NCBI GenBank assembly: GCA_020847275.1 | Contig: JADLCI010000001.1 | Span: 2,540-66,539, forward strand | Source of the DNA: Candidatus Nomurabacteria bacterium | Lineage (GTDB): Bacteria; Patescibacteriota; Minisyncoccia; Phycocordibacterales; JACOZG01 | Length of the DNA stretch: 64,000 bases | Direction: 5' to 3' | Shown here: piece by piece, positions 1 through 64,000 of the stretch | Position numbering within the stretch: the stretch's first letter is position 1 | Layout of the letters: each line of letters starts with the position of its first letter | The notes under the pieces: model-generated | What the model was told of the DNA's origin: nothing | Seen by the model: the letters and a program-made list of their open reading frames with translations, nothing else | Databases searched by the model: none | Position numbers and translations under genes: made by a program

Positions 1-975
1 CATGGCAACCTCCCTGTGGGCAACGAGTAATTCACGCAGAATTTCGGGCAAGCGCTCTGCCCTCTCGTGTGTGGCTAGACTTCTAATTGTTTTCACTTCA
101 TCTGTGCTCAAGTTCTTCAGCCACTCTTCCTGATTATTTTTATCCAAGCGCACCAGCAAGGCGAGCCTAATCTGGCGCAAGAGTAACCTGATCAGAGTTT
201 TAACATCTTGATTTTTCAGGCTACTCGCTCGGACTTTCTCGAGTGCTCGTTCTAAATTCTGATCCAGAATCGCGCCGGCCAGATCCCGCACCAGATGCGC
301 TGGCGGAGCGCCAGTTACCAGCTCGGCTTCGGCGAGAGTAATCTTGTTATCTGCGGAGGCACTCATTGCCTTCTGCAGGAGACCAACAGCGTCACGGAAG
401 GAACCATCGCCGAGAAGCGCAATTAATTCCGCCGCTTCGGTTTCTAATTTGAACTTTTCTGACTTTGCAATCTGAAGCAACAAGGTCTGGATTTCATTCT
501 GACTGGGCTTGCTGAAGGTGAAAGTCTGACAACGAGAAATAATCGTTTCCGGTACTTTATTCAACTCCGTGGTCGCAAAAATGAAGACAACATGCGCCGG
601 CGGCTCTTCCAATGTTTTCAGAAGCGCGTTCCAAGCATCGCGCGTGAGCATATGAACCTCGTCAATCAGGTAAACTTTCCGCGGAGAACGAAAGGGCATC
701 GTGCTTACGCCCTCTCGCAACATGCGAACCTCGTCAATGCCACGATTGGAGGCCCCATCGATTTCGTATAGATCCTCTGGCATCACCTCGAGCTCACTGG
801 CCAATATTCGAGCAACAGAAGTTTTCCCCGTACCCCGAGAGCCGGCGAATAAGTAAGCGTGGGAAACATTATTAATCCGTAATGCTCCCTCCAGCACCCT
901 GATCACCGACTCCTGGCCAATAACTTCGGAAAATTTGCTTGGTCGATATTTACGATAAAGGGCAAGTTCGGACAT
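1..975 (-). CDS. dnaX: DNA polymerase III subunit gamma/tau, N-terminal part (extends beyond window start)
   Basis: Minus-strand translation begins MSELALYRKYRPSKF...HAYLFAGSRGTGKTS with Walker A, DEVHML and the clamp-loader box; ATG at 975 preceded by a GGGGG SD; the ORF runs off the 5' edge of the window. Confidence 0.9.
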   Translation of the reverse strand, partial: MSELALYRKYRPSKFSEVIGQESVIRVLEGALRINNVSHAYLFAGSRGTGKTSVARILASELEVMPEDLYEIDGASNRGIDEVRMLREGVSTMPFRSPRKVYLIDEVHMLTRDAWNALLKTLEEPPAHVVFIFATTELNKVPETIISRCQTFTFSKPSQNEIQTLLLQIAKSEKFKLETEAAELIALLGDGSFRDAVGLLQKAMSASADNKITLAEAELVTGAPPAHLVRDLAGAILDQNLERALEKVRASSLKNQDVKTLIRLLLRQIRLALLVRLDKNNQEEWLKNLSTDEVKTIRSLATHERAERLPEILRELLVAHREVAM

Positions 976-1011
976 TTGCCCCCATTATATAGAAAAACGA
1001 GTATAAAAGAA

Positions 1012-1317
1012 GCCCGCCCCACATTACGTGGAACGGGCTTTCTTGCAGAAACGGCGTAAGTCGAACTAGGTCAAACCACACCCCTTTCTTTAGTTTGTGG
1101 CTACGAACCGTTCGTGGCCAGTGGTCGCCGTGGCTGATCAACCAGCGATCAGCTCGCCGTGCGCGCCGAGGTCAGCGATGATTGGTCTCAAAAAAAGAAT
1201 GAATCTCAGGCTCAAAACAACCACCATAATGAGTCTTCATAAACGACTCCTTCCTGGTTCCCAAAGAACCAAGTGAAAAGAACTGCCCCCAGTGGCTCTG
1301 TCGAACCCTCGACAAAC
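1012..1317 (-). ncRNA. Unassigned ~290-nt transcription unit between dusB and dnaX; candidate small RNA (possibly SRP RNA/ffs) or structured dnaX leader
   Basis: Near-consensus sigma70 promoter on the minus strand (TTGACA-16-TATACT) at 1324-1351. Intrinsic terminator hairpin at 1019-1049 followed by a U-tract. No long ORF, only a 22-codon ORF with an AGGAAGGAG SD. ffs commonly sits upstream of dnaX, but I could not find a clean domain IV GGAA/AGCAG motif. Confidence 0.3.
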
Positions 1318-1323
1318 AAGCCA

Positions 1324-1351
1324 AACTGCGACCAGTATAGCAAGCCTCCAG
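1324..1351 (-). promoter_or_regulatory. sigma70-type promoter (TTGACA-16-TATACT) driving the ncRNA candidate
   Basis: Reverse complement of 1346-1351 is TTGACA and of 1324-1329 is TATACT, with a 16-nt spacer. Confidence 0.45.
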
Positions 1352-1357
1352 AAATTG

Positions 1358-2311
1358 TCAAGCACCCCCCTCCTTCAGCCACGCCTCAATAATTGAGATC
1401 GCTTCCCCGGCAGTATTTGTATCCATCAGCCTTAGTCTAAGATCTTTATCTGAAACATAGGCCTTGAAATGCTTTTTCATCACCGCAAAGCTCTTAATCT
1501 GGCCAAGTAGTTCCCCGAAGAGTTCAATATGCCACGCTAGAATCTTCAGTTTTTCTGAAGAGCTCGGTAAATCTCTATTCTTTGCAAAAAGAAACGGATT
1601 GCCAAAAATTGCCCGACCCAACATTCCCCCATCAGCCCCACTGGCATTCACCCTTTCTCGCGCATCAGCTAAATCACGTAGATCTCCATTACCAATGATC
1701 AGGGTCTCGCTTTTTAGCTCATTCCTAATTTCTACTGCCCGACCCACTTCTTCCCAGCGCGCGTCCACCTTCGACATCTCCTCCCTCGTTCGAGCATGAA
1801 TTGTCACAACCGTGGGTTTCTCCGCCAAGAGCTCTGGCAACCATTCTTCCAGTTGACTATCCTCATAACCCAAGCGCGTTTTCACTGAAACGGGTAAATC
1901 GCCCGCACCACGCTTGGCGGCCCTAATTAGTTCTCTGGCCAATTTTGGATTCTTGATTAGGGCAGCCCCAGCACCCTGCTTCTCTACACTACGATCTGGA
2001 CAACCCATGTTGATATCGAGACCGTCGAAACCAAGTTCAGCCACCAGTCTAGCGGCCTGCTCCATTTTCTCCGGTTTACTGGTAAAAATTTGGGCCACGA
2101 TTGGTCTTTCTGGCTCGGTAAATTTCAAATCATTCAGCAACACCTCCCGACCGGGACTACACAAACCATCGGCCGAGACAAACTCTGTCCACAAAACATC
2201 CGGCTTCCCACACTTCGCGATCACTCGGCGAAAAGCCGCATCCGTCACATCGGCAAGCGGGGCGAGGACGAAAAAGGGTCGAGGTAAGCTAAACCAAAAG
2301 TTCTTGGACAT
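1358..2311 (-). CDS. dus: tRNA-dihydrouridine synthase
   Basis: 317 aa; FFVLAPLADVTDAAFR, TEFVSADGL and DINMGCP motifs of the Dus TIM-barrel flavoenzyme family. Confidence 0.85.
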   Translation of the reverse strand: MSKNFWFSLPRPFFVLAPLADVTDAAFRRVIAKCGKPDVLWTEFVSADGLCSPGREVLLNDLKFTEPERPIVAQIFTSKPEKMEQAARLVAELGFDGLDINMGCPDRSVEKQGAGAALIKNPKLARELIRAAKRGAGDLPVSVKTRLGYEDSQLEEWLPELLAEKPTVVTIHARTREEMSKVDARWEEVGRAVEIRNELKSETLIIGNGDLRDLADARERVNASGADGGMLGRAIFGNPFLFAKNRDLPSSSEKLKILAWHIELFGELLGQIKSFAVMKKHFKAYVSDKDLRLRLMDTNTAGEAISIIEAWLKEGGA

Positions 2312-2312
2312 T

Positions 2313-3176
2313 CTAAGATTCTAGAAATTTATAAAAAACCTTGTCAGCAAATCGCGCATCTAGGTAGTCTAGCCGACGACCAGACTCGAGATTCTTTCGA
2401 TACTCTTTGACAAAGACCTCCGTACCGAGGGCCACTTTAAAATCGGCAAACAACTTTTCTGGATCAGAATTTAAGTTCAAGAAAACAACGGCATTGTTAG
2501 ACAGAAAGAATTTTAATTCCCCATCTAAACCCAGAGCAACCCGTTCTATTCCCAACCCCAAAACAGACTCAGCTAAAGCTTCCGCCAAGCCTGTTTTAAG
2601 ATCAATCAACTTTTTGAAATCCGTCTCAGCAAGTGGGCGACCACCAATCGGGGTTATCGGCAAAGCTCCCTCAATCACAAATAGTGGTCGACCCAAGAAT
2701 TCCGGTGCGGACGCAAAGGCAAGACCATGCTCATCTAAGAAAAAACAGTTGTCACCACCACCATCACACCAAAAATATTTAGCCTCCCGCTCACTGACAC
2801 TGATTGATAGGAGATTATCCTTCTGCGACACTTTTATCTCCTTAAGATCCGGCAGGGACTGCGACAGGGTGCTGATAATGGTCTCCCGCGGGTAAAAGAA
2901 AATGTTTTTTCGGGGGAGAAGACCAAAATAACTACCAGCCAGAATTTCAGCGGACAGATTTTCAATTTTCTCTGCCTTAGTTGGGCTTGCACCACTAATC
3001 CGAACCTCTTGCAACAGAAATTTGTCCCAATGAGCCAGCCAGAGTATCTCTCCGACAAAGACAAGGAGGAGTGTCAGACGAAAAATAAGTTTAAGTCGAT
3101 AGCGTCGTTTACGTTGAGCTTGCGCCTGCTTCAAAATCCCCGACCGACCAGTGATAATCTGTCGTGACATTGCCAT
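2313..3176 (-). CDS. FtsQ/DivIB-like cell-division protein (N-terminal TM plus POTRA-like region), tentative
   Basis: 287 aa; basic N-terminus, a single TM helix and a periplasmic domain of FtsQ-like size and composition. Confidence 0.4.
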   Translation of the reverse strand: MAMSRQIITGRSGILKQAQAQRKRRYRLKLIFRLTLLLVFVGEILWLAHWDKFLLQEVRISGASPTKAEKIENLSAEILAGSYFGLLPRKNIFFYPRETIISTLSQSLPDLKEIKVSQKDNLLSISVSEREAKYFWCDGGGDNCFFLDEHGLAFASAPEFLGRPLFVIEGALPITPIGGRPLAETDFKKLIDLKTGLAEALAESVLGLGIERVALGLDGELKFFLSNNAVVFLNLNSDPEKLFADFKVALGTEVFVKEYRKNLESGRRLDYLDARFADKVFYKFLES

Positions 3177-3177
3177 T

Positions 3178-5574
3178 CTATAAAATAATCAACTTGCCAC
3201 CCAAGAACTCGATCCGCGTCCCCGCTCCAACCTCACCACTAATTATTCTATCCGCAACAGCCTGCTCAACCTTATCCTGAATAAAGCGGGCCAATGGCCG
3301 AGCACCAAAAACTCGATTGGTTCCGGCGTCGGCCACACGATTAATCAGATCATCATTGAGTTGCAGCTCGATGCCCTGAGTCCTCAATCGGGCAACTAAG
3401 CGATTAAGAAGTAGACGAGCAACCTGAAATAGTTCCGCCCCGACCAGTGGATGGAAGATCACAATCTCATCGAAACGGTTGAGCAACTCCGGCCGGAAAA
3501 GTGACCGTTTGATAAGGTGGTTCACCAACTCATCCCGCGCGGTGCTTGGGTCACGCCCCGCCTCTACCATCTCCCAGATCATCTCGGCGGCGGCATTAGA
3601 GGTCGCGATAAAGATGATATTACGCGTATTGACTCGACGACCAAATGCATCAGAGAAAAACCCTTCGTCCAGAATCTGAAGAAACAAGTTAAGCACCTGC
3701 TGACTGGTCTTCTCAAACTCATCCAAAAGTAGAACCCCGTAAGGGTTCTGCCGTAGAAGATTAGCGAGTATCCCCTGTTTATTTTCGGCAAAAGAGCCAA
3801 TCAGACGATTCAAGGCATCATCTGATTGATATTCCGACATATCTAGCCGCAAAAGCGCCTCCTCGCGCCCGAAAAGTGTCCGCGCTAACGCCTTTGCTGT
3901 TTCCGTCTTACCGACGCCAGTTGGCCCCAAAAAAAGAAAACTGCCGATCGGGCGCCCGCGGTTCGCCGTACCCGCACGACTCCGACGAAGCGCCTGACTA
4001 ATTGCTCGTAAAGCCACCTCCTGGCCGATCACTTGATGTTGTAAATTTTGTTCCAAACTCAATAAAGATTCCCGTTCTAAAACAGAAACCGAACCAGCGG
4101 GGATCTTCGTTTTCTGACTGACAAAGGCCAAGACCTCTTCTCGCCCGATAATCTTCTCCCCACTACTCACCGCCCAAGGCACTAACTCCACCAATAAATC
4201 AAGGGCTCGGTCACTGATTGAATCTGTCTGGAAATATCGTCCAGCACTTTCAACCAAAGAAACAAGGGATTGGTAGGTAAAAAAGATTCCCAGCTTCTTT
4301 TCAAAATTTACCGCCACTTCCTCGAGAAAAATGATTAAACGCGACTGGTCGATTTCTGTCGCACGAATAACCTCGAAACGACGGGCTAATTCGGGCACAC
4401 CAGCAATTGACTGTTGATAGGAATCCGTGTCGACAAGAGCAATAATCGGTAAAATTGCCGCCCCAAGATACGGATCGAGAAGCGAGGTTAATTCGCTGCC
4501 AAGTCTCCGCGCGCCAGCAAGCAAAACAGCGAGATCATCAATTACCAAAATCGTATTACCCGACTTGGCGGCCTCATTCATGATCTGCAAAACTGTCTGC
4601 TCAAAAGTGCCGCGCTCTCGATGGTCAGCAATCAGCAGGGCGGCGTGGAGAAGAACCGGGCGGCGGTGTTCTAGGGCCGGCACTACGAAACCACTCTTAA
4701 TTTCATTCGCCAATTGCCAAATTATATCCATCTTTGACTCCCCTGCGGGCCCAACAATAAGCGCATTTGATTCTTGGCTACGCAGGAGGACATTCTCCAA
4801 CTGTCGAACCTCGTCGCGACGCACCGTGGCGGTCTGCCGAAAGCCACTTGATTGTGGTGCCAGCAATAAATCTTCACTGTAACGATCGAGGACAAAGGTC
4901 TGTCCGAAAGACCAATCCTTAGCCAAACCAGGAATTCTTCCCAAACTCTCACGACTCCACCAGCGCTCGGCAAGAGCCTTGCGCTCAATCTCACTCACCA
5001 CCCAAGCAACCGCGCCAACCAATTCCGGCTGATTGATCTCGTGGCGGAAAAGGAATTTGGCAAAATCTTCATTGTTGGAATAAATCCAGTCCGCCAACTT
5101 GGCCAAGGTTAGCGGTTCAGCGCCCGCGAGAGAGAGGGTGGGCAGATTCTTTTTCTGTGGTCGTGTCTGAAGAAAAGATCGGATCTCCGTATCCATCACC
5201 CCAAGACGTCTTAAAACCAAATTTCCCGTCTTGGATAACATAAAAGCCGTCAGAACATCCTCATCTTTATTTCTCAATCGATACAAAATACGCCCAACCG
5301 TAAAGGTGAAGAGATCCTCACGCCGATAACGATTAGTAATGATGCTAGAAAAATAATAAGAACGGAAAAAAACCTCAAGGAGGTGAAGCATCAGAATTGC
5401 CGTCGCGAGAATAAGCACCAATCCCAACCATCGAGAAGTCTGATCGAGAGACAAGAGCAATGCGAGTGTCATCACCTCCACTACCCAACGAAGAAATCGT
5501 CGGTCGCGACGGGAAATCAGGTTCTCCAAAACAAGAACTGGGTAAAGTCGACTAGATTTTATTCTTTCAAACAT
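3178..5574 (-). CDS. Membrane-anchored Clp/Hsp100-family AAA+ ATPase with degenerate first nucleotide-binding domain
   Basis: 798 aa; two N-terminal TM helices. The D2 domain is intact ([15 protein letters not shown]...LLRLDMSEYQ, sensor-2 region). The D1 Walker A is replaced by GPAGESKM. Confidence 0.7.
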   Translation of the reverse strand: MFERIKSSRLYPVLVLENLISRRDRRFLRWVVEVMTLALLLSLDQTSRWLGLVLILATAILMLHLLEVFFRSYYFSSIITNRYRREDLFTFTVGRILYRLRNKDEDVLTAFMLSKTGNLVLRRLGVMDTEIRSFLQTRPQKKNLPTLSLAGAEPLTLAKLADWIYSNNEDFAKFLFRHEINQPELVGAVAWVVSEIERKALAERWWSRESLGRIPGLAKDWSFGQTFVLDRYSEDLLLAPQSSGFRQTATVRRDEVRQLENVLLRSQESNALIVGPAGESKMDIIWQLANEIKSGFVVPALEHRRPVLLHAALLIADHRERGTFEQTVLQIMNEAAKSGNTILVIDDLAVLLAGARRLGSELTSLLDPYLGAAILPIIALVDTDSYQQSIAGVPELARRFEVIRATEIDQSRLIIFLEEVAVNFEKKLGIFFTYQSLVSLVESAGRYFQTDSISDRALDLLVELVPWAVSSGEKIIGREEVLAFVSQKTKIPAGSVSVLERESLLSLEQNLQHQVIGQEVALRAISQALRRSRAGTANRGRPIGSFLFLGPTGVGKTETAKALARTLFGREEALLRLDMSEYQSDDALNRLIGSFAENKQGILANLLRQNPYGVLLLDEFEKTSQQVLNLFLQILDEGFFSDAFGRRVNTRNIIFIATSNAAAEMIWEMVEAGRDPSTARDELVNHLIKRSLFRPELLNRFDEIVIFHPLVGAELFQVARLLLNRLVARLRTQGIELQLNDDLINRVADAGTNRVFGARPLARFIQDKVEQAVADRIISGEVGAGTRIEFLGGKLIIL

Positions 5575-5580
5575 GGTGCA

Positions 5581-5967
5581 TTATAATAAAAGCTTTATTC
5601 CCAAAAGAAGGCTCGCGACAACGATAAACGGCAAAGCAAACCAAACAATAAAAACAGCAAATCCTATCAACATTGAGATAAACAAAACAAATGTCCCGAA
5701 AACGACCAACAGAAAACGGATCAGGAAACCAATGAGACGCATAAATGTATTGATGAAGAAGCTTGCGAAAATTTCTGACAGATTAAAGCGACCAGGATAA
5801 GCCTCCCCCAGCCGTCTCCATGGAGAAAATAAAGTTTTCAGTAGTACGGGCAGAGAAAAGAAGTGGTAAATAAACCAGAGAAAGTCGCGGTAAATCCGGG
5901 AGAGGTCTCCCCAGGCAACCGTGTAATGCCAAACGAGATAATTAAATGGCAGAACCAAAATTGGCAT
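5581..5967 (-). CDS. hypothetical polytopic membrane protein
   Basis: 128 aa, highly hydrophobic with about 4 TM segments; no recognisable motif. Confidence 0.4.
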   Translation of the reverse strand: MPILVLPFNYLVWHYTVAWGDLSRIYRDFLWFIYHFFSLPVLLKTLFSPWRRLGEAYPGRFNLSEIFASFFINTFMRLIGFLIRFLLVVFGTFVLFISMLIGFAVFIVWFALPFIVVASLLLGIKLLL

Positions 5968-7201
5968 ATTGCTCTAGAACTGTTGGCAATTTAACCTTGC
6001 CATCAGCTTGCTGATAATTTTCCACCAAAGCGGCGATAATTCGTGGTGTTGCCATCGCCGTACAGTTGAGCGAGTGAGCAAAGTGAATCTTGCCATCGGT
6101 TCCACGATAGCGAATATTGAAACGTCTTGTCTGGAAATCGTGATAATAGGACGCACTAGACCCCTCGCGATAAGTTTTCTGACTTGGAAACCAGATCTCC
6201 GTGTCATACTGTTTTACCTTACTCAGTCCAAGATCACCGCCACAAATAAGAAGCCTTCGATAAGGCAACCCGAGTGACTCTAGAAATTCCTCATAATTAC
6301 GATTTAGCTCTTCGTGTATCCGGGCTGACTCAGTGTGATCAGCTTTGCATAAGATGAGTTGCTCTAGTTTAAAAAACTCATGGACCCGAATTAGACCCTT
6401 CACGTCCTTACCGTGACTCCCGGCCTCACGACGATAACACGGTGAGAAAGCAAGATAACGCTTCGGTAAATCTAACTCATCTAAAATTTCATCCCCATGA
6501 TAAGCCATCATGGGTACTTCGGCTGTCCCAGAGAGATAATCATCGTCCTGGGTCTTAAACAAATCTTCAGACTCTCTTGGAAGATGGCCCGTACCATAGA
6601 AATATTCTTTTTTTACAATTGCCGGAGCAATAAATGGCTGATAATCTTTCTGGCCAAAAAAAGCTCGCGCGGAGTTCCATAGCGCCCAAGAAAGTTCGGC
6701 CCCATCTCCACAAAGAAAGTAGCCCCGAAATCCGTGAACTTTTGTCCCCCTCTCGAAATCAACCCAGCCCAAATTCTGCATTAACTCAATGTGATCCTTA
6801 GGGGTGAAATCAAATTTAGGCTTCTCCCCCCAAGTGGCCACCTCCACATTCTCGCTTTCATCTTTCCCGTCTGGAACCGAAACATCTGGAACATTCGGCA
6901 CCTGAAGCATCAGTCTCTGCCAATCGATCACAATCTCCTTCAGATCCGCTTCGTCTGTTTTGAGCTTAGTCTTTAAATCACGTAACTTGGTTAGAATCTC
7001 TGCTTGACCAGAAATATCTGTCTTCGCCACCTCTTCTCCCAGTTTATTCTGTTCAGCCCGCTTAGACTCTACCTCCGCCAACAACTTCAAGCGTTTCTCG
7101 TCTAAGACCAACAATTCTTCCACATTAAAGTCCAGGTGCTTTTTCATCACCGCGCTTTTGACTAATTCCGCATTCTCTCGAATAAACTTGATGTCCAACA
7201 T
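5942..7201 (-). CDS. serS: seryl-tRNA synthetase
   Basis: 419 aa; N-terminal coiled-coil arm (MLDIKFIRENAELV...) and class II aaRS core motifs. Confidence 0.93.
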   Translation of the reverse strand: MLDIKFIRENAELVKSAVMKKHLDFNVEELLVLDEKRLKLLAEVESKRAEQNKLGEEVAKTDISGQAEILTKLRDLKTKLKTDEADLKEIVIDWQRLMLQVPNVPDVSVPDGKDESENVEVATWGEKPKFDFTPKDHIELMQNLGWVDFERGTKVHGFRGYFLCGDGAELSWALWNSARAFFGQKDYQPFIAPAIVKKEYFYGTGHLPRESEDLFKTQDDDYLSGTAEVPMMAYHGDEILDELDLPKRYLAFSPCYRREAGSHGKDVKGLIRVHEFFKLEQLILCKADHTESARIHEELNRNYEEFLESLGLPYRRLLICGGDLGLSKVKQYDTEIWFPSQKTYREGSSASYYHDFQTRRFNIRYRGTDGKIHFAHSLNCTAMATPRIIAALVENYQQADGKVKLPTVLEQYANFGSAI

Positions 7202-7216
7202 ATGGCGGAATTATAA

Positions 7217-7246
7217 CAAAAAAAGCCCCGCGCGACAACGCGGGGC
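7217..7246 (-). terminator. intrinsic terminator after the 138-aa gene
   Basis: GCCCCGCG-CGACAA-CGCGGGGC hairpin followed on the minus strand by TTTTTTTG. Confidence 0.55.
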
Positions 7247-7258
7247 TTGAGTCTCAAA

Positions 7259-7675
7259 TCAACCTTTTCTCTTCTTTCTTTTCTTTTTCTTGGGTCGGAC
7301 TTGATCACGGCGGAAATCCCGGAGAAACTGCTCAAGTCTTGCAAATTCTTCTTCCGAGAGAGCGTCGACAAAAACATCCTTGGTCCGCCTGGCACCAAGA
7401 ATCCGATCGTCAGGCCAACGCAAAATCGCAAACGTATCAACCCAACCATCCGGACAATTCCGGGCGAGACAACGGAGGTTCACGGCCAACAGACCCAAGG
7501 ATAACCCCATAGACTCCGCTCCATCGCCCGATTCCCCGTTCAGATTAAAACGATAGTATCTAACCCCATCACTTCCGACCCCAACGAACATAACGATTCT
7601 CGCCTGAACCCGCTCTGCCGTGTCCGATGAACCTCGAACGAATGAATCCATACCTATCTCCTTTGTAAAAGACAA
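7259..7675 (-). CDS. hypothetical protein with poly-Lys/Arg C-terminal tail
   Basis: 138 aa; the C-terminus is RPKKKKRKKRKG; no family recognised. Confidence 0.4.
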   Translation of the reverse strand: MSFTKEIGMDSFVRGSSDTAERVQARIVMFVGVGSDGVRYYRFNLNGESGDGAESMGLSLGLLAVNLRCLARNCPDGWVDTFAILRWPDDRILGARRTKDVFVDALSEEEFARLEQFLRDFRRDQVRPKKKKRKKRKG

Positions 7676-7710
7676 GAAACTATCCAGGCTAATGATACAA
7701 TGTTGTTACC

Positions 7711-8577
7711 ATGTCTGCAATTAATCGTCTATCCCCAGACACTTTCCCGCCCCAACTCCGAGAAATACCCGAACCACCAAAAGAATTATACCTTGAGGGC
7801 GCTTGGCCAAGCCCAGAAAGCGTTCTTGTGACGATTGTCGGTTCACGCAAGTATTCCAATTATGGTCGAGAAGCCTGCGAAAAAATCATTAGCGAACTAT
7901 CTGGATATCCAATCGCCATTGTCTCTGGTCTGGCGATTGGCATTGATACAATTGCGCACAAGGCAGCGCTGGCGGCAAAACTCTATACACTCGCTGTTCC
8001 AGGTTCTGGCCTCGAACGCCGCGTGCTCCACCCGGCCTCCAACCGCCAGTTGGCTGACCAGATCCTAGAATCCGGTGGAGCACTCTTATCAGAATTTCCA
8101 CCGGAATACCCAGCCGGACTTCATACTTTTCCCCGACGCAATCGAATCATGGCTGGACTCGCCAATGCCGTTTTAATAATAGAGGCTGGTGAAAAGTCAG
8201 GCACACTTATCACCGCGCGACTGGCAACTGATTATAATCGTGATGTCTACGCTGTTCCTGGCTCTATTTTCTCTGCCGGTTCCGTTGGTACAAATAACCT
8301 AATCCGACAGGGCGCGACACCAATCATGAGCGGTGGTGACCTGCTTACAGCACTTGGATTTGAATTACCAAATGAGTCTGCGCAACAAAAACTAAACCTC
8401 GATGAACTCTCCGAACCGGAGAAGAAGATTTACGAAATCTTAAGCGTGGAATCAATGCACCGCGACGAGCTCATCCGTATTCTAGAATTACCAACCAGTG
8501 AAGCCAACTCTCTTCTCGGTATTATGGAAATTAAGGGAATTATCAAGGAAACGATGGGTGAGATTAGATTAAATTAA
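7711..8577 (+). CDS. dprA: DNA processing protein A (Smf)
   Basis: 288 aa; Rossmann-like DprA core (TIVGSRKYS...IVSGLAIGIDTIAHKAAL...GTLITARLA). Confidence 0.9.
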   Translation: MSAINRLSPDTFPPQLREIPEPPKELYLEGAWPSPESVLVTIVGSRKYSNYGREACEKIISELSGYPIAIVSGLAIGIDTIAHKAALAAKLYTLAVPGSGLERRVLHPASNRQLADQILESGGALLSEFPPEYPAGLHTFPRRNRIMAGLANAVLIIEAGEKSGTLITARLATDYNRDVYAVPGSIFSAGSVGTNNLIRQGATPIMSGGDLLTALGFELPNESAQQKLNLDELSEPEKKIYEILSVESMHRDELIRILELPTSEANSLLGIMEIKGIIKETMGEIRLN

Positions 8578-8787
8578 AAAACGGCTCAGGAAAGGAGGTC
8601 CTGAGCCGTGGTGCCGCGAACAAGTGCGTCAGCAATCGTGTCTTGGCCATCGCGGGGGTATCTAATCCCCGGAATCTACCTGTGACACGGCGCCACACAA
8701 ATTCAACGAACGACACCAATACCAGTCTAACACAAGTAAGACAAATTTGCAAAATATGAGCATCCATAGTACTAATTAGCGAAACTT

Positions 8788-10968
8788 ATGAAATTGCTCA
8801 TTGTTGAATCGCCAGCAAAAGCGAAAACGATTTCAAAATACCTGGACGGTGAATATACCGTGCGGGCAAGTGTTGGGCATATTCGTGATTTACCAAAATC
8901 AAACAAGAATGCGATTAATATTGCAGATGGTTTCGTACCGCATTATGAAATCTCACCAGGAAAGGAGAAGGTGGTGAAAGAGTTAAAGAGTTTAGCAAAG
9001 CGGTCAGAGAAAACCTTGCTCGCAACAGACCCCGACCGCGAGGGTGAGGCAATTGCTTGGCACATTAAGGAAGCAATCGGGCTGAAGAAACCAGAACGCG
9101 TCGTTTTCCACGAAATCACAAAGGAGGCGGTACAAGAAGCCATGAAACATCCCCGCCAGATTGATGAAAATCTTCGCTCCGCCCAAGAAGCACGGCGAGT
9201 GCTGGACAGATTGTTTGGCTACGATCTTTCTGGATTGATTTGGCAGAAATTACGCTACGGCCTATCGGCCGGAAGAGTTCAATCTCCGGCCCTACGAATC
9301 CTTGTGGAACGTGAACGAGAGATTAAGGCCTTTGTTCCAGAAAAATTTTGGGTGATAGAAGCGCTCCTTACCACAAAGGATGAAACCGAAATCAAGTTCA
9401 CCTGTACGGTTGAGCCGAAAACGGGCGAAGAGGCGGCGAAAATCGTAGATCTGAGTCAGAAAAGTGATTGGCAAATAGATACCGTTAAACAAAGTGAGGC
9501 CAAGCGAACAGCCCGAGCACCATTTACCACCTCCACACTTCAACAAGCTGCTAGTTCGCGACTAGGCTATTCACCATCAATCACCATGCGGCTCGCCCAG
9601 AAACTTTACGAGGCGGGGCATATTACTTACATGAGAACGGACAGCACCAATCTGTCGCAACAGACGCTTGGTGAGATTGCCACGGTGGTGAAGGATCGGT
9701 TTGGTGATAAATATTACACTCGCCAGACCTATGCGACAAAAAGCAAGAACGCCCAGGAGGCCCACGAGGCCATCAGACCAACTCATCCCAATACCACAAA
9801 GGTTGGAAACTCCGCACAAGAAGAAAACCTATACCGTCTAATCTGGGCCCGAACAATTGCCAGCCAGATGAGCGCCGCTGAAATTCTAAAAACAGAAATT
9901 ATTGCCCGGCCACAAAATCCAGAAATTCCTGACTTCAAGACCACGGGTTCGGTAATCACTTTTGCCGGTTGGTTGGAAGCTGACCCAGATGCCCGTGGTG
10001 AAGATCTGGAATTACCAGAAATCGAGAGTGGAGAAAAACTAAGATTGAAAAATATCGAGTCGCTTGGCAAAGAGACCCAGCCACCAAGACGATATTCCGA
10101 AGCTGGTTTGGTAAAAGAATTGGAAAAGCGTGGCATTGGTCGACCGTCAACCTATGCCCCAACGATTAAAACAATCATCGATCGTGGCTATGTTGAGAAG
10201 GAAGCCCGAAGCTTAAAGCCGACAGAAACCGGAGAAGTTGTAAGCACTTTCCTGGAACAATATTTTGCGTCCTATATTAGTGATGACTTCACTCGCGAGA
10301 TGGAGGACAATCTCGACCAAATTGCCAGCGGCGAGCGTGAGTATGTAAAGACGTTAAAGGACTTCTATGGCCCCTTCAAGAAAGCGGTGGCTGAGAAAAA
10401 AGACATTCCCAAGATTACAAACCTTGGTGCTGCCCCAGAAGAGACGCGGTGTCCCCTTTGTGTCGGACCAATGATTATCAAACTGGGTCGCTCGGGCAAG
10501 TTTTATTCCTGTGCCAAATTTCCCGACTGTACTGGCGCCCGCAAACTTACTGGTGAAGAAATGTCGGGACCAAAGGAGACTGGTGAATCATGCCCGGAAT
10601 GTAAGGACGGGAAGCTGGTAGAACGAGACGGAAAATTTGGCAAATTCATCGCCTGTGCCAACTATCCGAAATGTAAGTTTATAAAAAAAGACCCCGAACA
10701 GGAGGCGAAAAACGACACCGGAATCCAGTGTCCGAAATGTAAAAAGGGAACAATGGGAGAACGGCGTGGGCGCTTCGGCATCTTCTATGGCTGTTCCAAT
10801 TATCCGGCCTGTAAAAATATCATCAAAACCAAACCAACTGGTAAACTCTGTGATATTTGTGGCGCCCTGATGATGACCGGGACCAAAACCATCCCTGATC
10901 GTTGTTCAGACAAAACCTGCGTTAATCACAATCCACACAAAGTTGAGAAGGCTAGCACGAAGAAGTAG
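8788..10968 (+). CDS. topA: DNA topoisomerase I with C-terminal C4 zinc ribbons
   Basis: 726 aa; Toprim domain (MKLLIVESPAKAKTI), the active-site region, and four CxxC...CxxC zinc-ribbon repeats at the C-terminus. The dprA-topA adjacency is conserved. Confidence 0.95.
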   Translation: MKLLIVESPAKAKTISKYLDGEYTVRASVGHIRDLPKSNKNAINIADGFVPHYEISPGKEKVVKELKSLAKRSEKTLLATDPDREGEAIAWHIKEAIGLKKPERVVFHEITKEAVQEAMKHPRQIDENLRSAQEARRVLDRLFGYDLSGLIWQKLRYGLSAGRVQSPALRILVEREREIKAFVPEKFWVIEALLTTKDETEIKFTCTVEPKTGEEAAKIVDLSQKSDWQIDTVKQSEAKRTARAPFTTSTLQQAASSRLGYSPSITMRLAQKLYEAGHITYMRTDSTNLSQQTLGEIATVVKDRFGDKYYTRQTYATKSKNAQEAHEAIRPTHPNTTKVGNSAQEENLYRLIWARTIASQMSAAEILKTEIIARPQNPEIPDFKTTGSVITFAGWLEADPDARGEDLELPEIESGEKLRLKNIESLGKETQPPRRYSEAGLVKELEKRGIGRPSTYAPTIKTIIDRGYVEKEARSLKPTETGEVVSTFLEQYFASYISDDFTREMEDNLDQIASGEREYVKTLKDFYGPFKKAVAEKKDIPKITNLGAAPEETRCPLCVGPMIIKLGRSGKFYSCAKFPDCTGARKLTGEEMSGPKETGESCPECKDGKLVERDGKFGKFIACANYPKCKFIKKDPEQEAKNDTGIQCPKCKKGTMGERRGRFGIFYGCSNYPACKNIIKTKPTGKLCDICGALMMTGTKTIPDRCSDKTCVNHNPHKVEKASTKK

Positions 10969-10974
10969 AATTTT

Positions 10975-11934
10975 CTACAGTGAAAAATTCTTGAGATTAT
11001 AAAGCTCGCTCTCCGGATCATCGGGAATGGTATCGTCAGCGGGTGCTTCGGCCATCTCACCCTCCGGGGCAACAAGATTCTCCTCTACCACTTTCTCCTT
11101 ATCGCCGTTCAATAGTTCCAAAATCTGCGCCAAGTCATTGTTATCAAAGAAGTCAATCGTAACCTTCCCGCCCACCTCCTTACGATCCACCCGTACTCGT
11201 GTGCCAAGCTTTTCTGTTAGCTTTTGCTCCAACTCAACAATCTCCGGATCAACGAGATATGTTTTGTTGCGCACTTTCTCAAAAGCGATGCGTCGAGCAA
11301 TTGATTCTGTCTCCCGTACAGTAAGTCGCTTCTGTATAATTTCCTGGAAAAGTGTCCTCTGTTCTTCTGGTCGATCAATTAACATTAGAATTGGTCGTGA
11401 GTGGCCCTCGGTAATCTTCCCGGCTGTCAGTGCCTCAATCATCTCCTCTGGCATCCCCAACAAACGAATTGAATTGGAGACATACTCTCGACTCTTCCCC
11501 ACCCTCTTGGCCACATCAGCGTGGGTGAGCGTGAAATCATTCACCAACTGATGGAAGGCTCGAGCCCGGTCAACCGGATTCAAATCCTCACGCTGGAGAT
11601 TCTCAATAATGGCCATCTCCAATTTCATCTTATCTGTCTCAATACCATCCTTAATTAGAGCGGGCACGGCACTAATACCCGCGATCTTTGACGCTCTCCA
11701 CCGGCGTTCGCCAGCAATTAGCTCGTACTCCACTGCCAATCCACCATCTTCACGTTCCACCTCCTTCCGAGTGACGACTAACGGCTGAAGCACTCCGTAC
11801 TGACGAATGGAATCCGCCAGAGCGCGTAGTTTATCCTCGTCAAACTCATGTCGTGGCTGAAACGGATTAGGTTTAATCTTGTCCACGCCAATCCAGAAAA
11901 TTGCACTGTTGTAGGTTTCACTCATTTGCTTCAT
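10975..11934 (-). CDS. parB: chromosome partitioning protein ParB (Spo0J)
   Basis: ParB N-terminal box (LQPLVVTR...ELIAGERRWRASKIAG) and HTH. The longest ORF starts at 12027 and would overlap tRNA-Leu, so I trimmed the start to the ATG at 11934 (MKQMSETYNS). Confidence 0.85.
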   Translation of the reverse strand: MKQMSETYNSAIFWIGVDKIKPNPFQPRHEFDEDKLRALADSIRQYGVLQPLVVTRKEVEREDGGLAVEYELIAGERRWRASKIAGISAVPALIKDGIETDKMKLEMAIIENLQREDLNPVDRARAFHQLVNDFTLTHADVAKRVGKSREYVSNSIRLLGMPEEMIEALTAGKITEGHSRPILMLIDRPEEQRTLFQEIIQKRLTVRETESIARRIAFEKVRNKTYLVDPEIVELEQKLTEKLGTRVRVDRKEVGGKVTIDFFDNNDLAQILELLNGDKEKVVEENLVAPEGEMAEAPADDTIPDDPESELYNLKNFSL

Positions 11935-11975
11935 TTTAACACAAAGCAACTTTTGTGCTAAGCTCAATTCCGATA

Positions 11976-12058
11976 GCCGGAGTGGCGGAATGGCATACGC
12001 ATACGACTCAAAATCGTACGGCCGCAAGGCCTTGTGGGTTCAAGTCCCACCTCCGGCA
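11976..12058 (+). tRNA. tRNA-Leu (anticodon CAA)
   Basis: Cloverleaf with acceptor GCCGGAG/CTCCGGC, anticodon loop CTCAAAA, long variable arm and a GTGGG-TTCAAGT-CCCAC T-arm. Confidence 0.85.
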
Positions 12059-12065
12059 CATCGTT

Positions 12066-12137
12066 GTCCCCGTAGTCTAATGGATAGAACACGGGCCTCC
12101 GAAGCTCGAGATACAGGTTCGATTCCTGTCGGGGACA
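12066..12137 (+). tRNA. tRNA-Arg (anticodon CCG)
   Basis: Acceptor GTCCCCG/CGGGGAC, anticodon loop CTCCGAA, T-arm ACAGG-TTCGATT-CCTGT; 72 nt. Confidence 0.8.
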
Positions 12138-12172
12138 CCGCGCTGAAACAAAAGAGATTCTCGATTCCGTTT

Positions 12173-12201
12173 TTGACTTGACATAATAGACCAGATATGC
12201 T
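12173..12201 (+). promoter_or_regulatory. candidate sigma70 promoter (TTGACT-17-TATGCT) for the high-GC gene
   Basis: Hexamers at 12173-12178 and 12196-12201 with a 17-nt spacer, about 190 nt upstream of the start codon. Confidence 0.4.
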
Positions 12202-12394
12202 AGCCTCTGTTCATAATTTGGGGTGGTGAATTACCCTTCAAATTACGGTAGCTCTTTGATAAGACGGGAGGAAAAATCGAGAATTCTCCATCTAAGCAGT
12301 GAGTAGCGCATTGGACACCTAAATTAGGTATCTAGTGCACTACTCATTGTGGGTAGGCGAAATCAAACAAACTCAAACCAAAAGGAGAATTATC

Positions 12395-13051
12395 ATGAAA
12401 GTCCTAGTTTTCGACGACAACGAGACCCATCGCGCCGCCGCTCATGCCCAACTCAAAGACCACGACCTCACGGTCGTCGGTACCTACGACGAGGCACAGA
12501 AGCTGCTCACGCCACAGTTCGACTACGAGAAGGCCTCGGCCACTCTCAAGGGTCAGTTCGGCGACTTCAACCCCTATCGTTCCGACGATGAGGCGAAGAA
12601 GGCCGAATACTTTGCGGCCGAGAAGGTGGCGAACGAGCAGGCGACGACCTACCCCAACTTCGATGTTGTTCTGTCCGACCTCCTCGTGCCCGCTTCGCGG
12701 CAGGCGCAGGGTTCGATGGAACTCGTCGGCAAGGAGATGCCCGTCGGCATCTTCATCGGGCTACTGGCCGCGGTCAAAGCTCGTGCGAAGTATGTCGCCG
12801 TCTTCACGGATAGCGACCATCACTCGCATCCTGCCTCCGCCTGCTTCGACACCTTCAACGATGGCGAGACTGCCCCCACGCCGTTCATGATCGAGGGCAG
12901 CAAGGTCCTCCTCTCCAACACGAGGAACTGGGTTAACAAGTACGATCCGCAGGACCTCTCGAGGGCGCTGGGGTACGAGGAGTACAGCAAGCGGTCCGAC
13001 ACGGTCCGCGCCAAGAACTGGTCTGCGCTCCTCTCATACCTCACCGCCTAA
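12395..13051 (+). CDS. receiver (REC/CheY)-like domain protein, horizontally acquired (high GC, GC3-rich)
   Basis: 218 aa from the ATG at 12395, preceded by AAAGGAGAAT. MKVLVFDDNE...FDVVLSDLLVP resembles the receiver beta1/beta3 acidic pocket. GC is about 62% with GC3 about 80%, against about 46% in flanking genes. It has its own promoter and terminator. Confidence 0.6.
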   Translation: MKVLVFDDNETHRAAAHAQLKDHDLTVVGTYDEAQKLLTPQFDYEKASATLKGQFGDFNPYRSDDEAKKAEYFAAEKVANEQATTYPNFDVVLSDLLVPASRQAQGSMELVGKEMPVGIFIGLLAAVKARAKYVAVFTDSDHHSHPASACFDTFNDGETAPTPFMIEGSKVLLSNTRNWVNKYDPQDLSRALGYEEYSKRSDTVRAKNWSALLSYLTA

Positions 13052-13071
13052 CCCGCCTCCCACCAACCCAA

Positions 13072-13109
13072 CGCGCCATGTCTTCGGACCTCTGGCGCGT
13101 TTTCTTTTT
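13072..13109 (+). terminator. intrinsic terminator
   Basis: CGCGCCA-(14 nt)-TGGCGCG hairpin followed by TTTTCTTTTT. Confidence 0.7.
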
Positions 13110-13205
13110 CATAATTCAAAGAACAAAGGATTTGCCGCTAAGACTGAAGTCCGTTAGAATCTCAGTAAATCCGAATTCTGCCAAAGAGAAAACTGAAATC
13201 GTCAC

Positions 13206-14121
13206 ATGAGCAAGCAAGTCTTAGTAATTGTCGGCCCCACAGCCAGTGGTAAAAGTGCCTTGGCGGTTCAGCTGGCCAAGAAGTTTGATGGTGAAATTAT
13301 TTCGGCAGATTCAAGACAGGTTTATCGTGGCTTAGATATCGGGAGCGGAAAGATTACCGAGAAAGAGAAGCGTGGTATTCCCCACCACCTCCTAGACATC
13401 GCTTCACCCAAACGCATCTTTACTGTGGCGCGATATCAAAAATTAGCAAAACAAAAGATCGCCGAGATCATTGGTCGAGGAAAGTTACCAATCATCTGTG
13501 GCGGCACAGGCTTCTATATCCAAGCGATTGTCGACGACCTGGCTTTACCGAAAGTGAAACCGGATTCTCGTCTCCGGAAAAGTCTCGCCCAGAAAACTGT
13601 GCCCGAATTATTTAAAATGCTTCAGAAACTAGACAGCAACCGGGCGAGAAAAATTGACAGAAATAATCCCCGGCGACTAATCCGCGCGATAGAGATTGCC
13701 AAACATGGGCCAAAAAAGTGACTACCAGTTTATTATAATCGGCCTCAATCCCGGGCCCGAAAAGTTGAAACGGCTAATCAGAGTCCGGCTAGAAAAACGC
13801 CTAAAAAATGGACTAATTGATGAGGTCAGAGACTTGAGAAGGGGCGGCTTGAGCTGGCGAAGATTGGAAAGTCTTGGTCTGGAATATAGGTTCGTCTCTC
13901 TTTACTTGCAGAAAAAACCAGACAGAAAAGAGCTGGTGGAGAAATTGAATATCGCCATCTGGCATTATGCTAAGCGACAAATGACTTGGTGGAAACGCGA
14001 CGAGCGAATACAGTGGCTAGAACAAAAATCAGCGTTGAAGTTAAAGCTGAAACCAAACAGTACTGACACCAAGAACCTATTACAAACCCCTGCAAATAGA
14101 CGAAGACAAGCGAGGCGATGA
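13206..14121 (+). pseudogene. miaA: tRNA dimethylallyltransferase split by a +1 frameshift in an A6 run (or homopolymer sequencing error)
   Basis: ORF 13206-13721 carries the P-loop GPTASGKS, DSRQVYRGLDIGSGK and the RRLIRAIEI motif. ORF 13696-14121, in the +1 frame, carries the MiaA C-terminal half (QFIIIGLNP...YAKRQMTWWK). Both reading frames cover AAAAAA at 13712-13717, and deleting one A restores a continuous 300-aa MiaA. Confidence 0.8.
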
Positions 14122-14440
14122 AAGCCAGGAGCGACAGAAACCAAAGCGTATTCACCACCCACTTTCTCTGCTCCTGTAAATAAAACAGAACCAAGACAAA
14201 GACAGCGAGATAAAACAGCGACCCAAGTAGCGCCACTGGAATACCGGCAACGGTGGAATAAATACTACTAGTGACAGTATCGCAACCATCAAGGAAAGAA
14301 CAAGGGATGGGAGCCCCGGTGTAATGTTTAATCGCCAGAAAAGTGGCGTCGGCAAAACCGAGAAAACTAAGCCCCAAGATTGTCAGTAATAAGTTTCTTG
14401 AATTCTTCATAACTCTGTGGGTTATTAATTCTTTTCCCAT
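13970..14440 (-). CDS. vitamin K epoxide reductase (VKOR)-family membrane thiol oxidoreductase
   Basis: 156 aa, about 4 TM helices, loop cysteines CSFLDGC and an active-site CQYC in the last helix. The 3' end overlaps the miaA 3' end convergently by about 150 nt. Confidence 0.7.
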   Translation of the reverse strand: MGKELITHRVMKNSRNLLLTILGLSFLGFADATFLAIKHYTGAPIPCSFLDGCDTVTSSIYSTVAGIPVALLGSLFYLAVFVLVLFYLQEQRKWVVNTLWFLSLLAFIASLVFVYLQGFVIGSWCQYCLVSALTSTLIFVLATVFARRVSTKSFVA

Positions 14441-15122
14441 TCAGAAAAAAGCTTGGTGTTGAATCAACACCAGAACTTACGCCACTCTGGAGATCTTGTT
14501 CTACCGCCTTCTTCACCATTGCGCTATCAATATCCTGCTCCAGTTTAGAAAGATTGAGACCAAGCGGTTGAAGCAACTTTACCAGCGTTTGACGGGCTAA
14601 AATTTGCTCGGACCAGAGTTTCTGGTTGTCAAAAATGATATCCGCCGCCAGCCAGAACTTACCCTGCAAACCGGCCGCCTCAACGACCTGAGAAGAAATC
14701 TGGGCATTAGCATGAATGGTCCGAAGTGGGAAATGGCGATAGACCACTACTAATTGTTCGTCGGCAAATTCGTCACGCAATTGCTTGATCCACGGAGCAT
14801 AAAAAGCGCAAGCTGGACACTGGAAATCACTATATTCAACTAACTGAACCTTGGCATCAAGGTTACCGTCGAGCCAATCAGCCTCCGTTACCGGAATCGA
14901 AAGCGCCCCATCGCTAGGTACACCGCCGGGCGGAGTGACTGTCGCTAGTTTATATAGACCAAAAACGGTACCCCCAAGAATCAAAATAGCCAGAATCCAG
15001 GGCCAAATGCCCCGTCCTGACCCAGAAGCAACTGGCCGTACACCCGCACCACCGCGCTCGGCACGCTTCAATTTCTGCTCCTGTTCGTATTGCTCCTTAG
15101 GACTTAATTGATTTTCTGCCAT
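14367..15122 (-). CDS. DsbA-family thiol:disulfide oxidoreductase (membrane-anchored)
   Basis: 251 aa; N-terminal TM, thioredoxin fold with a CPAC active site (SDFQCPACAFY) and a cis-Pro region. Confidence 0.8.
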   Translation of the reverse strand: MAENQLSPKEQYEQEQKLKRAERGGAGVRPVASGSGRGIWPWILAILILGGTVFGLYKLATVTPPGGVPSDGALSIPVTEADWLDGNLDAKVQLVEYSDFQCPACAFYAPWIKQLRDEFADEQLVVVYRHFPLRTIHANAQISSQVVEAAGLQGKFWLAADIIFDNQKLWSEQILARQTLVKLLQPLGLNLSKLEQDIDSAMVKKAVEQDLQSGVSSGVDSTPSFFLNGKRINNPQSYEEFKKLITDNLGA

Positions 15123-15145
15123 ATTTTCTATATCCTAACAGATAC

Positions 15146-15217
15146 GGGCCTGTAGTTTCAATGGTAAAACATCGGTCTCCAAAACCGAGGTTCCGCGTTC
15201 GAGTCGCGGCGGGCCCG
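15146..15217 (+). tRNA. tRNA-Trp (anticodon CCA)
   Basis: Acceptor GGGCCTG/CGGGCCC, anticodon stem TCGGT/ACCGA with loop CTCCAAA, T-arm CCGCG-TTCGAGT-CGCGG. Confidence 0.85.
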
Positions 15218-15219
15218 CC

Positions 15220-15378
15220 CTATTTCTTCGCTTCCTTATGACCCGTGTGCTTGCGACACCAGCGGCAGTGCTTCTTAATCTCAATCTTGCGTTCCACCAG
15301 CTTGCGATTCTTCCGACTCCAGTAATTAACCCGTTTGCAGGTTTGGCAAGCCAGCTTGATTAGTTGATCCTGTGACAT
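15220..15378 (-). CDS. rpmG: 50S ribosomal protein L33
   Basis: 52-aa minus-strand ORF missed by the ORF track: MSQDQLIKLACQTCKRVNYWSRKNRKLVERKIEIKKHCRWCRKHTGHKEAKK, with the L33 zinc-ribbon CxxC...CxxC pattern and the conserved KHT.HKE ending. Confidence 0.8.
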   Translation of the reverse strand: MSQDQLIKLACQTCKRVNYWSRKNRKLVERKIEIKKHCRWCRKHTGHKEAKK

Positions 15379-15518
15379 AGGTTAATAAGGCTAATATATT
15401 TAGGAGGAAAAGGCAAATTTAATTTTTTAGCAGAAATAAAGGTAAGACAACTTGGTACGCACCACGAAACGAGACGAAACTATTTTGAGCCTTGCTTTGG
15501 GGTGGTATATTGTAGCCT

Positions 15519-16250
15519 ATGTATTTTGCTGGTGATCTGACAAAATCAAGCAAATGGGAACTTCTTCACCTAAAAGAAGTGTCCTACTGGCATCGGGCCG
15601 GCAGTGGTATCCAAGAGGTATTTAACAGAATGCGGGCGTCCGGTAAGAAGCATCTAAGTGAGATGGACACTGAAACTATCGAGGTCTGGGTCACCACCAT
15701 GCTTGCTCTGGCAATGCAGCACAGAGAGAAAAAGATTTTTTGGCTTGGAAAACCAAAAAACGATCCACCTGACATGGCAGTTATGACCGTTACGGAAACG
15801 GGTTATTTTCATGCGCGAGAAATCGAGGTCACAAGATGTATGCACCCAAACGAGAACCTGATCAAAAATATTTTGAAAAAAGACCGAGAAAATAAATTAT
15901 CAGAAAAATATATTCTATGTGGTTTTATGGAGATTCATGGTCATTACAATTTAGTCTCTATCGGCAATTACCTTCAAACTAAATTGGAGAATATTAAAAA
16001 TGTGGTCTTGGTTTTTAATGGGGGGATGATTTTTAATACAGATGAAATTGCGACAAGAAATTTGTGGACTGTGGCTCAAATATCACCAGTCTTTGACGCT
16101 ATTACTGTGAACATATCGTCCGAATACAATAACTGGTTAAACGACCCAGACAAGCTCCGTTATACAAAAAATGGCCAAATATATTTTGGTAAGAAAACAC
16201 TAGACGAGACTTATCCTACAATTTTACCTAATACTCCAATCTCTTTTTGA
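15519..16250 (+). CDS. hypothetical protein (orphan; AT-rich 3' half)
   Basis: 243 aa, no recognisable motif. GC falls to about 33% in the second half. Candidate promoter TTGAGC-17-TATATT lies just upstream. Confidence 0.5.
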   Translation: MYFAGDLTKSSKWELLHLKEVSYWHRAGSGIQEVFNRMRASGKKHLSEMDTETIEVWVTTMLALAMQHREKKIFWLGKPKNDPPDMAVMTVTETGYFHAREIEVTRCMHPNENLIKNILKKDRENKLSEKYILCGFMEIHGHYNLVSIGNYLQTKLENIKNVVLVFNGGMIFNTDEIATRNLWTVAQISPVFDAITVNISSEYNNWLNDPDKLRYTKNGQIYFGKKTLDETYPTILPNTPISF

Positions 16251-16286
16251 AATAACCCGGGTGAGAGAGTCTCATCACTAATCGCC

Positions 16287-16529
16287 CTAGAAAGGCTTTA
16301 TAAGTTCTTTGCCACGACACAGTGCATGCAGTCTCGTGTGCGCACTGCGTGTCATAAGCCACAGGTTGTTCTTGCGGAAATTTCGCTTATTACCGTCTAC
16401 GTGATGCACAACGTATCCATGGAAAATAACACCCCCAACCTTATTGGCGGCCACAGTTCTGTGAACCAAGGTTTTGCTGTCTTTCCATCTAGGGTAGCCC
16501 TTTTTGTCTATGTAGAAATTTTGCACCAC
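16287..16529 (-). CDS. HNH endonuclease
   Basis: 80 aa; HHVDGNKRNFRKNNLWLM...H matches the HNH beta-beta-alpha motif (His-His...Asn...His). Confidence 0.7.
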   Translation of the reverse strand: MVQNFYIDKKGYPRWKDSKTLVHRTVAANKVGGVIFHGYVVHHVDGNKRNFRKNNLWLMTRSAHTRLHALCRGKELIKPF

Positions 16530-16562
16530 AACAGACTACCATACTAAAATAGCATTGTCAAG

Positions 16563-16584
16563 TTTGTGCGCCGGGCAGGATTCG
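16563..16584. repeat. 22-bp direct repeat duplicating the 3' end of tRNA-Tyr (att-like scar), distal copy
   Basis: TTGTGCGCCGGGCAGGATTCGA at 16563-16584 matches 16737-16758 (the tRNA-Tyr T-loop through its 3' end) at 21/22 positions; the 153-bp segment between them is 63% GC. Confidence 0.7.
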
Positions 16585-16736
16585 ACTACAACTCTCGGCT
16601 TGCCGTCGCTCGCCTCGGTCGCAGTCCCAGCTCGCGGCCTCGCGTACTCGCTCGGCATCGCTCCGCTCTTCGAATCCTTCAGCAGGGGCAGTATAGCGCA
16701 CAATAAAACCGAGCAAAAGCCCGGTTCTATTGGCGC

Positions 16737-16758
16737 TGTGCGCCGGGCAGGATTCGAA
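16737..16758. repeat. proximal copy of the 22-bp repeat (part of intact tRNA-Tyr)
   Basis: TGTGCGCCGGGCAGGATTCGA lies within the tRNA-Tyr 3' half; see the partner at 16563-16584. Confidence 0.7.
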
Positions 16759-16821
16759 CCTGCGTAGCCCAAAGGGCGACAGATTTACAGTCTGTTGTAA
16801 TTGACCACTCTACCACCGACG
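16738..16821 (-). tRNA. tRNA-Tyr (anticodon GTA)
   Basis: On the minus strand: acceptor GCGTCGG/CCGGCGC, anticodon stem ACAGA/TCTGT with loop CTGTAAA, long variable arm, T-arm GCAGG-TTCGAAT-CCTGC. A terminator-like hairpin follows the 3' end. Confidence 0.85.
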
Positions 16822-16842
16822 CGCGACCTTACTATATATATT

Positions 16843-19521
16843 TTAGGCCGTAGACACAAGCCGTTTACCATTCGTTCGTAGTGTCCGTTTCTTCAATTCA
16901 ATTACCGGCTCACCATTCTTCATTTCTACCACGAGAACTCCCCCACTCTCGATTTTCCTCCCAATAATAAACTCCGCGACTTGATTAAGAATTTTATTTT
17001 GAATTAAACGCTTGAGCGGACGCACGCCATATTCAGAACTATAACCCTCGCGAGCGAGATAGGCCATTGTCTCCGTTGAGACTTCCAATTTGATCTGCTT
17101 GTGTGCTAAACGCCCCCTCACCAGCTGAAGCTGGATATCCACAATCTCCTTAATCGTCTCGGCCGGTAGCGGGTTGAAGATAATGATGTCATCCAGGCGG
17201 TTCAAGAATTCCGGGCGGAAGTGATTCTTAAGACTTTCCATGATGCGCTGTTTAGTTTCATTGTAATCAGTCTTCGCCGTGCCGTCACCACTAGAGAAAC
17301 CAATCTTTTGAAGTCGTTGGATATACTCACTGCCAATATTGGACGTGAGAATAATAATTGTGTTCTTGAAATTGACGACGCGACCCTTGCCGTCCGTAAG
17401 ACGGCCATTATCCAGGACCTGAAGTAAGATGTTGAAAACTTCCGGATTCGCTTTCTCAATTTCATCGAAAAGTAAAACGGCATAGGGCCGATGACGCACC
17501 GTTTCGGTCAATGACCCGCCCTCTTCGTAACCCACATAACCTGGTGGTGAACCGATAAGTTTGGAGATAGAATATTTCTCCATATATTCACTCATATCAA
17601 TCCGCACCAACGCCTTCTCATCGTCAAACATAAAGTGAGCAAGAGTACGAGCTAATTCGGTCTTACCAACACCGGTTGGGCCAAGCAAAATAAAGGAGCC
17701 AATTGGTCGATCTGGATCACCCACACCCGCGCGTGAACGCTTGACCGCCTCGGCGATTTTCTTAATTGCCTCATCTTGTCCACGAACCCGTTTGCGCAAC
17801 TCATCTTCAATCCGCGTCAGTCTCTGTGATTCTCCCTCCAACATTTTCGTCACCGGAATATGAGTCCAGCGCGCCACCACTTTGGCAATTTCTTCATCCG
17901 TTACTTCTTCCTTCAGAATCCGCCTGGAACTCTGCAGTTTCTTAAGCTTTAATTCCTTGACCTTCAAATCCTTCTCCAGCTGAGGGATTTTGCCATAACG
18001 AATCTCGGCCGCATGAGAGAGGTCGGCCCGCCATTCCGACTGTTCAGCCTCCAGGCGCGCCGTCTCTAAATCACGCTTCACCACTTTGATTTCGGAAATT
18101 ACCTCTTTCTCATTTTTCCACTTTAACTCCAATTCACGGACCTCTTCGCGGAGATCACTAACCTCTTTCTCAATCTTCTTAATCCTGGCCCTAGTTTGTT
18201 TATCATCCTTGAGAGATAGCTCTTTTTTCAATGCCTCCTTCTCAACCTCCAAACGCATAATCTTAGTATCCGTTTCCCCCAAGAGTTCTGGTTTGTTTTC
18301 TAGTTGTAAGCGAAGGGCTGAAGCCGCTTCATCAACCAGATCAATTGCCTTATCGGGCAGAAAGCGATCACTGATGTAGCGGGCAGAGAGCTGGGCCGCG
18401 GCAACAATTGCGCTATCGGTAATATGAACACCATGATGTGACTCGTAACGCTCCTTCAATCCGCGCAAGATCGTAATTGCGTCATCAACTGAAGGTTCTT
18501 CCACATGAACAGGCTGGAAACGACGAGTAAGTGCTTGATCCTTCTCAATATATTTCTGGTATTCCTTAATCGTTGTCGCCCCAATCGCCCGCAACTCACC
18601 TCGCGCCAATGCCGGCTTGAGCATGTTGGAAGCATCAATTGCCCCCTCAGCCGCACCAGCTCCCACAATCGTATGAATCTCGTCGATAAAGAGAATAAAC
18701 TTGTTACCAGAACGTTCTAGTTCTTTCAAAACCCCCTTCAATCGTTCCTCGAATTCACCACGATATTTTGTACCAGCGACAATCAAACCGAGGTCAAGTG
18801 AGACTAGCTCTTTATCTCGTAAAGATTCAGGTACATCATTTTTTGCAATCTTGATTGCTAAACCCTCCGCAATTGCCGTCTTTCCCGTTCCCGCTTCGCC
18901 AATCAGAATCGGGTTATTTTTTGTCCTTCGAGAAAGAATCTCCATCAAGCGTTGAATTTCCTCCTCTCTCCCAATGACCGGATCAAGCTTATCCGCCTTC
19001 GCTAATTCCGTTAGATTTTTTGTAAATTTTTCGATATTACGAAACTTCTTTGACTGGTCTACTTCATGTGTCTGGCTCATCCGCAACTCCTGCAAAACCT
19101 TCAACACCCTTTCCTTTGTCACACGGAAACGGGCCAGAATCTCGTGGGCTTGATTTGGTGTCTCGAGAAGACCAAGCAGAAGATGCTCCGTGGAAACAAA
19201 CTCGTCTTGCAAATTAGCGGCAATTTTTCCGGATGTATCAAAAACTTTCACCAATTCTGGTGTTAGATAAATCTGGTAAGCCGCCGAGAGTACCCCTGTC
19301 TGCTCACTACCCTCAAGACTTTCCACGACATAGTCTGTCAGCATTGCCGTGTCCACCTCAATTTTATCCAAAATGGAAACAAACATACTTTCCTCCTGCA
19401 GAAGAAGAGCGGCCAAGAGATGAACCGGGCCGACCTGATTCTGACCCCGCTCAATAGCGAGTTCATGCGTCTTCCGAATTACCTCTTTCGCTTTCGCTGT
19501 GAAGTTAGAAAATGGTGGCAT
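16843..19521 (-). CDS. clpB: ATP-dependent chaperone ClpB
   Basis: 892 aa; N-domain, D1 ([15 protein letters not shown]), long coiled-coil M-domain, D2 ([15 protein letters not shown]) and the C-terminal sensor. Confidence 0.95.
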
Positions 19522-19529
19522 ATAAAATT

Positions 19530-20348
19530 TTATTTTAGAATACTATTGTTTGTCGCTCCAATCATTGCCGCTGTCACCGCTACCCCCGCATCACGTGAGA
19601 GACCAATCACCTTACCCTTGGTATTCAGAAGCGGTCCACCAATGTTATTTAAATTTGAGGCACTTGTATTGATGAAAGAGGTGCCGGAAACCGTATCCTT
19701 AAATAGTCCGGAAACAATACCGCCAGAAACATTGATTGGGCCATTATCTGGTACACCGAGCGCTACGACAGTTTGACCGGGCAAAACTTCCGTCTCAACT
19801 AAATCCAGTTTTACTAATGGTGCCTTAGAGGCATCTTTCCCATCACCATCTCTCAAACTAGCCAGAACGAGTTGAAGCAGAACCACACTTTTCTTTGCGT
19901 CGGTTCTAATTAATCTTGCGTCACCATGACGACCATCACCCAAGAAAATTTGATAGGAATCATTGATTGTCGGGCCAGTAAGAAAAACCTTATCGACTGT
20001 CGCAATCCGACCATCGTCCGAAATAATAAAACCCGTACCAAGAGCCACACCCGATCTATCTGTAATACGCACCGTTGCGGGCGAGGCAGAGTTAATCACA
20101 TCCACAATCAGCTGTTCTTCGGTCACAATTACCGGCACCTCTTTTATTACAGTTGTCGTCTTGGTTTCTCCAGGGACAGTTTTCTCAATCGTCCGCTCTA
20201 CCACTCGATTAATTGTTTGCGTCACGCCCGGTGGCGCCTGCTGAAGTAGTGTCACCGTTACGATACCTGTAGCGATAGAGGTGACGAAGCTAACGAGTAG
20301 AACCAACAAAACAACCTGATTTTTATTTAATTCCTCCATTTTGTGCAA
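19530..20348 (-). CDS. trypsin-like (S1C/HtrA-like) protease homolog without PDZ, possibly catalytically inactive
   Basis: 272 aa; N-terminal TM, chymotrypsin-fold motifs (GTGFIISDDGRIATV, GGPLLNTKGKVIGL). The expected His (TNAHV) and Ser (GDSGGP) positions read ATVDK and NNIGGP. Confidence 0.55.
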   Translation of the reverse strand: MHKMEELNKNQVVLLVLLVSFVTSIATGIVTVTLLQQAPPGVTQTINRVVERTIEKTVPGETKTTTVIKEVPVIVTEEQLIVDVINSASPATVRITDRSGVALGTGFIISDDGRIATVDKVFLTGPTINDSYQIFLGDGRHGDARLIRTDAKKSVVLLQLVLASLRDGDGKDASKAPLVKLDLVETEVLPGQTVVALGVPDNGPINVSGGIVSGLFKDTVSGTSFINTSASNLNNIGGPLLNTKGKVIGLSRDAGVAVTAAMIGATNNSILK

Positions 20349-20895
20349 TATACCATACTTTTTCCCAATTCACAATATTCCAAAAAGCATCAACGTATTC
20401 GGCCCTGCGGTTTTGATACCTTAGATAGTAGGCGTGCTCCCACACATCTAATCCAAGTAACACTGTCCCCTCCGGCACATCCTGATTCGCCGTACTCGTT
20501 ATCTCCATTTTACCAGCGCTTCCTAATGTGAGCCAGACCCAACCAGAACCAAACCGCCCCAAAGCGGCCTCCTTAAATAACTTCTGAAAATTTCCAAAAT
20601 TTTCGAAACTCTCATCAATTTTTTCCTTGATTGATTTGCTCTCCTTTGATCCCAGAATCCCCCAGAAAAAAGTGTGATTCCAGTGTCCTCCGGCATTATT
20701 TTTCACCGCCGGTATTTCGCTTGCGCACAGATCGTCCAAACTTTTATTTTTCAAGTCTGGATTCTTTTCCAATTCGGCGTTTAGTTTATCAATATAGACT
20801 TGATGGTGCTTGGTGTGGTGGATACGCATTGTCTGTTCATCGATCCACGGTTCCAACGCATTGTATTCGTAATCTAATTTAGGAAGTGTGTACAT
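20323..20895 (-). CDS. sodA: Fe/Mn superoxide dismutase
   Basis: 190 aa; LPKLDYEYNALEP, HHTKHHQ.Y and the DVWEHAYY metal-ligand motifs. Confidence 0.9.
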   Translation of the reverse strand: MYTLPKLDYEYNALEPWIDEQTMRIHHTKHHQVYIDKLNAELEKNPDLKNKSLDDLCASEIPAVKNNAGGHWNHTFFWGILGSKESKSIKEKIDESFENFGNFQKLFKEAALGRFGSGWVWLTLGSAGKMEITSTANQDVPEGTVLLGLDVWEHAYYLRYQNRRAEYVDAFWNIVNWEKVWYIAQNGGIK

Positions 20896-20898
20896 CGT

Positions 20899-21945
20899 TT
20901 ACAAAATTATTTTATTTAAAACCCTCACTCTTTCTAATTTTTCTAAAATTCTTGGCAGGACTTTCAAAACATAATCTAAATCCTTCTTTCTTGTCTCTGT
21001 TGCCAATGAGAATCGTACTGAATTTATTATAACATGGGAATTATTTCGTGCAGAAATAGAACAAGCAGAACCAGTAGAAACAGCCACCCCCTTCGCATCC
21101 AACTCCAGCGCAATTTGTTCACCAAGCAGGCCGTCAAAACTGACATTCACATTGTTTGCCAGTCTCCACTCTCCTTCCGGACCGTTCAATTTTACACCGG
21201 GCAATTTTAGTAGTTCAGAGATGAAATAATCCCGCAACTTGGCCACTCTTTTGCTTTCCCGATTCCTATTTTTGCTTGCCAGTTCTAACGCTCTTGCAAA
21301 CCTGGTAATCCCTTCCACATTTTCTGTCCCCGATCTTAAACCTTTCTCTTGTCCACCACCAAGAAAAACTGGGCTTAGACTAACGCCACGCCGCACAAAG
21401 AGGCAGCCAACTCCCGGCACACCCAGCTTACTGCCGTTTAGGGTCATTAAATCTACGCCTAATTTCTGAACATTCAGATCTAGATATCGTGGTGCTTGGC
21501 AGGCGTCGATATGCAAATATGGCTGGTGTGTTTTATTTTTCTGGCGAAACTTTCTAACAGACTTCGCCACCTCTCTAATTGGCAGGATCACGCCAGTTTC
21601 ATTGTGGGCATAGATAATTGAGACTAGATCTGTTTCACGGCGCAAAGACTCTTTTAAACTAGAAATATCCTTCAAAAAAGTGGCGTTAAGGGTCGCAGCA
21701 GGTTCCAGAACCGAAGCATGTTCTAACTCGGTGACAATAAGATGCCTGGGACGAAGGCCAAAAATTGCTAAATTATTGCCCTCTGTCCCGCCCGAAGTGA
21801 AAATAATCTCGTCTGGTTGAGAAAACAGGACACGCGCCACCTTGTCTCTGGCTTTTTCCAGTTTTATTTTGGCCACCACCCCGCTGGCATGTAAGCTAGA
21901 TGGATTCCGTGGTCCAGCCGCTGCGTCTAGAAAAATTTGCTTCAT
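20899..21945 (-). CDS. cysteine desulfurase / class V aminotransferase (NifS/IscS-like)
   Basis: 348 aa; PLP-fold motifs (IIFTSGGTEGNN, HNETG, LNGSKLGVPGVGCL). Confidence 0.8.
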   Translation of the reverse strand: MKQIFLDAAAGPRNPSSLHASGVVAKIKLEKARDKVARVLFSQPDEIIFTSGGTEGNNLAIFGLRPRHLIVTELEHASVLEPAATLNATFLKDISSLKESLRRETDLVSIIYAHNETGVILPIREVAKSVRKFRQKNKTHQPYLHIDACQAPRYLDLNVQKLGVDLMTLNGSKLGVPGVGCLFVRRGVSLSPVFLGGGQEKGLRSGTENVEGITRFARALELASKNRNRESKRVAKLRDYFISELLKLPGVKLNGPEGEWRLANNVNVSFDGLLGEQIALELDAKGVAVSTGSACSISARNNSHVIINSVRFSLATETRKKDLDYVLKVLPRILEKLERVRVLNKIIL

Positions 21946-21975
21946 TATCGCGATTCTAGTATAATTTCTCCCACG

Positions 21976-22422
21976 ATGCCAGACCTTAGCTTTTTTGACC
22001 CTTTCTATCTACTGGTTGGAGCCTGCGTCCTCCTGCTTGCTTGGTCTGTTTACCTAGAGTGGCGTCTACGCCGCTTTACGCTCGGCAAAAATGGTAACAG
22101 TCTAGAAGATTCATTCCACTCCCTTGCAGACAGTGTCAAACAAACGGATAAGGTCAATCAGGAAATAAAAGAACACCTAATCAAGATGGAAGAGCGCCTA
22201 CAGAAAAGCGTCCAACAAGTAAAGACGGTTCGTTTCAATCCCTTTGCTGTTCAGGGTGGAAATTACAGTTTCGCCACGAGCTTCTTGGACGAACACGGTG
22301 ATGGCGTTGTAATCTCTACTCTCTATTCGCGAGAGAAGACAAGTGTCTTCGCTAAGCCAATCAAGAACCGCGCTTCAGAATTCGAGCTCTCCGACGAGGA
22401 GCGCCGCGCCATCGCGCTTTAA
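21976..22422 (+). CDS. hypothetical membrane-anchored protein
   Basis: ORF 21937-22422, trimmed to MPDLSFF (21976) to avoid overlapping the divergent desulfurase start; one TM followed by a coiled-coil-like region. Confidence 0.4.
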   Translation: MPDLSFFDPFYLLVGACVLLLAWSVYLEWRLRRFTLGKNGNSLEDSFHSLADSVKQTDKVNQEIKEHLIKMEERLQKSVQQVKTVRFNPFAVQGGNYSFATSFLDEHGDGVVISTLYSREKTSVFAKPIKNRASEFELSDEERRAIAL

Positions 22423-22431
22423 CTCAAAATT

Positions 22432-23907
22432 ATGTCTAACCAAACAAGACCACCAATCGTTGTGGTGATGGGCCACATTGACCACGGTAAATCAACTCTT
22501 CTTGACTACATCCGCAAGACAAATGTCGTCGACGGAGAAACGGGTGGAATCACCCAAGCAATCAGCGCCTACCAAACTGAAAAAATCACTTTCTTAGACA
22601 CTCCGGGACACGCGGCCTTCACCGGAATGCGCGAGCGTGGTGTAAACATTGCTGACTTGGCGATCCTTGTCGTTTCCGCAGAAGAGGGCGTGAAGACACA
22701 AACACTGGAAGCACTAGACGATATCCTTGACGCCAAACTTCCCTTCATCGTCGCCATCAACAAAATTGACCGCCCAAACTCCAACCCAGAATTAATTAAG
22801 CAACAGTTGGCAGAAAAAAATGTCTTACTTGAAGGTTATGGCGGCACCATTCCTGTGATGGAACTTTCGGCAAAAACGGGTGCCAATGTTCCAGAACTTC
22901 TAGAACTACTATCGCTCCTCGCCGAAATTCAGGATCTCTCGGCTGATCCCACCGCCCCGGCCACTGGTTTTGTGCTGGAAGCCAACCTCGACCAACGAGT
23001 TGGTGTTTCTGCTACTCTAATTATCAAAAACGGGACTCTTAACACTGGGGATTTACTAGTTATCGCTGGCGTCGTAAGTAAGGTAAAGAGACTTAACAAT
23101 TTTGCCGGTGTCATGGTAAAAACCTTACCTCCATCATCCCCCGCCCAAGTAGTTAGTCTTACCGAATTACCACCAGTTGGTGCCACCTTTCAAGCATTCT
23201 CAGACAAAAGGGCGGCGGAACAATTCGCAACCGAAGAACGGGCCAACCGAGAAAAGATTAAACCAGAGGCCACCAAACCAACGAGCGCAACGCCAGAAAA
23301 CGCAATCGAAATTTCCCTCATATTGAAAGCTGACGTGGCCGGTAGCCTAGAGGCGCTGGAGAAGGAAATCAACAAACTGAGTAATGAGCAGACAAGAATC
23401 AAAATAGTTAGTACTGGGGTCGGTAGAATTGGCGATAACGATATTAAGCTGGCGGGGGCTACGAGAGGTGCAATTGTTCTCGGTTTCAAAACTAGCTTGG
23501 AAAAAAATACGACTGATTTGGTAGAAAAACTGAAAGTAGAAGTAGCCACATTTGATATCATTTATAAGTTGTCGGAATGGCTTGAGGAAAAAATCAAATC
23601 AAAACAACCTAAACGCGAAGAGATTACCGTTATTGGTCGAGCCAAACTGCTCAAGGTTTTCGGTAGCGACAAAGACCGCCAAGTCATCGGTGGTGTGGTC
23701 ACGAGCGGTAGAATGGTGTTAGGAAAAACTGTCAAAGTAATCCGCCGCGATAATGAAGTCGCTCGTGGTAAAATTTTAGAATTACAACAGCAGAAATTAC
23801 CGACCAAAGAAGTAGCCCAAGATCATCAGTTTGGTTCCCTAATCGAAACGAAGTTACCACTGGCTTCGGGGGACACGCTAGAAATTTTAGAAATTACCGA
23901 GCATTAA
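22432..23907 (+). CDS. infB: translation initiation factor IF-2 (short form lacking the N-terminal extension)
   Basis: 491 aa; starts directly at the G-domain (VVVMGHIDHGKSTLLD, DTPGHAAF, NKID) followed by the beta-barrel domains; infB-rbfA synteny. Confidence 0.9.
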   Translation: MSNQTRPPIVVVMGHIDHGKSTLLDYIRKTNVVDGETGGITQAISAYQTEKITFLDTPGHAAFTGMRERGVNIADLAILVVSAEEGVKTQTLEALDDILDAKLPFIVAINKIDRPNSNPELIKQQLAEKNVLLEGYGGTIPVMELSAKTGANVPELLELLSLLAEIQDLSADPTAPATGFVLEANLDQRVGVSATLIIKNGTLNTGDLLVIAGVVSKVKRLNNFAGVMVKTLPPSSPAQVVSLTELPPVGATFQAFSDKRAAEQFATEERANREKIKPEATKPTSATPENAIEISLILKADVAGSLEALEKEINKLSNEQTRIKIVSTGVGRIGDNDIKLAGATRGAIVLGFKTSLEKNTTDLVEKLKVEVATFDIIYKLSEWLEEKIKSKQPKREEITVIGRAKLLKVFGSDKDRQVIGGVVTSGRMVLGKTVKVIRRDNEVARGKILELQQQKLPTKEVAQDHQFGSLIETKLPLASGDTLEILEITEH

Positions 23908-23908
23908 G

Positions 23909-24226
23909 ATGTCACGACGAGAAGATCGACTGGTAGCAGAACTCCAGCGGCTAGCCGCAGAGTTTCTCGGTCTTCACGCTGGACCACGATCACTGATAAC
24001 GGTTACCGACTGCATTCTCTCCAACAATAGCCAGCGCTTACAAATTCTAATCTCGGTTCTCCCCGAAACCGAAGAACGGGCGGCCCTCGCCTTTGTCCGC
24101 CGGCAGTTGAGCGAGTTCATCCTTTTCGTCCACAAACATTTACGCGCTGGGTACTTACCTCAAATCAGCTTCGCGTTGGACGCGGGCGAGAAACATCGCC
24201 AAAAGATTGATAAACTGTTACAGTAA
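23909..24226 (+). CDS. rbfA: ribosome-binding factor A
   Basis: 105 aa; KH-like RbfA fold, RLAAEF...LITVTDC...D signature; start codon overlaps the infB stop. Confidence 0.85.
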   Translation: MSRREDRLVAELQRLAAEFLGLHAGPRSLITVTDCILSNNSQRLQILISVLPETEERAALAFVRRQLSEFILFVHKHLRAGYLPQISFALDAGEKHRQKIDKLLQ

Positions 24227-24234
24227 TCCAGAGC

Positions 24235-24307
24235 TGGCCTAGTCGCCAAGTGGTAAGGCAAGAGTCTGCAAAACTCTTACGCGGCGGTTCGATTCCGCCC
24301 TAGGCCT
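24235..24307 (+). tRNA. tRNA-Cys (anticodon GCA)
   Basis: Acceptor GGCCTAG/CTAGGCC, anticodon stem AGAGT/ACTCT with loop CTGCAAA, T-arm GGCGG-TTCGATT-CCGCC; CCA is encoded. Confidence 0.85.
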
Positions 24308-24310
24308 CCA

Positions 24311-24394
24311 GCCCGGGTGACGTAATTGGTAGCCGTAACAGACTTAAAATCTGTTGCTCGAAAGGGCGTGTGGGTTCGAGTCCCACCCCGGGCA
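24311..24394 (+). tRNA. tRNA-Leu (anticodon TAA)
   Basis: Acceptor GCCCGGG/CCCGGGC, anticodon loop CTTAAAA, long variable arm, T-arm GTGGG-TTCGAGT-CCCAC. Confidence 0.85.
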
Positions 24395-24415
24395 CCTTGT
24401 TTCATTGAAATTCAG

Positions 24416-24487
24416 GCCCTGTTAGCTCAGTTGGTAGAGCAGTCGCCTCTTAAGCGAACGGTCGGGGGTTCGAATCCCTCACAGGGC
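24416..24487 (+). tRNA. tRNA-Lys (anticodon CTT)
   Basis: Acceptor GCCCTGT/ACAGGGC, D-arm GCTCAGTTGGTAGAGC, anticodon loop CTCTTAA. Confidence 0.8.
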
Positions 24488-24500
24488 ACAGTTTTTACAA

Positions 24501-24584
24501 GCCGAGGTGGCGAAATTGGCAGACGCACCAGCCTTAGGAGCTGGCGGGGGCAACCCCATGGAGGTTCAAGTCCTCTCCTCGGCA
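24501..24584 (+). tRNA. tRNA-Leu (anticodon TAG)
   Basis: Acceptor GCCGAGG/CCTCGGC, anticodon stem CCAGC/GCTGG with loop CTTAGGA, long variable arm. Confidence 0.85.
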
Positions 24585-24588
24585 CTAC

Positions 24589-24618
24589 TTGACAAGAATA
24601 GTTCTATGGGTGTATAAT
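24589..24618 (+). promoter_or_regulatory. sigma70 promoter (TTGACA-18-TATAAT with an upstream TG) for the SPFH gene
   Basis: cTTGACAagaatagttctatgggtgTATAATaag lies immediately after the tRNA cluster, about 95 nt upstream of the ATG at 24714. Confidence 0.5.
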
Positions 24619-24713
24619 AAGGGTCGGATGATTATAGAGGTCGTGTGACCCCTTTCATCAAGTTTGATCCTTGAAAACGGGCTTTCAAACCCCATATACA
24701 GAAGGAGAATGAC

Positions 24714-25823
24714 ATGTTTGAGGTAAACTGGGCAAATATCTGGTCAACAACCACTCCATTCCTTTGGTGGTTCGGAATTCCTCTCATCACGGTTTTCCTG
24801 ATACTTCTGGTTAATCTGATGGCAAGGAACGATTTCATCATTGGGTTCGTCCCAGAGGGTCAAATCAAGGCGGTCTTAGCTGGTGATTCGTTACACAAAC
24901 TACTGGTAAATATCGGTGGTTATGATTACGATCGCGAGCTCAGAGAAATTACACCCAGCAGTAAGAAAAAACCATGGAGACCCTTTGGAATTTACTGGAT
25001 TGGCCTACCGCCATTCAAAAGTGTCCTACGTTATCCTTTCTCATGGGTAAAGTGGGATAAGCCGGAAGACTCAGCCCACTTTGCGCTGATTCCGCGGAAT
25101 CGAGAGATTGTCAGTTCCCTTTTCTTCCGGTATCCGTATGGCGTACAGGTCAGGGGCATCAGACTAAAAGGAAACATTGAGGTTGAAATCACACTTGTAG
25201 TCACACTCGAAATAGTTAGACCAGAAACAACCCTATTTCGGATCCAACCAACTGGTAATTGGCTCGGACTCGTTATAGCCAAAGTCGAAGAGGCTACTCG
25301 TGGTTGGGCTGGTGAAAAGGGAAACGAAGGGGAGGAGTTTGATGTTGAAAAACTTCGTTCCTTGGCCGCGAGAGAAGAAGGTGCCGCAGATGACCTGCGA
25401 ACACGAATTATGGAAATGAACGGGCATCCACCCACAGAGGGGTTGCCAGAATCAGCAGACGGCACCAGAAGACTTTGCGGTGTAGACATCATCTCTGTTG
25501 ATTTCCAGGGTTGGAAATTCGTCGACCCGGACGCTGAAAAAGCTTACCAGAGTGAGGAGATTGAGAATCGAGTGGCCGATGGCGTAAGAGCCAAAGCAGA
25601 CGGTGAAGCGGCCCGAATCGGAAAAGTTGGTGACGCCGAAGCAAGGGTCATCGCCGCCAAACTTAACGCCGCAGGTGGTAACCACACCCTGGCCGCGAGC
25701 CTGGCACAAGCAACAGCTCTGCAAGAAACCAATGTCAGAGTCCTGTCTCTTGCTGGTGGGACACCACCAATCAACACCATTCCGGTTGATGGACCAACAG
25801 CAGATGACACAAGGGAAGACTGA
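24714..25823 (+). CDS. SPFH/band-7 (flotillin/YqiK-like) membrane protein
   Basis: 369 aa; SD AGAAGGAGAAT; N-terminal TM, an SPFH beta/alpha core, and a C-terminal Ala/Glu-rich helical region (AEKAYQSEEIENRVADGVRAKADGEAARIG...). Confidence 0.55.
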   Translation: MFEVNWANIWSTTTPFLWWFGIPLITVFLILLVNLMARNDFIIGFVPEGQIKAVLAGDSLHKLLVNIGGYDYDRELREITPSSKKKPWRPFGIYWIGLPPFKSVLRYPFSWVKWDKPEDSAHFALIPRNREIVSSLFFRYPYGVQVRGIRLKGNIEVEITLVVTLEIVRPETTLFRIQPTGNWLGLVIAKVEEATRGWAGEKGNEGEEFDVEKLRSLAAREEGAADDLRTRIMEMNGHPPTEGLPESADGTRRLCGVDIISVDFQGWKFVDPDAEKAYQSEEIENRVADGVRAKADGEAARIGKVGDAEARVIAAKLNAAGGNHTLAASLAQATALQETNVRVLSLAGGTPPINTIPVDGPTADDTRED

Positions 25824-25840
25824 ATTTCGTTACAGAACAA

Positions 25841-25879
25841 GGCCGTTTGGGGTTAGCAACCCAAACGGCCTTTTTATTT
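25841..25879 (+). terminator. intrinsic terminator after the SPFH gene
   Basis: GGCCGTTTGGG-GTTAGCAA-CCCAAACGGCC followed by TTTTTATTT. Confidence 0.75.
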
Positions 25880-25882
25880 CGC

Positions 25883-25910
25883 TTGACAAAAAAGTTGCTT
25901 GTGATATAAT
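25883..25910 (+). promoter_or_regulatory. strong sigma70 promoter (TTGACA-16-TATAAT)
   Basis: Consensus -35 and -10 hexamers immediately downstream of the terminator; drives the two-gene membrane-protein operon. Confidence 0.6.
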
Positions 25911-25972
25911 AGAAACAGTTGATTGTTCCCTGACAAAACGTGTTGTCTAGATACAGAAGGAGTAAGGTCGCC

Positions 25973-26146
25973 ATGTTTGAAAGTGTTGGGATTGTGTCCA
26001 TTGTGAGTGTTGTCTCAATACTCTATGGAGTATTGGGAATCCTCTGGTGTTTCCGGCGAGAAATCAAAACCACACTGCGTTTTCTACACAAATTATGGAA
26101 GGCTCGCAAAGAACTCTGGCAAAAAGCCAAGGAGGAAAACAAATGA
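25973..26146 (+). CDS. small membrane protein (57 aa), first gene of a two-gene operon
   Basis: SD AGAAGGAG; MFESVGIVSIVSVVSILYGVLGILWCF is one TM followed by a basic amphipathic tail; its stop overlaps the next start (ATGA). Confidence 0.45.
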   Translation: MFESVGIVSIVSVVSILYGVLGILWCFRREIKTTLRFLHKLWKARKELWQKAKEENK

Positions 26147-26817
26147 CGAGAAAGATTCTTTTACTTTCGTCTGTCGTGGCGATAATGATGGGTAGTTTTT
26201 TTCTTTTCTCAAATGGCACAAGAAAAGCTGTTGTCCCGTCACCACCGGCCATAGAAACTAACAACCCCTTAAACCTGGCAGAGAAACTTGTCACCATATC
26301 TCTAATTGGGCTTCTAGTGGCAATCGGACTTCTGGCGATCTACAGAATGTGGAAAATAACCAGAGGTAACCATGACAAACAGGATAAAGACAAAAATGGG
26401 GAGGACAGAAAATCGACACCGATCAACTGGAAGTGGGTCGGGAAAACAGCGGGAAGTTTTGTCTTACTCATTCTGCTTGTTCTTGGTGGTTACTGGCTAT
26501 ACACCAGCGATCAATCAATCACCGGTCGGTGGGCACGGCCACAACAAACGAACCGAGGCCGTGTTGGCACCCTTGGCTGGGACGAACTGATCGCAACAAG
26601 CGATGCGTGGTCCAGACCAACGAAACCGATCCCCGGTGATTGTGACTTCCAGATCCACGAGGACGGAGACGGCTGGATCAAGTTTCCCAACGGGGAAATC
26701 CATGAGATTGGACCAATGGTTCTGGTTAATTGGCCAGATATCCCAAGGGGAAGTTTCCAGTTCAAAGCCAAGGAAGGGTCAATCAAGGTTAAGGTCGTCT
26801 GGCAACCGAGGCGCTAG
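26143..26817 (+). CDS. hypothetical membrane protein (3 predicted TM helices plus a C-terminal soluble domain)
   Basis: 224 aa from the ATG at 26143 (SD AAGGAGGAAAA); TM helices at about 10-30, 75-97 and 130-150; the C-terminal 70 aa are hydrophilic. Confidence 0.5.
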   Translation: MTRKILLLSSVVAIMMGSFFLFSNGTRKAVVPSPPAIETNNPLNLAEKLVTISLIGLLVAIGLLAIYRMWKITRGNHDKQDKDKNGEDRKSTPINWKWVGKTAGSFVLLILLVLGGYWLYTSDQSITGRWARPQQTNRGRVGTLGWDELIATSDAWSRPTKPIPGDCDFQIHEDGDGWIKFPNGEIHEIGPMVLVNWPDIPRGSFQFKAKEGSIKVKVVWQPRR

Positions 26818-26823
26818 AGACCA

Positions 26824-26877
26824 AAACCCCCCAGTCATTGTTGCGCGATGCAACGATGACGGGGGGTTTTATTTTTT
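26824..26877 (+). terminator. long GC hairpin terminator between convergent genes
   Basis: CCCCCC...GGGGGG stem of about 18 bp followed by TTTTATTTTTT. Confidence 0.65.
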
Positions 26878-26886
26878 CCAGAATAT

Positions 26887-27159
26887 TTATCTCGTAACCG
26901 TAATATAAATTAGACTGAGAATACCTTTAACCGAGAAAATGATGAAGAGACCGATCACCCCGTAGAGAACATGCTGTTGACCCTTCTTCCGTTCTTCTTC
27001 ATTCGCCGCCCCCATCACCATCTCGTAAACCCCATAGAGGAACATCCCGAGAGAGGCGGCGGCCAGCAACAAGATTAGCGGATCGACAATTGCTTTATTA
27101 ATCCGATCCAGAATCGGCAAATTGGTAGCCGCAGAAGCAGTCTTAACCAACCAATTCAT
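26887..27159 (-). CDS. VirB2/TrbC-like pilin-family small membrane protein (paralog 5)
   Basis: 90 aa; two hydrophobic helices separated by a charged loop (EEERKKGQQ). Confidence 0.5.
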   Translation of the reverse strand: MNWLVKTASAATNLPILDRINKAIVDPLILLLAAASLGMFLYGVYEMVMGAANEEERKKGQQHVLYGVIGLFIIFSVKGILSLIYITVTR

Positions 27160-27534
27160 TTAGAAGCCCTGAGGTGGAGGAACTGTAGGAATCTGGGTTG
27201 GACGATTGGCCCCGCCGAAGTTAAACGTCCCACCAAGCACATTGACCAAACCCCAGACCGAGACCATCACGAAGAGAGCGATAACACCGTAGATCATTGT
27301 GGAACGGCCAGCCGCCTTTTTCTCATCGTCACCACCAGCGGTAACATACTGAAGAACACCCCAAAGGAAATACACGACCCCCAGACCAATTATCAGCGGG
27401 ATGATGTAGTTATTGATTAAGCGAATAATCGTAGCAAAACCACCTTCAAGACTAGTCACACTCTGAGCCAGAGCAAACACCGGAAGAGCAAGGGTTAGAC
27501 CAGAAACAGAAACTTGCTTGAAAAACTTGTTCAT
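27160..27534 (-). CDS. VirB2/TrbC-like pilin-family protein (paralog 4, with signal peptide)
   Basis: 124 aa; signal peptide ...ALA-QS, TM1, loop GGDDEKKAAGRS, TM2 MIYGVIALFVMVSVWGLVNVLGGTFN. Confidence 0.55.
   Translation of the reverse strand: MNKFFKQVSVSGLTLALPVFALAQSVTSLEGGFATIIRLINNYIIPLIIGLGVVYFLWGVLQYVTAGGDDEKKAAGRSTMIYGVIALFVMVSVWGLVNVLGGTFNFGGANRPTQIPTVPPPQGF
27221..27298. repeat. gene-conversion tract shared by pilin paralogs 3 and 4 (copy 1)
   Basis: 61 bp identical to 27604-27664 (TTAAACGTCCCACCAAGCACATTGACCAAACCCCAGACCGAGACCATCACGAAGAGAGCGA), with partial identity continuing. Confidence 0.8.
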
Positions 27535-27557
27535 TTATTTTTATTAAACTATTAATA

Positions 27558-27842
27558 CTATCTGTCGGAAAGCGACGGCACGGGGAGAGAATTATTGTCG
27601 AGATTAAACGTCCCACCAAGCACATTGACCAAACCCCAGACCGAGACCATCACGAAGAGAGCGACAATTCCATAGATCATCATCTTCCTCCCCTCTTCTC
27701 GGTCGTCATCACTACCCGATTGCCTAACATATTTTAGCACGCCCATCAAAAAGTACGCAACCGCAACCGCCAAGAACAAGTAGGAAAGCGGATTAAGGAC
27801 CTTCGTAATCAATGTATTCACCAAATAAGCGAAATCTTTCAT
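27558..27842 (-). CDS. VirB2/TrbC-like pilin-family protein (paralog 3)
   Basis: 94 aa; same two-helix topology; TM2 is identical to paralog 4 over about 26 aa. Confidence 0.55.
   Translation of the reverse strand: MKDFAYLVNTLITKVLNPLSYLFLAVAVAYFLMGVLKYVRQSGSDDDREEGRKMMIYGIVALFVMVSVWGLVNVLGGTFNLDNNSLPVPSLSDR
27604..27680. repeat. gene-conversion tract (copy 2)
   Basis: See 27221-27298. Confidence 0.8.
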
Positions 27843-27850
27843 AAATTATT

Positions 27851-28186
27851 TTATCGTCCGACCTCTAAACTAGTAATCGTATTCTCAATAACACTGGAAA
27901 TCACGAACGCCCCAAGCACAATTGCTGCGCCAATCACAACCGTTAGAAGAGCGTTCTTGGCCTTCTTCAGACCATCCTCACTGCCACGAGCAGAGACAAA
28001 CAGGAAGCCGACGTAAACCACGGCTAGGACCAAAATTGGCATCCCCACCTGGATAATAATCTCCAGGATCTTATTCACCAAATCACTCAAACTGTTAACG
28101 TTAATCGGGTTGCTTATTAGACCGCCGGATCCAGTATTCCCTGTTTGCTGCTGTGCGTGAGCAACGAGTAATTTCCAAGTAGACAT
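27851..28186 (-). CDS. VirB2/TrbC-like pilin-family protein (paralog 2)
   Basis: 111 aa; two TM helices separated by the loop ARGSEDGLKKAKN. Confidence 0.5.
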   Translation of the reverse strand: MSTWKLLVAHAQQQTGNTGSGGLISNPINVNSLSDLVNKILEIIIQVGMPILVLAVVYVGFLFVSARGSEDGLKKAKNALLTVVIGAAIVLGAFVISSVIENTITSLEVGR

Positions 28187-28204
28187 TAGTTTAATCCTAA
28201 CATT

Positions 28205-28609
28205 TTAATTACCAAGTGGCACCACTCGTTCGATACTACTACGAAATTCAGGCTTAATTAAAGATTTCACGATTGTGGTAACAATCAACCAGGCCCCAAT
28301 GACTAAAACGAGCCCAATGACCGCCGCTTCAATAATCTCCTTACCTTCAGTCCGTTTCCCTTCTTTACCTGGATTACTGGCCATAATAATACCAGCGTAA
28401 ACAATTGCGATGGTGGCCACCGGCACAGCCAATGTAAAAACGAAATACTTAATAATCTTGTCGAGAAGAATGAAGAAATCTGCCGCACCACAATCGTCAC
28501 CAGCACAAGTGGGAACCAGCGGCGCTTGAGCGTATGCAAGAGTCGCCACTCCCAAGAAGCCAACTAGACAAAGGGAAACGACAAGGACTTTAATTGCTGA
28601 TGTTCTCAT
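28205..28609 (-). CDS. VirB2/TrbC-like pilin-family protein (paralog 1, with signal peptide)
   Basis: 134 aa; signal peptide ...LAYA-QA, TM1, loop NPGKEGKRTEGKE, TM2. Confidence 0.55.
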   Translation of the reverse strand: MRTSAIKVLVVSLCLVGFLGVATLAYAQAPLVPTCAGDDCGAADFFILLDKIIKYFVFTLAVPVATIAIVYAGIIMASNPGKEGKRTEGKEIIEAAVIGLVLVIGAWLIVTTIVKSLIKPEFRSSIERVVPLGN

Positions 28610-29924
28610 CTCGGCGTGGTAACAAATTTTCTAATTCTATATCGGCATTACTAATTGCCCGATCGGCATCGACCTGGCCAAGTGCAATTGACTCTGCTAG
28701 ACGACGAAAAATTGCCTGCGTCTTGCTTGGATCTGGATCTAGCCAGTCACGAGCAAGAATTGCGGCCTGATAGAGCACGGCCAGATTGGGATCCGACGGT
28801 GCTTTGGTAAGCAAATCATTGCGCGCTGGTGGTAAGCCAACCGCACCCGCAATCATCGCGCCAAACTTACTGCCGGCGAGTATGGTGGAAACAAGATAGG
28901 CCGTCGTCGGATTCTTAGCGCCAAGGGGAATACCGAGAAAATAAAACCGCCCGAGCGTAACTTGCTTTGCGCCCACGTCACGCTGCGGCGGCAGTGTTAG
29001 ATAAAAATTGAGTTGCGGATTCTGTACCGCCAGGCGTGAAAGCTCGCTTCCGAAACCAAAGTAGAGAGCAAGGCGACCGCGAAGAAATGCCTCGAGTGCT
29101 TCCGGCTGGGAGCTATTCCAAGCATAAAGGGTATTAGTCGGATCAGTAAAACGAAGAAAAAAGGCAACCGCTTCGCCGGCCGGCGCCTTATTGAAACCAA
29201 GCGAATCTTTTAGCGTTACGGTCGGGAAACCATTGCTACGGGCGACGATTGGATTGCCGGCTTGGATGAAAAGTAGCGAGAGCAATTCCTTGGCATGTGT
29301 AATATTACTAAAAGAACCTATCGCCATCGCTGCCTGATTAATATTTCCCCGACCATCAGCTTGTGTGAGTAATTTAATCGCCGGTGCTAAATCCTTCCAT
29401 AAACGAGGGACCAGTGGCAGCTTAGCGTTAGTCAGCAAATCTTGATTATAATAGAGAACCAGTGGGTCAACATAAATCGGTAGACCGATCACGCCGTTTG
29501 ATCCAAACATGAGTTCCCAATCTTTCAAACTAGTCCCCAATACAAAAGTGTCTTTAAAAGATTGTCGAGAAATTGAGGCATAGGGAATCGGCTGAAGTTT
29601 TGCTTCCTGTCGTAAAAGTTGATCCGAGGCAAGGGTAACCAAGTCTGGTCCGCGACCGAGGGCTAGAGCCTCCACCAAATCGTTCTCAATAGTTTCGGGA
29701 TTTTTCTCAACATATTGTAGGGTGAAATCACCGTCATGTTCACGACTAATCTGATTCAACATCTCCCCCAAACTATCTTCAGGAATTGTCCCCCACCACA
29801 CAACTAACCCCCCTGTTCCTCCTTCCGGCGCACGAAAACCCGGCAAAACACCAGCAAAGACAAGCACGCCAACAATGAGCGCGACGATAAAAGCTCCGAC
29901 AATTGTCATCTGAAAGCCGTTCAT
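28590..29924 (-). CDS. membrane-anchored extracellular solute-binding protein (ABC-type, family 1-like)
   Basis: 444 aa; N-terminal TM anchor and a periplasmic-binding-protein-like bilobed domain typical of sugar-type SBPs. Confidence 0.55.
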   Translation of the reverse strand: MNGFQMTIVGAFIVALIVGVLVFAGVLPGFRAPEGGTGGLVVWWGTIPEDSLGEMLNQISREHDGDFTLQYVEKNPETIENDLVEALALGRGPDLVTLASDQLLRQEAKLQPIPYASISRQSFKDTFVLGTSLKDWELMFGSNGVIGLPIYVDPLVLYYNQDLLTNAKLPLVPRLWKDLAPAIKLLTQADGRGNINQAAMAIGSFSNITHAKELLSLLFIQAGNPIVARSNGFPTVTLKDSLGFNKAPAGEAVAFFLRFTDPTNTLYAWNSSQPEALEAFLRGRLALYFGFGSELSRLAVQNPQLNFYLTLPPQRDVGAKQVTLGRFYFLGIPLGAKNPTTAYLVSTILAGSKFGAMIAGAVGLPPARNDLLTKAPSDPNLAVLYQAAILARDWLDPDPSKTQAIFRRLAESIALGQVDADRAISNADIELENLLPRRDENISN

Positions 29925-30487
29925 GGTTGTCTAGAATTTTTCTGGAACATTAGACCATAATGATGCTCCCCGGCCGGAAAATCGTTTAGAAAAGTCATTT
30001 CTGCTTGTGCGCCAATCTCCTTAACCTCTTCTGGGTGAACTACTCTATCCTCCGCGGGACCGAGATTCCCAAAGGAGCCTGACCACTCTACCACAGCTAG
30101 ACGACCCCCAGCTCTCAAGACCCGTTTCGCCTCTAATATCATCGTATATTTTGCATCAGACTGAAAGAGGATGTTGGCCAGTAGAACAAGATCGGCAACG
30201 CCGTCGCGAAGACCCGTACCGCCAATCTTATCGACATCGCCATGAACAATCTTGAGGTTGTTGATTCGCTGAGTCTTGACCTCCCTAGCTAACCGTTCAA
30301 GCAAAACCTGCTGAACTTCCACAGCATAAACCAACCCCGTAACACCAACCTGACGAGCCATTGCCAAACTATAAGCCCCAGACCCAGACCCAAAGTCCAC
30401 GGCCCGATTACCCTCTACTAAACCAAGTCTCTTCACATTCTCAATTGGATCGGAGAACATGGAGAAATTATAACACAGACTAATCAC
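29921..30487 (-). CDS. class I SAM-dependent methyltransferase
   Basis: 188 aa (possible internal start at 30460); motif I VDFGSGSGAYS, acidic motif II and LVLLANIL. Confidence 0.7.
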   Translation of the reverse strand: MISLCYNFSMFSDPIENVKRLGLVEGNRAVDFGSGSGAYSLAMARQVGVTGLVYAVEVQQVLLERLAREVKTQRINNLKIVHGDVDKIGGTGLRDGVADLVLLANILFQSDAKYTMILEAKRVLRAGGRLAVVEWSGSFGNLGPAEDRVVHPEEVKEIGAQAEMTFLNDFPAGEHHYGLMFQKNSRQP

Positions 30488-30494
30488 GAAAACC

Positions 30495-32936
30495 CTACAA
30501 AAACGCCAGCGAAGCTAAATGATCCTTCTCTCGAAGTTTCATAATGCGCACTCCTTGTGTTTGACGGCCAAGTGTCGAGATCTCCCCGAGCGCTGTACGA
30601 ATTACTTGCCCTTGTTTACTCATTGCCACAATTTCGCTTTCTTCTGGATAGATTACTTTTCCCGCCACAAGTTTACCTGTTTTCGCTGTTAACTGGGCTG
30701 TTTTGATACCAGAACCTCCACGCCTTTGAGTTTTATATTCAGATAGTTTTGTTTTTTTGCCATAACCATTTTCGGTCATCACGAGAAAGGTGCTATCGCG
30801 ATGTGAAGACTTAATCACACTTGCGCCAACAACCTCATCATTCTTTTTCAGTTTAATCCCCCTCACACCGCCAGCCGCCCGGCCCATCTCGCGAATATCT
30901 TTCTCAGTAAAACGAATCGACTGCCCAGCGGAGGAAGCCACGATCACCTCATCACCAGTTTCCACCAACAGGACGGAGAGCAATGCGTCTCCTGGACTTA
31001 GCTTGATGGCCATAATACCACTGCGTCGCACATCCGAGAAACTCTCACCGGAAACCTTTTTTGCCACGCCATTCTTGGTCAGCATTATTAAACCCGCCTT
31101 CTTCCCCTTCTGTCCCTTGGGAATAGACAGAACGGAAGTAATCTTCTCGTCATCAGCGAGTGGCAAGAAATTCATCACCGACTTACCACGAGTCGCCCTT
31201 TTACCTTCTGGTAAATCATACATTTTCAATTGATAGGCCTTGCCACGATTGGTAAAGAAAAGCATGTCGCTATGGGTATTGGCAGAAAGTAAAATTGTCA
31301 CAAAATCCTCCTCCTTCACATTCAGATCTACAACTCCCACTCCACCACGTCGCTGGGCCCGGTATTCGGAAGGATCGGTTCTTTTAATATAGCCGCCGGC
31401 CGTAACCACCAAAACATTTTCTTTCTCTGGCACAAGATCCTCGGTGTTAATCTCCCCCGCCGCATGTTTAATTACTTTAGTTTTGCGAGGTTTACCATAT
31501 TTCTGGATAATCTCAGTAAACTCTTGTTTAATCACCCCACGAATCTTCTCGTCACTAGCAAGAAGGGCCTTCAGTTCTTTGATCAACGCTTGCTTCTCCT
31601 TCAATTCTTCCAAAATTTTCTTAATTTCTAAACCAGCCAATCGCTGCAACTTCATCTCCAAGATAGCCACAGCCTGCCTGTCAGAGAACTTAAACTTACT
31701 TATCAAGTTCGTCTTTGCCACATCAGCGTCAGTCGACTTCTTGATTGTTGCAATAATCTCGTCAATGATATCAATGGCTTTCTTCAGGCCGAGCAGGATG
31801 TGTTCGCGCTCTTCAGCACGAATGAGATCAAACTTCGTCCGACGAGTTATAATCTCCCGCCGATGTTTGATAAACTCTTCTGCCACATCACGAAGCGAGA
31901 GCAAGCGCGGGACACCATCTACTAACGCCAACTGATTGTAGTGAAAAACTGTTTCTAACTCCGTGTTTTTATATAAAGCATTTACAATTTTCTGTGGGAA
32001 AGCACCGTTCTTCAAATCGATTACGATGCGCATATTATCAAGAGTAGTGGATTCATCGCGCATATCTCTAATCCCCTCAAGCTTCTTCTCCCGCACCAGA
32101 TCAGCAATCTTTACAATAAGATCCGCCTTGTTGACCTGATAAGGAATAGAGGTGATTACAATCTGAAAAGAGCCTGATTTGTGCTCGACGATCTCTGTCT
32201 CACCGCGCACCAGAACACCGCCACGACCAGTGGCGCTCGCATGAGCAATATCTTTTTCGTTGAAAATAAGTCCGCCCGTTGGAAAATCCGGACCCTTCAC
32301 AAATTTTAACAAGTCGTCAGTGGTCGCCTCGGGGTCATCTACCAAATGGGTGAGCGCCGACATAACCTCAACCAAATTGTGTGGCAAAATTTTGGTTGCC
32401 ATACCAACAGCAATCCCGACGGTACCGTTGATTAATAAATTAGGAATGACTGAGGGCATTACTGTCGGCTCAGTTCTTGTGCCATCGTAATTAGGCGCAA
32501 AGGTAACGGTGTCCTTATCGATGTCACGCAGTATTTCTGCTGTAAGCGGTGCCATTTTGATCTCGGTATAACGCATCGCCGCCGGTGGGTCGCCATCAAT
32601 GGAGCCGAAGTTACCCTGACCAACGGCCAGAGGATGGAGCATTGAAAAATCTTGAGCTAAACGAACCAGCGCATCGTAACAAGCGGTATCGCCGTGAGGA
32701 TGGTATTTGCCGAGCACATCGCCGACAACCAAAGCCGACTTGCGAAATTTCGCCGCTGCACCTAGACCCAGCTCGTTCATCGAATGGAGAATCCGTCGGT
32801 GAACTGGTTTCAGTCCATCACGCACATCGGGAAGCGCGCGCGCGACAATTACACTCATCGCGTAATCAATGTACGAATCTTTCATCTCGCGGACAATGTC
32901 CACGCCGACTATTTTGTTAGTATCAGAGTTTTCCAT
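30495..32936 (-). CDS. gyrA: DNA gyrase subunit A
   Basis: 813 aa; catalytic-Tyr region (AAAMRYTE), the GyrA box and a C-terminal beta-pinwheel. Confidence 0.95.
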
Positions 32937-33154
32937 CCCGTTATTATTTTCAATTTAGCATCTGCCAGCCAATTTGTCTCGCTCGCCGGTTCCAACACCG
33001 GTGAGAATACCGGCCGAGCAGACAGGCGCCAGGCAAGCAACCAGAGTAGGATGATGAGGATTGTGAGCAGACTGGTACTCCACCATAGAATCCTCTTCCG
33101 TTTTGCCTCTGGCTCACGCCTCAACCCTTCTAGTTTCTGCCACCAATTTGTCAT
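32909..33154 (-). CDS. small hypothetical membrane protein
   Basis: 81 aa; basic N-terminus and one TM helix ([14 protein letters not shown]). Confidence 0.35.
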
Positions 33155-33156
33155 TT

Positions 33157-33765
33157 TCAGAAAGACTTAATGACAACGACTTCGCCTTCCTTATCCACCA
33201 AATCTTTCCTCTTCATCGTCCAACTATCAATCGGCTCGACCGTTTCACCCATATCCTTAAGGAAGGCCGCTAAACCTTTTGCGTCAAAGTTAACCGGAAC
33301 AACCACCCGTGGTTCAAGCAGGGTGGCAAGCTTGTTGGCTCCTTTTGGACCCAGCAGGTCATCACTAATGGGAAGAAAAATAACATCAATCTTGCCGAGT
33401 GTTTCCACAACCGAATCTGGAAGTTCGGGCTTCGCAAGCGCCCCAAGATGTGCGAGACGGACACCATCGAGAACAAGGAGATAGGCTACATTAATCTTCT
33501 CACTTGGACCAGAAGTGGAAAAACCTTGAACAAAGTCACCGGCAATCTCATATTCACCCGGACTATCGATGACAAACGGCACCCGGTCACCACGCGAAAC
33601 TTGCTCTACACCGTTATAAGCCGAGTCACGCAATGAGACAAGTGCTAAATCCGCACCAAATTTTGTAGGTTCAATGTCAGCTCCTTTACCAATGGGATTG
33701 AAAACAATCACCCGATCACCGAGCTGAACCTTCACCATCCCTAAGCCGAAATGACTAATAACCAT
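33157..33765 (-). CDS. MBL-fold metal-dependent hydrolase family protein
   Basis: 202 aa; beta-lactamase-like fold signature (AYLLVLDGVRLAHLG, DVIFLPIS). Confidence 0.55.
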   Translation of the reverse strand: MVISHFGLGMVKVQLGDRVIVFNPIGKGADIEPTKFGADLALVSLRDSAYNGVEQVSRGDRVPFVIDSPGEYEIAGDFVQGFSTSGPSEKINVAYLLVLDGVRLAHLGALAKPELPDSVVETLGKIDVIFLPISDDLLGPKGANKLATLLEPRVVVPVNFDAKGLAAFLKDMGETVEPIDSWTMKRKDLVDKEGEVVVIKSF

Positions 33766-33781
33766 GGCATTTAATTATAGC

Positions 33782-33810
33782 AAAAAACTGGCTTGAAAGC
33801 CAGTTTTTTA
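33782..33810. terminator. bidirectional intrinsic terminator
   Basis: AAAAAA-CTGGCTTGAAAGCCAG-TTTTTTT. Confidence 0.7.
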
Positions 33811-33830
33811 GTCGAGTAAATCAGCTAAAC

Positions 33831-34283
33831 TTAAATGTGGATGCAAGTGCCAAAGAAGCCGAAGGAATGGGCCAAACCGATGGTCATGTAAGTATAACCA
33901 GCTGGACAATTTGGCAAACTTACACCCTGACAATCCATCACGCCAGATAAAGCACCGGAGAAACCACACCACTCACCGCGAAGATTAGTCTTACAGTTAC
34001 CAGCATCTTCACCCACACAGAGACGGCTCACGGCATGGAGCGTGCCATCAACACGAACATCTCCTCGAACAACCTGAGCATTTGCGCCCGAACCACCAGT
34101 GGTCAAACTAAGCGAAGGCGTTGTCGCGGGAGTGCCGACAGTGGCACCGTTAGGAGTGTTAATTTCATCAATAACATCCTTCGCGATACCGGACAAACTC
34201 TTAGGCACCAGAGCATCTGCGACCATAATACTCGAGAGAACAAGTGTTATAGCGGCCATGACTACTGCAAAATATTTAAACAT
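33831..34283 (-). CDS. hypothetical secreted cysteine-containing protein
   Basis: 150 aa; signal peptide, a Thr/Gly-rich linker, and a C-terminal domain with 6 Cys. Confidence 0.45.
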   Translation of the reverse strand: MFKYFAVVMAAITLVLSSIMVADALVPKSLSGIAKDVIDEINTPNGATVGTPATTPSLSLTTGGSGANAQVVRGDVRVDGTLHAVSRLCVGEDAGNCKTNLRGEWCGFSGALSGVMDCQGVSLPNCPAGYTYMTIGLAHSFGFFGTCIHI

Positions 34284-34371
34284 AGAAAATTAGCTAATTG
34301 GTTAATAATCTTTTTCTGCTAACCATTATACAGCTAGGACTTGATAAATAAAAGTAAATCTATATAATGCT

Positions 34372-35472
34372 GTGGATATGTTAAAGGAAGAGAAAAAGGA
34401 AGCAGTCATCCTAACAGTGATGGATGAGATCTTGCGCGACACCATCGAGAAGCCTCGCGAGCAGTCTATTGTGACCGGAACGGTTATCGGTAAGGCAAAA
34501 ATGGCCGTCTATGTGGATATTCCACCCTTTGGAACAGGGCTAATCTTCGGACGGGAATACTTAAATGCTAGGGATCTGCTGAAAGAAATCAGTATCGGGG
34601 ACACGATCAGCGCCAAGGTTGTGACGTCAGAAGGTGAGGACGGCTACATGGAGCTGTCGCTGAAAGAAGCCAAGCAAGCATTGATCTGGGCCGAGGCCAA
34701 ACGGGCGATTGAAGAAAATACGCTCTTTGAGGTGCTCGTTAAGAATGCCAACAAAGGTGGTTTAACCCTAGCTTGGCAAGGATTGGATGGTTTCATCCCC
34801 GCCTCCCAACTAAAACCAGAACATTACCCGAAAGTGGTTGACGGAGATAAAAACAAAATAATGGAAGAACTGAAAAAGCTCGTCGGAGAGAAGCTCCCAG
34901 TCTATCTGATCGGAGCAGACCCGAAAGAGGGCAAGCTCATTTTTTCAGAAAAAGCTGTTTCTAGTAAGAGCCGTCGCGACATTGTCTCGAAATATAGCCT
35001 CGGCGATGTGGTTTCCGGTGAAGTAACCGGCGTAGTAGACTTCGGTATCTTCGTGAAGATTGAGGAAGGCTTCGAAGGTTTGGTACACATTTCAGAATTA
35101 GATTGGTCGCTAGTAGAAAATCCTCGTGACCACTTCAAGGTTGGCGATAAGCTGAAGGCAAAAATCATTGAGATAAAAGATGATAAAATTTCACTTTCCA
35201 TCAAAGCGCTGAAACCAAATCCCTGGCAAGCGGCAGAGAAAAAATACAACAAAGAGGAGCGGGTAACCGGGGTCGTAATCAAACACAATAAACACGGCGC
35301 GCTTGTTTCCATCGAGGAAGGTGTAGCTGGCCTGGTTCATATCTCCGAATTTGCGAATGAAGATGACCTAAAAAAGAAGCTGGAGCTTGGCAAGACCTAT
35401 CCTTTCACCATCAACGTTTTCGAACCCAAAAACCACAAGATGACACTCTCGTTCGGACACAAGGAAAAGTAA
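34372..35472 (+). CDS. rpsA: 30S ribosomal protein S1-like (four S1 domains)
   Basis: 366 aa; repeated S1 OB-fold motifs (G.V.G.V..I...G.FV...). Confidence 0.8.
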   Translation: MDMLKEEKKEAVILTVMDEILRDTIEKPREQSIVTGTVIGKAKMAVYVDIPPFGTGLIFGREYLNARDLLKEISIGDTISAKVVTSEGEDGYMELSLKEAKQALIWAEAKRAIEENTLFEVLVKNANKGGLTLAWQGLDGFIPASQLKPEHYPKVVDGDKNKIMEELKKLVGEKLPVYLIGADPKEGKLIFSEKAVSSKSRRDIVSKYSLGDVVSGEVTGVVDFGIFVKIEEGFEGLVHISELDWSLVENPRDHFKVGDKLKAKIIEIKDDKISLSIKALKPNPWQAAEKKYNKEERVTGVVIKHNKHGALVSIEEGVAGLVHISEFANEDDLKKKLELGKTYPFTINVFEPKNHKMTLSFGHKEK

Positions 35473-35504
35473 GAGAAACTGGGGAGAAAAAAGTTGGTCA
35501 GAGA

Positions 35505-35535
35505 GAAACCCCCCAAGTAAAACTTGGGGGGTTTA
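35505..35535. terminator. intrinsic terminator
   Basis: AAACCCCCCAAG-TAAAA-CTTGGGGGGTTT. Confidence 0.6.
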
Positions 35536-35557
35536 ATGGCCGACCACTGCGACTAAT

Positions 35558-35782
35558 TCAACACGGGGGAAGGAAAAGTGGTCCCGAAGATTCGCCATCC
35601 ATGTGTTTAGAAACAGGACAGGCCAACAGGGAAATGGCCACTACCAAGAGATCCAGAACAAATAAGATCGCGTACCAGAGGGTCCAGGAACCCCCATTAA
35701 CATTCCTTAGTATCGCAAAAACACTCAGGAACCAACAAACTAGGCTGATAGCACACATCTGCTTACAGGTAGGCATCTTCAT
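35558..35782 (-). CDS. small hypothetical membrane protein
   Basis: 74 aa; SD GAGGAGAG 6 nt upstream of the ATG; two TM helices. Confidence 0.4.
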   Translation of the reverse strand: MKMPTCKQMCAISLVCWFLSVFAILRNVNGGSWTLWYAILFVLDLLVVAISLLACPVSKHMDGESSGPLFLPPC

Positions 35783-35885
35783 TTTCTCTCCTCAAAAGAA
35801 CTAGATCCAGTATCATTTCAGAAGCTACCACAATTATGACAAAGTCAACGCACAGATGTCAACATCAACGAAAAAACGGTTAGTT

Positions 35886-36431
35886 TTAGTTGAAAAGTGT
35901 CATTGCTTTTTCCTTCCCCTCTTCAACAATCAATTCAATTGCCGCCGCAACCTTTTTGCCTAAACCTTGGACTGTTTTGAGCTCCGCTGGTTTGAAGTTA
36001 CCAAGAATGTGCTTAAGAATTGGTTGTTTTTTACCAATTCCCAATCGAATTCTGACAAACTCCCTTGTCTTGATTTGTTTAATAATAGAATCTAAACCAC
36101 GATGACCCCCAGAACCACGATTCCAACTAATTCTAAGAATGCCCGTCGGCAAATCTAGATCGTCATGAACAACAATCAGTTTTGCCGCCGATTTTTTGTT
36201 TTTTATCAAACCCACCAAACTTTTTCCAGAATTATTCATCATTGTTTCTGGCAACAGAAAGAGTAAACTTTTATCGCCAGATTTAAGAGCCTTCCATTTT
36301 TTATCCGTCTTCCAATCAGCCAATTCTAATATCTGTCGAACTCTTTCTAGCACGATTCGACCGGCATTATGTCGCGTGTTTTTATACTCCTCTCCTGGAT
36401 TACCCAGACCAACAATTAAGTGGGGCATCAT
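35886..36431 (-). CDS. pth: peptidyl-tRNA hydrolase
   Basis: 181 aa; LIVGLGNPG...Y..TRHN.G...D. Confidence 0.9.
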   Translation of the reverse strand: MMPHLIVGLGNPGEEYKNTRHNAGRIVLERVRQILELADWKTDKKWKALKSGDKSLLFLLPETMMNNSGKSLVGLIKNKKSAAKLIVVHDDLDLPTGILRISWNRGSGGHRGLDSIIKQIKTREFVRIRLGIGKKQPILKHILGNFKPAELKTVQGLGKKVAAAIELIVEEGKEKAMTLFN

Positions 36432-36483
36432 TGAATATTAACACAGTTGCAAGGACATTAAAAAGAGAGTAAAATAGCGCGAT

Positions 36484-37017
36484 ATGTGGCAGAAAATTCG
36501 GTCTGGAATCTGGGAAACAGTGAAGTTTATCTTCATCACCCTTGTTATTGTCATACCGATTCGTGCCTATGTGGCCCAACCATTCATTGTCAGTGGAGCC
36601 TCCATGGATCCAACCTTCCACAACAATGAATATCTGATTGTGGACGAACTATCTTACCATCTTCGCGAGCCAGTGCGTGGTGAAGTTGTTGTCTTCCAAT
36701 ATCCGAAAGCGCCACAGACTCATTTCATTAAAAGGATAATCGGTCTACCGGGAGAAACAATCGCCATTCATGGAAACGAAGTAACGATTAACGGCGTCAA
36801 GCTGAATGAAGATTATATTAAAAAGCCATTTGATTCGGAATTACCACCGACAAAACTTTTTGATAATGAATATTTTGTAATGGGCGACAACCGATCGGTA
36901 AGTCTCGATTCACGCGCCTGGGGAACAGTAGAAAAACACTTTATGACCGGAAGAGCTTTTCTACGTCTATTCCCGTTGACGAAAATTTCCCTCCTCCCCG
37001 GTCAACAGAATTTCTAA
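36484..37017 (+). CDS. lepB: signal peptidase I
   Basis: 177 aa; TM, SGASMDPT (Ser box), the KRIIGLPGE Lys box, and GDNRSVSLDSR. Confidence 0.9.
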   Translation: MWQKIRSGIWETVKFIFITLVIVIPIRAYVAQPFIVSGASMDPTFHNNEYLIVDELSYHLREPVRGEVVVFQYPKAPQTHFIKRIIGLPGETIAIHGNEVTINGVKLNEDYIKKPFDSELPPTKLFDNEYFVMGDNRSVSLDSRAWGTVEKHFMTGRAFLRLFPLTKISLLPGQQNF

Positions 37018-37025
37018 AAAGGAAA

Positions 37026-38363
37026 ATGAAAAAGACCAAAACCACCAAATCAGTAAAAGCTCCTAAGAAAAAGAACTTGGGTGAAGCTTCGATTCAAATA
37101 CCAAAAGGGATGCGCGACTTCTTCGACTCAGAATCTTATCACCTGCAGGGTTTTGCTGAGAAAGCGGCAGAAATTGCTACCTACTATGGCTTCCGCCCAA
37201 TTGAAACCCCAATTATGGAGCAGACCAACCTCTTCACTCGGGCGGTGGGAGAAGCCACCGACATTGTTGAAAAAGAAATATACACCCTGCGCACGAAAGG
37301 TGGTGACCAACTTGCCCTTCGACCAGAATTAACCGCACCAATCATGCGAGCCTATTTTGAGCTCGGTCTACAATCTGAACCACAACCAATCCTTCTCTAT
37401 TCTTATGGCCCCGTTTTCCGTCACGACAAACCTCAACGCGGACGTTATCGTGAATTCCGTCAATTCGACATGGAAGCAATCGGGACAAGCAAGGCGGTGG
37501 CCGATGCGATGATTATTAAGGTGACGATGCTCATATTAAACGAGGCGGGCTTCGAAAATTTACGCCTAGAACTCAACAGCCTCGGCGACAAAGATTGCCG
37601 TCAAAATTACCGCCGAGAACTAATTAATTACTACAAAAAACACCTACGCGATGTTTGTACCGACTGCCGAGAACGATTCAAAACTAACCCACTTCGTCTA
37701 CTCGATTGTAAAAACCCAGAATGTCAACCAATCAAGTCTGGCGCACCATCTTCCATCAGTTTTCTTTGCCACGACTGCCAAAAACATTTTCAAGAAGTTT
37801 TGGAATACCTAGAAATGATGGGCCTTGCTTACGAGATAAACAATAACCTAGTACGCGGATTAGACTATTACTCGCGGACTGTTTTTGAAATAACAGAAGC
37901 AGCGCCGCCCGACAATCCCGACAACTCCCCTATTCTCACGCTAGCCGCTGGTGGTCGCTATGATTATCTCGCGCGCGCGATTGGGAACAAGAAAGATGTG
38001 CCGGCCGTGGGCGTAGCAATCGGCGTAGATCGTTTATCGGTCTCCCCCAACTACAAGCCGCTTAACCCACGGATAATCAAGAAGCCAAAAATCTTTTTTA
38101 TTCAACTTTCTTTTGACGCCAAGTTAAAAAGTTTTGCGGTAATTGAGACCTTAAGAAAGGCAAAGATTCCGGTCGCGCAATCACTCTCTAAAGATTCCTT
38201 GGGCGCCCAATTGGCCATAGCTGAACGCCTCGCCGTTCCCCTCACCATCATCCTGGGGCAAAAGGAGGCAATGGAAGGTACCGTCATTGTTAGAAATATG
38301 CAAAATCGCTCCCAAGAAACAGTTAAAATTGCCGACCTTGCAGAACACATTAAGTCGTGTTAG
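37026..38363 (+). CDS. hisS: histidyl-tRNA synthetase
   Basis: 445 aa; class II motifs, the HisA/HisB regions and a C-terminal anticodon-binding domain. Confidence 0.9.
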   Translation: MKKTKTTKSVKAPKKKNLGEASIQIPKGMRDFFDSESYHLQGFAEKAAEIATYYGFRPIETPIMEQTNLFTRAVGEATDIVEKEIYTLRTKGGDQLALRPELTAPIMRAYFELGLQSEPQPILLYSYGPVFRHDKPQRGRYREFRQFDMEAIGTSKAVADAMIIKVTMLILNEAGFENLRLELNSLGDKDCRQNYRRELINYYKKHLRDVCTDCRERFKTNPLRLLDCKNPECQPIKSGAPSSISFLCHDCQKHFQEVLEYLEMMGLAYEINNNLVRGLDYYSRTVFEITEAAPPDNPDNSPILTLAAGGRYDYLARAIGNKKDVPAVGVAIGVDRLSVSPNYKPLNPRIIKKPKIFFIQLSFDAKLKSFAVIETLRKAKIPVAQSLSKDSLGAQLAIAERLAVPLTIILGQKEAMEGTVIVRNMQNRSQETVKIADLAEHIKSC

Positions 38364-38375
38364 GTTTAAGTACCC

Positions 38376-38597
38376 ATGGTTACGGTAATTGAGGTAACAC
38401 GCGAGGGAAACGAGTCTAACTCAAGCGTTATGCGACGTTTTTCGAAGCGCGTCCAAACCTCCGGTGTTATTCGTCGAGTGAAAAGCTTGAAGGCCGCCGA
38501 GCGACCACAATCTCACTACAAACGCAAGAAATCAGCCCTCAAGCGTCTAAAGCGCCGTACAGAGTATGAACGGCTTAAGAAACTGGGAAAAAATTAA
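38376..38597 (+). CDS. rpsU: 30S ribosomal protein S21
   Basis: 73 aa; basic S21 signature (RRFSKRV...GVIRRVKSL...KRKKSALKRLKRR). Confidence 0.85.
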   Translation: MVTVIEVTREGNESNSSVMRRFSKRVQTSGVIRRVKSLKAAERPQSHYKRKKSALKRLKRRTEYERLKKLGKN

Positions 38598-38877
38598 ATG
38601 CGAAGTCCTGGGCGACGCTTACGACCTAAGCGTCGCTTTCGTAACCGACCGTAAGTCAACTCATAATGTTTTAAGCTATCCGCTTAGTTCTGAGTCGGGT
38701 GAAATTTTGATTAATAAAAAAAGGGCAAAAAAAGATGGTTACACTCCGCTAGAGCTTTTTATCCACGGACTTCTTCATTTGAAAGGCATGCGTCATGGTA
38801 GTAGAATGGAAAGTGAGGAAAAGAAATTAATTAAACTCTTCACTTCTAATGGCCCGTCACATCGTCGCCGGACTTGA
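38566..38877 (+). CDS. ybeY: rRNA maturation endoribonuclease YbeY (short)
   Basis: 103 aa; DLSVAFVTD...VLSYPL and the metal site HGLLHLKGMRHG (H3xH5xH); overlaps the rpsU 3' end. Confidence 0.6.
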   Translation: MNGLRNWEKIKCEVLGDAYDLSVAFVTDRKSTHNVLSYPLSSESGEILINKKRAKKDGYTPLELFIHGLLHLKGMRHGSRMESEEKKLIKLFTSNGPSHRRRT

Positions 38878-40018
38878 TATCGGAACCGCGAGTATTCGTC
38901 TCGTTGTCAGTGAAGTGGTGCCCGAATCAAGTTCTCCGCGCGTACTCTGTCAGGTCAAAAAAGATTCACGCGGTTTGAGGCGCGGTTACATCATCAACCC
39001 CGACGAAACACTAGAAAATCTCAAAGACGCGGTGAAAGAAGCAGAACGTCAGACCAAAATTAAATTAAAGAGCGTTTTACTTTCCATCGGTGGCATAACC
39101 CTAGACGCTAAAGTTGCAAGTGGCCAGGTAACAATCTCCCGGGCGGATCAAGAAGTAAGCGACGCTGACCAGAAACGTGCCTTGGAGACCGCCCGTGCTT
39201 CTCTTGGAGATTTCCCCAACCGCCAGGTTATCCATCAAATTCCACTTAGCTTTAAGCTAGACGGGGAGAAGGTGCTCGGTCAGCCAGTGGGTCTTCGCGG
39301 CAATAAGCTGGAAGTAAAAGTACTTTTTATCCACTCGCTATCTCAACACCTAAATGATCTCATTCGTGTCGTTGGTCTAGCGGGGCTTAGCGTAGACGAT
39401 GTCGTCGCGGCGCCACTGGCGGGCAGTTTCTCTACCCTTTCAACCACCCAGAAAATGGCAGGTGTCGCCTTGGTGAATATCGGCTCGCAAACTACCTCAA
39501 TTATTACTTTTGAAGAAGGGATCCCCCTATCTCTCCAGGTTTTTCCCTTTGGTTCCAATGATGTCACCAATGACATTGCGCTCGGCCTGAAAGTTTCACT
39601 TGAGGAAGCCGAACAGTTAAAGCTTGGTGGTAACCAGAATCAGGCGGTGGGTCTGAAGAAAAAACTAGACGAGATAATAGAGGCCCGTCTTACTGACATT
39701 TTCGAGTCTGTGGAAGCACATTTGAAAAAGATCGGTCGCAACAGTCTTCTCCCGGCCGGCATTATTATTGTGGGTGATGGTGGTAATTTAGAAAACATTG
39801 AACGACTTGCCAAAACCTCACTACGCTTACCGGCCCGCTTATTCGACCCGCTTCAGGCACCACAGCTCAAAACCCAAATTAGAGATGCCTCATGGGTCGT
39901 GGCCTATGGCCTTTGTCTCTTCGGCTTTGGACTTGTTTCCGAGGAACCACTTGGAACAACGTTGGTTCAGACAACTAAATCATCTTTCGTTCGTTGGATC
40001 AAAGAATTTTGGCCGTAA
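38849..40018 (+). CDS. ftsA: cell division protein FtsA
   Basis: 389 aa; actin-fold phosphate-1 GLDIGTASIRLVV, VNIGSQTTSIITFEEG and GIIIVGDGGNL. Confidence 0.85.
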   Translation: MARHIVAGLDIGTASIRLVVSEVVPESSSPRVLCQVKKDSRGLRRGYIINPDETLENLKDAVKEAERQTKIKLKSVLLSIGGITLDAKVASGQVTISRADQEVSDADQKRALETARASLGDFPNRQVIHQIPLSFKLDGEKVLGQPVGLRGNKLEVKVLFIHSLSQHLNDLIRVVGLAGLSVDDVVAAPLAGSFSTLSTTQKMAGVALVNIGSQTTSIITFEEGIPLSLQVFPFGSNDVTNDIALGLKVSLEEAEQLKLGGNQNQAVGLKKKLDEIIEARLTDIFESVEAHLKKIGRNSLLPAGIIIVGDGGNLENIERLAKTSLRLPARLFDPLQAPQLKTQIRDASWVVAYGLCLFGFGLVSEEPLGTTLVQTTKSSFVRWIKEFWP

Positions 40019-40030
40019 AAGTTTTGAGAA

Positions 40031-41221
40031 TTAGGTGTTTTTGTAGTGTCGTAAAAAATCTAATTTATACTCCTCAAAGTTGTTGTCCAGAATTGACTGA
40101 CGAATTTTTTTAACTAAGTTGACCGAGAAATAAAGGTTGTGAATAGAGGCGAGTGTTGCCCCAAGCATTTCTCTAGCACGGAAGAGATGCGCAAGATAGG
40201 CCCTGGAATATTTTTTACAGGTATAACATAGACAGCCATCCTCAACGGGAGTAAGATCATCACGATATCTAGCATTGAGAATATTTAGACGGCCAACTCT
40301 CGTTTGTAATGTCCCGTTGCGCGCCATTCGTGTGGGTGCAACGCAGTCGAAAGTATCAGCGCCATTTTCGACACCGACAAAAAAATCTAGGGGCTCACCA
40401 ATGCCCAAGAGATGCCTCGGTTTCTCTTCGGGTAAAATATTATTGACCCAAACCAAAACCTCGTTGACCTCCTCTTTTGTATAAGAACCACCAATACCGA
40501 ACCCCTCGAACCCTAGTTCGCTGATTTTTCTGGCACTCTCCTCTCGCAAATCCTGGAAACGGCCGCCCTGTACAATTCCCCACAGACTTTGCTCGCCACT
40601 TTTGTCTAATTTCTGATGTTTTAGCAAACTACGTTCTGCCCAAGAGTGAGTCCGTGCTAGTGATTTGTCATGATATTCATGGTCGTGTAGAGGCGAGGTG
40701 CACTCATCGAAAGTAAAAATGATGTCTGCGCCCAACTGATATTGGATTTCCATCGAACTTTCTGGGGTAAATCGGTGTTCCGCACCATCTAGAGGTGAGC
40801 GGAAGTTTACTCCATCATCATCTACTCTTGCCGGTCGAGCAGAAGAATTCTCTATTTTCTTGTAATTTTCTACCTCATCACGATTTACAAATTTGGTGAG
40901 CGAGCTATCAAATCCAGCCCCAAGTGAGAATACCTGGAAACCACCAGAATCTGTAAAGGTCGGCCCGCTCCAATTCATAAATCTCCCTAGTCCGCCAGAT
41001 TTAGCAACTAAGTCTGGACCAGGCTCAAGAAAGAGATGGTAAGTATTGGCCAAAACCGCTTCCGCGCCAATGGAAGTAACCTGCTCTGGGGTCAAAGACT
41101 TTACCGTGGCCTTAGTGCCAACCACAATAAAAGCTGGGGTGTTAATCTCCCCATGCGGAGTAGAAATTGTCCCTGCGCGACCTAAACCTCGCGCTAATTT
41201 TTTCTCGATTTTAAATTTCAT
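40031..41221 (-). CDS. tgt: queuine tRNA-ribosyltransferase
   Basis: 396 aa; TIM barrel with GGFQVFSLG, the catalytic Asp regions and a Zn site CLCYTCKKYSRAYLAH. Confidence 0.9.
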   Translation of the reverse strand: MKFKIEKKLARGLGRAGTISTPHGEINTPAFIVVGTKATVKSLTPEQVTSIGAEAVLANTYHLFLEPGPDLVAKSGGLGRFMNWSGPTFTDSGGFQVFSLGAGFDSSLTKFVNRDEVENYKKIENSSARPARVDDDGVNFRSPLDGAEHRFTPESSMEIQYQLGADIIFTFDECTSPLHDHEYHDKSLARTHSWAERSLLKHQKLDKSGEQSLWGIVQGGRFQDLREESARKISELGFEGFGIGGSYTKEEVNEVLVWVNNILPEEKPRHLLGIGEPLDFFVGVENGADTFDCVAPTRMARNGTLQTRVGRLNILNARYRDDLTPVEDGCLCYTCKKYSRAYLAHLFRAREMLGATLASIHNLYFSVNLVKKIRQSILDNNFEEYKLDFLRHYKNT

Positions 41222-43206
41222 CAGTAAACTGGATTACAAGACTTACAGACACCAAGTTCTTCTAGCTTATCTAAGTAAAGGACGAGAGTATTCACAAATT
41301 CCGCATGACTCCAAACCAGCGGGGTTGCCGAGAGTGGTCCGCCAGTTTCCGGGTTTAATTGTTCAGACAGAATCCCCGCTTCACTTGCGTGTTTGGCAAC
41401 CCAGTCTAACGTGTCTTTCACGCTAGCCAAATCTTCTTCGTTCTTTGCCTGTCTAATCTCATACTGGGCCAACCAGAGTGTCGTGATAAACCAGGGATTA
41501 CCAGGCACCGCCGCACCGGTGTGTCCATAACCGTCATTCTGGTAACGAGCAAAGCCCCCAACCGAGGTATGCACCGCGAGCGTATCGCGGGCAACCACAC
41601 TAGCCCGTACCAGTCGCGGATCACTCGGCGGTAAAATACCGAAAAATGATATTCCATGAACACTTGAGAGATCAATGATTTCGTCACGAGCGGCACCACC
41701 AGCCGCGTCAATCAGCTGACCAAAAAAGAATCCGGTCTTTTCGTCATATAAATCCCGTAGAATTGCGTCCCTAACCTCAGAGGCGGCTTGTTGGTAGAGA
41801 ACTGAACCCTCTTCCTTCCCGAGCAATTTTGCAAAGCGTGACGCGGCCTCCAGTGCGCCAAAGACGGCGCTGGCGGTAAAGACACTCACACCAAACTTCT
41901 CCTCCCAAAGATTATAAGATGGTCGCGGTAATCCCGTCTTGAGATCGCGATAAATCACCATAAAATCCGCGGTGGCCTTAATCAATGAATTATAAATTTC
42001 TTCGATAAACTCGATATCCTTAGAAATCTGGTAATACTGCCAAAGAGAAGAAAGCACAAGGGCCGTTTCATCCTCCTGAATTGGCAACTCTGGCCGCCCA
42101 TCACGCATCCACGGATGCCAAGAACTACCGAGAGATTTGTCTGGACTATACTTATGCATCAAGTATTCGCCTCCATCCAGAATGTCGTTACAAAACATGA
42201 AAAACCGCCGGGCAACATTAAGATCGCCAGCGCGCGCCAGTGCCAGCGCAGCGAAAGCAGCGTCACGCGGCCAAACATAGTTGTAGGTGTCTCTCCCCCC
42301 CTGTTGGAAAATTTGAAAATCCGTCGAAGCGACAATGCCGCCAGCCGAATCGGCGTGAGCACGAATTATGAAAAGTGACTTTTGAAATAGAGAAATCACA
42401 TCCTTCGATAAACCGTGGAAACTCCAGTTTTGTCTGCTAACCCAGGCCCGCCAGAAGTCACGCGTTGTCTCAACCAAGTGACTAGGGCTGTTCTGAACTA
42501 CATAGTAGTTGAGACGCAGAACTTCGGTGATTGAGCGCCCCACAGTGAGCCAATAATAAAGGGTTTTTTCCTCCCCCGATTGATACTTCGCCGACAAACC
42601 AATGACCGAATCAGCTCGTCCATGTTCAATCGGATTCTGAGACAAGATCCCGTCAAAGGCATCAGTGTGCGTCCCCTCTTTACCTTCTGTCTCAAAAATG
42701 CCGGTGGAATAATCATCAAAATCTTTACCTTCTAACCTGGCATTGACCAAGAAAGCGCGCTGATTGCGATAATGAATAACGGCATGGTGATTGGGGTCAA
42801 AATAGGCCGTGTGAGCCGCATGTGACTCATATAATTCAAACTGTTGTGCAAAAAATATCTTTATATCTCGTTCATGTTGCGCCATGTTCTTAACGATAAG
42901 TTTCCTGACAAAAATATTCTTCTCATTGTAAACCAGATCATTAAACATAATCGAAACCTCAAACCTTTCATTAACGGCTGAAATATTGCTCGCAAAAGTG
43001 CCATCCTCATAATCAATCTTTATCTTCCAGGTATCATCACTGGTCCAGGATAATCTACCGTCAACAAAGACCCCAACACGGTGAACATAGTGACCACCGA
43101 GTTGATTCTCCAGACCAACGTGAGGAAAGTAAAAATCCCGAACCTGCCCAGCGGTATCTAGGTTGACAAGAATCTGGCCATTCCCCAAAACTAACGCTCT
43201 AGACAT
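41221..43206 (-). CDS. glycoside hydrolase family 15 (glucoamylase/glucodextranase-like)
   Basis: 661 aa; (alpha/alpha)6 barrel motifs YNYVWPRDAAF, LWEE and PLVWSHAEF. Confidence 0.8.
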   Translation of the reverse strand: MSRALVLGNGQILVNLDTAGQVRDFYFPHVGLENQLGGHYVHRVGVFVDGRLSWTSDDTWKIKIDYEDGTFASNISAVNERFEVSIMFNDLVYNEKNIFVRKLIVKNMAQHERDIKIFFAQQFELYESHAAHTAYFDPNHHAVIHYRNQRAFLVNARLEGKDFDDYSTGIFETEGKEGTHTDAFDGILSQNPIEHGRADSVIGLSAKYQSGEEKTLYYWLTVGRSITEVLRLNYYVVQNSPSHLVETTRDFWRAWVSRQNWSFHGLSKDVISLFQKSLFIIRAHADSAGGIVASTDFQIFQQGGRDTYNYVWPRDAAFAALALARAGDLNVARRFFMFCNDILDGGEYLMHKYSPDKSLGSSWHPWMRDGRPELPIQEDETALVLSSLWQYYQISKDIEFIEEIYNSLIKATADFMVIYRDLKTGLPRPSYNLWEEKFGVSVFTASAVFGALEAASRFAKLLGKEEGSVLYQQAASEVRDAILRDLYDEKTGFFFGQLIDAAGGAARDEIIDLSSVHGISFFGILPPSDPRLVRASVVARDTLAVHTSVGGFARYQNDGYGHTGAAVPGNPWFITTLWLAQYEIRQAKNEEDLASVKDTLDWVAKHASEAGILSEQLNPETGGPLSATPLVWSHAEFVNTLVLYLDKLEELGVCKSCNPVY

Positions 43207-44404
43207 TTACTTTTTCTCTGGTTCTTAATTCTAAATCGGTTACAACATTCATAAAGGAAATAAACGCGTCATATGGTGATTCATACGGTGAGAAATATTT
43301 ATGAACATCTCCATCGTTCCACCACTTAGTACACATGTAGTATAAATGATCGGATGTTAGCAATCTACGCCAACTTTCGATTAGGGCTTCATTTTTAGTG
43401 CGCAAAATCGGCTTCTCTAAAGCGTAAACCTTCCGTGCCGCATCTTGCTGCATCGGATTCCCAAGCCACGCAGAAAGATCGCGCTCAGTGTCGGCCCAAG
43501 AATAGAAATGGGGCGCATCAATTTCCCCCTTCGACTCAAATCGACGAAGCGCCTCAGAAACAGTAACAAAACTATTATCTCTATGTTGCAAAATTTCCGT
43601 CGGAAGTGAGCGCAAGAAATCAAAAATACCCGTATCCGCCCATTGGTGTTCACCAAAAGTTTCATAATCCATAAACAAATTTACTACTTCGCCGGAACCA
43701 TTTAAGGCTGAAACCCACGAAGCAAACTTAGGAGCGGACAGTGGCCACTCACTCCAATCACGAGAAGAAAAACGGAAAGCGATATCGTCGGATAGTTTGT
43801 AATTTTTTAATAGCAACTTCAAACCGCTAGTCCCCGACGGGGAATAGACGAAATTGGGGCTACGCCAACCAAGAATGTGGTCAGCGCCTTCGGCCAAAAT
43901 ACCACGAAAACCGAGTTCAGAAATTTCTCGCGCTAAATCGTTGTTATAAACTAGTTCCGTGTGACGAAAAACCTCTGGCTCGTAATTAAACAAATCAATA
44001 ATCTTCCGCCGATGTAGGCGTACTTGCTTGCGGAATTCTGTCGGCGAATAAAGATAGGCAAGCGAATGATGATAGGTTTCATTCAAAAGTTCCACCCTCC
44101 CTGTCTTCACCAGGTTCTGAAACGACACAAGAGCATCGGGCGCGTACTCTTCCATTTGCTCTAAGGCCACCCCAGAAATAGAAAAGGAAACTTTAAACTC
44201 TGGATGTCGTTCTAACAATTCTCCAATTACTTGATTGGTCGGTAAATAGCATTTCTCGGCGACCTTACGCATAATCTTCCGATTATTCGTATCGGCCTCA
44301 CTAGAGTCATTGAAATAATGTTCATCGTGCCCAATGTCAAACACCCGATACTTCTTGATTCGGCGTGGTTGGTGAACCTGAAAATAGAAACAAACTGCGG
44401 GCAT
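43199..44404 (-). CDS. glycoside hydrolase family 57 (alpha-amylase/branching-enzyme type)
   Basis: 401 aa; N-terminal FYFQVHQPRR (the GH57 HQP motif) and a following (beta/alpha)7 region. Confidence 0.7.
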   Translation of the reverse strand: MPAVCFYFQVHQPRRIKKYRVFDIGHDEHYFNDSSEADTNNRKIMRKVAEKCYLPTNQVIGELLERHPEFKVSFSISGVALEQMEEYAPDALVSFQNLVKTGRVELLNETYHHSLAYLYSPTEFRKQVRLHRRKIIDLFNYEPEVFRHTELVYNNDLAREISELGFRGILAEGADHILGWRSPNFVYSPSGTSGLKLLLKNYKLSDDIAFRFSSRDWSEWPLSAPKFASWVSALNGSGEVVNLFMDYETFGEHQWADTGIFDFLRSLPTEILQHRDNSFVTVSEALRRFESKGEIDAPHFYSWADTERDLSAWLGNPMQQDAARKVYALEKPILRTKNEALIESWRRLLTSDHLYYMCTKWWNDGDVHKYFSPYESPYDAFISFMNVVTDLELRTREKVNV

Positions 44405-44415
44405 AGACCCTCATT

Positions 44416-45594
44416 TTAACATAACTCTCGGTAAATCCTGATACATTTTTCGGCGGCCGCATCCCAAGTCACCCGCCTGACTTCCTCTTGCCCACTCCTA
44501 GCTAATGTTTGCTGTAAACTACCATGCTCAAGGACAGACAGAATCTGATTGGTCATCTCATCAATATCCCAAAAATCAACCTTGAGTGCATGCCTAAGTA
44601 CCTCAGAGACACCAGATTGCCTAGAGACAAGCACCGGCGTCCCTGCGGCAAGAGATTCGAGGGGTGTAATTCCAAATGGTTCAGAAACTGAAGGTAAAAT
44701 ATATAAATCAGCCGCCTGATAGAGACGCGTCAACTCTTCACCCCGAAGGAAACCGGGGAAAAAGATGCGGTCCGAGAGACCAAGTTGGGCGGTTAAATCC
44801 ATCATCTTCGGCGCCATATCACCAGCTCCAGCCATTACAAAATAAGTATTGGGTGCAAACTTTAGTACTCTACGGGCAACAAGGATGAAGTAATCAGGGC
44901 CTTTTTGCAAAGTAATCCGACCGACGAAAAGTACAATTTTGTTCCCGCGAGCACGGAGTGCAGTAAGCGCCTCTGGTAAATTGATATTACTTTCAACACG
45001 AACACCGTTGTGAACCACCTCAATCTTCTCAGGAGCGATACCATAATGTCGCACGATCAACTGCTTCGTCCAATCAGATACGGCGATAACTTTTACCGCC
45101 TGCTCCATGCCCATTTTTTCAATCTGGTAAACATCCTGGTTGATACTATTACCACCACCGCGGTCAAACTCGGTAGCGTGCACGTGGACAACGAGCGGTT
45201 TACCGCTGACCTTTCTCGCCGCCAACCCAGCCGGGAAAGAAAGCCAATCGTGAGCATGAATGATGTCGAAATTTTCTCTCCTGGCAAGTCGCTCTGCCCG
45301 ACGAGCATAGAGTTTCACCTCGTCCATCAAGCTCAGACCACTCGCATCATGGCTTTCCTCATCGCCTTTTGCATAAGCGGAAAACATCACCCGCTCTAGT
45401 CCCCGCGCTGGAGTTGGTCCAGCAAAAATTAAACGAAATTTACTAGAATCAATCGGCAGTTTTTGGGGTAACACAAAAATTATCTCGACTGATTTTTCAG
45501 TAAGAGCGTCGACAAGACCTTCACAAGCAGTACCAAGACCACCACTATTGTGGGGCGGAAGCTCCCACCCGAACATCAAGACCCGGGGTGACAT
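44416..45594 (-). CDS. glycogen/alpha-glucan synthase-like glycosyltransferase (GT-B, GT4/GT5)
   Basis: 392 aa; N-terminal FGWELPPHNSGGLGT, a C-terminal GT-B domain with an E..E motif (PSVSEPFGITPLESLAAGTPV). Confidence 0.7.
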   Translation of the reverse strand: MSPRVLMFGWELPPHNSGGLGTACEGLVDALTEKSVEIIFVLPQKLPIDSSKFRLIFAGPTPARGLERVMFSAYAKGDEESHDASGLSLMDEVKLYARRAERLARRENFDIIHAHDWLSFPAGLAARKVSGKPLVVHVHATEFDRGGGNSINQDVYQIEKMGMEQAVKVIAVSDWTKQLIVRHYGIAPEKIEVVHNGVRVESNINLPEALTALRARGNKIVLFVGRITLQKGPDYFILVARRVLKFAPNTYFVMAGAGDMAPKMMDLTAQLGLSDRIFFPGFLRGEELTRLYQAADLYILPSVSEPFGITPLESLAAGTPVLVSRQSGVSEVLRHALKVDFWDIDEMTNQILSVLEHGSLQQTLARSGQEEVRRVTWDAAAEKCIRIYRELC

Positions 45595-45617
45595 AAGCTA
45601 CCATATTATACAACAAA

Positions 45618-46544
45618 CTATTGCGAGAGCGGTGCTTCGATTTGTAGATAACTCGTTTGAAGTTTACTGACAAAGAATTCTTTGTTTACAAGAAGAACAC
45701 CAAAAAGTACGAGGATTAGAAGCAACCCGTTCACGATGATATGCGGGTGCTGAATTTTAATTCTGATAAAAAAGTTAAGAAGGAAGGCAACAATGGCCAG
45801 AGCAAGAAGGGAATAATAGACCTTACTGGAGACGGTATGTAGACGCGTGGCTAGAATCTGCCAATAACTTAGCTTCGTTGCCGCTACCGCCGCACCAAGC
45901 ACCTGATTAAGGCGTGGCGAATCATCAGGCGATTCACTAATGTTAATACTGGCGAGGGTCTGCGTGGTGGCAATAGCGGGTTTACCAAAAAACTGGACGA
46001 CAAAGAGAGTATTGCGACCTTGATAATTCCCAGCCGCCACGCCGATACCAATTTCGCTAAAAACTGGCCGAATCAGGTTAGCCTCGTGGGTCGGTGAACG
46101 CCGCCACGCTTCTGCAACATCACGAGAATCAAAGAAGTTGACGGCCAGGTTCTCACCAGCATAACTAAACTTGTATCCCACTTTATCCAGCCAAGTCCAC
46201 GGCTCCTCTCCCTCGGGACTTTGGTGTGAGAAGTAGCCACGGGTCGCCATGTCCTCAGCTTTCAATTGCGCCGCCCGCGTTAGCAAGGAGTTGGTTTCTA
46301 AGTCAGGTAAAGAAGTCGCCTGTCTTGTCTCGTTGGTGAGAGCCACCAGAGCTTCCGGTAGAACCGCAGCAAGGAAGCCATTACGTGGCAAAACAAAGAA
46401 AGAAGGAATCACTACGGCCGCCTCAATCAGCACCACCAACACCAGCAGGGCAACCACACTCCCCTCGCGCAAAAAATGCGGTTGGTGAGTATTGTCATCA
46501 TGTGGGATGAAATACTTCTTGAATCGTTCTAGCCAGCGATTCAT
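45618..46544 (-). CDS. CAP (SCP/PR-1/YkwD-like) domain membrane protein
   Basis: 308 aa; TM, a CAP motif (GYFSHQSPEGE...YAGENLA...AWRRSPTHEANL), and C-terminal TM helices. Confidence 0.6.
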   Translation of the reverse strand: MNRWLERFKKYFIPHDDNTHQPHFLREGSVVALLVLVVLIEAAVVIPSFFVLPRNGFLAAVLPEALVALTNETRQATSLPDLETNSLLTRAAQLKAEDMATRGYFSHQSPEGEEPWTWLDKVGYKFSYAGENLAVNFFDSRDVAEAWRRSPTHEANLIRPVFSEIGIGVAAGNYQGRNTLFVVQFFGKPAIATTQTLASINISESPDDSPRLNQVLGAAVAATKLSYWQILATRLHTVSSKVYYSLLALAIVAFLLNFFIRIKIQHPHIIVNGLLLILVLFGVLLVNKEFFVSKLQTSYLQIEAPLSQ

Positions 46545-46559
46545 TTACTTAACTAAGAA

Positions 46560-47813
46560 TTAACGAGAACGATTAAGGATTGTGGTAAGTTGCTGAAGAG
46601 TGTTGAGAAGTTGCAGGTTGGGTGTAAAAGCACCACGAACTTGAGCAATAGCGGGGCGAGACGAACGATTGCGCAGGGCAATCAAGAGTTTGGCAAACAA
46701 TTCACCAAGATCAACATCGCCAGTAAAGGCACCCAAGACTTGCCCCGTTACCGGAGGAACAGGTTGCCCAACGAAGCCACCACCGCCACGAGTACCACCC
46801 CCACCACCGCCACCGGAAGTAGAAGTTGGAGGAGTTACCACGGGAGGAATCTCCGGTTCTGGAGTGTCATCTACCGGTTCAGATAAAACTACCTCAATGC
46901 TATCGCTGACCGGTTCGGAAATATTGTTGTAAACATCCCTGCAACGATATTCTGCAGTGTAAGTTCCCTCCTCAAGCGGACCGAAAATGTACTCTGTGTC
47001 CATTGGATCCAACGTTCCATTGTCTCCCCAATCTTGGGTAGATAAACGAATTTCGCAGTACTGAATCTCCGTGTCATCCGTTCCGGACGAGAAGTTTGCC
47101 ATCACTAATCCTGTATTGTTTTGAGCTGCGCCACCATCCAACTCTAGACTTAGTCCAGTTGGTGGCATTGTATCAGTCGGTTCAACTGGAACTGATACTT
47201 CTATAGATTCTTCCGCGCTAGAGTAATTCCCGGCATTGTCGTAACAAATAAGAAATGTTGGGTACAAACCGTCTCCAGGAAATGAGTGAACAACTGGGCC
47301 ATCTGCAAGAATTTCCTCTTCAGGAGTTCCATCTGCCCAGTCCATCACACAGGTATTAAGTCCTGAACCATCGTCAGTCCCCCGAGTAAGTACCACAGAA
47401 ACATCGGTTGAATTTGAAATTGGGCCACCTACAAAATCAATATCTGTACCCGCTGGCGCAACAGTATCAACAGTGATTTCGGTTTCGATTGAATTGGCAA
47501 GCGATTCTCCGTTAAAGCAAACGAGGGATACGGTGTAGGTGCCATCGTTTGAATATCCGTGGTTGACTAAGCCTGGTGTGACCTCTTCAGCGCTTCCGTC
47601 GGCCCAGTCGATCTCACAAACGATTATCCCCGATTCTGGATCAGTTGCTTCAACAACCGCACTGACGGTTCCGGTATTGTTGTATTGGGCACCGCCGTCT
47701 AGTGTAAGCGAAACTTCAGGAGGGGTTGCGTCGGCCACTCCCGCTGAAGCTTGACCGGCAAGAAAGACTGATAAAATGAGAGCGGTAACCAAAAAAGCCT
47801 TATTTTTAAACAT
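46560..47813 (-). CDS. secreted repeat protein (three Ig/PKD-like repeats, Gly-run, amphipathic C-terminal tail)
   Basis: 417 aa; signal peptide, three repeats each about 100 aa (DxTPP...LDGGA.NNTG...C...DWADG), then GGGGGGGTRGGGG. Confidence 0.5.
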   Translation of the reverse strand: MFKNKAFLVTALILSVFLAGQASAGVADATPPEVSLTLDGGAQYNNTGTVSAVVEATDPESGIIVCEIDWADGSAEEVTPGLVNHGYSNDGTYTVSLVCFNGESLANSIETEITVDTVAPAGTDIDFVGGPISNSTDVSVVLTRGTDDGSGLNTCVMDWADGTPEEEILADGPVVHSFPGDGLYPTFLICYDNAGNYSSAEESIEVSVPVEPTDTMPPTGLSLELDGGAAQNNTGLVMANFSSGTDDTEIQYCEIRLSTQDWGDNGTLDPMDTEYIFGPLEEGTYTAEYRCRDVYNNISEPVSDSIEVVLSEPVDDTPEPEIPPVVTPPTSTSGGGGGGGTRGGGGFVGQPVPPVTGQVLGAFTGDVDLGELFAKLLIALRNRSSRPAIAQVRGAFTPNLQLLNTLQQLTTILNRSR

Positions 47814-47927
47814 ATTTTTATTGCTAACTAATAATCCTGTTTGAACCCCGATTATATATCAAGCCGTATCAAATTGTCAAGCCCAAGATCTTTTGCGCTA
47901 CTATTCAACAGCATATCATCATTCCGG

Positions 47928-47999
47928 TGCCGCTGGCAGGAATTGAACCCACATTTATCCCTTAGGACGGGATTGTTCTATCCGTTGAACTACAGCGGC
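47928..47999 (-). tRNA. tRNA-Arg (anticodon CCT)
   Basis: On the minus strand: acceptor GCCGCTG/CAGCGGC, anticodon stem ATCCC/GGGAT with loop GTCCTAA, T-arm GTGGG-TTCAATT-CCTGC. Confidence 0.75.
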
Positions 48000-48018
48000 A
48001 GGGAGAAAATGGGATAAA

Positions 48019-48267
48019 CTAGACGCCAAGTGCCGCTCCAAGCGAACGCTTGTCGAAACCTACAATCCTCTGCTCTTCGCCATTTTCGTCTGTGATTACA
48101 ATCACTGGCACACCCATCTGACCACTCTTATCAATCATCTCCTGACGCCTAGCGGCATCCGTGCCCACATTATACTCCTCATAAGCCACCCCCTTCTCCT
48201 GAAAAAATGCCTTCGCCATCCGGCAATAGGAGCAAGTCGCAGTTGTATAAATTTCTACTTTTTTCAT
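48019..48267 (-). CDS. glutaredoxin/NrdH-like redoxin
   Basis: 82 aa; thioredoxin fold with CSYC near the N-terminus and a GVPVIV cis-Pro region. Confidence 0.75.
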   Translation of the reverse strand: MKKVEIYTTATCSYCRMAKAFFQEKGVAYEEYNVGTDAARRQEMIDKSGQMGVPVIVITDENGEEQRIVGFDKRSLGAALGV

Positions 48268-48276
48268 GAAAAATTA

Positions 48277-48540
48277 TTAAGCGATTAAGACATCCAGTTT
48301 ATCACCCCTATCCAATTTATTCCACTTCTCATGCCCACATTTCTCACAATGATGTAACACATCGTAACCACCGGAGACTGCCCGGTAATCCACGGGGGCC
48401 ATCATCCCGCCACACCGAGCCAACCGATCGCCAGGATGGTTATCCACATGGCGACTCCACAAACAATCTGGGCAATGGTTGGTATAACCATTGCCACGGA
48501 CAGCTAGTCCGCAATGACCACAGACAAAATCCTCAATTTT
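48277..48540 (-). CDS. double zinc-ribbon protein (start codon uncertain; probably non-canonical)
   Basis: The ORF track calls 61 aa from a TTG start. The in-frame upstream sequence, with no ATG/GTG/TTG, encodes ...EDFVCGHCGLAVRGNGYTNHCPDC..., adding two more CxxC pairs to ARCGG...HHCEKCGH. The stop-free frame runs to 48570. Confidence 0.45.
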   Translation of the reverse strand, partial: KIEDFVCGHCGLAVRGNGYTNHCPDCLWSRHVDNHPGDRLARCGGMMAPVDYRAVSGGYDVLHHCEKCGHEKWNKLDRGDKLDVLIA

Positions 48541-48578
48541 TTTCTGAAAAGTGGTTGTCAGAATTAATTCTCAAACCA

Positions 48579-48833
48579 CTATGAAAGGTGGTTGGAGACC
48601 AGCTTTGTCATCTCAAACATCGAGACAGTCTTCTTGCCGCCAAAAACGGCCAGGAGATTGTCGTCGGCGTTGATATTGCGCTTATTCTGGGGATCCTGCA
48701 AATCGTTCTTCTTGATATAAACCCAGAGTGCTTTGACCACCTCAGAGCGAGGCATTGGACCCTTTCCCACAACGAGAGCCAGTTCTGGACTGATCGTCAT
48801 CGGTTTCATGAATGCGGAATTCGATTTTGCCAT
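48579..48833 (-). CDS. SWIB/MDM2-domain protein
   Basis: 84 aa; ISPELALVVGKGPMPRSEVVKALWVYIKKNDLQDPQNKRNINADDNLLAVFGGKKTVSMFEMTKLVSNHL is a canonical SWIB domain. Confidence 0.75.
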   Translation of the reverse strand: MAKSNSAFMKPMTISPELALVVGKGPMPRSEVVKALWVYIKKNDLQDPQNKRNINADDNLLAVFGGKKTVSMFEMTKLVSNHLS

Positions 48834-48973
48834 AATTGTTTAGCTATTTACTTAATAACATTTAATAACCAGACTATCATAGCATGAAAGTACCCCGCTA
48901 GCGACTACCACGGTAGAGACAAACAATGATTAAACCCTTTCGGTCTAATCATTGTCGTTATATAATATGCAAC

Positions 48974-50374
48974 ATGAAATCACTTCTACTTCTAACTGTT
49001 CTCGTTTTTGGATTTTTTATCCCCCTTGCAAATGCCTCCGTCGTTCCCACATTTTCCGTTTCCAGTAACGGTTACAATGCGCTAGCCACCGTCCACGGCG
49101 ACCCAAACACCGCCGTAGAACTTCACTACGGCAATTCTGCCGAAAACATAAACACTATCGGCACCACAGACTCAAACGGTAATTTTTCTACCCCACTAAG
49201 TGTCTCAAGCTACCAATTCGGTTGTGGAAAAACGGCCTATGTGAGAGTTGGCACTTATCAATCTGCCACTATCCCTTGGTCACTCAATAATAGCTCCTGC
49301 CAAAGCCTCGCCCTTAGTCAAACTAATGTTTCTCTCAATCCCGGACAAAGCACCATCATTACCGCCACGATTAGCGGTGGTCTGTATGTCTCCAGTAACT
49401 CCAACCCGAGTGTGGCCGGCGCTAGCGTGAGTGGCAACCAGATTACCATCACCGCCGCCAGCTACGGCACAAGCAATCTTACCGTCTGCACCACCAATGA
49501 AATGTGCGGAGTTATAAACATCACCACCAATGCTCCTGGCGCCAACGCCGGTAGCAACCTCTCCTTTAGCCAAACTAATGTTGAGGTCAATGTGGGACAG
49601 AGCAGTGTTGTCACCATTTATGGTTCGGGCAACAATTACACTATTCCAACCAACTCCAACCCCGCCACCGTCTCTACCTCTCTAAGTGGGAATGTCCTCA
49701 CTCTCACGGGCCTTGCTTTCGGAGGCTCTAATGTCACGATCTGTCAGAATAATAATCAGTGTGGGGTGGTCTATGTCATTGTGGTTAATAATCCAGCCTT
49801 GACCGGTACTTATACCAACAACGCCGAGCCCACAATTACCTCTCTCAATATTAGCTCCGACAATGTTGGCGGAGAATTCATTAAGGCTGGCAATCGCCTG
49901 ACCATTACCTTCAATACCAATAAACCAATAAGTAACCCGCTGATGCTCGTTGGTCTTACTCGAGTTAACCTAACAGGAAGCGGCTCTGGTCCTTACCTCG
50001 GCACATACTCCGTCACAAGCAATAATCCACTGCCTCTCATTATCACTTTCAGCGATTCCTCAGGTCGAAGCGGTCGAGCAACCCTCACTTTGGGAGATTG
50101 GTCAGCCCCATCAAATATCTCGAACAGCCCGATCACCACACCAACTCCCGGGCCCCGCTACACCTTCTCAACCTTCTTAGGCGTTGGTGATAACGGCAAA
50201 ACGGTGACTGAATTACAAAAACGCCTGACCGAACTAGGTTTCTACCACGGTCCCACCAACGGCAACTTTGGACCCCTAACTGAAGCGGGGGTAACGGCGT
50301 TACAGAGGGCCAACGGGATAAAATCCGTTGGGTATGTCGGCCCAGCCACACGGGCCATCTTGAACCAGTATTGA
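48974..50374 (+). CDS. secreted protein with Ig-like repeats and a C-terminal peptidoglycan-binding (PG_binding_1) domain
   Basis: Start trimmed to MKSLLLLTVLVF (signal peptide; -10 TATAAT just upstream). The C-terminus KTVTELQKRLTELGFYHGPTNGNFGPLTEAGVTALQRANG matches the PGBD helical-repeat motif. Confidence 0.6.
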   Translation: MKSLLLLTVLVFGFFIPLANASVVPTFSVSSNGYNALATVHGDPNTAVELHYGNSAENINTIGTTDSNGNFSTPLSVSSYQFGCGKTAYVRVGTYQSATIPWSLNNSSCQSLALSQTNVSLNPGQSTIITATISGGLYVSSNSNPSVAGASVSGNQITITAASYGTSNLTVCTTNEMCGVINITTNAPGANAGSNLSFSQTNVEVNVGQSSVVTIYGSGNNYTIPTNSNPATVSTSLSGNVLTLTGLAFGGSNVTICQNNNQCGVVYVIVVNNPALTGTYTNNAEPTITSLNISSDNVGGEFIKAGNRLTITFNTNKPISNPLMLVGLTRVNLTGSGSGPYLGTYSVTSNNPLPLIITFSDSSGRSGRATLTLGDWSAPSNISNSPITTPTPGPRYTFSTFLGVGDNGKTVTELQKRLTELGFYHGPTNGNFGPLTEAGVTALQRANGIKSVGYVGPATRAILNQY

Positions 50375-50423
50375 CCACTGGTGTATAATGAGAGCAGATT
50401 ATAAGCATTAATAATTTTTCTCT

Positions 50424-50549
50424 ATGAATCCAGAAGAATGTGGCTGTGGTGAACACAGTACCTGCAAAATGGGCGATGCTACTTGCACCGCCTGCAACAA
50501 GAAGTGCCCAGCAGCTCCATCTGCTCCAGAAGGTGGGATGGGAATGTAA
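50424..50549 (+). CDS. 41-aa cysteine-rich peptide (8 Cys; metallothionein-like or RiPP-precursor-like), unannotated in the ORF track
   Basis: MNPEECGCGEHSTCKMGDATCTACNKKCPAAPSAPEGGMGM. An extended -10 TGTATAAT lies at 50381-50388 and an intrinsic terminator at 50578-50609. No obvious SD. Confidence 0.35.
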   Translation: MNPEECGCGEHSTCKMGDATCTACNKKCPAAPSAPEGGMGM

Positions 50550-50577
50550 GAAGACCCGGCAATCTTGTTCTCCCAAA

Positions 50578-50609
50578 ACAAACCGCCCATTGGAGCGGTT
50601 TGTTTTTTG
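50578..50609 (+). terminator. intrinsic terminator
   Basis: ACAAACCGC-CCATTGGA-GCGGTTTGT followed by TTTTTTG. Confidence 0.7.
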
Positions 50610-50689
50610 TTGGCGAGACCATGGAATTGATTACATCCTTGCTTATGGAAATTGAATTATGGGTTGGAAGAGTATAAACTTTAAATAAC

Positions 50690-51718
50690 ATGAAAAAGAT
50701 AACGAAACTAGTATTAACTGGATTACTTGTCACACTAGTCATTCCTCAAATCGCACTAGCCGCTTGGTGGAACCCAATTAGTTGGTTAAATAACTGGAAC
50801 CTTTTTAAACCAGCAACTCCTGAGGAAACCAAAACCCAAGTCCTAGAAAATCGAATAAAGGAGCTTGAGAAGAAATTGGAAAAAAGTGTAGATATTTCAA
50901 ATAATCCTAGCACCACAACCCTAGGAACTAAAAAAGAAGCGCTTAAACAAACGGTGAGGACAAACGATGTTACGCCGATAGAGTCACCAACACTTACCAA
51001 GCCTAAGCCAATAGTTACCCAACCCACCATAGTGACACCGCCCCTGGTGAAATCAATCCAGCCAGCACAAGTAGTTGATATTTATCAAGCCAAAGATAAT
51101 CTGATGTCAAAGCTAAATAATTTAAAGTCTCAAGTAGAAAACATTATATCTGATCGAGGGTATACTCAACCCGATAAATTAAGCGGCCGCGACTATGTCG
51201 AGGCTACAAACTTAACTCAAATCGTGCAGAAGCTAGGATCTAGTTTATATGATTTGAAATCAACCAACCCATCTCAAAAAAGCATTGATTATCACACGAG
51301 CCAATACAGCAGTTTAGAAACTTCTTTCAATAGCCTAGGCTTCAACGAGTCTGACTGGTCTCCACGAAAAACAGAAAAACTAGACAAGGGAGAAAACCCC
51401 CTTCTAGTGCAAATGAGAATGGTGCAGTCTGAGATTGATAAATATAAAAGATTCCTTTTAGAAATTAACGCTGGCCATTACAGTTGTGTCCGCAACGACA
51501 CTAATACTTGTCCAGATGTTTACACACCACAAAACCCAATCCCGCAGGAAATCATCGATATAATATTTCGTGCGTCATTTTCAGCCACCGATGGTGGAGA
51601 TGCTAAGATTCTCACAAAAGGCACTTCTCTAGCTAGGTACGTCGAACAACAAATTGAGTTTATACTTTTCGACTTAGAAGCCAAACTTAGGCAATTAAGA
51701 TTAACCGTTCAATACTGA
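50690..51718 (+). CDS. hypothetical secreted protein (AT-rich, lineage-specific)
   Basis: 342 aa; signal peptide (IALA-AWW), coiled-coil and Thr/Pro-rich segments, 2 Cys near the C-terminus. Confidence 0.5.
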   Translation: MKKITKLVLTGLLVTLVIPQIALAAWWNPISWLNNWNLFKPATPEETKTQVLENRIKELEKKLEKSVDISNNPSTTTLGTKKEALKQTVRTNDVTPIESPTLTKPKPIVTQPTIVTPPLVKSIQPAQVVDIYQAKDNLMSKLNNLKSQVENIISDRGYTQPDKLSGRDYVEATNLTQIVQKLGSSLYDLKSTNPSQKSIDYHTSQYSSLETSFNSLGFNESDWSPRKTEKLDKGENPLLVQMRMVQSEIDKYKRFLLEINAGHYSCVRNDTNTCPDVYTPQNPIPQEIIDIIFRASFSATDGGDAKILTKGTSLARYVEQQIEFILFDLEAKLRQLRLTVQY

Positions 51719-51748
51719 TCCTTACCAAAAAAACGCGAAGATACTAAC

Positions 51749-52121
51749 TGGTGGAGATGGCGGGAATCGAACCCGCGTGCAAAAGGTTGACCTAAATTGT
51801 TCTACATACTTATCTCACTTTAAATTTTCGCCAACGCGACTCGAAATGAGCCAAACATCGCGCCAGTTAGCATCTTAGTTTTGAATTCGTGCCGATGCGA
51901 TCATGAATTCTAGCTCGCGAGTATAACACCCCTAGCCAGTCAGCAAGCGAGACCGGTAGAGACGCCGAGTTAAGCTAAAGCGAAACTCGGAACAGCGAAG
52001 TACGGTGAAACCGTACCGCCCTGCTTAGCCGTAGTTTTGGCAAGTAGATTTTACCTTTTGATTAACGAGAGTAAGGCGCTCTCGGTATGCCCAAAATGAG
52101 GACCGTCCAATTGTCTAGGCC
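51749..52121 (-). ncRNA. ssrA: tmRNA (SsrA)
   Basis: The 5' end is GGGGAUGAUCGGCCUAGACAAUUGGACGG and the 3' end is GCGGGUUCGAUUCCCGCCAUCUCCACCA (tRNA-Ala-like acceptor with a G3:U70 pair and encoded CCA). An internal tag-like reading frame ends ...AVPSFALA-UAA. It begins 14 nt downstream of the smpB stop. Confidence 0.8.
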
Positions 52122-52134
52122 GATCATCCCCGTT

Positions 52135-52593
52135 TTAAAAGCGACTTTTCAAAGTCCGATCAAGGTCTCGTTTATTCTCCCGTTTTTTAATCTTCTCACG
52201 CTTATCATACTTTTTCTTCCCCCGTGCAAGCGCAAGACCAAGCTTCAAACGACCGCCTTTATTATATACTGATAATGGAATGATTGTCAATCCCCGCTCA
52301 CCAATTCTGGCCGCCAAATCGCTAATTTCTTTTTTCGTCAGCAGAAGTTTCAGGGCTCGCCCTTTCTCGTAGTCTGGTGGCAAATTCGCCGCCTGATAAG
52401 GACTAATTTCTGCACCCACCAGGAAGGCCTCCCCTCCGCGAACCAAGACTCGTCCACCCTCTAGCTTACCTCGTCCCAGTTTGAGTGCCTTTACCTCAAA
52501 TCCGGATAATTCTAAGCCAGCCTCTAGTTTTTCTAAGAGTTCGTAGTCGTAGTGCGCTTTCGGGTTATTCACAAGATTAGACATTGTCCCCAT
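52135..52593 (-). CDS. smpB: SsrA-binding protein
   Basis: 152 aa from the ATG at 52593 (MGTMSNLVNNPKAHYDYELLEK...GFEVKALKLGRGKLEGG...ISPY...KLLLTKKEI...GLTIIPLSVY). The ORF-track N-terminal extension to 53085 is not SmpB-like. Confidence 0.85.
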   Translation of the reverse strand: MGTMSNLVNNPKAHYDYELLEKLEAGLELSGFEVKALKLGRGKLEGGRVLVRGGEAFLVGAEISPYQAANLPPDYEKGRALKLLLTKKEISDLAARIGERGLTIIPLSVYNKGGRLKLGLALARGKKKYDKREKIKKRENKRDLDRTLKSRF

Positions 52594-52638
52594 TGTAGCA
52601 TTGCGCTTACAGCGTCTTCTAGTATATACTACTGTCCT

Positions 52639-52878
52639 ATGACTAAAAATAAAAAGAAAGGGTTTGGTCTTGGTAGTTTGATTGTTATCATCGCTTTGGT
52701 GCTCATTGTTGGCGCCTACATGTACTACCGCGGCGATAATGCCGTTCCAGTCAGCGAGACAACAGTCGAGACTACCTACCCGCCCACCGCTTCTGATATT
52801 CCTGCCGGTCAGATGGAGCAGGGAGATGAAGCTGTGGTAACCGAACCTACGGGCACCACCACGCCGGTTAAGAATTAA
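52639..52878 (+). CDS. small membrane-anchored hypothetical protein
   Basis: 79 aa from MTKNKKKGFGLGSLIVIIALVLIVGAY (one TM), followed by an acidic, Thr-rich tail. Confidence 0.35.
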   Translation: MTKNKKKGFGLGSLIVIIALVLIVGAYMYYRGDNAVPVSETTVETTYPPTASDIPAGQMEQGDEAVVTEPTGTTTPVKN

Positions 52879-52882
52879 GCCT

Positions 52883-53419
52883 TTGTTGACTTCTCGTCCC
52901 CAATCGGTTAGGATAAACCACCAGATTAGAGTTGCCGAGTTGCGTGTAATCGATGAACAAGGCGTTAATCTGGGTGTCCTAAGCCTAGCAGCAGCTCTTA
53001 GTGAGGCCGAGTCCCGTGGCGTAGATCTGATTGAAATCTCACCGCTTGCCGTTCCACCAGTTGCAAAATTGATGGATTTTGGCAAGTATCAGTACCTCGA
53101 GAATAAGAAGCAGAAGCTATCGCGCGGTAAGACTCAAGTAACGGAGACGAAATCAATTCAGGTAAAGATTGGTACTGGCGATCACGATCTGGCCATCAAG
53201 GCGGCTAAGGTATCAGAATTTCTTAATGAGGGTCACCGAGTGAAAATTGACCTCTTTCTCCCCGGACGCGCTAAGTACCTAGACAAGAATTTCCTACAAG
53301 AACGACTGGAGCGCCTACTCAAACTGGTCACTGTGGGATACCGTATCGCCGACAGTATTAAGAAAGGACCAAAAGGTTTGAACTTAGTTGTAGAACGAGA
53401 CAGACCCGCTGGCAAATAA
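52883..53419 (+). CDS. infC: translation initiation factor IF-3 (non-ATG start)
   Basis: 178 aa; RINHQIRVAELRVID...GVDLIEISP...KIG.GDHDL; infC-rpmI-rplT operon order. Confidence 0.85.
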   Translation: MLTSRPQSVRINHQIRVAELRVIDEQGVNLGVLSLAAALSEAESRGVDLIEISPLAVPPVAKLMDFGKYQYLENKKQKLSRGKTQVTETKSIQVKIGTGDHDLAIKAAKVSEFLNEGHRVKIDLFLPGRAKYLDKNFLQERLERLLKLVTVGYRIADSIKKGPKGLNLVVERDRPAGK

Positions 53420-53423
53420 TCTA

Positions 53424-53621
53424 ATGGCAACTAAAACAAATAAATCTTTCACGAAACGTCTCCGCGTCACCCGACGGGGCAAGATTCTAGCGCGCCGTGG
53501 CGGTCGAAACCATTTCAATGCTAAAGAGGGCCGTGGCTCTCAACTCGCCTCACGTCGAAACTTTGATTTCCCAATGAGCAACAAGGATGCCGGACGCTTT
53601 TTACCAAATTTAGTTAAATAA
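53424..53621 (+). CDS. rpmI: 50S ribosomal protein L35
   Basis: 65 aa; basic, with KTNKSFTKRLRVTRRGKILARRGG. Confidence 0.85.
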   Translation: MATKTNKSFTKRLRVTRRGKILARRGGRNHFNAKEGRGSQLASRRNFDFPMSNKDAGRFLPNLVK

Positions 53622-53627
53622 ACCCCC

Positions 53628-53969
53628 ATGCCACGAGTTAAGAAAGGAACAATCGCTCTCAAACGTCGCCGTAAGGTACTGAAAGCCGCTAAAGGTTTCC
53701 GTTTCGGTCGCAGCTCGAAGGAACGCGAAGCTCGCACCGCCCTCCTTCATGCCGGTGTCCACGCTTTTGCCCATCGACGCGACAAGAAGAACGACTTCCG
53801 CCGCCTGTGGAATATCCAGATCGGAGCCGCCTCGCGACCCCTCGGCCTCTCTTACAGTCAATTAATTGGCAAGCTAAAGAAGAGCAAGATTGAGCTAGAC
53901 CGCAAAGTACTGGCAACACTCGGCGCAGAACACCCTGAAGTCCTTGCCCGTCTCCTTAAGCAGTTATAG
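53628..53969 (+). CDS. rplT: 50S ribosomal protein L20
   Basis: 113 aa; MPRVKKG...KRRRKVLKAAKGFRFGRS...R. Confidence 0.9.
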   Translation: MPRVKKGTIALKRRRKVLKAAKGFRFGRSSKEREARTALLHAGVHAFAHRRDKKNDFRRLWNIQIGAASRPLGLSYSQLIGKLKKSKIELDRKVLATLGAEHPEVLARLLKQL

Positions 53970-54581
53970 AATCGGCTCCCCCGGATTCCGATAGGTTTTG
54001 TACTCCTTCACTTCCTTTTTCTCTTTTTGTAAAATATCGACAATGTGGGAAACCAGCTTCGCTGGTTCTTTTTCAAAAATAACACGGTCCGAGTGGCGAT
54101 TACCCTTGTCCATAATATCGCGAATAACTTGCCCTGTTGGCCAATCTCCGTCCAAGACACCAAGCAACTTCCCATCTTCGAAAGCAATGGAAAACTCATT
54201 GATTGTTCCGACCCGCCCACAACCCACCAAGACAGCATCGGAACAACGCGTCAGCATTAGGTTCCGCCCAGAATAGCCGAACCCGGTATAGATGATCAAA
54301 TCTAGGTAGTCGAGAGGTAGACCGTAAACTTCGACATGCTCTCGTTCACTGGTCGCCGGTGAGAGGCCGACAGAATAACCTCCCGCTTCCTTCGCACCAA
54401 TCGCCGCCCAGAGTGGGAAGCCAGTTGTCGCTCCCGTGACCAGAACGCCTCCTTGCTTCACAATTTGCCGACCAAGCTCCTTTCCCTCCTCCATCGCATT
54501 CGGACCACAATGCCCTGTCTCCGCCGCGCCAGAAACGCAAATCTTAAATTGCTGATGAGGATGTTTGAGTATGGTTTCCAT
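53964..54581 (-). CDS. LOG/TIGR00725-family (SLOG) Rossmann-fold protein
   Basis: 205 aa; ICVSGAAETGHC...GGVLVTGATTG...PGGYGTLEE-like pattern of LOG-family nucleotide-binding proteins. Confidence 0.55.
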   Translation of the reverse strand: METILKHPHQQFKICVSGAAETGHCGPNAMEEGKELGRQIVKQGGVLVTGATTGFPLWAAIGAKEAGGYSVGLSPATSEREHVEVYGLPLDYLDLIIYTGFGYSGRNLMLTRCSDAVLVGCGRVGTINEFSIAFEDGKLLGVLDGDWPTGQVIRDIMDKGNRHSDRVIFEKEPAKLVSHIVDILQKEKKEVKEYKTYRNPGEPIL

Positions 54582-54583
54582 AA

Positions 54584-55723
54584 TTATTCTTCCAGTTTCA
54601 CAAACTGACCGTTTTTGATTGTTTTAATAAAGATATCCTTAACCGCATCACCATTATCGTCAATACTAAATACTCCACTTGCTCCAGCAAAATTACTTGT
54701 ATTATATAGACATTTCTTCACCTCTTCTACGTCGTTACCATTTTTCTCAAGACAGTCACTTAATAGATAGACCGCATCATAAGAATTGGCAGCTAGCGTA
54801 TCTGGCTCGCCCATAAACCTTGCCACATACCTATTGTAAAAAGATCTTACACTTTCTTCTCCACCATGACTATCGTAAGAATAGGGGTATAGAAGTCCTT
54901 CAGCCAAAGAACCAGCAACATTAACTATGTCTGGTCCTTCGACACCAATGTTGTAAAACTGAGCCCTTATCCCTAGTTCGTGTGCTTGTTTAAGAATTAA
55001 CCCGACCATCTTAGGTGAAGCAATTAAGAAAACATCAGATGGATTTTGTGCCTTAATCTTGGTAAGTTCGGTTTTGAAGTCTATCGTCTTTTGATCAAAT
55101 CTTTCTATCAAACCAATTTTTCTGCCGGTAGACTCAAATACAGGTATAAAAGTCTTTAGATAAGGATCAGTAATTGCTGTATTTATAACAAGAAAATGTA
55201 ATGTGTCATTCTTTATTTTTTCCGCCACGAACCTAGCAAAAATCGGGGCCTCCTGTGCGCTATTATGAATAATCCTAAACACATAGTCCCCAAGTAGGGA
55301 TATCTCGTCTGACTGAGCGCCAGTTACAATCAGAATCGCTTTTGACTCTTCCGTTATGGGCCCAACAGCCATTACTTCTGATGAACCGTAAGGACCAATA
55401 AGGTAGCGCACCCCGTCCAGATTTAACAATTTACGTACCGCACTTACTGCTACCTGCGCTTCGTACCTGCTGTCCTCATAAAGAAGATCAATCTTGTGTT
55501 TCCTATTAGGATCAGTATTGATCTCTTCTACTGCCAAGTTCAGTCCGTTCTGACTAAATTCACCTGCGTCTGCCCTCACACCAGATAAAGGCAAAATCAC
55601 CCCAATCTTAACCACCTCATTACTCTCCGGAGTGACTGACTCTTTCTTGTTTAAACTAAACAAACCCCAAACCACGAGCGCAATTACCACTAGCCAAGCG
55701 AGTATCTTTGTCTGTTTATCCAT
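54584..55723 (-). CDS. ABC transporter substrate-binding protein, branched-chain amino acid (LivJ/Peripla_BP_6) type
   Basis: 379 aa; N-terminal TM anchor; KIGVILPLSGVRADAGEFSQNGLNLAVEEIN...LIGPYGSS. Confidence 0.7.
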   Translation of the reverse strand: MDKQTKILAWLVVIALVVWGLFSLNKKESVTPESNEVVKIGVILPLSGVRADAGEFSQNGLNLAVEEINTDPNRKHKIDLLYEDSRYEAQVAVSAVRKLLNLDGVRYLIGPYGSSEVMAVGPITEESKAILIVTGAQSDEISLLGDYVFRIIHNSAQEAPIFARFVAEKIKNDTLHFLVINTAITDPYLKTFIPVFESTGRKIGLIERFDQKTIDFKTELTKIKAQNPSDVFLIASPKMVGLILKQAHELGIRAQFYNIGVEGPDIVNVAGSLAEGLLYPYSYDSHGGEESVRSFYNRYVARFMGEPDTLAANSYDAVYLLSDCLEKNGNDVEEVKKCLYNTSNFAGASGVFSIDDNGDAVKDIFIKTIKNGQFVKLEE

Positions 55724-55731
55724 TTTCTGTA

Positions 55732-57060
55732 TTATAACTCCAATTCCACCCTCTCGCCAGCATTCGGTGCTGTGGCCATAAGACCAAGATAATCACGAAT
55801 CTTCTGCACTAAATAAAGTGACGATTTCGGTTCCCCCATAACGACAAAAACCTGTTTAACAGTATCAGAGGTGTGTGCAACAAACTCTAATAAATCATCA
55901 GAACCCTTGTGCCCAGAATAGCCGCTGACAGAAACAATTTTCGCCCGTACCGACACCTCCTCGCCCAGAATTTTAACTTGCTTCATCCCATCTTCTAGTT
56001 GGCGACCCAATGATCCGGCGGCTTGATAGCCGGCAAGAAGTAGGGCACTAGCTGGGTCAGGCAGGTAACGTTTCTCGTGATGAATAATCCGCCCGCCATT
56101 ACTCATACCAGACCCCGCCAACAAAATTTTCCTTCTCGGCGCGGCAGTAATCGCTCTCGATTGCTCGGTTGTTAAGGTTCTCTCAAGTTGAGAAAAGTCA
56201 AAAAGTTTACCAACATACTTCTCGTAAACACCCGTCACCTTAATTGCCAGCGGTGAATCAAGAAAGACGGGCACTGGCGGAATCCGTCCAGCCTCCATCA
56301 TTTTTTTAATCTCAAAGATCATTTCCTGTGTTCGTTCAATCGAGAAAACTGGAACCATGAGCGTGCCACCGGCTTTCATTGTTTCCTCAATCACATCTTC
56401 CAGCTCCTCGCGACTACGCTCCCGATTATCATGATTACGATCACCATAAACTGATTCCATTATCAAGTAATCGGCGTCTGTGATAGATTCCGTATCGGCG
56501 AGGAGTAAACTTGGTGAATTTCCCAGATCACCGGTGAAAACGATTTTCCGACCATTCACCTTAATCTCAAACATTGCCGAACCAAGAATATGCCCAGCGT
56601 CTCGCATTGTCACCTCCAAATTTTCCCCCAATTTGAATGTTTGTTTATAATCATGCGTTTCCCACATCCGCAAGGCCTGTTCTACGTCTGCTTCATTATA
56701 GATCGGGGGTAAATTGGAACCACGGGCCTCTTTCTCCAGCACGCCCATGCTATCAATCAAACTTAACTCAGAAACTGCCCGTGTGGCCGGAGTGGAATAA
56801 ATCTTTCCCTTAAAGCCGTCCCGCACTAGCTTGGGGATCCGGCCGATGTGATCAAGATGCGCATGAGTCACCAGTAGAAAATTGATACTCGCTGGATTGT
56901 AAGCAAAGCTCTCCCGATTCTTGTCATCGGCAACTTTTGACCCCTGAAAAAAACCACAATCAACTAGAATCTTAGTATCTCCAGCCTCCAACAAAAAATT
57001 CGCGCCCGTAACGCTTCCCGCTCCGCCATAGAATGTAACCACTGCTTTATTATCCGCCAT
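55732..57060 (-). CDS. MBL-fold beta-CASP RNA-metabolising hydrolase (RNase J/CPSF-like)
   Basis: 442 aa; metallo-beta-lactamase motifs (HAHLDH, DAGH), beta-CASP motifs A-C, and a C-terminal RNA-specificity domain. Confidence 0.75.
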   Translation of the reverse strand: MADNKAVVTFYGGAGSVTGANFLLEAGDTKILVDCGFFQGSKVADDKNRESFAYNPASINFLLVTHAHLDHIGRIPKLVRDGFKGKIYSTPATRAVSELSLIDSMGVLEKEARGSNLPPIYNEADVEQALRMWETHDYKQTFKLGENLEVTMRDAGHILGSAMFEIKVNGRKIVFTGDLGNSPSLLLADTESITDADYLIMESVYGDRNHDNRERSREELEDVIEETMKAGGTLMVPVFSIERTQEMIFEIKKMMEAGRIPPVPVFLDSPLAIKVTGVYEKYVGKLFDFSQLERTLTTEQSRAITAAPRRKILLAGSGMSNGGRIIHHEKRYLPDPASALLLAGYQAAGSLGRQLEDGMKQVKILGEEVSVRAKIVSVSGYSGHKGSDDLLEFVAHTSDTVKQVFVVMGEPKSSLYLVQKIRDYLGLMATAPNAGERVELEL

Positions 57061-57102
57061 CTAGTTCTCTTATTATAAGCGATTCATCCCTTCCAGACAA
57101 CC

Positions 57103-57131
57103 AAAAAATCTCCGAAAATTGGAGATTTTTT
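57103..57131. terminator. bidirectional intrinsic terminator
   Basis: AAAAAA-TCTCC-GAAAATT-GGAGA-TTTTTT. Confidence 0.6.
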
Positions 57132-57266
57132 GGTGAGGCCTCTGGCTGTTGCCTAGATTGAATCTAGGTGGGTGTCCGCAAGACGCAACCAAGATCACGC
57201 CCGTATAAGACTCCCTGAAAATGTTATCTAGTCAAATTCACCAAAGACCTCACCCCCATTCTCTTC

Positions 57267-57878
57267 TTATTCCAAAAGACCGTCAATATTTACATCATAC
57301 AGAATCTGTTCTTGAACAAGTCTGTAATCAATCAGCTCCTCTGGTTTAAACCAATGCTTAATCTCCAACTCCGCTTCGGGAACAGTGCCAGAAGCGTGAA
57401 TCAAATTACGGACCGAACGACCATCGCCATCGCTCATAACATAAGAATCCAAGACAAAATCGCCACGAATCGTGCCAATATCAGAAGTAAGCGGTTCGGT
57501 ACCACCAGTAATTTTCCGCACAATGGGGACGGCATGACCGCCCTGCCAAACCATCGCGATCACTGGGCCACTTGTCATATATTTCTTCAGATTCTCCAGA
57601 ATCCGCCCGGTAATCTCCAGTGGGTCCATTGACGGTGGTTTAAGTCCCTTTTTTTCATAGCTCGCAATAGTCTTCTCGCCAGTAATTCGCCGCCAATTTG
57701 GGTCAAGAGTGTAGTGCTTCTCCACCATATCAGCTGTTGGTACAAGCATTTTGACACCAACCAACTTCAAACCGGTACGCTCATAGCGCTTTATTATCTC
57801 ACCGATGAGAGTGCGCTGAATACCGTCCGGCTTAATCAACACCAGTGTTCGCTCAATTTTGGGGTGATTCTGATTCAT
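57267..57878 (-). CDS. ndk: nucleoside diphosphate kinase (long form with insertion)
   Basis: 203 aa; ERTLVLIKPDGIQR, the NLIHASG active-site His region and YMTSGPV. Confidence 0.8.
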   Translation of the reverse strand: MNQNHPKIERTLVLIKPDGIQRTLIGEIIKRYERTGLKLVGVKMLVPTADMVEKHYTLDPNWRRITGEKTIASYEKKGLKPPSMDPLEITGRILENLKKYMTSGPVIAMVWQGGHAVPIVRKITGGTEPLTSDIGTIRGDFVLDSYVMSDGDGRSVRNLIHASGTVPEAELEIKHWFKPEELIDYRLVQEQILYDVNIDGLLE

Positions 57879-57896
57879 TGTTTGTTTAATCTAACA

Positions 57897-57926
57897 CAAA
57901 AGACCCCTGTCTCCAAGGGTCTTTTG
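57897..57926 (-). terminator. intrinsic terminator after the DUF378 gene
   Basis: AAAGACCCTTGGAGACAGGGGTCTTTT on the minus strand, followed by GTGTT. Confidence 0.6.
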
Positions 57927-57944
57927 TTAAAAACAAAGACTGAA

Positions 57945-58169
57945 TTACATCGCTGCTCCAGAACCACCGTTGCCGCAGGACTTGCAACCCTTCTTGTGGG
58001 TAACAAGTTCGTAAATCGCCGACAAGCCCACCAAAACAAAGATGATATTGCTAAGGGTCATCCCGAGCATACCAACCACATTCCAGTCACTGCCAGCGAA
58101 ACCACCAATACCAACGAGGCCCCAATTGAGACCACCGATGATAAGCAGAATCCAAGAAAGCATGTGCAT
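57945..58169 (-). CDS. DUF378-family small membrane protein
   Basis: 74 aa; LLIIGGLNWGLVGIGGF...VLVGLSAIYELV matches the DUF378 two-helix signature; Gly/Cys-rich tail. Confidence 0.6.
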   Translation of the reverse strand: MHMLSWILLIIGGLNWGLVGIGGFAGSDWNVVGMLGMTLSNIIFVLVGLSAIYELVTHKKGCKSCGNGGSGAAM

Positions 58170-58220
58170 AAAGATTTTTCTTTATTAACTAATAATAAAA
58201 ACGCCTCTCTAATTATAGCA

Positions 58221-58982
58221 TTAACGGGTCAACACTTCAGCTCCATTTCTGTTGATAACGACTGTGTGTTCAAAATGGGCTGAAAGCGAACCGTCTGCCG
58301 TCTTAACGGTATAGCCGTCAGGTAAGAACTTGACTCCCCAACCACCAAGATTAAGCATCGGCTCAATCGCCAAAACAAGGCCCTCTTCAAGCACCAAACC
58401 GCTCCCGCCAGGGCCAAAATTGGCAATCATTGGCTCCTCATGAACCTTATACCCCACGCCATGGCCACCCAAATCGCGAACTAATCCAAGGCCATTCTTT
58501 TTAGAAACTTTCTCGATTGCCGCACCAATATCGCTCAGATGGGCACCGGGTACAGCCGCCTCTATTCCCCGATCTAGTGCCTCTCTCGTTGCGGTGATTA
58601 ATTTATCTACTTCTGGCAATGTGTCCCCAATAGCAATAGTAATAGCTGAGTCAGTGAAAAGACCACCGTGTTTCAAGCCAAGATCCAAACTAACCACGTC
58701 ACCATCTTGCAAAGCACGACTACCAGGAATACCGTGAACGACTTCATCGTTTATAGAAACACAAAGTGCGGCTGGGAATGGTGCTGGAGCGCCAGCAGGT
58801 TGATAGTTGAGGAAAGCCGGCTCGTCACCATTCTTGGCAATTAAATCACGCGCAAGTTGATCCAGTTCACCAGTTGTTACACCAACCTTCGAGATTTGGG
58901 CCAGCTCACGTAAGATTTCCCCCAATCTCTTGCCCCCGACACGCAAAATGGCAATCTCATCGTCACTCTTTTTTTTAATCAT
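58221..58982 (-). CDS. map: methionine aminopeptidase type I
   Basis: 253 aa; pita-bread fold with metal ligands (D..D, H, E, E) in conserved spacing; HGVGYKVHEEP. Confidence 0.9.
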   Translation of the reverse strand: MIKKKSDDEIAILRVGGKRLGEILRELAQISKVGVTTGELDQLARDLIAKNGDEPAFLNYQPAGAPAPFPAALCVSINDEVVHGIPGSRALQDGDVVSLDLGLKHGGLFTDSAITIAIGDTLPEVDKLITATREALDRGIEAAVPGAHLSDIGAAIEKVSKKNGLGLVRDLGGHGVGYKVHEEPMIANFGPGGSGLVLEEGLVLAIEPMLNLGGWGVKFLPDGYTVKTADGSLSAHFEHTVVINRNGAEVLTR

Positions 58983-59593
58983 AAACCAATTTTCCCTATG
59001 ATTTCTTGGTGCACTTCCGGAATAGTCTGCAAACCATTAATATCGAGAAAGGTATGCCCCGAGTGGGTACGATAATAATCTACGACCGGAGCCACATCGG
59101 TCATAAACCAACTTAGGCGCTTCTTTATCCCAGCCTCTGTGTCATCTGCCCGACCAGTTTCTTGTGCCCGCTTTAATAATTTCTCTACCGACCAATCATC
59201 GTGAACATCCAGATGGATGATTGTCGACTTACTTGCACCATAAAAACGGAATGCGGTATCAAGGGCCTCCGCCTCAATCACCGTACGTGGGGTACCATCG
59301 ATTACAACCCGTTCCCCGCCCTTTAAATTGTTAATAAAAAAATTAGCCCAGTTGTAGATGGCCAGAAAAGCAAGGGTCAAACCACCGCCGCCATTATCTA
59401 TTACCTCCTGAGTCAAGCGAGAAGTATAATTGTCGCGCGACTTAAACTCACGGAGGAGAGCACCTGTCTCCATGTAGTAAACAGGCCGAGACGAGTCGCC
59501 CCGCTTCAGATAATCAATAAGAAGTGCTGCCTGCGTTCCCTTTCCTGCTCCTGGTCGACCCAAGAAAACATAAGGCTCAATCGGCTGATTCAT
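58979..59593 (-). CDS. adk: adenylate kinase-like nucleoside monophosphate kinase
   Basis: 204 aa; P-loop GRPGAGKGTQA, an NMP-binding region and a LID-like segment; secY-adk-map order. Confidence 0.75.
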   Translation of the reverse strand: MNQPIEPYVFLGRPGAGKGTQAALLIDYLKRGDSSRPVYYMETGALLREFKSRDNYTSRLTQEVIDNGGGGLTLAFLAIYNWANFFINNLKGGERVVIDGTPRTVIEAEALDTAFRFYGASKSTIIHLDVHDDWSVEKLLKRAQETGRADDTEAGIKKRLSWFMTDVAPVVDYYRTHSGHTFLDINGLQTIPEVHQEIIGKIGL

Positions 59594-59626
59594 TCGGACA
59601 GTATAACAAAAAACTCGGTGATAGTT

Positions 59627-60898
59627 CTAGTACTCCCGCATTGAAAGCTGTGCCCCAACCTGCTTCATAAATTCAAGTGCCACCGATACAACGATAAGTA
59701 GTCCCGTGCCACCAATTGCGAGTGATGTTAGTCCAGTCAGTGACTGCATGGCGAGTGGCAAAATAGCGATTAGCGCAAGGAAAACTGCCCCAACAAAGGT
59801 CAAGCGGTAGAGCACGAAAGCAACATGTTCCGCCGTTGGTCGTCCGGGGCGAATTCCAGGAATGAAAGCACCGTTTTTCTGCAAATTAGTGGCCACTGAT
59901 TCCGGGTCAAACGTAATCGCTGAATAGAAATAGGTAAAAATAAAAATAAGGAAAAAGTAGGCCACGCCATAGAACCAAGCATTATTCAGCGCGGCGGTAA
60001 CCCAGCCAGACAGGTTCTTGATCCAGAAAATATCCACCCGTGTCAAAAAGCCGGCAATCATCTGTGGGAATAGAAGAACGGAGAGAGCAAAGATAATTGG
60101 CATCACTCCAGCCTGATTTAGACGGAGAGGTAGGTAGGTAGAGGCGCCGCCATAGACCTTGTTTCCGCGGACACGCTTGGCATAAGTCACGGGAATCGGT
60201 CTCTCCGCCTCGGTCACCACGACAACACCAGCTGTCACAATTAGGGCAACGGCAAGAAAAACGAGGTAAAGTGGAACCTGGCTAGCTTCAAAATTGACAG
60301 CCAATTGACTAACCGTAGAGGGAATGCCTGCCAAAATACCGGCAAAGATTATCAAAGATACACCGTTGCCAATTCCATATTCGCTAATCAGTTCACCAAT
60401 CCACATGAGAAGCACTGAACCGGCCACAATGGTGACCACGTTGATCAGTTTAGAACCCAAACTTAAGTGGAGAAGGACCCCCTGATTCTCGAGCAAGGCA
60501 AGAAGTGCATACCCTTGGATAATCGCAAGTGGCACCGTGAGCAAGCGAGAATACTGAGTAAACTTTCGCCTACCGGCCTCGCCCTCTTCGCTATAAAGAC
60601 GCTTAATGGCTGGAAACATAATCGTGAGGAGTTGCATGATAATCGAGCCAGTGATAAATGGACCGACCCCAAGCATGAAAATGGAGAGGTTAGAAAGTCC
60701 GCCACCAGAAAAGACGTTTAAAAGACCCAAGAATTGGTTCCCAGAGAAAAACCGTGCCAGTGCTTCACTATTCACACCCGGAACTGGTATGGTTGTACCT
60801 AGGCGAAAGAGGACCAAAGCACCGAGTACAAAGAGTAGGCGTCCGCGAAGGGTGCTGTCGGAGAGAATAAGTTTAATTTTGCTACCGAAACTATTCAT
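59627..60898 (-). CDS. secY: preprotein translocase subunit SecY
   Basis: 423 aa; 10 TM helices and the plug region; follows rplO. Confidence 0.95.
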   Translation of the reverse strand: MNSFGSKIKLILSDSTLRGRLLFVLGALVLFRLGTTIPVPGVNSEALARFFSGNQFLGLLNVFSGGGLSNLSIFMLGVGPFITGSIIMQLLTIMFPAIKRLYSEEGEAGRRKFTQYSRLLTVPLAIIQGYALLALLENQGVLLHLSLGSKLINVVTIVAGSVLLMWIGELISEYGIGNGVSLIIFAGILAGIPSTVSQLAVNFEASQVPLYLVFLAVALIVTAGVVVVTEAERPIPVTYAKRVRGNKVYGGASTYLPLRLNQAGVMPIIFALSVLLFPQMIAGFLTRVDIFWIKNLSGWVTAALNNAWFYGVAYFFLIFIFTYFYSAITFDPESVATNLQKNGAFIPGIRPGRPTAEHVAFVLYRLTFVGAVFLALIAILPLAMQSLTGLTSLAIGGTGLLIVVSVALEFMKQVGAQLSMREY

Positions 60899-60909
60899 AT
60901 TTTTATTTA

Positions 60910-61359
60910 CTAAGAAATCTTACCACCCGCTTTTTCAATCTGGACACGCGCCGAGGCGGAAACGAGACAATCAGTAAACTGGAAAGTCTTTGAAAGCGCC
61001 CCGCCAGCAAGAATCTTCACCTTTGGTAATTTGCCAGACTCCCTTCGAATCAATTTCTGTTCAAAAAGTGCCGCTGGATTAATCGTTGCGCCAGAAGCGA
61101 AGACTTTGTTAATTGAACCAAGTTGCACCACTTTTGCCTTCACAACCCCGTCATTCACGGTCAACCCACGATTACGACCGTACCCACGACGCTTGGGGAT
61201 CTTTTTGATTATGTCGCGCAATTCGGGACGAAGCTTACGGCCAGAGCGAGCGAGTTGTCCCTTGGTGCCACGTCCGGCTGTCTTACCACGCTTACCACCA
61301 CGACCAATTTGGCGAGATTTCTTTAGGGGATGTTCACGTTTTAATTGATGAATTTGCAT
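60910..61359 (-). CDS. rplO: 50S ribosomal protein L15
   Basis: 149 aa; KKSRQIGRGGKRGKTAGRGTKGQ. Confidence 0.9.
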   Translation of the reverse strand: MQIHQLKREHPLKKSRQIGRGGKRGKTAGRGTKGQLARSGRKLRPELRDIIKKIPKRRGYGRNRGLTVNDGVVKAKVVQLGSINKVFASGATINPAALFEQKLIRRESGKLPKVKILAGGALSKTFQFTDCLVSASARVQIEKAGGKIS

Positions 61360-61370
61360 AAATTTTAAAT

Positions 61371-61877
61371 TTACTGGGCAAAAGCTTTTAGCGCTTCCAT
61401 TGTGACACGCGAATTATTCAGTTTATTCTTGCTCTTGGAGAGAATCTTCGCACTTACATCACGGACGCCAGCTAGGTTAAGAATCACCCGAACAGCGCTC
61501 CCCGCCACCAAACCACGTCCAGGCGCAGGCTTAAGTAGAAGACGCGAGCTGGAATATTTGACCAAAACTTCGTGTGGCACAGAGCCGGTCTTGGTTAGGC
61601 GAAGAGTCATCATCTCCTTCTTGGCTTGATGAAAAGCTTTCTCAATCGCACTTGAAATATCTGAGGACTTGCCAACACCAAGACCAATCTTACCCTTGCG
61701 ATTTCCCGCCGCAAGAACGAGTGAAAAAGAGAAGCGACGTCCGCCGCGAACCACGCGAACCACGCGACGAATATTGACAATCGCTTGATCGAATTCTGAC
61801 TTTGGCTTCTCGGGTCGTCCTCCGCGACCACCTCGGCCACCGCCACCTCGTCGATCATTGGTATTGTTGTTGTTCAT
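61371..61877 (-). CDS. rpsE: 30S ribosomal protein S5
   Basis: 168 aa; RVVRVVRGGRRFSF...VGKSSD...AIEKA. It is directly adjacent to rplO, with no rpmD in between. Confidence 0.9.
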   Translation of the reverse strand: MNNNNTNDRRGGGGRGGRGGRPEKPKSEFDQAIVNIRRVVRVVRGGRRFSFSLVLAAGNRKGKIGLGVGKSSDISSAIEKAFHQAKKEMMTLRLTKTGSVPHEVLVKYSSSRLLLKPAPGRGLVAGSAVRVILNLAGVRDVSAKILSKSKNKLNNSRVTMEALKAFAQ

Positions 61878-61882
61878 AAAAT

Positions 61883-62224
61883 TTAGAAAATTAGGCCGCC
61901 AGAGCGAGCACCTTCGGCAACTTGTTTAACTCGACCAGCGTAGATGTAACCCCCACGGTCAAAGGCAACTGTCTTTATTTTTTTTGCCAAAGCCTCTTTA
62001 GCAATGAGCTCACCCACCCCCTTTGCGTCAGGTGTTGGCTTAACTTTCAAATCACTCGCGGCGGCAATAGTTCGTCCAGCCACATCGTCAATCAGCTGAG
62101 CATAGATGTGCTTCTCCGAACGAAACACTGCCAGTCGCGGACGCAAAGCCGTACCGCGCACTCGGGCACGGACACGCGCCCGCCGTCGAGCTCTCTGATT
62201 TTTTTTGATATTAGCTTTAATCAT
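61883..62224 (-). CDS. rplR: 50S ribosomal protein L18
   Basis: 113 aa; [19 protein letters not shown]...[13 protein letters not shown]. Confidence 0.9.
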
Positions 62225-62230
62225 AAATAT

Positions 62231-62767
62231 TTAGGCTGTTACTTTTTTACCAGCCTTACGCCGAACAGTTTCCGTTGAGTAACGAATTCCTTTTCCTTTG
62301 TATGGCTCCGGTGGCCGGTAATCACGAATCTTAGCGGCAAAGTGGCCGACCAATTCCTTATCAGTCCCGCTAATTGTCAAATTACCTTTATCGACCGCCA
62401 CCTTGATTCCTTCTGGAACCTTAAGCTCAATTGGGTGAGAGAAACCGAGAGCAAAAACCAACTTATCGCCAGTCAAAGTGGCACGATAACCAACCCCCTC
62501 AATCGTCAATTGTTTCTGGAAACCAGTCGTCACCCCAGTAACCATATTAATTAAGTGAGACGCATATGTACCCCACAAAGCATTTGTCTCCAAGTTAAGT
62601 TTAAGAGGCTTAACTTGCGCAACATTTCCTTCAACCGTCACGGCTAGGCGCGGATCAAATTGTCGTTCGCTCTTACCAAGTGGACCAGAAACGGTTACCA
62701 AACCATCCTTAACAACACAAGTTGTTTTTTCTGGAAGCGTAATCAATCTTTTGCCAATTCTAGACAT
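62231..62767 (-). CDS. rplF: 50S ribosomal protein L6
   Basis: 178 aa; two L6 alpha/beta repeats; MSRIGKRLITLP. Confidence 0.9.
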   Translation of the reverse strand: MSRIGKRLITLPEKTTCVVKDGLVTVSGPLGKSERQFDPRLAVTVEGNVAQVKPLKLNLETNALWGTYASHLINMVTGVTTGFQKQLTIEGVGYRATLTGDKLVFALGFSHPIELKVPEGIKVAVDKGNLTISGTDKELVGHFAAKIRDYRPPEPYKGKGIRYSTETVRRKAGKKVTA

Positions 62768-62770
62768 AAA

Positions 62771-63163
62771 TTACCAGATTTTAAATAAAAGTTCGCCACC
62801 AACCTTAGCCATCCGTGCTTCCTTATCCGTGAGAAGTCCCTGTGGCGTGGAATAAATTCCGACACCATGTCCCTGGCGGACAGAGCGGATCTGGGTTGCA
62901 CGATGATAAAGACGCTGAGATGGTCGCGATACCCGCAACACATCTTCAATTTTCGGCTTTCCATTCTGATAAAACAACTCCACCTCAATCGTTTTCTGCA
63001 CTTTCTTGCCGCGTTTGCTAACGCTTTTCAAATAGCCAACCTGTTTCAATTTCTCGGCAATTGCGAGTTTAAGATTGGACGCTGGAAAAGATGCCGTTGG
63101 ACGCTTGGCCATACCAGCATTCTTCAAACGAATAATCATATCGGAAATTGAATCAGTGAGCAT
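62771..63163 (-). CDS. rpsH: 30S ribosomal protein S8
   Basis: 130 aa; MLTDSISDMIIRLKNA...GVGIYSTPQGLLTDKEAR. Confidence 0.9.
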   Translation of the reverse strand: MLTDSISDMIIRLKNAGMAKRPTASFPASNLKLAIAEKLKQVGYLKSVSKRGKKVQKTIEVELFYQNGKPKIEDVLRVSRPSQRLYHRATQIRSVRQGHGVGIYSTPQGLLTDKEARMAKVGGELLFKIW

Positions 63164-63174
63164 AAAAATTTAGA

Positions 63175-63360
63175 TTACCAAGATGACTTTTTCACTCCAG
63201 GAATTTTGCCTTCATTCGCCAACTCGCGGAAACAAATCCGACAAAGAGAGAAATCGCGCATGAAGGCTCGCTTGCGACCACAACGAAAACAACGCCGCAC
63301 AATTCTGGTGCTAAATTTTGGGGTCTTTTCTGACCGAGCAATAACTGATGTTTTCGCCAT
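63175..63360 (-). CDS. rpsZ: 30S ribosomal protein S14 (type Z, zinc-binding)
   Basis: 61 aa; [25 protein letters not shown]. Confidence 0.9.
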
Positions 63361-63395
63361 AGCGAGTGTTTTATCTTAGCAAATAGGCCGTCTGT

Positions 63396-63427
63396 CGTCA
63401 AATGACGAAAAAACCGGCTCACATTCT
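63396..63427 (-). terminator. intrinsic terminator immediately upstream of the rpsZ promoter
   Basis: On the minus strand: GGCCCGGCTCACAGAATGTGAGCCGG followed by TTTTTTCG; then TTGACG-17-TAAGAT before the S14 ATG. Confidence 0.6.
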
Positions 63428-63472
63428 GTGAGCCGGGCCAGTCAAGCGCTTGTCTGGCAAGAGCGACCCGTC

Positions 63473-63988
63473 TCAGAACGGGCAAATAGACGAGAGGTAA
63501 TCACGAACCTCCGCTGTGTCCGGAGCCAAGTAAGACATCTCTTCCTCCCAACGAGAAAGATCAGAGATGCCAACGAAACGCAAGGTAATCAGATGGTCTT
63601 TCTTCAACTTCTGAAATTCGGTGAAGAAAGTGTGCAGGGCCGAAACTTCGAAAGCCCGTGATTCCAGCCCCGTAGCACTTGCCCCACCGCCACCAAGGGG
63701 CTTAAGGTGAATCAGAATCGTCCGTTTAAACGGCGATTGCTTCGGTGGCGTTTCGAGCACCCTCCATCTCTGTGGTTGCTCCTGCGACGCCCCCGTCATC
63801 AGAATCGCCCTGTCTCTGGCCTTCTGTCTCATGTCGACCGATACTGATTTCCCTTTTTCTTCTACAGGAGAATCCGGTGGGCGAATACCGATAACCACCG
63901 CTCCAGCAAAAGACAATACGACGAGCCAAACGAAGAACTCAAGAGCAGTCATACGACCCGATCGGTTCCAATTCCTTCTTCCAGCCAT
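63473..63988 (-). CDS. hypothetical membrane-anchored protein (GC-richer, occupies the expected rplE position)
   Basis: 171 aa; strong SD AAGGAG; one TM (ALEFFVWLVVLSFAGAVVIGI), then a soluble domain with GGGGASATG; GC is about 53-55% against a 46% background. Confidence 0.5.
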   Translation of the reverse strand: MAGRRNWNRSGRMTALEFFVWLVVLSFAGAVVIGIRPPDSPVEEKGKSVSVDMRQKARDRAILMTGASQEQPQRWRVLETPPKQSPFKRTILIHLKPLGGGGASATGLESRAFEVSALHTFFTEFQKLKKDHLITLRFVGISDLSRWEEEMSYLAPDTAEVRDYLSSICPF

Positions 63989-64000
63989 TTCAAACTCCTT

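Follow-up and report, generated by a model that had tools for sequence, protein, structure and literature searches.

A candidate small-ORF RNA gene with a conserved translation start between dusB and dnaX in a few Patescibacteria genomes

The interval between dusB and dnaX in the window (the whole stretch of DNA analysed, 64,000 nt of a Candidatus Nomurabacteria contig) contains a short unit on the minus strand with a promoter, a small open reading frame and a terminator of its own. We propose that this is an autonomous, accessory and translated small-ORF RNA gene that belongs to neither dusB nor dnaX, a reading to which the sequence comparisons lead us to give about an even chance. The anatomy of the unit, its pattern of conservation, the coding type of its variation and its accessory distribution can all be read directly from the compared genomes. 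It matches no described RNA or protein family; the family is new, although its kind (small-protein mRNA or dual-function sRNA) is a known one, and in the sequences searched so far it is confined to a few Patescibacteria genomes.

Architecture of the unit

The landmarks that define the unit and its neighbours are as follows.

dusB, 2311 to 1358, minus strand; its TGA stop codon lies inside the promoter -35 element
-35 hexamer TTGACA, 1361 to 1356, minus strand; overlaps the dusB stop codon TGA (1360 to 1358)
Extended -10 element TGcTATACT, 1342 to 1334, minus strand; TG at 1342 to 1341 and TATACT at 1339 to 1334
Intrinsic terminator, 1040 to 1003, minus strand; 14-bp stem, 3-nt loop and U tract
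dnaX, start at 975, minus strand

The promoter (TTGACA-16 nt-TATACT, 1361 to 1334, minus strand) has a sigma-70 score of 11/12 with an extended -10, and it ranks first among the seven promoter-like sites in 3.5 kb, for which shuffled sequences predict 3.0 +/- 1.7 sites. The terminator stem (1040 to 1010) contains eight G-C pairs and is followed by CTTTTAT, and this is the sole terminator-like site within 3.5 kb. Transcription is predicted to start at about 1327, which would put the terminator stem about 287 nt, and the end of the U tract about 325 nt, from the first base of the RNA; we infer both transcript ends from these signals. The sequence-only reading had described a promoter and a terminator bracketing about 290 nt of the minus strand, and the measured intervals bear this out. 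It had also noted that the region lacks a long ORF and contains only a 22-codon ORF with a perfect Shine-Dalgarno (SD) sequence, and we find the same: the longest ORFs of the dusB–dnaX gap are only 50–63 aa, all of them alternative frames or extensions, and the 22-codon ORF (1240 to 1172) is preceded by GGAAGGAG 6 nt before its ATG.

Folding of the unit RNA, which had been suggested in the same reading, gives a folding energy well below that of shuffled sequences (z = -4.7), and one of its hairpins (H3, described below) is conserved in four of the five copies of the unit. The opposite strand folds almost equally well (z = -4.2), so that the strand cannot be told from folding energy by itself.

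Homologues, distribution and conservation

A homologous unit is present in only four related Patescibacteria contigs (L107, L001, L109 and L113), always just after dusB, and the recurrence of the promoter, leader, SD and start codon, and terminator at all four loci is more than would be expected by chance. DnaX and DusB assign the window to the Patescibacteria, in the company of Paceibacteria-like metagenome-assembled genomes (MAGs) from groundwater; DusB identity to the window is 91% in L107, about 72% in L109 and 72% in L113, and the L109 and L001 proteins are 98% identical to each other. The window unit matches those of L107, L001 and L109 with E values of 2e-43, 4e-9 and 2e-5, respectively, and an nhmmer comparison of the window with L001 gives E = 1.7e-7. 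L113 was matched by a profile of the window and L001 (E = 4.5e-4) and was not recovered by single-sequence searches.

Other genomes have a different arrangement at this position. In L114 and L118–121 dusB adjoins dnaX directly with no unit between them, and in L108, L110, L111, L124, L115/117 and L122/123 the gap is occupied by other promoter-terminator units, those of L108, L110, L111 and L124 being unrelated to this one. Because there are only four homologues, and other close relatives have either abutting dusB and dnaX genes or different small units, we regard the unit as accessory, and it is rare. Searches of the window and of about 0.9 Mb of retrieved loci turned up no further copies. A metagenome scan for TATGGTGG-N(67-97)-TGATCANCCNCGGCG returned 26 stretches, of which only that in L088 is real, and L088 and L001 are the same contig; a scan of viral contigs with the SD-start-HYGG pattern gave 120 chance matches, none of which fits the family profile, and BLAST against phage and plasmid sequences gave no match to the unit.

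The segments of the unit differ greatly in conservation. As a neutral yardstick we used the four-fold degenerate sites of dusB, which are only 50% identical between the window and L107; the corresponding identities within the unit are as follows.

Leader, 89%
SD spacer, start codon and first eight codons, 83%
Promoter, 80%
Terminator, 80%
GC box to H3, 70%
ORF tail, 60%, with many gaps; looks neutral
H3-to-terminator spacer, 44%; looks neutral

Between lineages the four-fold dusB sites are saturated (27–38% identical), and in spite of this all five copies have kept the TTGACA-16 nt-extended -10 promoter, a leader hairpin (P1), the motif G(U/A)UCUUUY, GGAG-6 nt-start, M-x(2-4)-HYGG, a CUGA stop 0–8 nt before a GC-rich box, and a strong terminator. 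The -35 hexamer TTGACA is identical in the five copies; the -10 element is TGtTATGCT in L107, TGcTATACT in L001 and L109, and TGcTATAGT in L113. Every homologue is closed by its own strong terminator hairpin, and the L001/L109 and L113 hairpins differ in sequence.

The small ORF and evidence for its translation

The translation signals and the peptides predicted from the five copies are listed below.

SD GGAAGGAG, 1254 to 1247, minus strand; 6 nt before the ATG
Small ORF of 22 codons plus TGA, 1240 to 1172, minus strand; encodes MKTHYGGCFEPEIHSFFETNHR
His-Tyr-Gly-Gly (HYGG) codons, 1231 to 1220, minus strand; conserved part of the small ORF
Window peptide, MKTHYGGCFEPEIHSFFETNHR; ATG start
L107 peptide, KTHYGGCLGLRISSIFFNFGLDFGTRAS; GTG start
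L001 peptide, MLVRNHYGGNFATVNTHRNCYQSSHDITMHDGDDASS
L109 peptide, MARRKHYGGVDAKGCELSIKQSSDFSLIVTPATA; called as a gene in the L109 assembly
L113 peptide, MVLTHYGGRPWQVSFFSSGII

The arrangement GGAG-6 nt-ATG/GTG is present in all five copies even though the bases of the spacer differ, and the distance from the start codon to HYGG (6, 6, 12, 12 and 9 nt in the five copies) always keeps the frame, giving a conserved N-terminus of M-x(2-4)-H-Y-G-G. The HYGG block has the form CAY UAY GGY GGY, and all four of its variable sites are third positions with synonymous changes, a distribution expected by chance in 1/495. Variation restricted to C and U would also suit a helix in which these bases pair with G, but the strict 3-nt periodicity would not. 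Between lineages the protein similarity is highest in frame 0 (264, versus 156 and 187). These signals stand in a genome poor in SD sequences: of the 46 large ORFs that the window contains, only 3 begin behind an SD-like motif, so chance is an improbable source of a perfect SD that is also conserved; a -10-like box lies 4–13 nt before the start codon in 18 of the same 46 ORFs, the signature of leaderless transcripts. On this evidence we infer that the 22-codon ORF is translated.

Conservation as protein does not extend to the end of the ORF. The peptide tails show no frame preference, their similarity is not above that of shuffled sequences (73/500), and their lengths of 13–28 codons are as random sequence would give. 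Checked in related genomes, as the sequence-only reading had suggested, the ORF is thus conserved in its SD, start codon and first 6–9 codons, which are kept in a coding pattern, and not in its tail. The window peptide is hydrophilic (GRAVY -0.94), and its highest 15-aa hydropathy is -0.21, with a maximum of 1.39 across the copies. No relatives of the peptides were matched in Pfam or NCBIfam, and a word search of 5.8 billion proteins and an HMMER search of 1.84 billion returned only the L001 peptide itself. A match to a TPR-repeat protein from a peptide database search is spurious, and the likeness of the 'KTH.G' N-terminus to bL35 is too weak to count.

Leader and RNA structure

The putative structural elements of the RNA, all on the minus strand, are listed in transcript order.

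Leader hairpin P1, UGGCU..GUCGA-GGGU-UCGAC..AGCCA, 1323 to 1293, minus strand; predicted fold
Conserved single-stranded stretch CUGGGGGCA-GUUCUUUUCAC, 1292 to 1273, minus strand
Pyrimidine tract UUCUUUUC, 1282 to 1275, minus strand; complementary to the SD
Hairpin P2, UGGUUC-UUUGG-GAACCA, 1271 to 1255, minus strand; caps the tract:SD helix
GC box CCUCGGCGCGC, 1171 to 1161, minus strand; immediately 3' of the stop codon
Palindromic hairpin GCUGAUCG-CUGGU-UGAUCAGC, 1153 to 1133, minus strand; window-specific
3' hairpin H3, GGCCACGAA-CGG-UUCGUAGCC, 1119 to 1099, minus strand; followed by ACAAAC

A hairpin at the position of P1 is found in every homologue with unrelated sequences, such that the structure is kept and the sequence is not. 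Downstream of it, the motif G(U/A)UCUUUY is common to the five homologous copies and to variant units in L115 and L122 (see below), and the helix between the pyrimidine tract and the SD is the only consensus helix that RNAalifold reports in the leader. This pairing is predicted in the fold of the window leader alone and also, with different partners, in L107, L109 and L122, and the ensembles folded from full-length RNAs predict a largely paired SD in each of the five copies. P2 has a counterpart in L001 and L109 (GGUCCA-CGUUU-UGGACC), with one compensatory change of a U-A to a C-G pair, and is missing in L113. The leader thus probably occludes the SD by pairing with the tract, as modelled; this SD-occluding pairing, with its one compensatory pair, is a prediction, and invites a comparison with fourU elements.

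Downstream of the ORF, a box of the form YC(G/U)(G/U)CGGCG lies 0–8 nt past the stop-codon context CUGA in every copy. A long-range helix that would enclose the ORF, formed by CUGGGG (1292 to 1287) and CCUCGG of the GC box, is 93% paired, a value equalled by shuffled sequences in 107/500 cases. The palindromic hairpin at 1153 to 1133 is probably not essential, since it is deleted in L107, the closest relative. In H3, 97% of the cells are paired, with compensatory changes on both sides in four of eight pairs, and only 1/500 shuffles reaches the observed value, with controls slid along the alignment pairing at 18–44%; these helices were read directly and counted on short ungapped alignments, and as the five copies come from only three lineages the covariation statistics are weak. 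H3 occurs in the window, L107, L001 and L113; L109 lacks it. Because its substitutions are compensatory rather than synonymous, we interpret H3 as an RNA element and not as coding sequence. A read-through of the UGA stop, as in SECIS-like systems, was considered and rejected: past the stop codon the frame continues uninterrupted for 74 codons in the window but for only 9–31 in the homologues, and the substitutions in H3 are not synonymous-biased.

The suggestion that the region encodes either another sRNA or a small protein gene is supported for both parts jointly, in that the ORF start is conserved in a coding pattern and parts of the flanking RNA as structure, with the exception of the ORF tail, which is unconserved. 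The two could also be separated, and we considered whether the unit is a purely non-coding small RNA, with the leader and H3 as its functional parts (for example through a base-pairing seed in CUGGGGGCAGUUCUUUUCAC) and an incidental ORF. The leader is the best-conserved segment, H3 covaries, the peptide tail is unconstrained, and the RNA folds well relative to shuffles, all of which would be expected of such an RNA. However, the constant SD spacing, the start codon, the in-frame changes in length and the third-position-only variation of HYGG are hard to explain if the RNA is untranslated, and these translation signals stand in a genome that rarely uses SD sequences. We therefore regard a purely non-coding RNA as unlikely.

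Proposed expression and relationship to dnaX

The small-ORF gene that we favour would be expressed as follows. The near-consensus sigma-70 promoter with its extended -10 would drive a transcript of about 325 nt, with the unit's own intrinsic terminator at its 3' end. In the leader of about 90 nt, P1 would form, the tract UUCUUUUC would pair with the SD, and P2 would cap the resulting helix; with the SD predicted to be paired in this manner, ribosome loading is probably throttled or conditional. When the site is open, ribosomes would translate a frame of 21–37 codons in which only the N-terminus, M-x(2-4)-His-Tyr-Gly-Gly, is constant, with the rest varying freely and kept open until a stop just before the GC-rich box. 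H3 and the terminator would then constitute a ribosome-free 3' domain downstream. As the working product we think a short peptide that begins with the constant HYGG head the most probable; the effector may instead be the act of translating this head, or the RNA. The conserved RNA parts would govern expression and stability of the peptide, as in small-protein mRNAs and dual-function sRNAs, and the unit has the features of such genes: a promoter and terminator of its own, a ribosome binding site and a coding pattern (in the N-terminus only), and RNA structure outside the ORF.

It had also been proposed that the unit could be a leader peptide or attenuator that controls dnaX. The dnaX gene has its own TATAAT at 989 to 984, ending 8 nt before its ATG, and a TATAAT is located 6–12 nt before the dnaX ATG in L001, L107, L108, L111, L113, L114 and L122, with or without the unit. 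Since this is so in every genome examined, dnaX is probably independent of the unit. Moreover, in L001 and L109 a second unit, consisting of a promoter, a 77-aa ORF and a terminator, sits between this unit and dnaX, and together with the dnaX TATAAT this argues against a dnaX leader or attenuator.

A broader form of the idea is that the small ORF is a translated regulatory mini-ORF acting in cis, in which the nascent HYGG segment or a ribosome reaching the stop codon remodels the downstream RNA, either the 3' domain or read-through into the next gene (dnaX). Conservation of only the first 6–9 codons is as in short arrest and leader peptides, the frame stays open through the variable region and stops 0–8 nt before the conserved GC box in every copy, and the SD is predicted to be occluded. 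But the terminator lies at least 130 nt past the stop (132 nt in the window, from the stop codon at 1172 to the terminator stem at 1040), and no alternative terminator or antiterminator hairpin was found for the unit. Further, dnaX is preceded by a -10 box of its own and lacks a leader, the next gene in L001 and L109 is a different unit, and the proposed long-range helix performs no better than shuffles. We consider a regulatory mini-ORF of this type to be a doubtful explanation.

Comparison with known systems

The closest parallels to the small-ORF gene proposed here are dual-function sRNAs and small-protein mRNAs such as Staphylococcus RNAIII/hld, Bacillus SR1/SR1P and E. coli SgrS/SgrT. The unit shares with these a short, strongly promoted and terminator-bounded RNA of a few hundred nucleotides, an ORF of 20–40 codons with a ribosome binding site, and RNA structure outside the ORF. 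It differs from them in having no sequence or Rfam relationship to any of them, in the conservation of only the first 6–9 residues, and in its uncultivated Patescibacteria host.

Short regulatory leader and arrest peptides, such as ErmCL, CatA86L and CmlAL, are similar in that conservation lies within roughly the first 5–10 codons of a mini-ORF behind a structured leader. In contrast to these, the unit has no detectable regulated downstream cistron or alternative hairpin, its ORF continues for 13–28 more codons, and it has its own terminator. RNA thermometers of the FourU and ROSE types also occlude the SD, and in the unit a U-rich tract is likewise predicted to pair with AGGA/GGAG through A-U and G-U pairs; unlike the thermometers, however, the unit is followed by no heat-shock or virulence gene, and a bacterium whose closest relatives were sequenced from groundwater would have no evident reason to sense temperature. 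Bacteriocins and pheromones of the double-glycine type have leader peptides of 15–30 residues with the consensus LSxxELxxIxGG and are accompanied by a C39-peptidase ABC exporter. They resemble the predicted peptides in having a constant N-terminal segment ending in Gly-Gly and a variable tail, and alleles of the unit swap between near-identical genomes; the constant part of the unit peptides is only 7–9 residues, however, and lacks the LSxxELxxIxGG consensus. Ten ORFs of the window, including its eight largest, were compared with Pfam, and none of them encodes a C39 or peptidase-ABC exporter.

Regulation in the Patescibacteria (CPR bacteria) is poorly understood, and to our knowledge hardly any small RNA or micro-protein has been reported from them; a literature search on these subjects found nothing relevant. 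The unit offers a clean and testable example, with precisely predicted ends, a conserved translation start in a mostly SD-less genome, selection on a four-residue motif at the level of its codons, and a hairpin that shows covariation. Nothing in it yet points to an unprecedented mechanism.

Allele exchange at the dusB–dnaX junction

The dusB genes of L001 and L109 are 99% identical, as are their four-fold sites (also 99%). These two genomes are nonetheless separated by a divergent allele tract of about 425 nt, running from the 3' end of dusB through the ORF of the unit, with identical sequence on both sides. Inside this tract the unchanged blocks are the promoter, the leader core, the SD and HYGG. 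L115 and L122 contain a variant unit with GUUCUUUU followed by an SD, an ORF ending in NG, and a GC box; between these two genomes the leader is 87% identical and the region downstream of the ORF 85%, versus only 45% for the ORF itself and 75% for the four-fold sites. From these sequences, the dusB–dnaX junction is evidently a hot spot at which small units are gained and lost and alleles are exchanged.

A separate observation concerns codon content: codons for His, Tyr, Asn and Asp, the queuosine tRNA set, are enriched in the units of L001, L115 and L122 and not in the other copies.

In a more ambitious reading, which we offer tentatively and think improbable, the unit is one allele of a Patescibacteria-specific peptide cassette, with strong transcription, a constant HYGG head, a freely diversifying tail, SD gating and swapping by recombination, that provides a signalling, competition or host-interaction peptide, or else a translation-sensing riboregulator with a new arrest motif. 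In such a cassette the occluded SD would gate expression in a genome that otherwise initiates without SD sequences, and alleles would swap between nearly identical strains. If correct, this would represent a strain-specific peptide of an episymbiotic bacterium, or a riboregulator built on a new arrest motif.

The exchange of alleles is also relevant to the possibility that this is a type I toxin-antitoxin-like module, with a structured mRNA, an occluded SD and a small toxic peptide. The predicted SD occlusion, the strongly structured small mRNA, the patchy accessory distribution and the evidence for allele replacement would each suit such a module. The peptides are hydrophilic, however, with no membrane-like segment at the hydropathies given above, the tail is not conserved, and there is no conserved antisense promoter in the five copies. 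The hydrophilic character and the lack of an antisense promoter lead us to rate a type I toxin as very unlikely. An antitoxin encoded in trans would be conceivable.

Neutral drift is an alternative that we judge highly improbable, with the unit as a decaying remnant of a longer gene or as intergenic filler. The tail and the spacer do evolve at near the neutral rate and the lengths of the ORF look random, but the leader, promoter, SD, start codon, HYGG and terminator have been kept across lineages in which neutral sites are saturated.

Known RNA families and the position upstream of dnaX

Rfam models identify a tmRNA and nine tRNAs in the window, and at the gathering score nothing within 976 to 1357. 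The region 900 to 1450, searched at E<=10, gives chance matches only, with no SRP, 6S, RNase P, T-box or riboswitch family among them, and the same search of the L001 and L113 regions gives no shared family and only chance matches on terminator hairpins. The covariance-model search proposed in the sequence-only reading for SRP, 6S and RNase P RNAs therefore came back without a match even at E<=10.

That reading had raised the possibility that the unit is a divergent SRP RNA, since ffs often occupies just this position ahead of dnaX, and the unit does resemble the SRP RNAs (RF00169/RF01854) in this position and in having the length of the large form. It differs in failing the covariance models, in lacking a domain IV, in being accessory, and in carrying a (predicted) translated ORF. 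As a positive control, RF01854 detects SRP RNA just upstream of dnaX in L025, a Peptococcales MAG (200.5 bits), and in L029, an unclassified bacterium (132.6 bits), so the association of ffs with dnaX holds in these two; no SRP RNA was found beside dnaX in any Patescibacteria locus examined. Given the failure to match in the window, L001 and L113, and the absence of the unit from this junction in close relatives (L114, L118–121), which does not fit an essential RNA, we consider a divergent SRP RNA almost certainly wrong.

A T-box was also considered, because UAUGGUGGU resembles the T-box core, and was rejected because RF00230 has no match at E<=10; the same model finds T-boxes in L026 and L030. 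For this locus, the synteny-based annotation of an RNA upstream of dnaX as SRP RNA is corrected by these comparisons.

Small units at the dusB–dnaX junction

The HYGG unit, a small promoter-to-terminator RNA gene lying on the minus strand between dusB and dnaX, carries a 22-codon ORF, and the frame beyond the UGA of this ORF remains open for 74 codons, across the terminator and into dnaX (window 950..1171, minus strand). We attribute this to chance and reject it as meaningful because the corresponding frames in the homologous units of related loci extend for only 9-31 codons and are not conserved.

Two of the loci with homologous units, L001 and L109, come from genomes in which dusB is 99% identical. 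They differ in a divergent tract of ~425 nt (L001:2015-2440 and L109:3910-4290) that includes the 3' end of dusB together with the HYGG unit, and the sequence on either side is identical; the presence of a divergent allele between identical flanks indicates that recombination has replaced one allele with another. In addition, L109 contains an N-filled gap with a duplicated 58-nt segment at its flanks, which is probably an assembly artefact.

Three further dusB/dnaX loci contain a variant unit:

L115:3265-3627, variant unit
L117, variant unit
L122:3489-4075, variant unit

All three have the same GUUCUUUU-SD (Shine-Dalgarno) leader motif as the HYGG unit in the window, followed by a hypervariable ORF of 27-40 codons that has a terminal ..NG and a stop inside GCUGACAC, with a GC box (a GC-rich motif) downstream. 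To the 3' side of this ORF is a second, conserved ORF of 15 codons (MNSTRGVGPPPTFAQ), preceded by AAAGGAAAGGAG. The variant may be related to the HYGG unit of the window; nhmmer did not detect this relation.

The dusB–dnaX gap of two other loci (L108:3990-4260 and L111:3880-4120) holds another conserved promoter-terminator RNA, distinct from the HYGG unit, with a strong SD (AAAGGAG) followed by a 9-15-codon ORF whose stop position varies and is not conserved. A hairpin of the form GCUCA.UGGAG...CUCCA..UGAGC is conserved, and the RNA looks like a separate small-RNA family. L001 has a second promoter-terminator unit between its HYGG unit and dnaX (L001:2600-2960), and an identical stretch is present in L109; its 77-aa ORF (L001 2658..2891) has no match in Pfam or NCBIfam. 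Finally, ~75 nt directly 3' of dusB in locus L124 (L124:2915-3020) lie between a promoter-like site on one side and, on the other, a GC hairpin with a U tract, and may be a very small RNA.

The dnaX promoter and translation initiation

A TATAAT box lies close to the dnaX start codon:

984..989, minus strand, TATAAT upstream of the dnaX start at 975
L001 ~2985-3003, L114 ~2590-2603 and L122 ~4559-4573, the corresponding regions in relatives

The box is kept 6-12 nt 5' of the dnaX ATG in all relatives examined, which argues for a dnaX mRNA that is probably leaderless and under its own promoter. Similar boxes, ending 4-13 nt ahead of the start codon, are present at 18 of the 46 large ORFs in the window, and SD-like motifs at three; both counts are approximate, as the starts are those of the longest ORFs. 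Minus-strand starts in this survey include:

975, 5574, 7201, 33765, 45594, 55723, 57060 and 59593

Initiation in this host appears to be mostly leaderless or SD-independent. A canonical AGGAG-6-ATG start is found at a single large ORF in the window, that of 369 aa at 24714..25823.

Other genes in the window

11976..12137, plus strand, tRNA gene pair
24236..24584, plus strand, four-tRNA gene cluster
24714..25823, 369-aa ORF following this cluster, no Pfam match
51749..52131, minus strand, tmRNA (RF00023, 123.9 bits, full length)
3178..5574 and 16843..19521, minus strand, two ClpB/AAA_2-type ATPases
2313..3176, 287-aa ORF

The 798-aa ClpB/AAA_2-type ATPase adjoins the dusB operon and has the second AAA module only, with a long N-terminal region lacking Pfam matches. 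The 287-aa ORF that separates this ATPase gene from dusB is conserved among relatives and lacks a Pfam match.

Follow-up and report, generated by a model that had tools for sequence, protein, structure and literature searches.

Hsp100/Clp unfoldases are textbook soluble machines. In FtsH, an M41 metalloprotease is fused to a single AAA ring of the classical clade. Its N-terminal anchor consists of two helices, and in FtsH and YME1L the hexameric ring sits at the cytoplasmic (or matrix/IMS) face of the membrane. The type-II AAA+ ATPase Pex1/Pex6 has a largely inactive D1 ring; D2 serves as its motor, and the ring is tethered to a membrane by a small membrane protein. HSP101 has active rings with tyrosine pore loops but no transmembrane (TM) segment of its own, and docks via partners with a polarity opposite to that of the ATPase described here. 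The canonical toolkit for division and quality control is in large part reduced in Patescibacteria. Passages of three studies add that the membrane anchor of YME1L drives hexamerization (PMC5095350), that Msp1 extracts membrane proteins (PMC12793716) and that HSP101, which is ClpB-like, serves the Plasmodium PTEX translocon as its motor (PMC6550532). A literature search returned no published description of a TM-anchored Hsp100 or of the 128-residue partner introduced below, which is not proof of novelty.

The 64,000-nucleotide stretch of Candidatus Nomurabacteria DNA analyzed here (the window) encodes a 798-residue protein deposited at NCBI as an "ATP-dependent Clp protease ATP-binding subunit" (MCC6290464.1; Table 1). 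An earlier interpretation made without database searches (the sequence-only reading) had given no strand for its open reading frame (ORF), which lies on the minus strand. That reading took the protein for a membrane-tethered Hsp100/Clp relative with a degenerate first ATPase domain, and Pfam searches, alignment to ClpB and motif counts bear this out, revealing a two-ring protein with a catalytically degenerate D1 and an intact D2. Clustering at 50% identity gives at least 618 clusters of proteins that carry the N-terminal module of the ATPase (representatives counted at E ≤ 1e-3); full-length members comprise 780–860 residues, and the module begins at about residue 1. Sixty-seven family loci were found with a degenerate DNA pattern for RWW..[RK]..[KE][DN]W.[YF]G, which biases the set towards members that retain this motif; its 22 chance matches in other phyla were all removed by an HMM screen, and all verified genome loci are labeled Patescibacteria/Parcubacteria or unclassified. 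Motif counts given below out of 65 refer to species representatives, those out of 35 to aligned homologues.

Table 1. Coordinates of features in the window. Residue numbers refer to the 798-residue ATPase.
Feature	Coordinates	Strand	Basis
Membrane-anchored Hsp100/Clp-like ATPase gene, 798 aa, ATG start	3178..5574	minus	single intact ORF
Cytoplasmic N-terminal tail, residues 1-26, conserved SRLYPVLxLE..S.R.R and basic cluster before TM1	5497..5574	minus	family alignment
TM helix 1, residues 27-43, FLRWVVEVMTLALLLSL	5446..5496	minus	mean Kyte-Doolittle 1.85 (marginal); AlphaFold; homologue alignment
TM helix 2, residues 49-70, WLGLVLILATAILMLHLLEVFF, followed by conserved FFRSYYF	5365..5430	minus	mean Kyte-Doolittle 2.28; AlphaFold; homologue alignment
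Helical N-domain, residues 88-203, possibly a very divergent Clp_N double repeat	4966..5313	minus	AlphaFold, seven helices (90-202)
Trp-rich signature motif, residues 204-224, RWWSRESLGRIPGLAKDWSFG	4903..4965	minus	identity comparison, family alignment
D1 AAA+ module, folded pseudo-ATPase, residues 227-463	4186..4896	minus	aligns to E. coli ClpB 160-397 at 71 bits; to ClpA in one stretch
Degenerate D1 Walker A GPAGESKM, residues 275-282	4729..4752	minus	alignment, motif counts
D1 pore-loop equivalent ADHRERGTF, residues 316-324, ClpB Y251 replaced by Glu	4603..4629	minus	alignment, motif counts
Degenerate D1 Walker B LVIDDL, residues 343-348, catalytic Glu replaced by Asp	4531..4548	minus	alignment, motif counts
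D2 AAA+ module and D2-small domain, catalytically complete, residues 479-789	3208..4140	minus	Pfam AAA_2 6.5e-43, ClpB_D2-small 2.7e-18
D2 Walker A GPTGVGKT, residues 550-557	3904..3927	minus	alignment, motif counts
Non-canonical, shortened D2 pore loop GSFAENKQG, residues 593-601	3772..3798	minus	4-residue deletion in HMMER alignment
D2 Walker B LLLDEFEK, residues 615-622	3709..3732	minus	alignment, motif counts
Partner gene, 128-aa membrane protein, MCC6290465.1, hypothetical IT398_00045	5581..5967	minus	stops 6 nt before ATPase start
FtsQ/DivIB-like protein, 287 aa, single-pass	2313..3176	minus	starts 1 nt after ATPase stop codon
serS, first gene of tightly packed minus-strand run	5942..7201	minus	26-nt overlap with partner gene
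dus (tRNA dihydrouridine synthase), last gene of run	1358..2311	minus	context
Soluble ClpB paralogue of canonical type (N-domain, M-domain), 892 aa	16843..19521	minus	Clp_N, AAA, AAA_lid_9, AAA_2, D2-small

A ClpB/ClpC pseudogene in decay, a misassigned start codon or a chimeric assembly that yields a spurious hydrophobic N-terminus might each mimic such a protein. We reject this artefact reading as having next to no probability: the degenerate D1 motifs alone speak for it, while the ORF is intact, hundreds of homologues share its length and its N-terminal module from residue 1, family-specific motifs are conserved and synteny is kept between species. The features of the ATPase recur in hundreds of homologues and are thus not due to chance.

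The two N-terminal TM helices that the sequence-only reading had proposed are recovered by hydropathy and by AlphaFold, and two hydrophobic segments occupy the same N-terminal place in 31 of the 35 aligned homologues. In the AlphaFold model of the ATPase (pLDDT 85), the anchor helices span residues 21–40 and 46–77, with block pLDDT values of 78–90 for residues 21–70 and of 70 for residues 71–80. The helices are connected by a loop of 5 residues and, as read from the translation, flanked by Arg-rich stretches (RRDRR before, FFRSYYF..NRYRRED after the hairpin). The N-terminal two-helix hairpin is thus a cytoplasmic-membrane anchor, with both of its ends and the entire ATPase body predicted on the cytoplasmic side. 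Across the family, the TM hairpins show low sequence conservation (23% identity) and no conserved polar lining; mean pairwise identity is 36% in the preceding tail. The helical N-domain is colinear with the ClpB N-domain in hhalign, with a weak and non-significant score (E 0.0079, probability 5%). Between N-domain and D1 lies the Trp-rich motif, the best-conserved element outside D2 (61% mean identity versus 38% for D1).

Pfam profiles recognized AAA_2 and ClpB_D2-small in the 798-residue protein but returned no Clp_N match and no AAA or AAA_lid_9 domain in D1. Compared with E. coli ClpB, D1 reads GPAGESKM at Walker A, DD instead of DE at Walker B and Val/Asp instead of Thr at sensor-1. The sequence-only reading had described the D1 P-loop as lacking the "Walker lysine context"; the motif is indeed degenerate, with the second Gly and the Thr/Ser lost, but the Lys itself is present in this protein. 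Across the 65 representatives, that Lys occurs in 30, the following Thr in 4 and the Walker B Glu in 6, and the position of the pore-loop Tyr is aromatic in none. D1 is thus a pseudo-ATPase ring that has kept the AAA+ fold and lost Walker A, Walker B, sensor-1 and pore-loop residues. It is still conserved, with several near-invariant positions, which argues that it is maintained for a structural role.

D2, by comparison, is canonical, as the sequence-only reading had it, and is the only motor of the protein, with every catalytic residue retained. It matches the D2 of ClpB at 256 bits and about 40% identity and, besides the Walker motifs, contains LLRLDMSEYQ (residues 574–583), TSN, NRFD and GARP. 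Walker A is invariant in all 65 representatives; Walker B, sensor-1 (Asn), the Arg finger and sensor-2 (GAR) are invariant wherever the respective column is filled (1–2 sequences are gapped). The pore loop departs from this pattern, as the canonical GYVG falls inside the 4-residue deletion. Phe or Tyr is found at the pore-loop position in 27 of the 35 homologues and Phe in 45 of the 65 representatives; about 30% of members lack the Phe, which in the model sits at the base of the hairpin rather than at its tip. Neither ring carries a canonical aromatic-hydrophobic-Gly pore loop, and processive polypeptide threading is therefore not assured.

Taken together, the ATPase is a relative of the class-I (two-ring) Hsp100/Clp proteins whose layout resembles that of ClpA and includes no M-domain: residues 398–534 of ClpB have no counterpart, the gap being bridged by ATPase residues 463–479. 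Like ClpA and ClpC, it has two AAA+ modules in tandem and no long M-domain. The absence of an M-domain and of a ClpP-docking loop and the altered D2 pore loop had escaped the sequence-only reading. Residues 154–788 align in one stretch to positions 100–730 of the ClpA model, and ClpA sequences from the PDB likewise align with both modules in one stretch, in line with a tandem of D1 and D2; the score of 350 bits remains far from the cut-off of the model (TIGR02639; 993). The best structural matches are hexamer subunits of ClpC and ClpC1 (Foldseek target-normalized TM-score of about 0.7 over about 585 columns against ClpC, ClpB and ClpC1). Unlike ClpA and ClpC, however, the ATPase has an N-terminal membrane hairpin, a dead D1, a non-aromatic D1 pore loop and a shortened D2 loop; it lacks a ClpP-docking loop, and Pfam detects no Clp_N in it. 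Its D2 is most similar to that of ClpB and, as in ClpB/Hsp104, is followed by a D2-small domain, yet the ATPase has no M-domain and an inactive D1, its pore-loop tyrosines are absent or non-canonical, and it is anchored in the membrane; against the ClpB model TIGR03346 it scores 383 bits (cut-off 1232), with only D2 aligning. As the sequence-only reading had noted, a full-length ClpB is encoded separately in the window: it has the expected domains, and its alignment with TIGR03346 runs from end to end and scores 1171 bits, just below the cut-off. A score of 311 bits against TIGR03345 (cut-off 885) and the lack of T6SS genes in the window and in 7 annotated loci argue against a ClpV/TssH identity.

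Likenesses to membrane-bound machines concern working principles. As in FtsH and YME1L, an N-terminal anchor would hold an AAA+ ring at the membrane with its entry face towards the bilayer, an arrangement suited to membrane-protein extraction. The ATPase differs in having two Hsp100-clade rings, and Pfam detected no Peptidase_M41 or other peptidase domain in it, so that only the anchoring principle is common to both. With Pex1/Pex6 and Pex15/Pex26 it shares, again in working principle, an inactive D1, a D2 motor and a small membrane protein, and with HSP101, a ClpB-type Hsp100, the proposed placement inside a membrane-embedded complex.

The ATPase gene is co-inherited with a gene for a membrane protein of roughly 130 residues. 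This partner is homologous in all 7 loci first compared; 62 of the 63 testable GTDB species loci have its gene directly upstream of the ATPase gene and in the same orientation. At least 368 partner homologues were found, all of about 130 residues, with invariant residues that include W13, H14, Y15, S38, P49, R52, R77, G80, R84, W109 and P113; searches of Pfam (E up to 10), NCBIfam and PDB sequences matched no known family. The C-terminal end of the partner is a TM hairpin with a modelled extracytoplasmic loop of 1–2 residues. In some lineages, at least two, an in-frame fusion joins the partner to the ATPase and replaces the ATPase's own anchor (loci L030, L033 and probably L031, and protein cluster P0389), and the Trp-rich motif is kept in the fusion proteins as well. 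No further fusions appeared among 386 proteins screened, and a final database search added only P0389, with an L033-type fused N-terminus. The divergent fused subfamily represented by L033 and L031 has three hydrophobic segments, which is at odds with a simple topology.

In the window, both genes belong to a run ordered serS-partner-ATPase-ftsQ-like-dus. When the family profile of the divergent FtsQ-like protein was run against the PDB, FtsQ chains were its sole hits (E 1e-4); POTRA_1 was detected in 3 of 6 members (best 5e-4) and FtsQ_DivIB_C in 1 of 6 (3e-5), with the window protein below Pfam gathering cut-offs. The FtsQ-like gene, downstream of the ATPase gene here, lies directly upstream of the partner in 33 of 50 testable loci and is missing from about one third of them. 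Genes for peptidoglycan enzymes were located downstream in 4 of the 7 first loci and in 10 of 45 in a wider set (phmmer test of low sensitivity), a weak but recurrent association outside the core. The unrelated housekeeping genes serS and dus share the operon, which makes the neighborhood weak evidence for a client. The partner and the frequent FtsQ-like neighbor, both missed by the sequence-only reading, are the strongest clues to function. A role in anti-phage defence was dropped, as PADLOC gave only generic AAA matches on D2 (PDC-M37B, DolB) and none for the partner or the FtsQ-like protein, and the pair is syntenic with housekeeping genes.

Based on the observed architecture and the gene neighborhood, we infer, with moderate confidence, that the ATPase is a D2-driven, membrane-docked remodelling or extraction motor of Patescibacteria (Parcubacteria/Paceibacteria-type) that is paired with its membrane partner. 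Six ATPase subunits would form a double ring with the D1 (N-terminal) face against the inner face of the membrane, held by 12 TM helices of its own together with the helices that the partner contributes. A docking or substrate-presenting layer might consist of the partner's cytoplasmic domain and the Trp-rich motif. ATP hydrolysis in D2 would then pull on cytoplasmic segments of membrane proteins and extract, unfold or disassemble them without direct coupling to a protease. The motor's clients would probably be components of the cell envelope or of the division apparatus, the foremost candidates being the FtsQ-like protein and its complexes. By analogy, the working principle of such a machine may be nearer to that of FtsH, Msp1 or Pex1/Pex6-Pex15 than to that of ClpB.

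The clear homology to ClpB, ClpA and ClpC, the intact D2 motor and the anchor would also fit a membrane-localized general disaggregase or quality-control chaperone, i.e. a tethered ClpB-like machine that dissolves membrane-protein aggregates under stress, and the coexisting soluble ClpB leaves room for such specialization. We consider this role unlikely: without an M-domain there is no ClpB-type coupling to DnaK/Hsp70, D1 has lost its pore-loop Tyr, and the loop of D2 departs from the canonical form. Furthermore, the ATPase gene resides in a housekeeping operon rather than a stress cluster, whereas the true ClpB is encoded beside an HtrA-like protease and SOD, and an obligate dedicated partner together with the FtsQ-like neighbor suggests specific rather than general clients. 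The degenerate or non-canonical pore loops of both rings can be read differently, namely as signs of an ATP-driven switch or scaffold in which D2 cycling is relayed via partner and TM helices so as to control a process in the envelope without any translocation, for example by activating peptidoglycan hydrolases or synthases or divisome assembly in an FtsEX-like manner. FtsEX is a precedent for ATP-driven regulation of this kind, and the tight coupling to a membrane partner, the nearby FtsQ-like and peptidoglycan-enzyme genes and a D1 ring that is conserved yet inactive, as for a scaffold, are all consistent with it. We nonetheless judge it quite improbable, given that the extracytoplasmic loops of ATPase and modelled partner appear too short for direct contact with periplasmic enzymes and that the D2 loop has retained an aromatic residue in most members; moreover, to our knowledge, all characterized Hsp100 relatives work by threading.

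A protein translocation motor, with the ring placed on a membrane pore of partner and TM helices for export or import, would be of use to the episymbiotic lifestyle of Patescibacteria, and a conduit could be lined by as many as 24 TM helices in each hexamer-partner assembly. The polarity speaks against such a motor, even though passages on PTEX offer a precedent in HSP101 (PMC6550532): the N-terminal anchor turns the substrate-entry face of D1, not the exit face, towards the membrane, and, judging by known Hsp100 polarity, the usual N-to-C export would need the reverse orientation. As the TM hairpins also lack conservation and a polar lining, and no secretion-system genes occur in the window or near the 7 annotated loci, we regard this possibility as very unlikely. 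An unfoldase that feeds ClpP or another peptidase, as implied by the public annotation, hardly comes into consideration. The NCBI name and the ClpA model, which gives the best full-length alignment, point that way, but the ClpP-docking tripeptide [ILVM]G[FLM] (IGF/IGL/VGF type) between sensor-1 and the Arg finger is found in 0 of 65 members, the segment that would hold it is of ClpB-like length (35 residues in 52 of 65), the ClpA score is well below its cut-off and no peptidase gene is consistently adjacent in the 7 annotated loci.

If the ATPase is indeed a D2-driven, membrane-docked motor, an integral-membrane Hsp100 with a pseudo-ATPase D1 and an obligate partner would widen the known range of roles of this family. 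A more specific version, which we put forward only tentatively, holds that the pair is an undescribed, lineage-wide membrane-protein dislocase or remodeller, an Hsp100-based prokaryotic counterpart of Msp1, Cdc48 or Pex1-Pex6, that acts on divisome or envelope synthesis with FtsQ-like complexes as clients. The combination of a dead D1, a live D2 and a membrane receptor parallels eukaryotic Pex1/Pex6 and may offer a simple model for inactive AAA+ rings. For two sizeable families that are now "hypothetical" or misnamed, context is gained; the ATPase in particular is annotated as a ClpP partner, and its sequence argues otherwise. As the ATPase is conserved over a large part of the Candidate Phyla Radiation, the motor would represent a testable candidate for membrane-protein turnover or divisome remodelling in minimal, mostly uncultured bacteria.

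The 798-codon, ATG-started reading frame that the sequence-only reading had assigned to a membrane-anchored Hsp100/Clp-like protein (hereafter, the ATPase) was confirmed as a single frame on the minus strand, the plus strand of the same interval containing many stops. An identical protein is deposited at NCBI (MCC6290464.1, 'ATP-dependent Clp protease ATP-binding subunit [Candidatus Nomurabacteria bacterium]') under a public name that probably misleads; by this identity the window comes from a Patescibacteria (CPR) MAG. Pfam recognized the second AAA+ module (D2) alone, with AAA_2 at residues 541-704 (E 6.5e-43) and ClpB_D2-small at residues 714-789, and gave neither Clp_N nor AAA_lid_9, nor any significant AAA match in the first half. 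The NCBIfam ClpB, ClpA, ClpV, ClpK and ClpG models all match, far under their own cut-offs. As the ClpA model aligns in one stretch (residues 154-788 to model positions 100-730), the protein is laid out as two rings with no long middle domain between them; in the alignment to E. coli ClpB, our reference for residue-level anatomy, nothing corresponds to the M-domain (ClpB residues 398-534). An AlphaFold model with a 35-sequence alignment as input (pLDDT 85.2, pTM 0.75) places two long helices (residues 21-40 and 46-77) and a seven-helix domain (residues 90-202) ahead of both AAA+ modules, and its best Foldseek matches are ClpC, ClpB and ClpC1 subunits (TMt about 0.7). PDB sequence matches are confined to the ATPase modules.

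D2 (residues 479-789) matches E. coli ClpB 535-844 at 256 bits and is canonical, as had been claimed, with Walker A (GPTGVGKT), Walker B (LLLDEFEK), sensor-1 (TSN), Arg finger (NRFD) and sensor-2 (GARP) all present. Across the window ATPase and 64 species-representative family members, Walker A is invariant (65/65), as are the other four elements wherever the residue exists (one or two gapped of 65), and D2 has a mean pairwise identity of 57%. The first module, D1 (residues 227-463), matches ClpB 160-397 at just 71 bits. Its P-loop had been said to lack the GK[ST] Walker lysine context; the second Gly and the Thr are indeed lost, but the lysine itself is retained. In the same 65 sequences this lysine is present in 30, a Thr following it in four and the Walker B Glu in six. 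Given its 38% mean pairwise identity and near-invariant motifs that include GN.IL, RFE, FTY and D.A.DLL.E, D1 is, judged by conservation, a maintained pseudo-ATPase without sign of decay.

In ClpA, ClpC and ClpX, D2 carries an IGF/IGL loop that docks ClpP. The equivalent segment of the ATPase has a ClpB-like length and contains no IGF/IGL tripeptide, and an [ILVM]G[FLM] tripeptide occurs there in none of the 65 sequences.

At the N-terminus, residues 27-43 (mean Kyte-Doolittle 1.85, marginal as a first helix) and 49-70 (2.28) are hydrophobic, with a five-residue link and Arg clusters at both flanks, an arrangement that fits an in-out-in membrane hairpin, which would leave the body of the ATPase in the cytoplasm. 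Both segments are clear in homologues, and two were found in 31 of 35 (threshold 1.6), in agreement with the two TM helices of the sequence-only reading; the 15 residues before TM1 carry two to five Lys/Arg in 30 of the 31 two-segment homologues. The helical domain may be a diverged Clp_N domain: in an hhalign comparison with a ClpB alignment it is colinear with the two Clp_N repeats, a weak match (E 0.0079, probability 5%). Mean pairwise identity in the family is 23% for the hairpin and 61% for a Trp-rich motif (residues 204-224) between the helical domain and D1.

The gene upstream encodes a membrane protein, here called the partner, that matched nothing in Pfam, NCBIfam or PDB sequences. 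A partner-type gene precedes the ATPase gene in all six further loci fetched via distant homologues at 37-61% identity, and the seven proteins align readily, with invariants that include Y10, W13, H14, Y15, A18, F36, F37, S38, P49, R52, N73, M76, R77, G80, R84, W109 and P113. A partner profile search returned at least 368 homologues, each about 130 aa long and either unnamed or 'hypothetical', the named organisms being Patescibacteria. Enough upstream sequence to test synteny was available in 63 of 67 species-representative loci. In 62 of these the partner lies directly upstream of the ATPase on the same strand; in the 63rd (L030), partner domain (residues 7-123) and ATPase form an in-frame fusion, the partner domain standing in place of the hairpin and most of the helical domain, with the Trp-rich motif, D1 and D2 retained. 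A second, more divergent fusion lineage comprises locus L033 (Moraniibacteriota), probably L031, and a protein cluster (P0389) of seven member sequences; in the L033/L031 subfamily the D2 loop reads G[DS]..G.IEGYF and Walker A reads GPTGVGKTH. L033-type fusions have three hydrophobic segments, not two or four, at odds with a simple even-numbered topology. Co-inheritance and fusion are strong evidence that the partner and ATPase would act as one physical unit and show membrane anchorage itself to be, as far as gene organization tells, the selected feature.

Coordinates of features in the window and in loci (L numbers) of other genomes bearing ATPase homologues, with D1 elements compared with ClpB
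Feature	Position	Strand	Details
FtsQ-like gene	2313-3176	-	287 aa; begins 1 nt past ATPase stop
ATPase gene	3178-5574	-	798 aa
Partner gene	5581-5967	-	128 aa; 6 nt upstream of ATPase gene
D1 Walker A	residues 275-282		GPAGESKM vs ClpB GEPGVGKT; Lys present, second Gly and Thr gone
D1 Walker B			ClpB DE to DD (IDDL)
D1 pore loop			ClpB Y251 to Glu (ADHRERGTF)
D1 sensor-1			ClpB Thr lost
D1 Arg fingers			ClpB RR retained in window ATPase
serS/partner-start overlap	5942-5967		26 nt
serS/partner-start overlap, L001	5609-5634		26 nt
Fused gene, L030	2938-5259	-
Fused gene, L033	5510-7999	+
Probable fused gene, L031	5796-8000	-	cut by locus end
Amidase_3, L004	7430-8359
Multi-domain YkuD/Peptidase_S11/PGA_cap, L005	7426-10934
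D-Ala-D-Ala carboxypeptidase, L007	7476-8450
PGA_cap protein, L001	9284-10318
CAP-domain protein, L002	4316-5416
FtsA homologue	38849-40018	+
ClpB gene	16843-19521	-
Trypsin_2/HtrA-like protease	19530-20348	-
Fe/Mn superoxide dismutase	20323-20895	-
Class-V aminotransferase	20899-21945	-
Glucan gene cluster	41221-45594	-
CAP- and PKD-domain proteins	45618-47813	-
ORFs (95-369 aa) unmatched by Pfam under the thresholds applied	24714-25823, 26047-26817, 15519-16250	+
	7162-7449	-

A word-indexed search returned 34 full-length relatives of the ATPase (770-847 aa, 38-89% identity), after which scores drop from 534 to 303 bits; below this gap lie ordinary ClpB/ClpC proteins, matching mainly in D2. 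Homologues with the same N-terminal anchor, which it had been proposed to seek, were found with a profile limited to the first 260 residues, run against 1.84 billion cluster representatives: at least 618 matched at E<=1e-3, 416 at <=1e-10 and 184 at <=1e-30, the module beginning at about residue 1 of full-length proteins of 780-860 aa. In GTDB species-representative genomes, 91 stretches matched a degenerate DNA pattern built on the Trp-rich signature, and among them an HMM gave 67 clear family members and two weak ones; the 22 stretches in other phyla, where the HMM gave none, were discarded as chance matches. Family loci are labeled Patescibacteria, Parcubacteria, Paceibacterota, Taylor-, Nomura-, Vogel-, Zambryski-, Yonath-, Sungii- and Moraniibacteria, plain 'bacterium', or 'uncultured Candidatus Saccharibacteria' (the label of one bulk submission). 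The ATPase is, as these searches depict it, a family of one major bacterial radiation and widespread there.

The product of the downstream neighbor in the window combines a basic tail at the N-terminus with a single TM helix and an extracytoplasmic domain. A profile of it and its homologues matches only FtsQ chains in the PDB (E 1e-4), and individual members, below gathering thresholds, match POTRA_1 (3/6) and FtsQ_DivIB_C (1/6); we read it as a putative divergent FtsQ/DivIB homologue. Six of the first seven loci have such a homologue next to the partner/ATPase pair. Among the 50 species loci that could be tested, 33 carry the gene immediately upstream of the partner; in the window, L001 and L022 it follows the ATPase gene. 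This genome lacks the usual ftsQ-ftsA-ftsZ linkage: some 36 kb separate the FtsQ-like gene from the single FtsA homologue of the window, beside which ftsZ is absent. Conserved housekeeping synteny around the pair also takes in serS, dprA, topA, dus and dnaX, and since the gaps in the run serS-partner-ATPase-ftsQ-like-dus are -26, 6, 1 and 1 nt, this run is very probably one operon. The same serS/partner-start overlap in the window and L001 suggests that the pair is translationally coupled to an essential gene and that this coupling is conserved. Peptidoglycan enzymes (Amidase_3, Peptidase_S11, YkuD, PGA_cap) follow the ATPase in several loci, and homologues do so in 10 of 45 species loci by a low-sensitivity test; those of L004, L005, L007 and L001 come right after it. 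At the distant locus L002/L003, a CAP-domain protein is encoded just upstream of the pair, and the window itself encodes secreted CAP-domain (cysteine-rich secretory protein family) and PKD-domain proteins.

The separate full-length ClpB reported from the sequence is genuine, with Clp_N, D1, lid/M-region and D2, and aligns end-to-end with TIGR03346 at 1171 bits, slightly below the 1232-bit cut-off. Its same-strand run (16843-21945), which also encodes a protease, a superoxide dismutase and an aminotransferase, resembles a stress-type cluster, in contrast to the housekeeping operon in which the membrane-anchored paralogue lies. Elsewhere in the window, GH15 glucoamylase-like, GH57 and GT4/starch-synthase-like genes suggest storage-glucan metabolism in a small genome.

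The ATPase belongs to the Hsp100/Clp superfamily and departs from its usual D1 and pore-loop features. It differs in defining features from ClpB (M-domain, cut-off), ClpA/C/E (ClpP loop, cut-off) and ClpV (cut-off, gene context). It combines an Hsp100 fold, an N-terminal anchor, a dead D1 and a live D2 with an obligate membrane partner, and has neither M-domain nor ClpP loop; in this architecture and the two-protein unit, taken together, we have high confidence. As all its relatives, to our knowledge, form hexamers, the ATPase would do so too, and the N-terminal position of the anchor would hold the D1 (entry) face of the ring against the inner membrane face, with the cytoplasmic domain of the partner, which carries the motifs WHY, FFS, PWRR and N..MR..G...R, and the Trp-rich motif between bilayer and ring. 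D2 hydrolysis could then draw cytoplasmic segments of membrane proteins into the ring and, as the protease-docking loop is lacking, the output would be remodeling or release without direct degradation.

Such a membrane-sited motor for threading or extraction is, in our view, as likely as not. A switch-like, non-threading mechanism is a serious rival, because the pore loops of D1 and D2 are atypical: none of the 65 sequences has an aromatic residue at the D1 pore-loop Tyr position, and the D2 loop (GSFAENKQG) is four residues shorter than that of ClpB, the deletion taking in the GYVG tyrosine. A Phe is present in the D2 loop in 45 of the 65; an aromatic residue is missing from it in about 30% of members, and the modeled loop tip is polar. 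The threading or extraction motor has known likenesses. In Pex1/Pex6-Pex15, D1 is inactive, D2 is active and a small membrane protein serves as receptor, a division of labor that the ATPase recalls with its small membrane partner. The proposed geometry is also that of FtsH/YME1L and Msp1; YME1L (PMC5095350) and Msp1 (PMC12793716) are described as membrane-anchored AAA+ enzymes working on membrane proteins. Because of the FtsQ-like neighbor, envelope or division proteins are the best guess for clients, albeit a doubtful one.

The sequence-only reading had suggested membrane-protein disaggregation or quality control, or scaffolding; its observation is confirmed, and its interpretation is borne out in part only. 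Pfam, NCBIfam and PADLOC hold no curated model for the N-terminal module or the partner, and in a full-text literature search we found their architecture described nowhere. The function of the ATPase is one that we infer. What is new here is a known motor family in a membrane-integral, two-component architecture.

What the first reader, a model, noticed from the sequence alone, without database searches (positions are those of the whole stretch)
11976..13110. Single-gene horizontal acquisition beside tRNA-Leu/tRNA-Arg: high-GC, GC3-saturated receiver-like protein
The 218-codon gene at 12395-13051 is about 62% GC with about 80% GC3, against roughly 46% for every neighbouring gene. It lies directly downstream of two tRNA genes and has a private promoter, a 190-nt structured leader and a strong terminator. 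Its N-terminus (KVLVFDDNE...FDVVLSDLLVP) resembles a CheY-like receiver acidic pocket with a long insertion. The rest of the protein is unassigned. The composition points to a donor with a high-GC genome, which is of interest if this organism is an epibiont of high-GC hosts.
Basis: partly seen in the sequence, partly recalled or inferred. Interest (0 to 1): 0.7.

Follow-up and report, generated by a model that had tools for sequence, protein, structure and literature searches.

The report
Transferred gene cassette beside tRNA-Arg
A 1.07-kb self-contained gene cassette encoding an unusual CheY-like protein was inserted right after a tRNA-Arg gene in this ultrasmall (CPR) bacterium, and the same promoter, leader and terminator "frame" carries unrelated GC-rich genes in other CPR lineages, pointing to a small, undescribed family of exchangeable cassettes.

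Summary
ORF 12395-13051 (218 aa) is 60% GC with GC3 0.82, against a window mean GC3 of 0.46 (z = 5.4). It lies 255 nt after tRNA-Leu/tRNA-Arg and has a promoter-like site, a structured leader and a strong terminator.

Horizontal acquisition is strongly supported. Four sister genomes keep TopA-ParB-tRNA-Leu-tRNA-Arg-MiaA synteny but lack the gene. Segment 12140-13205 is the insert. It is 79% nucleotide-identical, non-coding parts included, to a copy in a Berkelbacteria genome. Synonymous divergence to that copy is 0.41, while ParB and TopA are synonymously saturated even against the closest relatives.

The leader and terminator/tail also frame at least five unrelated GC3-rich ORFs elsewhere. 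The leader carries an anti-SD/SD helix that co-varies. Frames sit behind tRNA-Arg genes in 6 of 10 cases. No integrase lies nearby.

A non-CPR high-GC donor is not supported. Close homologues show an amelioration gradient, which suggests a GC-rich pool within CPR.

The parts
11976..12059 (+). tRNA-Leu(CAA), part of the conserved ParB-tRNA-Leu-tRNA-Arg-MiaA backbone
   Evidence: ARAGORN and Rfam tRNA at 58 bits. The same gene sits at the same place in sister loci L034-L037.
12066..12139 (+). tRNA-Arg(CCG). Homology with the sister genomes stops at its 3' end, so this is the left junction of the insertion.
   Evidence: blastn homology to the sisters ends at 12131-12139. tRNA-Arg genes lie upstream, in the same orientation, of 6 of the 10 frames that have an upstream tRNA.
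12140..13205 (+). The inserted cassette as a whole (1,066 bp), absent from the sister genomes
   Evidence: Sister L035 has 7 nt between tRNA-Arg and the miaA start codon. Window 12177-13213 matches L005 (Berkelbacteria) at 79% over 1,063 nt.
12173..12206 (+). Sigma-70-type promoter of the cassette. In the family alignment it reads TTGACA at 12178-12183, a 17-nt spacer containing TG, and a -10 of TAGCCT in the window (TATACT in most relatives).
   Evidence: Consensus scan and conservation in 8 of 9 aligned leaders.
12215..12244 (+). Leader hairpin P1 (AATTTGGGG...CCCTTCAAATT)
   Evidence: RNAalifold consensus, with three pairs showing compensatory changes; also present in the window's minimum-energy fold.
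12247..12276 (+). Conserved, predicted single-stranded leader segment (GTAGCTCTTTGATAAGACGGGAGGAAAAA)
   Evidence: Nearly invariant in alignment A6 and unpaired in the consensus fold. Possible binding site for a ligand, protein or RNA (inference).
12279..12289 (+). Anti-Shine-Dalgarno element (GAGAATTCTCC)
   Evidence: Pairs with 12384-12394 (inverted repeat I13; centroid fold). The equivalent pairing is found in all 8 leaders tested, with co-varying sequences; duplex energies are -9.9 to -13.7 kcal/mol against -4.5 to -8.4 for shuffles.
12297..12349 (+). Leader hairpin P2, a stem of about 26 bp with a nearly invariant sequence
   Evidence: Inverted repeat I1 and RNAalifold. Its 22-nt core retrieved 11 metagenome loci.
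12384..12394 (+). Shine-Dalgarno region (GGAGAATTATC), sequestered by the anti-SD element in the predicted fold
12395..13051 (+). Cargo ORF of 218 aa: an atypical single-domain receiver-fold protein with GC3 0.82
13070..13109 (+). Intrinsic terminator: hairpin 13070-13101 followed by a T-run at 13100-13109
   Evidence: RNAfold dG -18.1 kcal/mol. The stem shows compensatory changes between the window, L038 and L004 in the tail alignment. The module is 84-94% identical across loci whose proteins are only 38% identical.
13110..13205 (+). Conserved 3' tail with an outward-facing promoter-like site (TTGCCG-17-TAGAAT, 13132-13160) that abuts the miaA start codon. In L005 the tail continues into a pseudo tRNA-Arg 3' half; here it is truncated at ...GAAATCGTCAC|ATG.
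   Evidence: nhmmer tail profile hit 13053-13213, E = 1e-48. Promoter scan. Alignments.
13206..14121 (+). miaA (tRNA isopentenyltransferase), the backbone gene at the right junction; split by a frameshift in this assembly
   Evidence: Sister homology resumes at 13218 or later. tblastn with a sister MiaA maps residues 1-167 to frame 3 (13206-13700) and residues 183-289 to frame 1 (13720-14040).

Best explanation
Window 12140-13205 is a horizontally acquired, self-contained expression cassette inserted directly after tRNA-Arg(CCG), between that tRNA and miaA, in a Nomurabacteria-type CPR genome. From 5' to 3' it holds a sigma-70-type promoter, a leader of about 190 nt, the cargo ORF, a strong intrinsic terminator and a tail of about 100 nt. 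In the leader, an anti-SD element pairs with the ribosome-binding site across a long invariant hairpin, so translation is probably held off until some signal opens the helix (inferred). The tail carries an outward promoter-like site that now faces miaA, which in sister genomes follows the tRNA directly; this could compensate for the polarity of the inserted terminator (inferred). The cargo is an atypical stand-alone receiver-fold protein from a large, unannotated family whose named members are all from CPR lineages. It keeps the receiver acidic pocket (D7, D8, D95 followed by LLVP) and the beta4 Thr (T138). It has Asn where the beta5 Lys would be, a variable helical insertion, a beta-rich C-terminal extension and an invariant motif TDSDHHSHPASACFD. 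It most likely acts as a phospho- or metal-dependent switch on a partner protein (inferred; a TrmB-family regulator is its commonest neighbour in non-cassette contexts). The promoter/leader and terminator/tail make up a frame shared at 54-88% nucleotide identity by cassettes that carry at least five unrelated ORFs, all GC3-rich, in different CPR genomes. The cassettes preferentially lie just downstream of tRNA-Arg genes, and in some loci they are flanked by tRNA-Arg 3'-half-like repeats. They carry no recombinase, so they are probably moved in trans by site-specific integration at tRNA-Arg, and cargos can be swapped by homologous recombination within the frame (inferred). The GC3 excess marks origin in a GC-rich gene pool within CPR, followed by amelioration in the recipient.
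For: Foreign composition: GC3 z = 5.4. Empty site: four sister genomes with the same DprA-TopA-ParB-tRNA-Leu-tRNA-Arg-...-MiaA-VKOR-DsbA synteny lack the gene (tblastn E > 0.1) and hold no frame remnants. Recent shared ancestry with copies in distant hosts: 79% nucleotide identity over 1,063 nt, non-coding parts included, to Berkelbacteria L005. dS is 0.41-0.45 for the cargo, while ParB and TopA have pS 0.81-0.89 against the closest relatives. The best ParB relative in 5.8 billion proteins is 79% identical, whereas cargo homologues reach 92%. Frame around unrelated cargos; L039 and L046 match at 89% up to the ATG and again after the stop codon but have unrelated ORFs. Leader structure and co-varying anti-SD/SD helix; the leader and tail evolve more slowly than synonymous sites. 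tRNA-Arg association: 6 of 10, p = 1.5e-4, including L053, which was found independently of the leader pattern. tRNA-Arg 3'-half-like repeats lie on both sides of the L005 cassette. Receiver fold; conserved residues. Purifying selection on the protein: dN/dS 0.12-0.30. Amelioration gradient among close homologues: GC3 0.84 to 0.54.
Against: No att-like direct repeat is detectable at the window's own junctions (p = 0.78), nor in L053. No integrase or transposase lies near any cassette, so the mobility mechanism is not shown. Four of the ten frames with an upstream tRNA lie behind other tRNAs (Lys, Leu, Gly, Val). Only about 14 frame-bearing loci were seen, most retrieved with one exact 22-mer, so cargo diversity and host range are poorly sampled. 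Most host contigs have no reliable taxonomy. No donor genome with matching composition was found. The leader/tail GC of 0.37-0.40 is odd for a GC-rich donor. Extreme codon bias lowers the saturation level of pS to about 0.64 (computed from the third-position frequencies), so the dS contrast is somewhat overstated. The protein's biochemical role is entirely inferred.
Confidence: 0.68

Rival explanations
1. Direct acquisition from a non-CPR, high-GC organism such as an actinobacterial host of the epibiont. On this view the GC3 is simply the donor's codon usage.
For: GC3 of 0.82 with C > G >> T > A at third positions resembles genes of genomes above 60% GC. CPR bacteria live on host cells (general knowledge).
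Against: Of 319 homologues (E <= 1e-3) among 5.8 billion proteins, and 682 clusters in an exhaustive HMMER scan, every one that carries an organism name is from a CPR lineage. All 29 reference-genome loci are CPR-type MAGs; a few are auto-labelled otherwise. GC1 (0.60) and GC2 (0.39) are close to CPR values and below what a genome of about 67% GC would give (about 0.68 and 0.45; regression recalled from memory). The promoter, leader and tail that travelled with the ORF are 37-40% GC. Members of both cargo families exist at native, low-GC composition in CPR genomes (L010, L012, L013; L051).
Confidence: 0.08
2. The leader and terminator/tail are not parts of a mobile unit. They are a conserved cis-regulatory module of a regulon, placed in front of several different small genes and kept similar by selection or gene conversion. 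The window's gene is one regulon member that happened to be transferred.
For: The leader has a plausible regulatory architecture (co-varying anti-SD/SD helix, invariant P2) and evolves more slowly than synonymous sites. L033 and L039 both lie upstream of ruvA in hosts whose ruvA region is only 64% identical. The cargo boundaries are ORF-precise.
Against: The 64-kb window has only one copy. Frame identity of 70-88% across hosts far exceeds the saturated divergence of housekeeping genes. The frame arrives together with the gene at a site that is empty in sister genomes. The loci share no flanking homology. Every cargo is compositionally foreign to its host.
Confidence: 0.15
3. The high GC3 is not a donor signature. 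It is produced on the cassettes themselves, by GC-biased gene conversion from frequent recombination, or by selection for GC-rich coding sequence (for example for mRNA stability).
For: The GC excess is concentrated at third positions, while GC1, GC2 and the constrained non-coding frame stay host-like. All six to seven unrelated cargos share the same third-position usage. The homologue is GC-richer than its flanks in 29 of 29 loci.
Against: Close homologues (79-82% identity) in AT-rich hosts have dropped to GC3 0.54-0.55 (L052, L054), and more distant ones sit at host composition (L010, L012, L013; L051). That is the pattern expected from amelioration, not from maintained selection. A rise from 0.46 to 0.82 is far beyond the gBGC effects reported in bacteria (general knowledge).
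Confidence: 0.15
4. The gene is an ancestral, vertically inherited resident that was lost in the sampled sister genomes, or the junction is an assembly or binning artefact.
For: The four sisters could form one clade, in which case a single loss would explain the absence. MAG contigs can be chimeric.
Against: No remnants in any sister. dS to copies in other candidate phyla is unsaturated, while neighbouring genes are saturated against the closest relatives. The same cassette with the same internal junctions occurs in independent assemblies from NCBI, ENA and JGI. The frame is contiguous with a host-type tRNA and with miaA.
Confidence: 0.03

Closest known systems
Response-regulator receiver (REC, CheY-like) domains, in particular stand-alone and atypical or pseudo-receivers
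   Different: Below the Pfam threshold (12.5 against 30.2 bits). A helical insertion of about 48 residues between alpha2 and beta3, absent in many homologues. Invariant Asn175 where the beta5 Lys is expected from the predicted secondary structure, and invariant K207 elsewhere. A beta-rich C-terminal extension. An invariant T-D-S-D-H-H-S-H-P-A-S-A-C-F-D motif in the beta4-alpha4 region. No histidine kinase in any annotated neighbourhood.
tRNA-targeted integrative islands that lack their own integrase (cis-mobilizable elements, CIME-type mini-islands)
   Same: Inserted immediately 3' of a tRNA gene. Absent from sister genomes. Foreign composition. No recombinase in cis. In L005 there is a tandem arrangement behind tRNA-Arg, with tRNA 3'-half-like direct repeats on both sides of the cassette.
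   Different: Only about 1 kb with one gene. No detectable att repeat at the window's junctions. No candidate integrase identified anywhere. The element has a conserved regulatory leader and terminator with ORF-precise cargo exchange, which such islands do not have.
Phage morons (independent promoter-ORF-terminator units with deviant composition)
   Same: An autonomous transcription unit with its own promoter and intrinsic terminator, a single ORF and a composition unlike its surroundings.
   Different: Not in a prophage: the neighbours are TopA, ParB, tRNAs, MiaA and DsbA. No homologue in 50,697 phage records, IMG/VR contigs or BFVD structures. Morons do not share a common leader/terminator frame.
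Integron gene cassettes
   Same: Small single-ORF modules. Unrelated cargos are bounded by a conserved, hairpin-forming element. Exchange between lineages.
   Different: These cassettes carry their own promoter and a 5' leader, whereas integron cassettes are typically promoterless. No intI, attI or array: there is one frame per locus and one in the 64-kb window. The conserved elements lie on both sides of the ORF. attC was not tested with a dedicated model.
SD-sequestering translational riboregulators (riboswitch expression platforms, RNA thermometers)
   Same: An anti-SD/SD helix that co-varies across loci, plus conserved structured and single-stranded elements upstream.
   Different: No match to any of 4,227 Rfam families, even at E <= 1. 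The ligand or trigger is unknown. Conservation extends at the sequence level through the promoter and linker, more than structure alone would need.

Membership tests
Response-regulator receiver domain (REC, PF00072) | Flavodoxin-like (beta-alpha)5 fold | tested here: met
Response-regulator receiver domain (REC, PF00072) | Acidic pair at the C-terminal end of beta1 (CheY D12/D13) | tested here: met
   D7 is invariant and D8 is at least 90% conserved in 65 sequences. hhalign places them on CheY D12/D13.
Response-regulator receiver domain (REC, PF00072) | Phospho-acceptor Asp at the end of beta3 (CheY D57), followed by x-x-[ML]-P | tested here: met
   D95 is invariant, directly after predicted strand 91-95, and is followed by L-L-V-P99. 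Placement is by predicted secondary structure, not by superposition. Phosphorylation itself was not tested.
Response-regulator receiver domain (REC, PF00072) | Ser/Thr at the end of beta4 (CheY T87) | tested here: met
   T138 is at least 90% conserved and lies directly after predicted strand 133-137.
Response-regulator receiver domain (REC, PF00072) | Lys at the end of beta5 (CheY K109) | tested here: inconclusive
   The residue after predicted strand 169-174 is Asn175, which is invariant in the 26-sequence alignment A1 and at least 90% conserved in the 65-sequence alignment A3, and is not Lys. K170 sits at the wrong end of the strand. K207 is invariant but lies on an extra C-terminal strand.
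Response-regulator receiver domain (REC, PF00072) | Score at or above the Pfam gathering threshold | tested here: not met
   12.5 bits against a cut-off of 30.2, residues 3-38 only. A profile of 65 homologues against PDB sequences reaches only E = 0.12.
Response-regulator receiver domain (REC, PF00072) | Cognate histidine kinase or phosphotransfer partner | tested here: not met
   No HK-type gene in any neighbourhood that has Pfam annotation, and none among the gene families shared between the 29 loci. A partner could be encoded elsewhere in the genome.
tRNA-targeted integrative element or genomic island | Insertion at the 3' side of a tRNA gene | tested here: met
   The cassette starts at the end of tRNA-Arg(CCG), with the leader profile beginning 33 nt downstream. 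Of the frames that have an upstream tRNA, 6 of 10 sit behind a tRNA-Arg.
tRNA-targeted integrative element or genomic island | Presence/absence polymorphism among related genomes | tested here: met
   Absent from four syntenic sister loci; L035 has 7 nt between tRNA-Arg and miaA.
tRNA-targeted integrative element or genomic island | Flanking direct repeats (attL/attR) that contain the tRNA 3' end | tested here: not met
   In the window no repeat of the tRNA-Arg 3' end is found at the tail end (p = 0.78). L005/L045 does meet this feature (p < 0.003 on both sides). There are partial copies in L033, L044 and L004, and none in L053.
tRNA-targeted integrative element or genomic island | Integrase encoded in the element | tested here: not met
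   The cassette holds a single 218-aa ORF. No integrase family appears among annotated neighbours.
Integron gene cassette | intI integrase with attI and an array of promoterless cassettes ending in attC | tested here: not met
   Own promoter and leader. One frame per locus and one in the 64-kb window. No integrase nearby. An attC covariance model was not available, so attC itself was not tested.
Phage moron | Located within a (pro)phage genome | tested here: not met
   Housekeeping neighbours. No protein or DNA match in phage, viral-contig or plasmid collections.
Known cis-regulatory RNA family (Rfam 15) | Match to a curated covariance model | tested here: not met
   Nothing apart from tRNAs at gathering score in 11 frame loci. 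Nothing credible at E <= 1 in the window cassette or in the L046 cassette.

The most novel reading that the evidence does not exclude
CPR/Patescibacteria bacteria share a previously undescribed family of modular expression cassettes of about 1 kb with no recombinase of their own. Each has a near-consensus promoter, an SD-sequestering riboregulator leader, an interchangeable GC3-rich ORF, a conserved terminator and a tail that ends in a tRNA-Arg-like half-site. The cassettes cross candidate-phylum boundaries, land behind tRNA-Arg genes through a trans-acting recombinase, and swap cargos by recombination within the conserved frame. This would be a cassette-exchange system that works somewhat like integrons but is built differently.
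Probability: 0.35. Interest if true: 0.8.

Novelty: new variant of a known kind. Interest (0 to 1): 0.6.

Why it matters
CPR bacteria have tiny genomes, and little is known about their mobile DNA or gene regulation. This locus gives a clean, datable case of gene flow between candidate phyla, with an empty site in relatives, unsaturated synonymous divergence and co-transferred regulatory DNA. It also points to a reusable frame that delivers different small proteins behind tRNA-Arg genes. If that holds, three things become directly testable. The first is a CPR-specific structured leader with a co-varying anti-SD helix and no Rfam family, which is a candidate new riboregulator. The second is a large unannotated receiver-fold family whose named members are all from CPR lineages (about 680 clusters at 50% identity), with an invariant His-rich motif; it could be a signalling component in organisms that have few two-component systems. 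The third is a route by which epibiotic bacteria exchange accessory genes without carrying integrases in cis. If it does not hold, the finding is still a well-documented single-gene HGT event of an uncharacterised receiver-like protein.

Tried and rejected
1. Phage, plasmid or viral vehicle. tblastn against phages and plasmids, peptide-pattern and leader-pattern scans of IMG/VR, PHROGs and BFVD fold search all found nothing significant.
2. Defence-system membership. PADLOC gave no hit.
3. NCBIfam gave no hit.
4. A conserved small partner ORF between TrmB and the homologue. The upstream small ORFs are unrelated, with 19% mean identity.
5. Target-site duplication or terminal inverted repeats at the window cassette. 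None was found beyond chance-level short repeats.
6. A tRNA-like att remnant in the window tail. My by-eye similarity (TCCGAATTCTGCC against TTCGATTCCTGCC) is not significant (p = 0.78).
7. The 98-nt GC-rich module as a universal terminal inverted repeat. It is a perfect inverted repeat around the L039 and L046 cassettes but is absent from the window, L005, L004 and L047, so it is not part of the core element.
8. Alternative shared leader families among the homologue loci that lack the frame. None was found.
9. Integrase or transposase in flanking ORFs. None was found; there is only a distant Y1_Tnp in L033 and a weak Transposase_20 in L049.
10. HAD-phosphatase reading of the DD motif. Rejected because motif I (DxDxT/V) is not met: the sequence is D7-D8-N9-E10-T11.
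11. Taxonomy of distant homologues through cluster members. This was uninformative because almost none carry names.
12. The AFDB50 fold library was unavailable.
13. Literature searches found no description of this family or of such cassettes in CPR bacteria.
Full report
OBSERVATION. The ORF at 12395-13051 (+) encodes 218 aa. It has GC 0.604 and GC1/GC2/GC3 of 0.60/0.39/0.82. The 61 long ORFs of the window average GC 0.469 (sd 0.035) and GC3 0.465 (sd 0.066), and none exceeds GC3 0.60, so the gene stands out at z = 5.4 for GC3. tRNA-Leu(CAA) at 11976-12059 and tRNA-Arg(CCG) at 12066-12139 lie directly upstream. A promoter-like site lies at 12173-12201. The leader folds at -60 kcal/mol, z = -5.1 against shuffles. 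A hairpin at 13070-13101 (dG -18.1 kcal/mol) followed by a T-run forms a strong intrinsic terminator.

IS IT AN INSERTION? The window matches NCBI protein IT398_00085 of a Candidatus Nomurabacteria bacterium. I used the adjacent ParB gene to find the closest relatives in 5.8 billion proteins; the best is only 79% identical. Four sister contigs (L034-L037) keep the backbone DprA-TopA-ParB-tRNA-Leu(CAA)-tRNA-Arg(CCG)-...-MiaA-VKOR-DsbA-tRNA-Trp. None encodes the receiver-like protein (tblastn E > 0.1), and none contains leader or tail remnants. In L035 only 7 nt separate tRNA-Arg from the miaA start codon. Window homology to the sisters stops at 12131-12139 and resumes at 13218 or later. So 12140-13205 (1,066 bp) is an insert relative to these relatives. 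L036 and L037 carry other, unrelated genes at the same place, which makes the tRNA/miaA gap a hotspot.

HOW RECENT, AND FROM WHERE? The insert, non-coding parts included, matches L005 (Candidatus Berkelbacteria, which NCBI ranks as a separate candidate phylum) at 79% over 1,063 nt. It also matches L004, L033 and L053, all with unrelated flanks. Synonymous divergence of the ORF is 0.41 to L005 and 0.45 to L033, with dN/dS of 0.12-0.30. In contrast, ParB and TopA are synonymously saturated (pS 0.81-0.89) even between the window and its closest sisters. One caveat applies: the extreme codon bias lowers the ceiling for pS to about 0.64 (from the third-position frequencies), so the contrast is smaller than the raw numbers suggest, but it remains clear. 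This is the pattern of recent transfer between deeply diverged hosts.

The protein family is large: 319 hits in the word-indexed search, and 682 clusters at 50% identity in the exhaustive HMMER scan. Every organism name attached to a homologue is a CPR lineage: Nomura-, Berkel-, Taylor-, Moranii-, Azam-, Komeili-, Falkow-, Uhr-, Zambryski- and Peribacteria, plus Saccharibacteria labels. A few MAGs are auto-labelled as other phyla. No homologue appears in phage, viral-contig or plasmid collections.

COMPOSITION ACROSS THE FAMILY. In all 29 reference-genome loci the homologue is GC-richer at third positions than its neighbours, by +0.01 to +0.48. In L001, for example, the gene is 58% GC in a 33% GC contig. 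The excess sits mainly at third positions: host ORFs average GC1/GC2/GC3 of 0.52/0.37/0.46, and the GC3-rich homologues 0.61/0.40/0.77. Close homologues in AT-rich hosts are intermediate: L054 has GC3 0.54 where neighbours are about 0.2, and L052 has 0.55 where neighbours are about 0.40. More distant homologues sit at host composition (L010, L012, L013). This gradient fits entry from a GC-rich pool followed by amelioration. It does not fit selection that holds GC3 high. In the GC-richest CPR hosts sampled (L022, L017, L003) the gene is near native composition, so GC-rich CPR lineages are plausible sources. No donor with GC3 of about 0.8 was identified.

THE FRAME. Searching metagenome contigs with the 22-nt core of the leader hairpin returned 11 loci. 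In these loci the leader (window 12172-12392) and the terminator plus tail (13053-13213) recur, but the ORF between them differs. The cargos seen are:
- the same receiver-like gene (L005/L040/L045, L033, L053; 5'-deleted in L004)
- a 38-43% identical family member (L039)
- a different weakly receiver-like 259-aa protein (L038)
- a 195-aa protein (L041/L048)
- a lipoprotein-like 158-aa ORF (L043)
- a 141-aa protein (L044, L046)
- a copy in which the cargo has been deleted (L047)

Leaders are 69-88% and tails 54-83% identical in every pairing, whether the cargos are related or not; unrelated cargos are 12-22% identical at the amino-acid level. L039 and L046 match at 89% over 1,230 nt up to the start codon, have no similarity across the ORF, and match again after the stop codon. 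All cargos are GC3-rich (0.66-0.87) with the same third-position usage: C is about equal to or above G, and both are well above T and A. The frame itself is 37-40% GC. None of the non-receiver cargos has a Pfam family. The 141-aa cargo belongs to a small family that, like the receiver-like family, has both host-composition members (L051, L049) and GC-rich island members (L050). The window contains exactly one frame.

THE LEADER. RNAalifold on nine leaders gives hairpin P1, with some compensatory changes, and a long P2 whose sequence is almost invariant. The element just 5' of P2 is complementary to each locus's own Shine-Dalgarno region, and the two change together: GAGAATTCTCC/GGAGAATT in the window, AATTCTCCTT/AAGGAGAATT in L048, and AATCCTC/GAGGATT in L039 and L046. 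Duplex energies are -9.9 to -13.7 kcal/mol, against -4.5 to -8.4 for shuffled partners. The leader and tail evolve more slowly (K 0.23-0.32) than synonymous sites in the same cassettes. No Rfam family matches. I infer a translational riboregulator whose default state hides the ribosome-binding site. The trigger is unknown.

THE TAIL AND THE LANDING SITE. The tail holds a promoter-like TTGCCG-17-TAGAAT that points away from the cassette. In the window it abuts the miaA start codon, and in sisters miaA follows the tRNA directly, so an outward promoter would offset the polarity of the inserted terminator (inference). In L005 the tail ends in a pseudo tRNA-Arg 3' half, and a second copy of that tail end lies about 95 nt upstream of the leader, behind an AT-rich foreign ORF that follows a real tRNA-Arg(CCT). 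This is the layout of tandem accretion at a tRNA att site. tRNA-3'-like fragments also flank the frames in L033, L044 and L004. The window's tail stops at ...GAAATCGTCAC|ATG, and no significant tRNA-like repeat is present there (p = 0.78); L053 has none either.

Upstream tRNAs in the same orientation are Arg in the window (CCG), L033 (GCG), L005/L045 and L042 (CCT), L004 (TCT) and the independently retrieved L053 (CCT, 147 nt away). They are Lys, Leu, Gly and Val in four other loci. That is 6 of 10, with p = 1.5e-4 if 10% of tRNA genes are Arg. No integrase or transposase lies beside any cassette. My inference is site-preferential integration next to tRNA-Arg by a recombinase supplied in trans, and cargo exchange by homologous recombination in the frame. 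Neither step is shown.

- D7 and D8 after beta1, aligned to CheY D12/D13
- D95 after beta3, in the context D-L-L-V-P
- T138 after beta4

The expected Lys after beta5 is replaced by Asn175, which is invariant in the 26-sequence alignment and at least 90% conserved in the 65-sequence one; an invariant K207 lies on an extra strand. Three features are specific to the family: a variable helical insertion (about residues 40-88, absent in many homologues), a beta-rich C-terminal extension, and the motif T138-D-S-D-H-H-S-H-P-A-S-A-C-F-D152, in which H142 and D152 are invariant and most other positions are at least 90% conserved. Pfam, NCBIfam, PHROGs and PADLOC give no significant hit. A TrmB-family winged-helix regulator is the commonest neighbour, in 12 of 29 loci and usually divergent, and also in L052 and L054. 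The window has none. I take the protein to be an atypical stand-alone receiver acting as a phospho- or metal-dependent switch, possibly on a TrmB-type regulator. That is inference; only the fold and the conservation are shown.

COMPARISON AND VERDICT. The gene is a new, unannotated branch of the receiver superfamily. It fails the Pfam threshold, and the Lys criterion is unresolved. The element resembles an integrase-less tRNA-targeted mini-island (CIME-like), a phage moron and an integron cassette in different respects, but it fails a defining feature of each: no att repeat at this copy and no integrase, no prophage context, and no intI or array together with its own promoter. I rate it as a new variant of known kinds. 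The inference of a high-GC donor tied to high-GC hosts is not.

The main limits are these. Only about 14 frame-bearing loci were seen, most found with one exact 22-mer. Most hosts lack reliable taxonomy. No read-level check of the junctions was possible. No recombinase or donor genome was identified.

Noticed in passing
window 13206-14121 (break between about 13700 and 13720): miaA is split into two ORFs (13206-13721 and 13696-14121). A sister MiaA maps to frame 3 and then to frame 1, with the break at or near an AAAAAA run. This is either a real frameshift or pseudogene directly downstream of the inserted cassette, or a homopolymer assembly error.
   Followed up: partly
L036 3557-5816; L037 1604-3917 (sister genomes, same tRNA/miaA locus): The ParB-tRNA-Leu-tRNA-Arg-miaA gap is an insertion hotspot. 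L036 holds two unknown ORFs (272 and 285 aa). L037 holds a His_Phos_1 phosphatase, a 2H-phosphoesterase-like ORF, a 205-aa ORF and a small GIY-YIG gene, some of them between the two tRNAs.
   Followed up: partly
L046 988-1109 (-) and 2077-2197 (+); L039 3894-4013 (-) and 5296-5417 (+); L038 8195-8309: A 98-nt GC-rich module (ATTCGTGCGGCTCCGCC...GTATTCTGCAC) flanks the L039 and L046 cassettes as perfect inverted repeats. Both copies in a locus share the locus-specific variant. It has no Rfam match and is absent from the window. It could be a MITE-like element, an invertible-segment boundary or a small RNA gene.
   Followed up: partly
L002, L003, L008, L010-L014, L018, L025, L028, L029, L052, L054: A TrmB-family winged-helix regulator of about 250 aa lies near the receiver-like gene, usually divergently transcribed just upstream, in 12 of 29 reference loci and in two further loci. 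This may be a functional partnership. The window has no such gene.
   Followed up: partly
L004 about 6010-6020; L047 about 10130-10218: There are two decayed cassettes. L004 lost the RBS and codons 1-15 through a deletion that joins the 3' arm of P2 to codon 16 at an ACTCA microhomology. L047 lost the whole cargo, from the 3' arm of P2 to just before the terminator.
   Followed up: yes
L005 4737-5639 and 7221-7577: Between tRNA-Arg(CCT) and the cassette there is an AT-rich (33-43% GC) 300-aa ORF with no Pfam family, which is a second foreign segment at the same tRNA. Downstream lies a 23S_rRNA_IVP (Avd-like four-helix bundle) gene.
   Followed up: partly
L006 4830-5708 (-): A 292-aa protein with a weak Response_reg hit (E = 1.7e-4, residues 153-203) clusters with the receiver-like family and lies divergently upstream of the L006 homologue. 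It may be a fused or paralogous form.
   Followed up: no
L029 6503-6613; L001 1504-1553; L007 6713-6767: The roughly 50-nt terminator module after the stop codon is 84-94% identical between loci whose proteins are as little as 38% identical (L029 against the window). The 3' non-coding module is therefore far better conserved than the coding sequence it follows.
   Followed up: partly
window 15519-16250: A 243-aa ORF with low GC (0.387; the local GC dips to 0.34) lies between tRNA-Trp (15145-15220) and tRNA-Tyr (16738-16822). The sister genomes carry different genes in this interval (DUF4145 in L034; a Ser_hydrolase-type gene and a 175-aa ORF in L035). It may be a second variable, tRNA-flanked spot.
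   Followed up: no
L030/L032 6913-7170; L037 3680-3865; L050 1953-2270: Small free-standing GIY-YIG ORFs (61-105 aa) recur within 1-2 kb of GC-rich single-gene islands or at the sister hotspot. They could be unrelated, or they could be linked to local DNA mobility.
   Followed up: no
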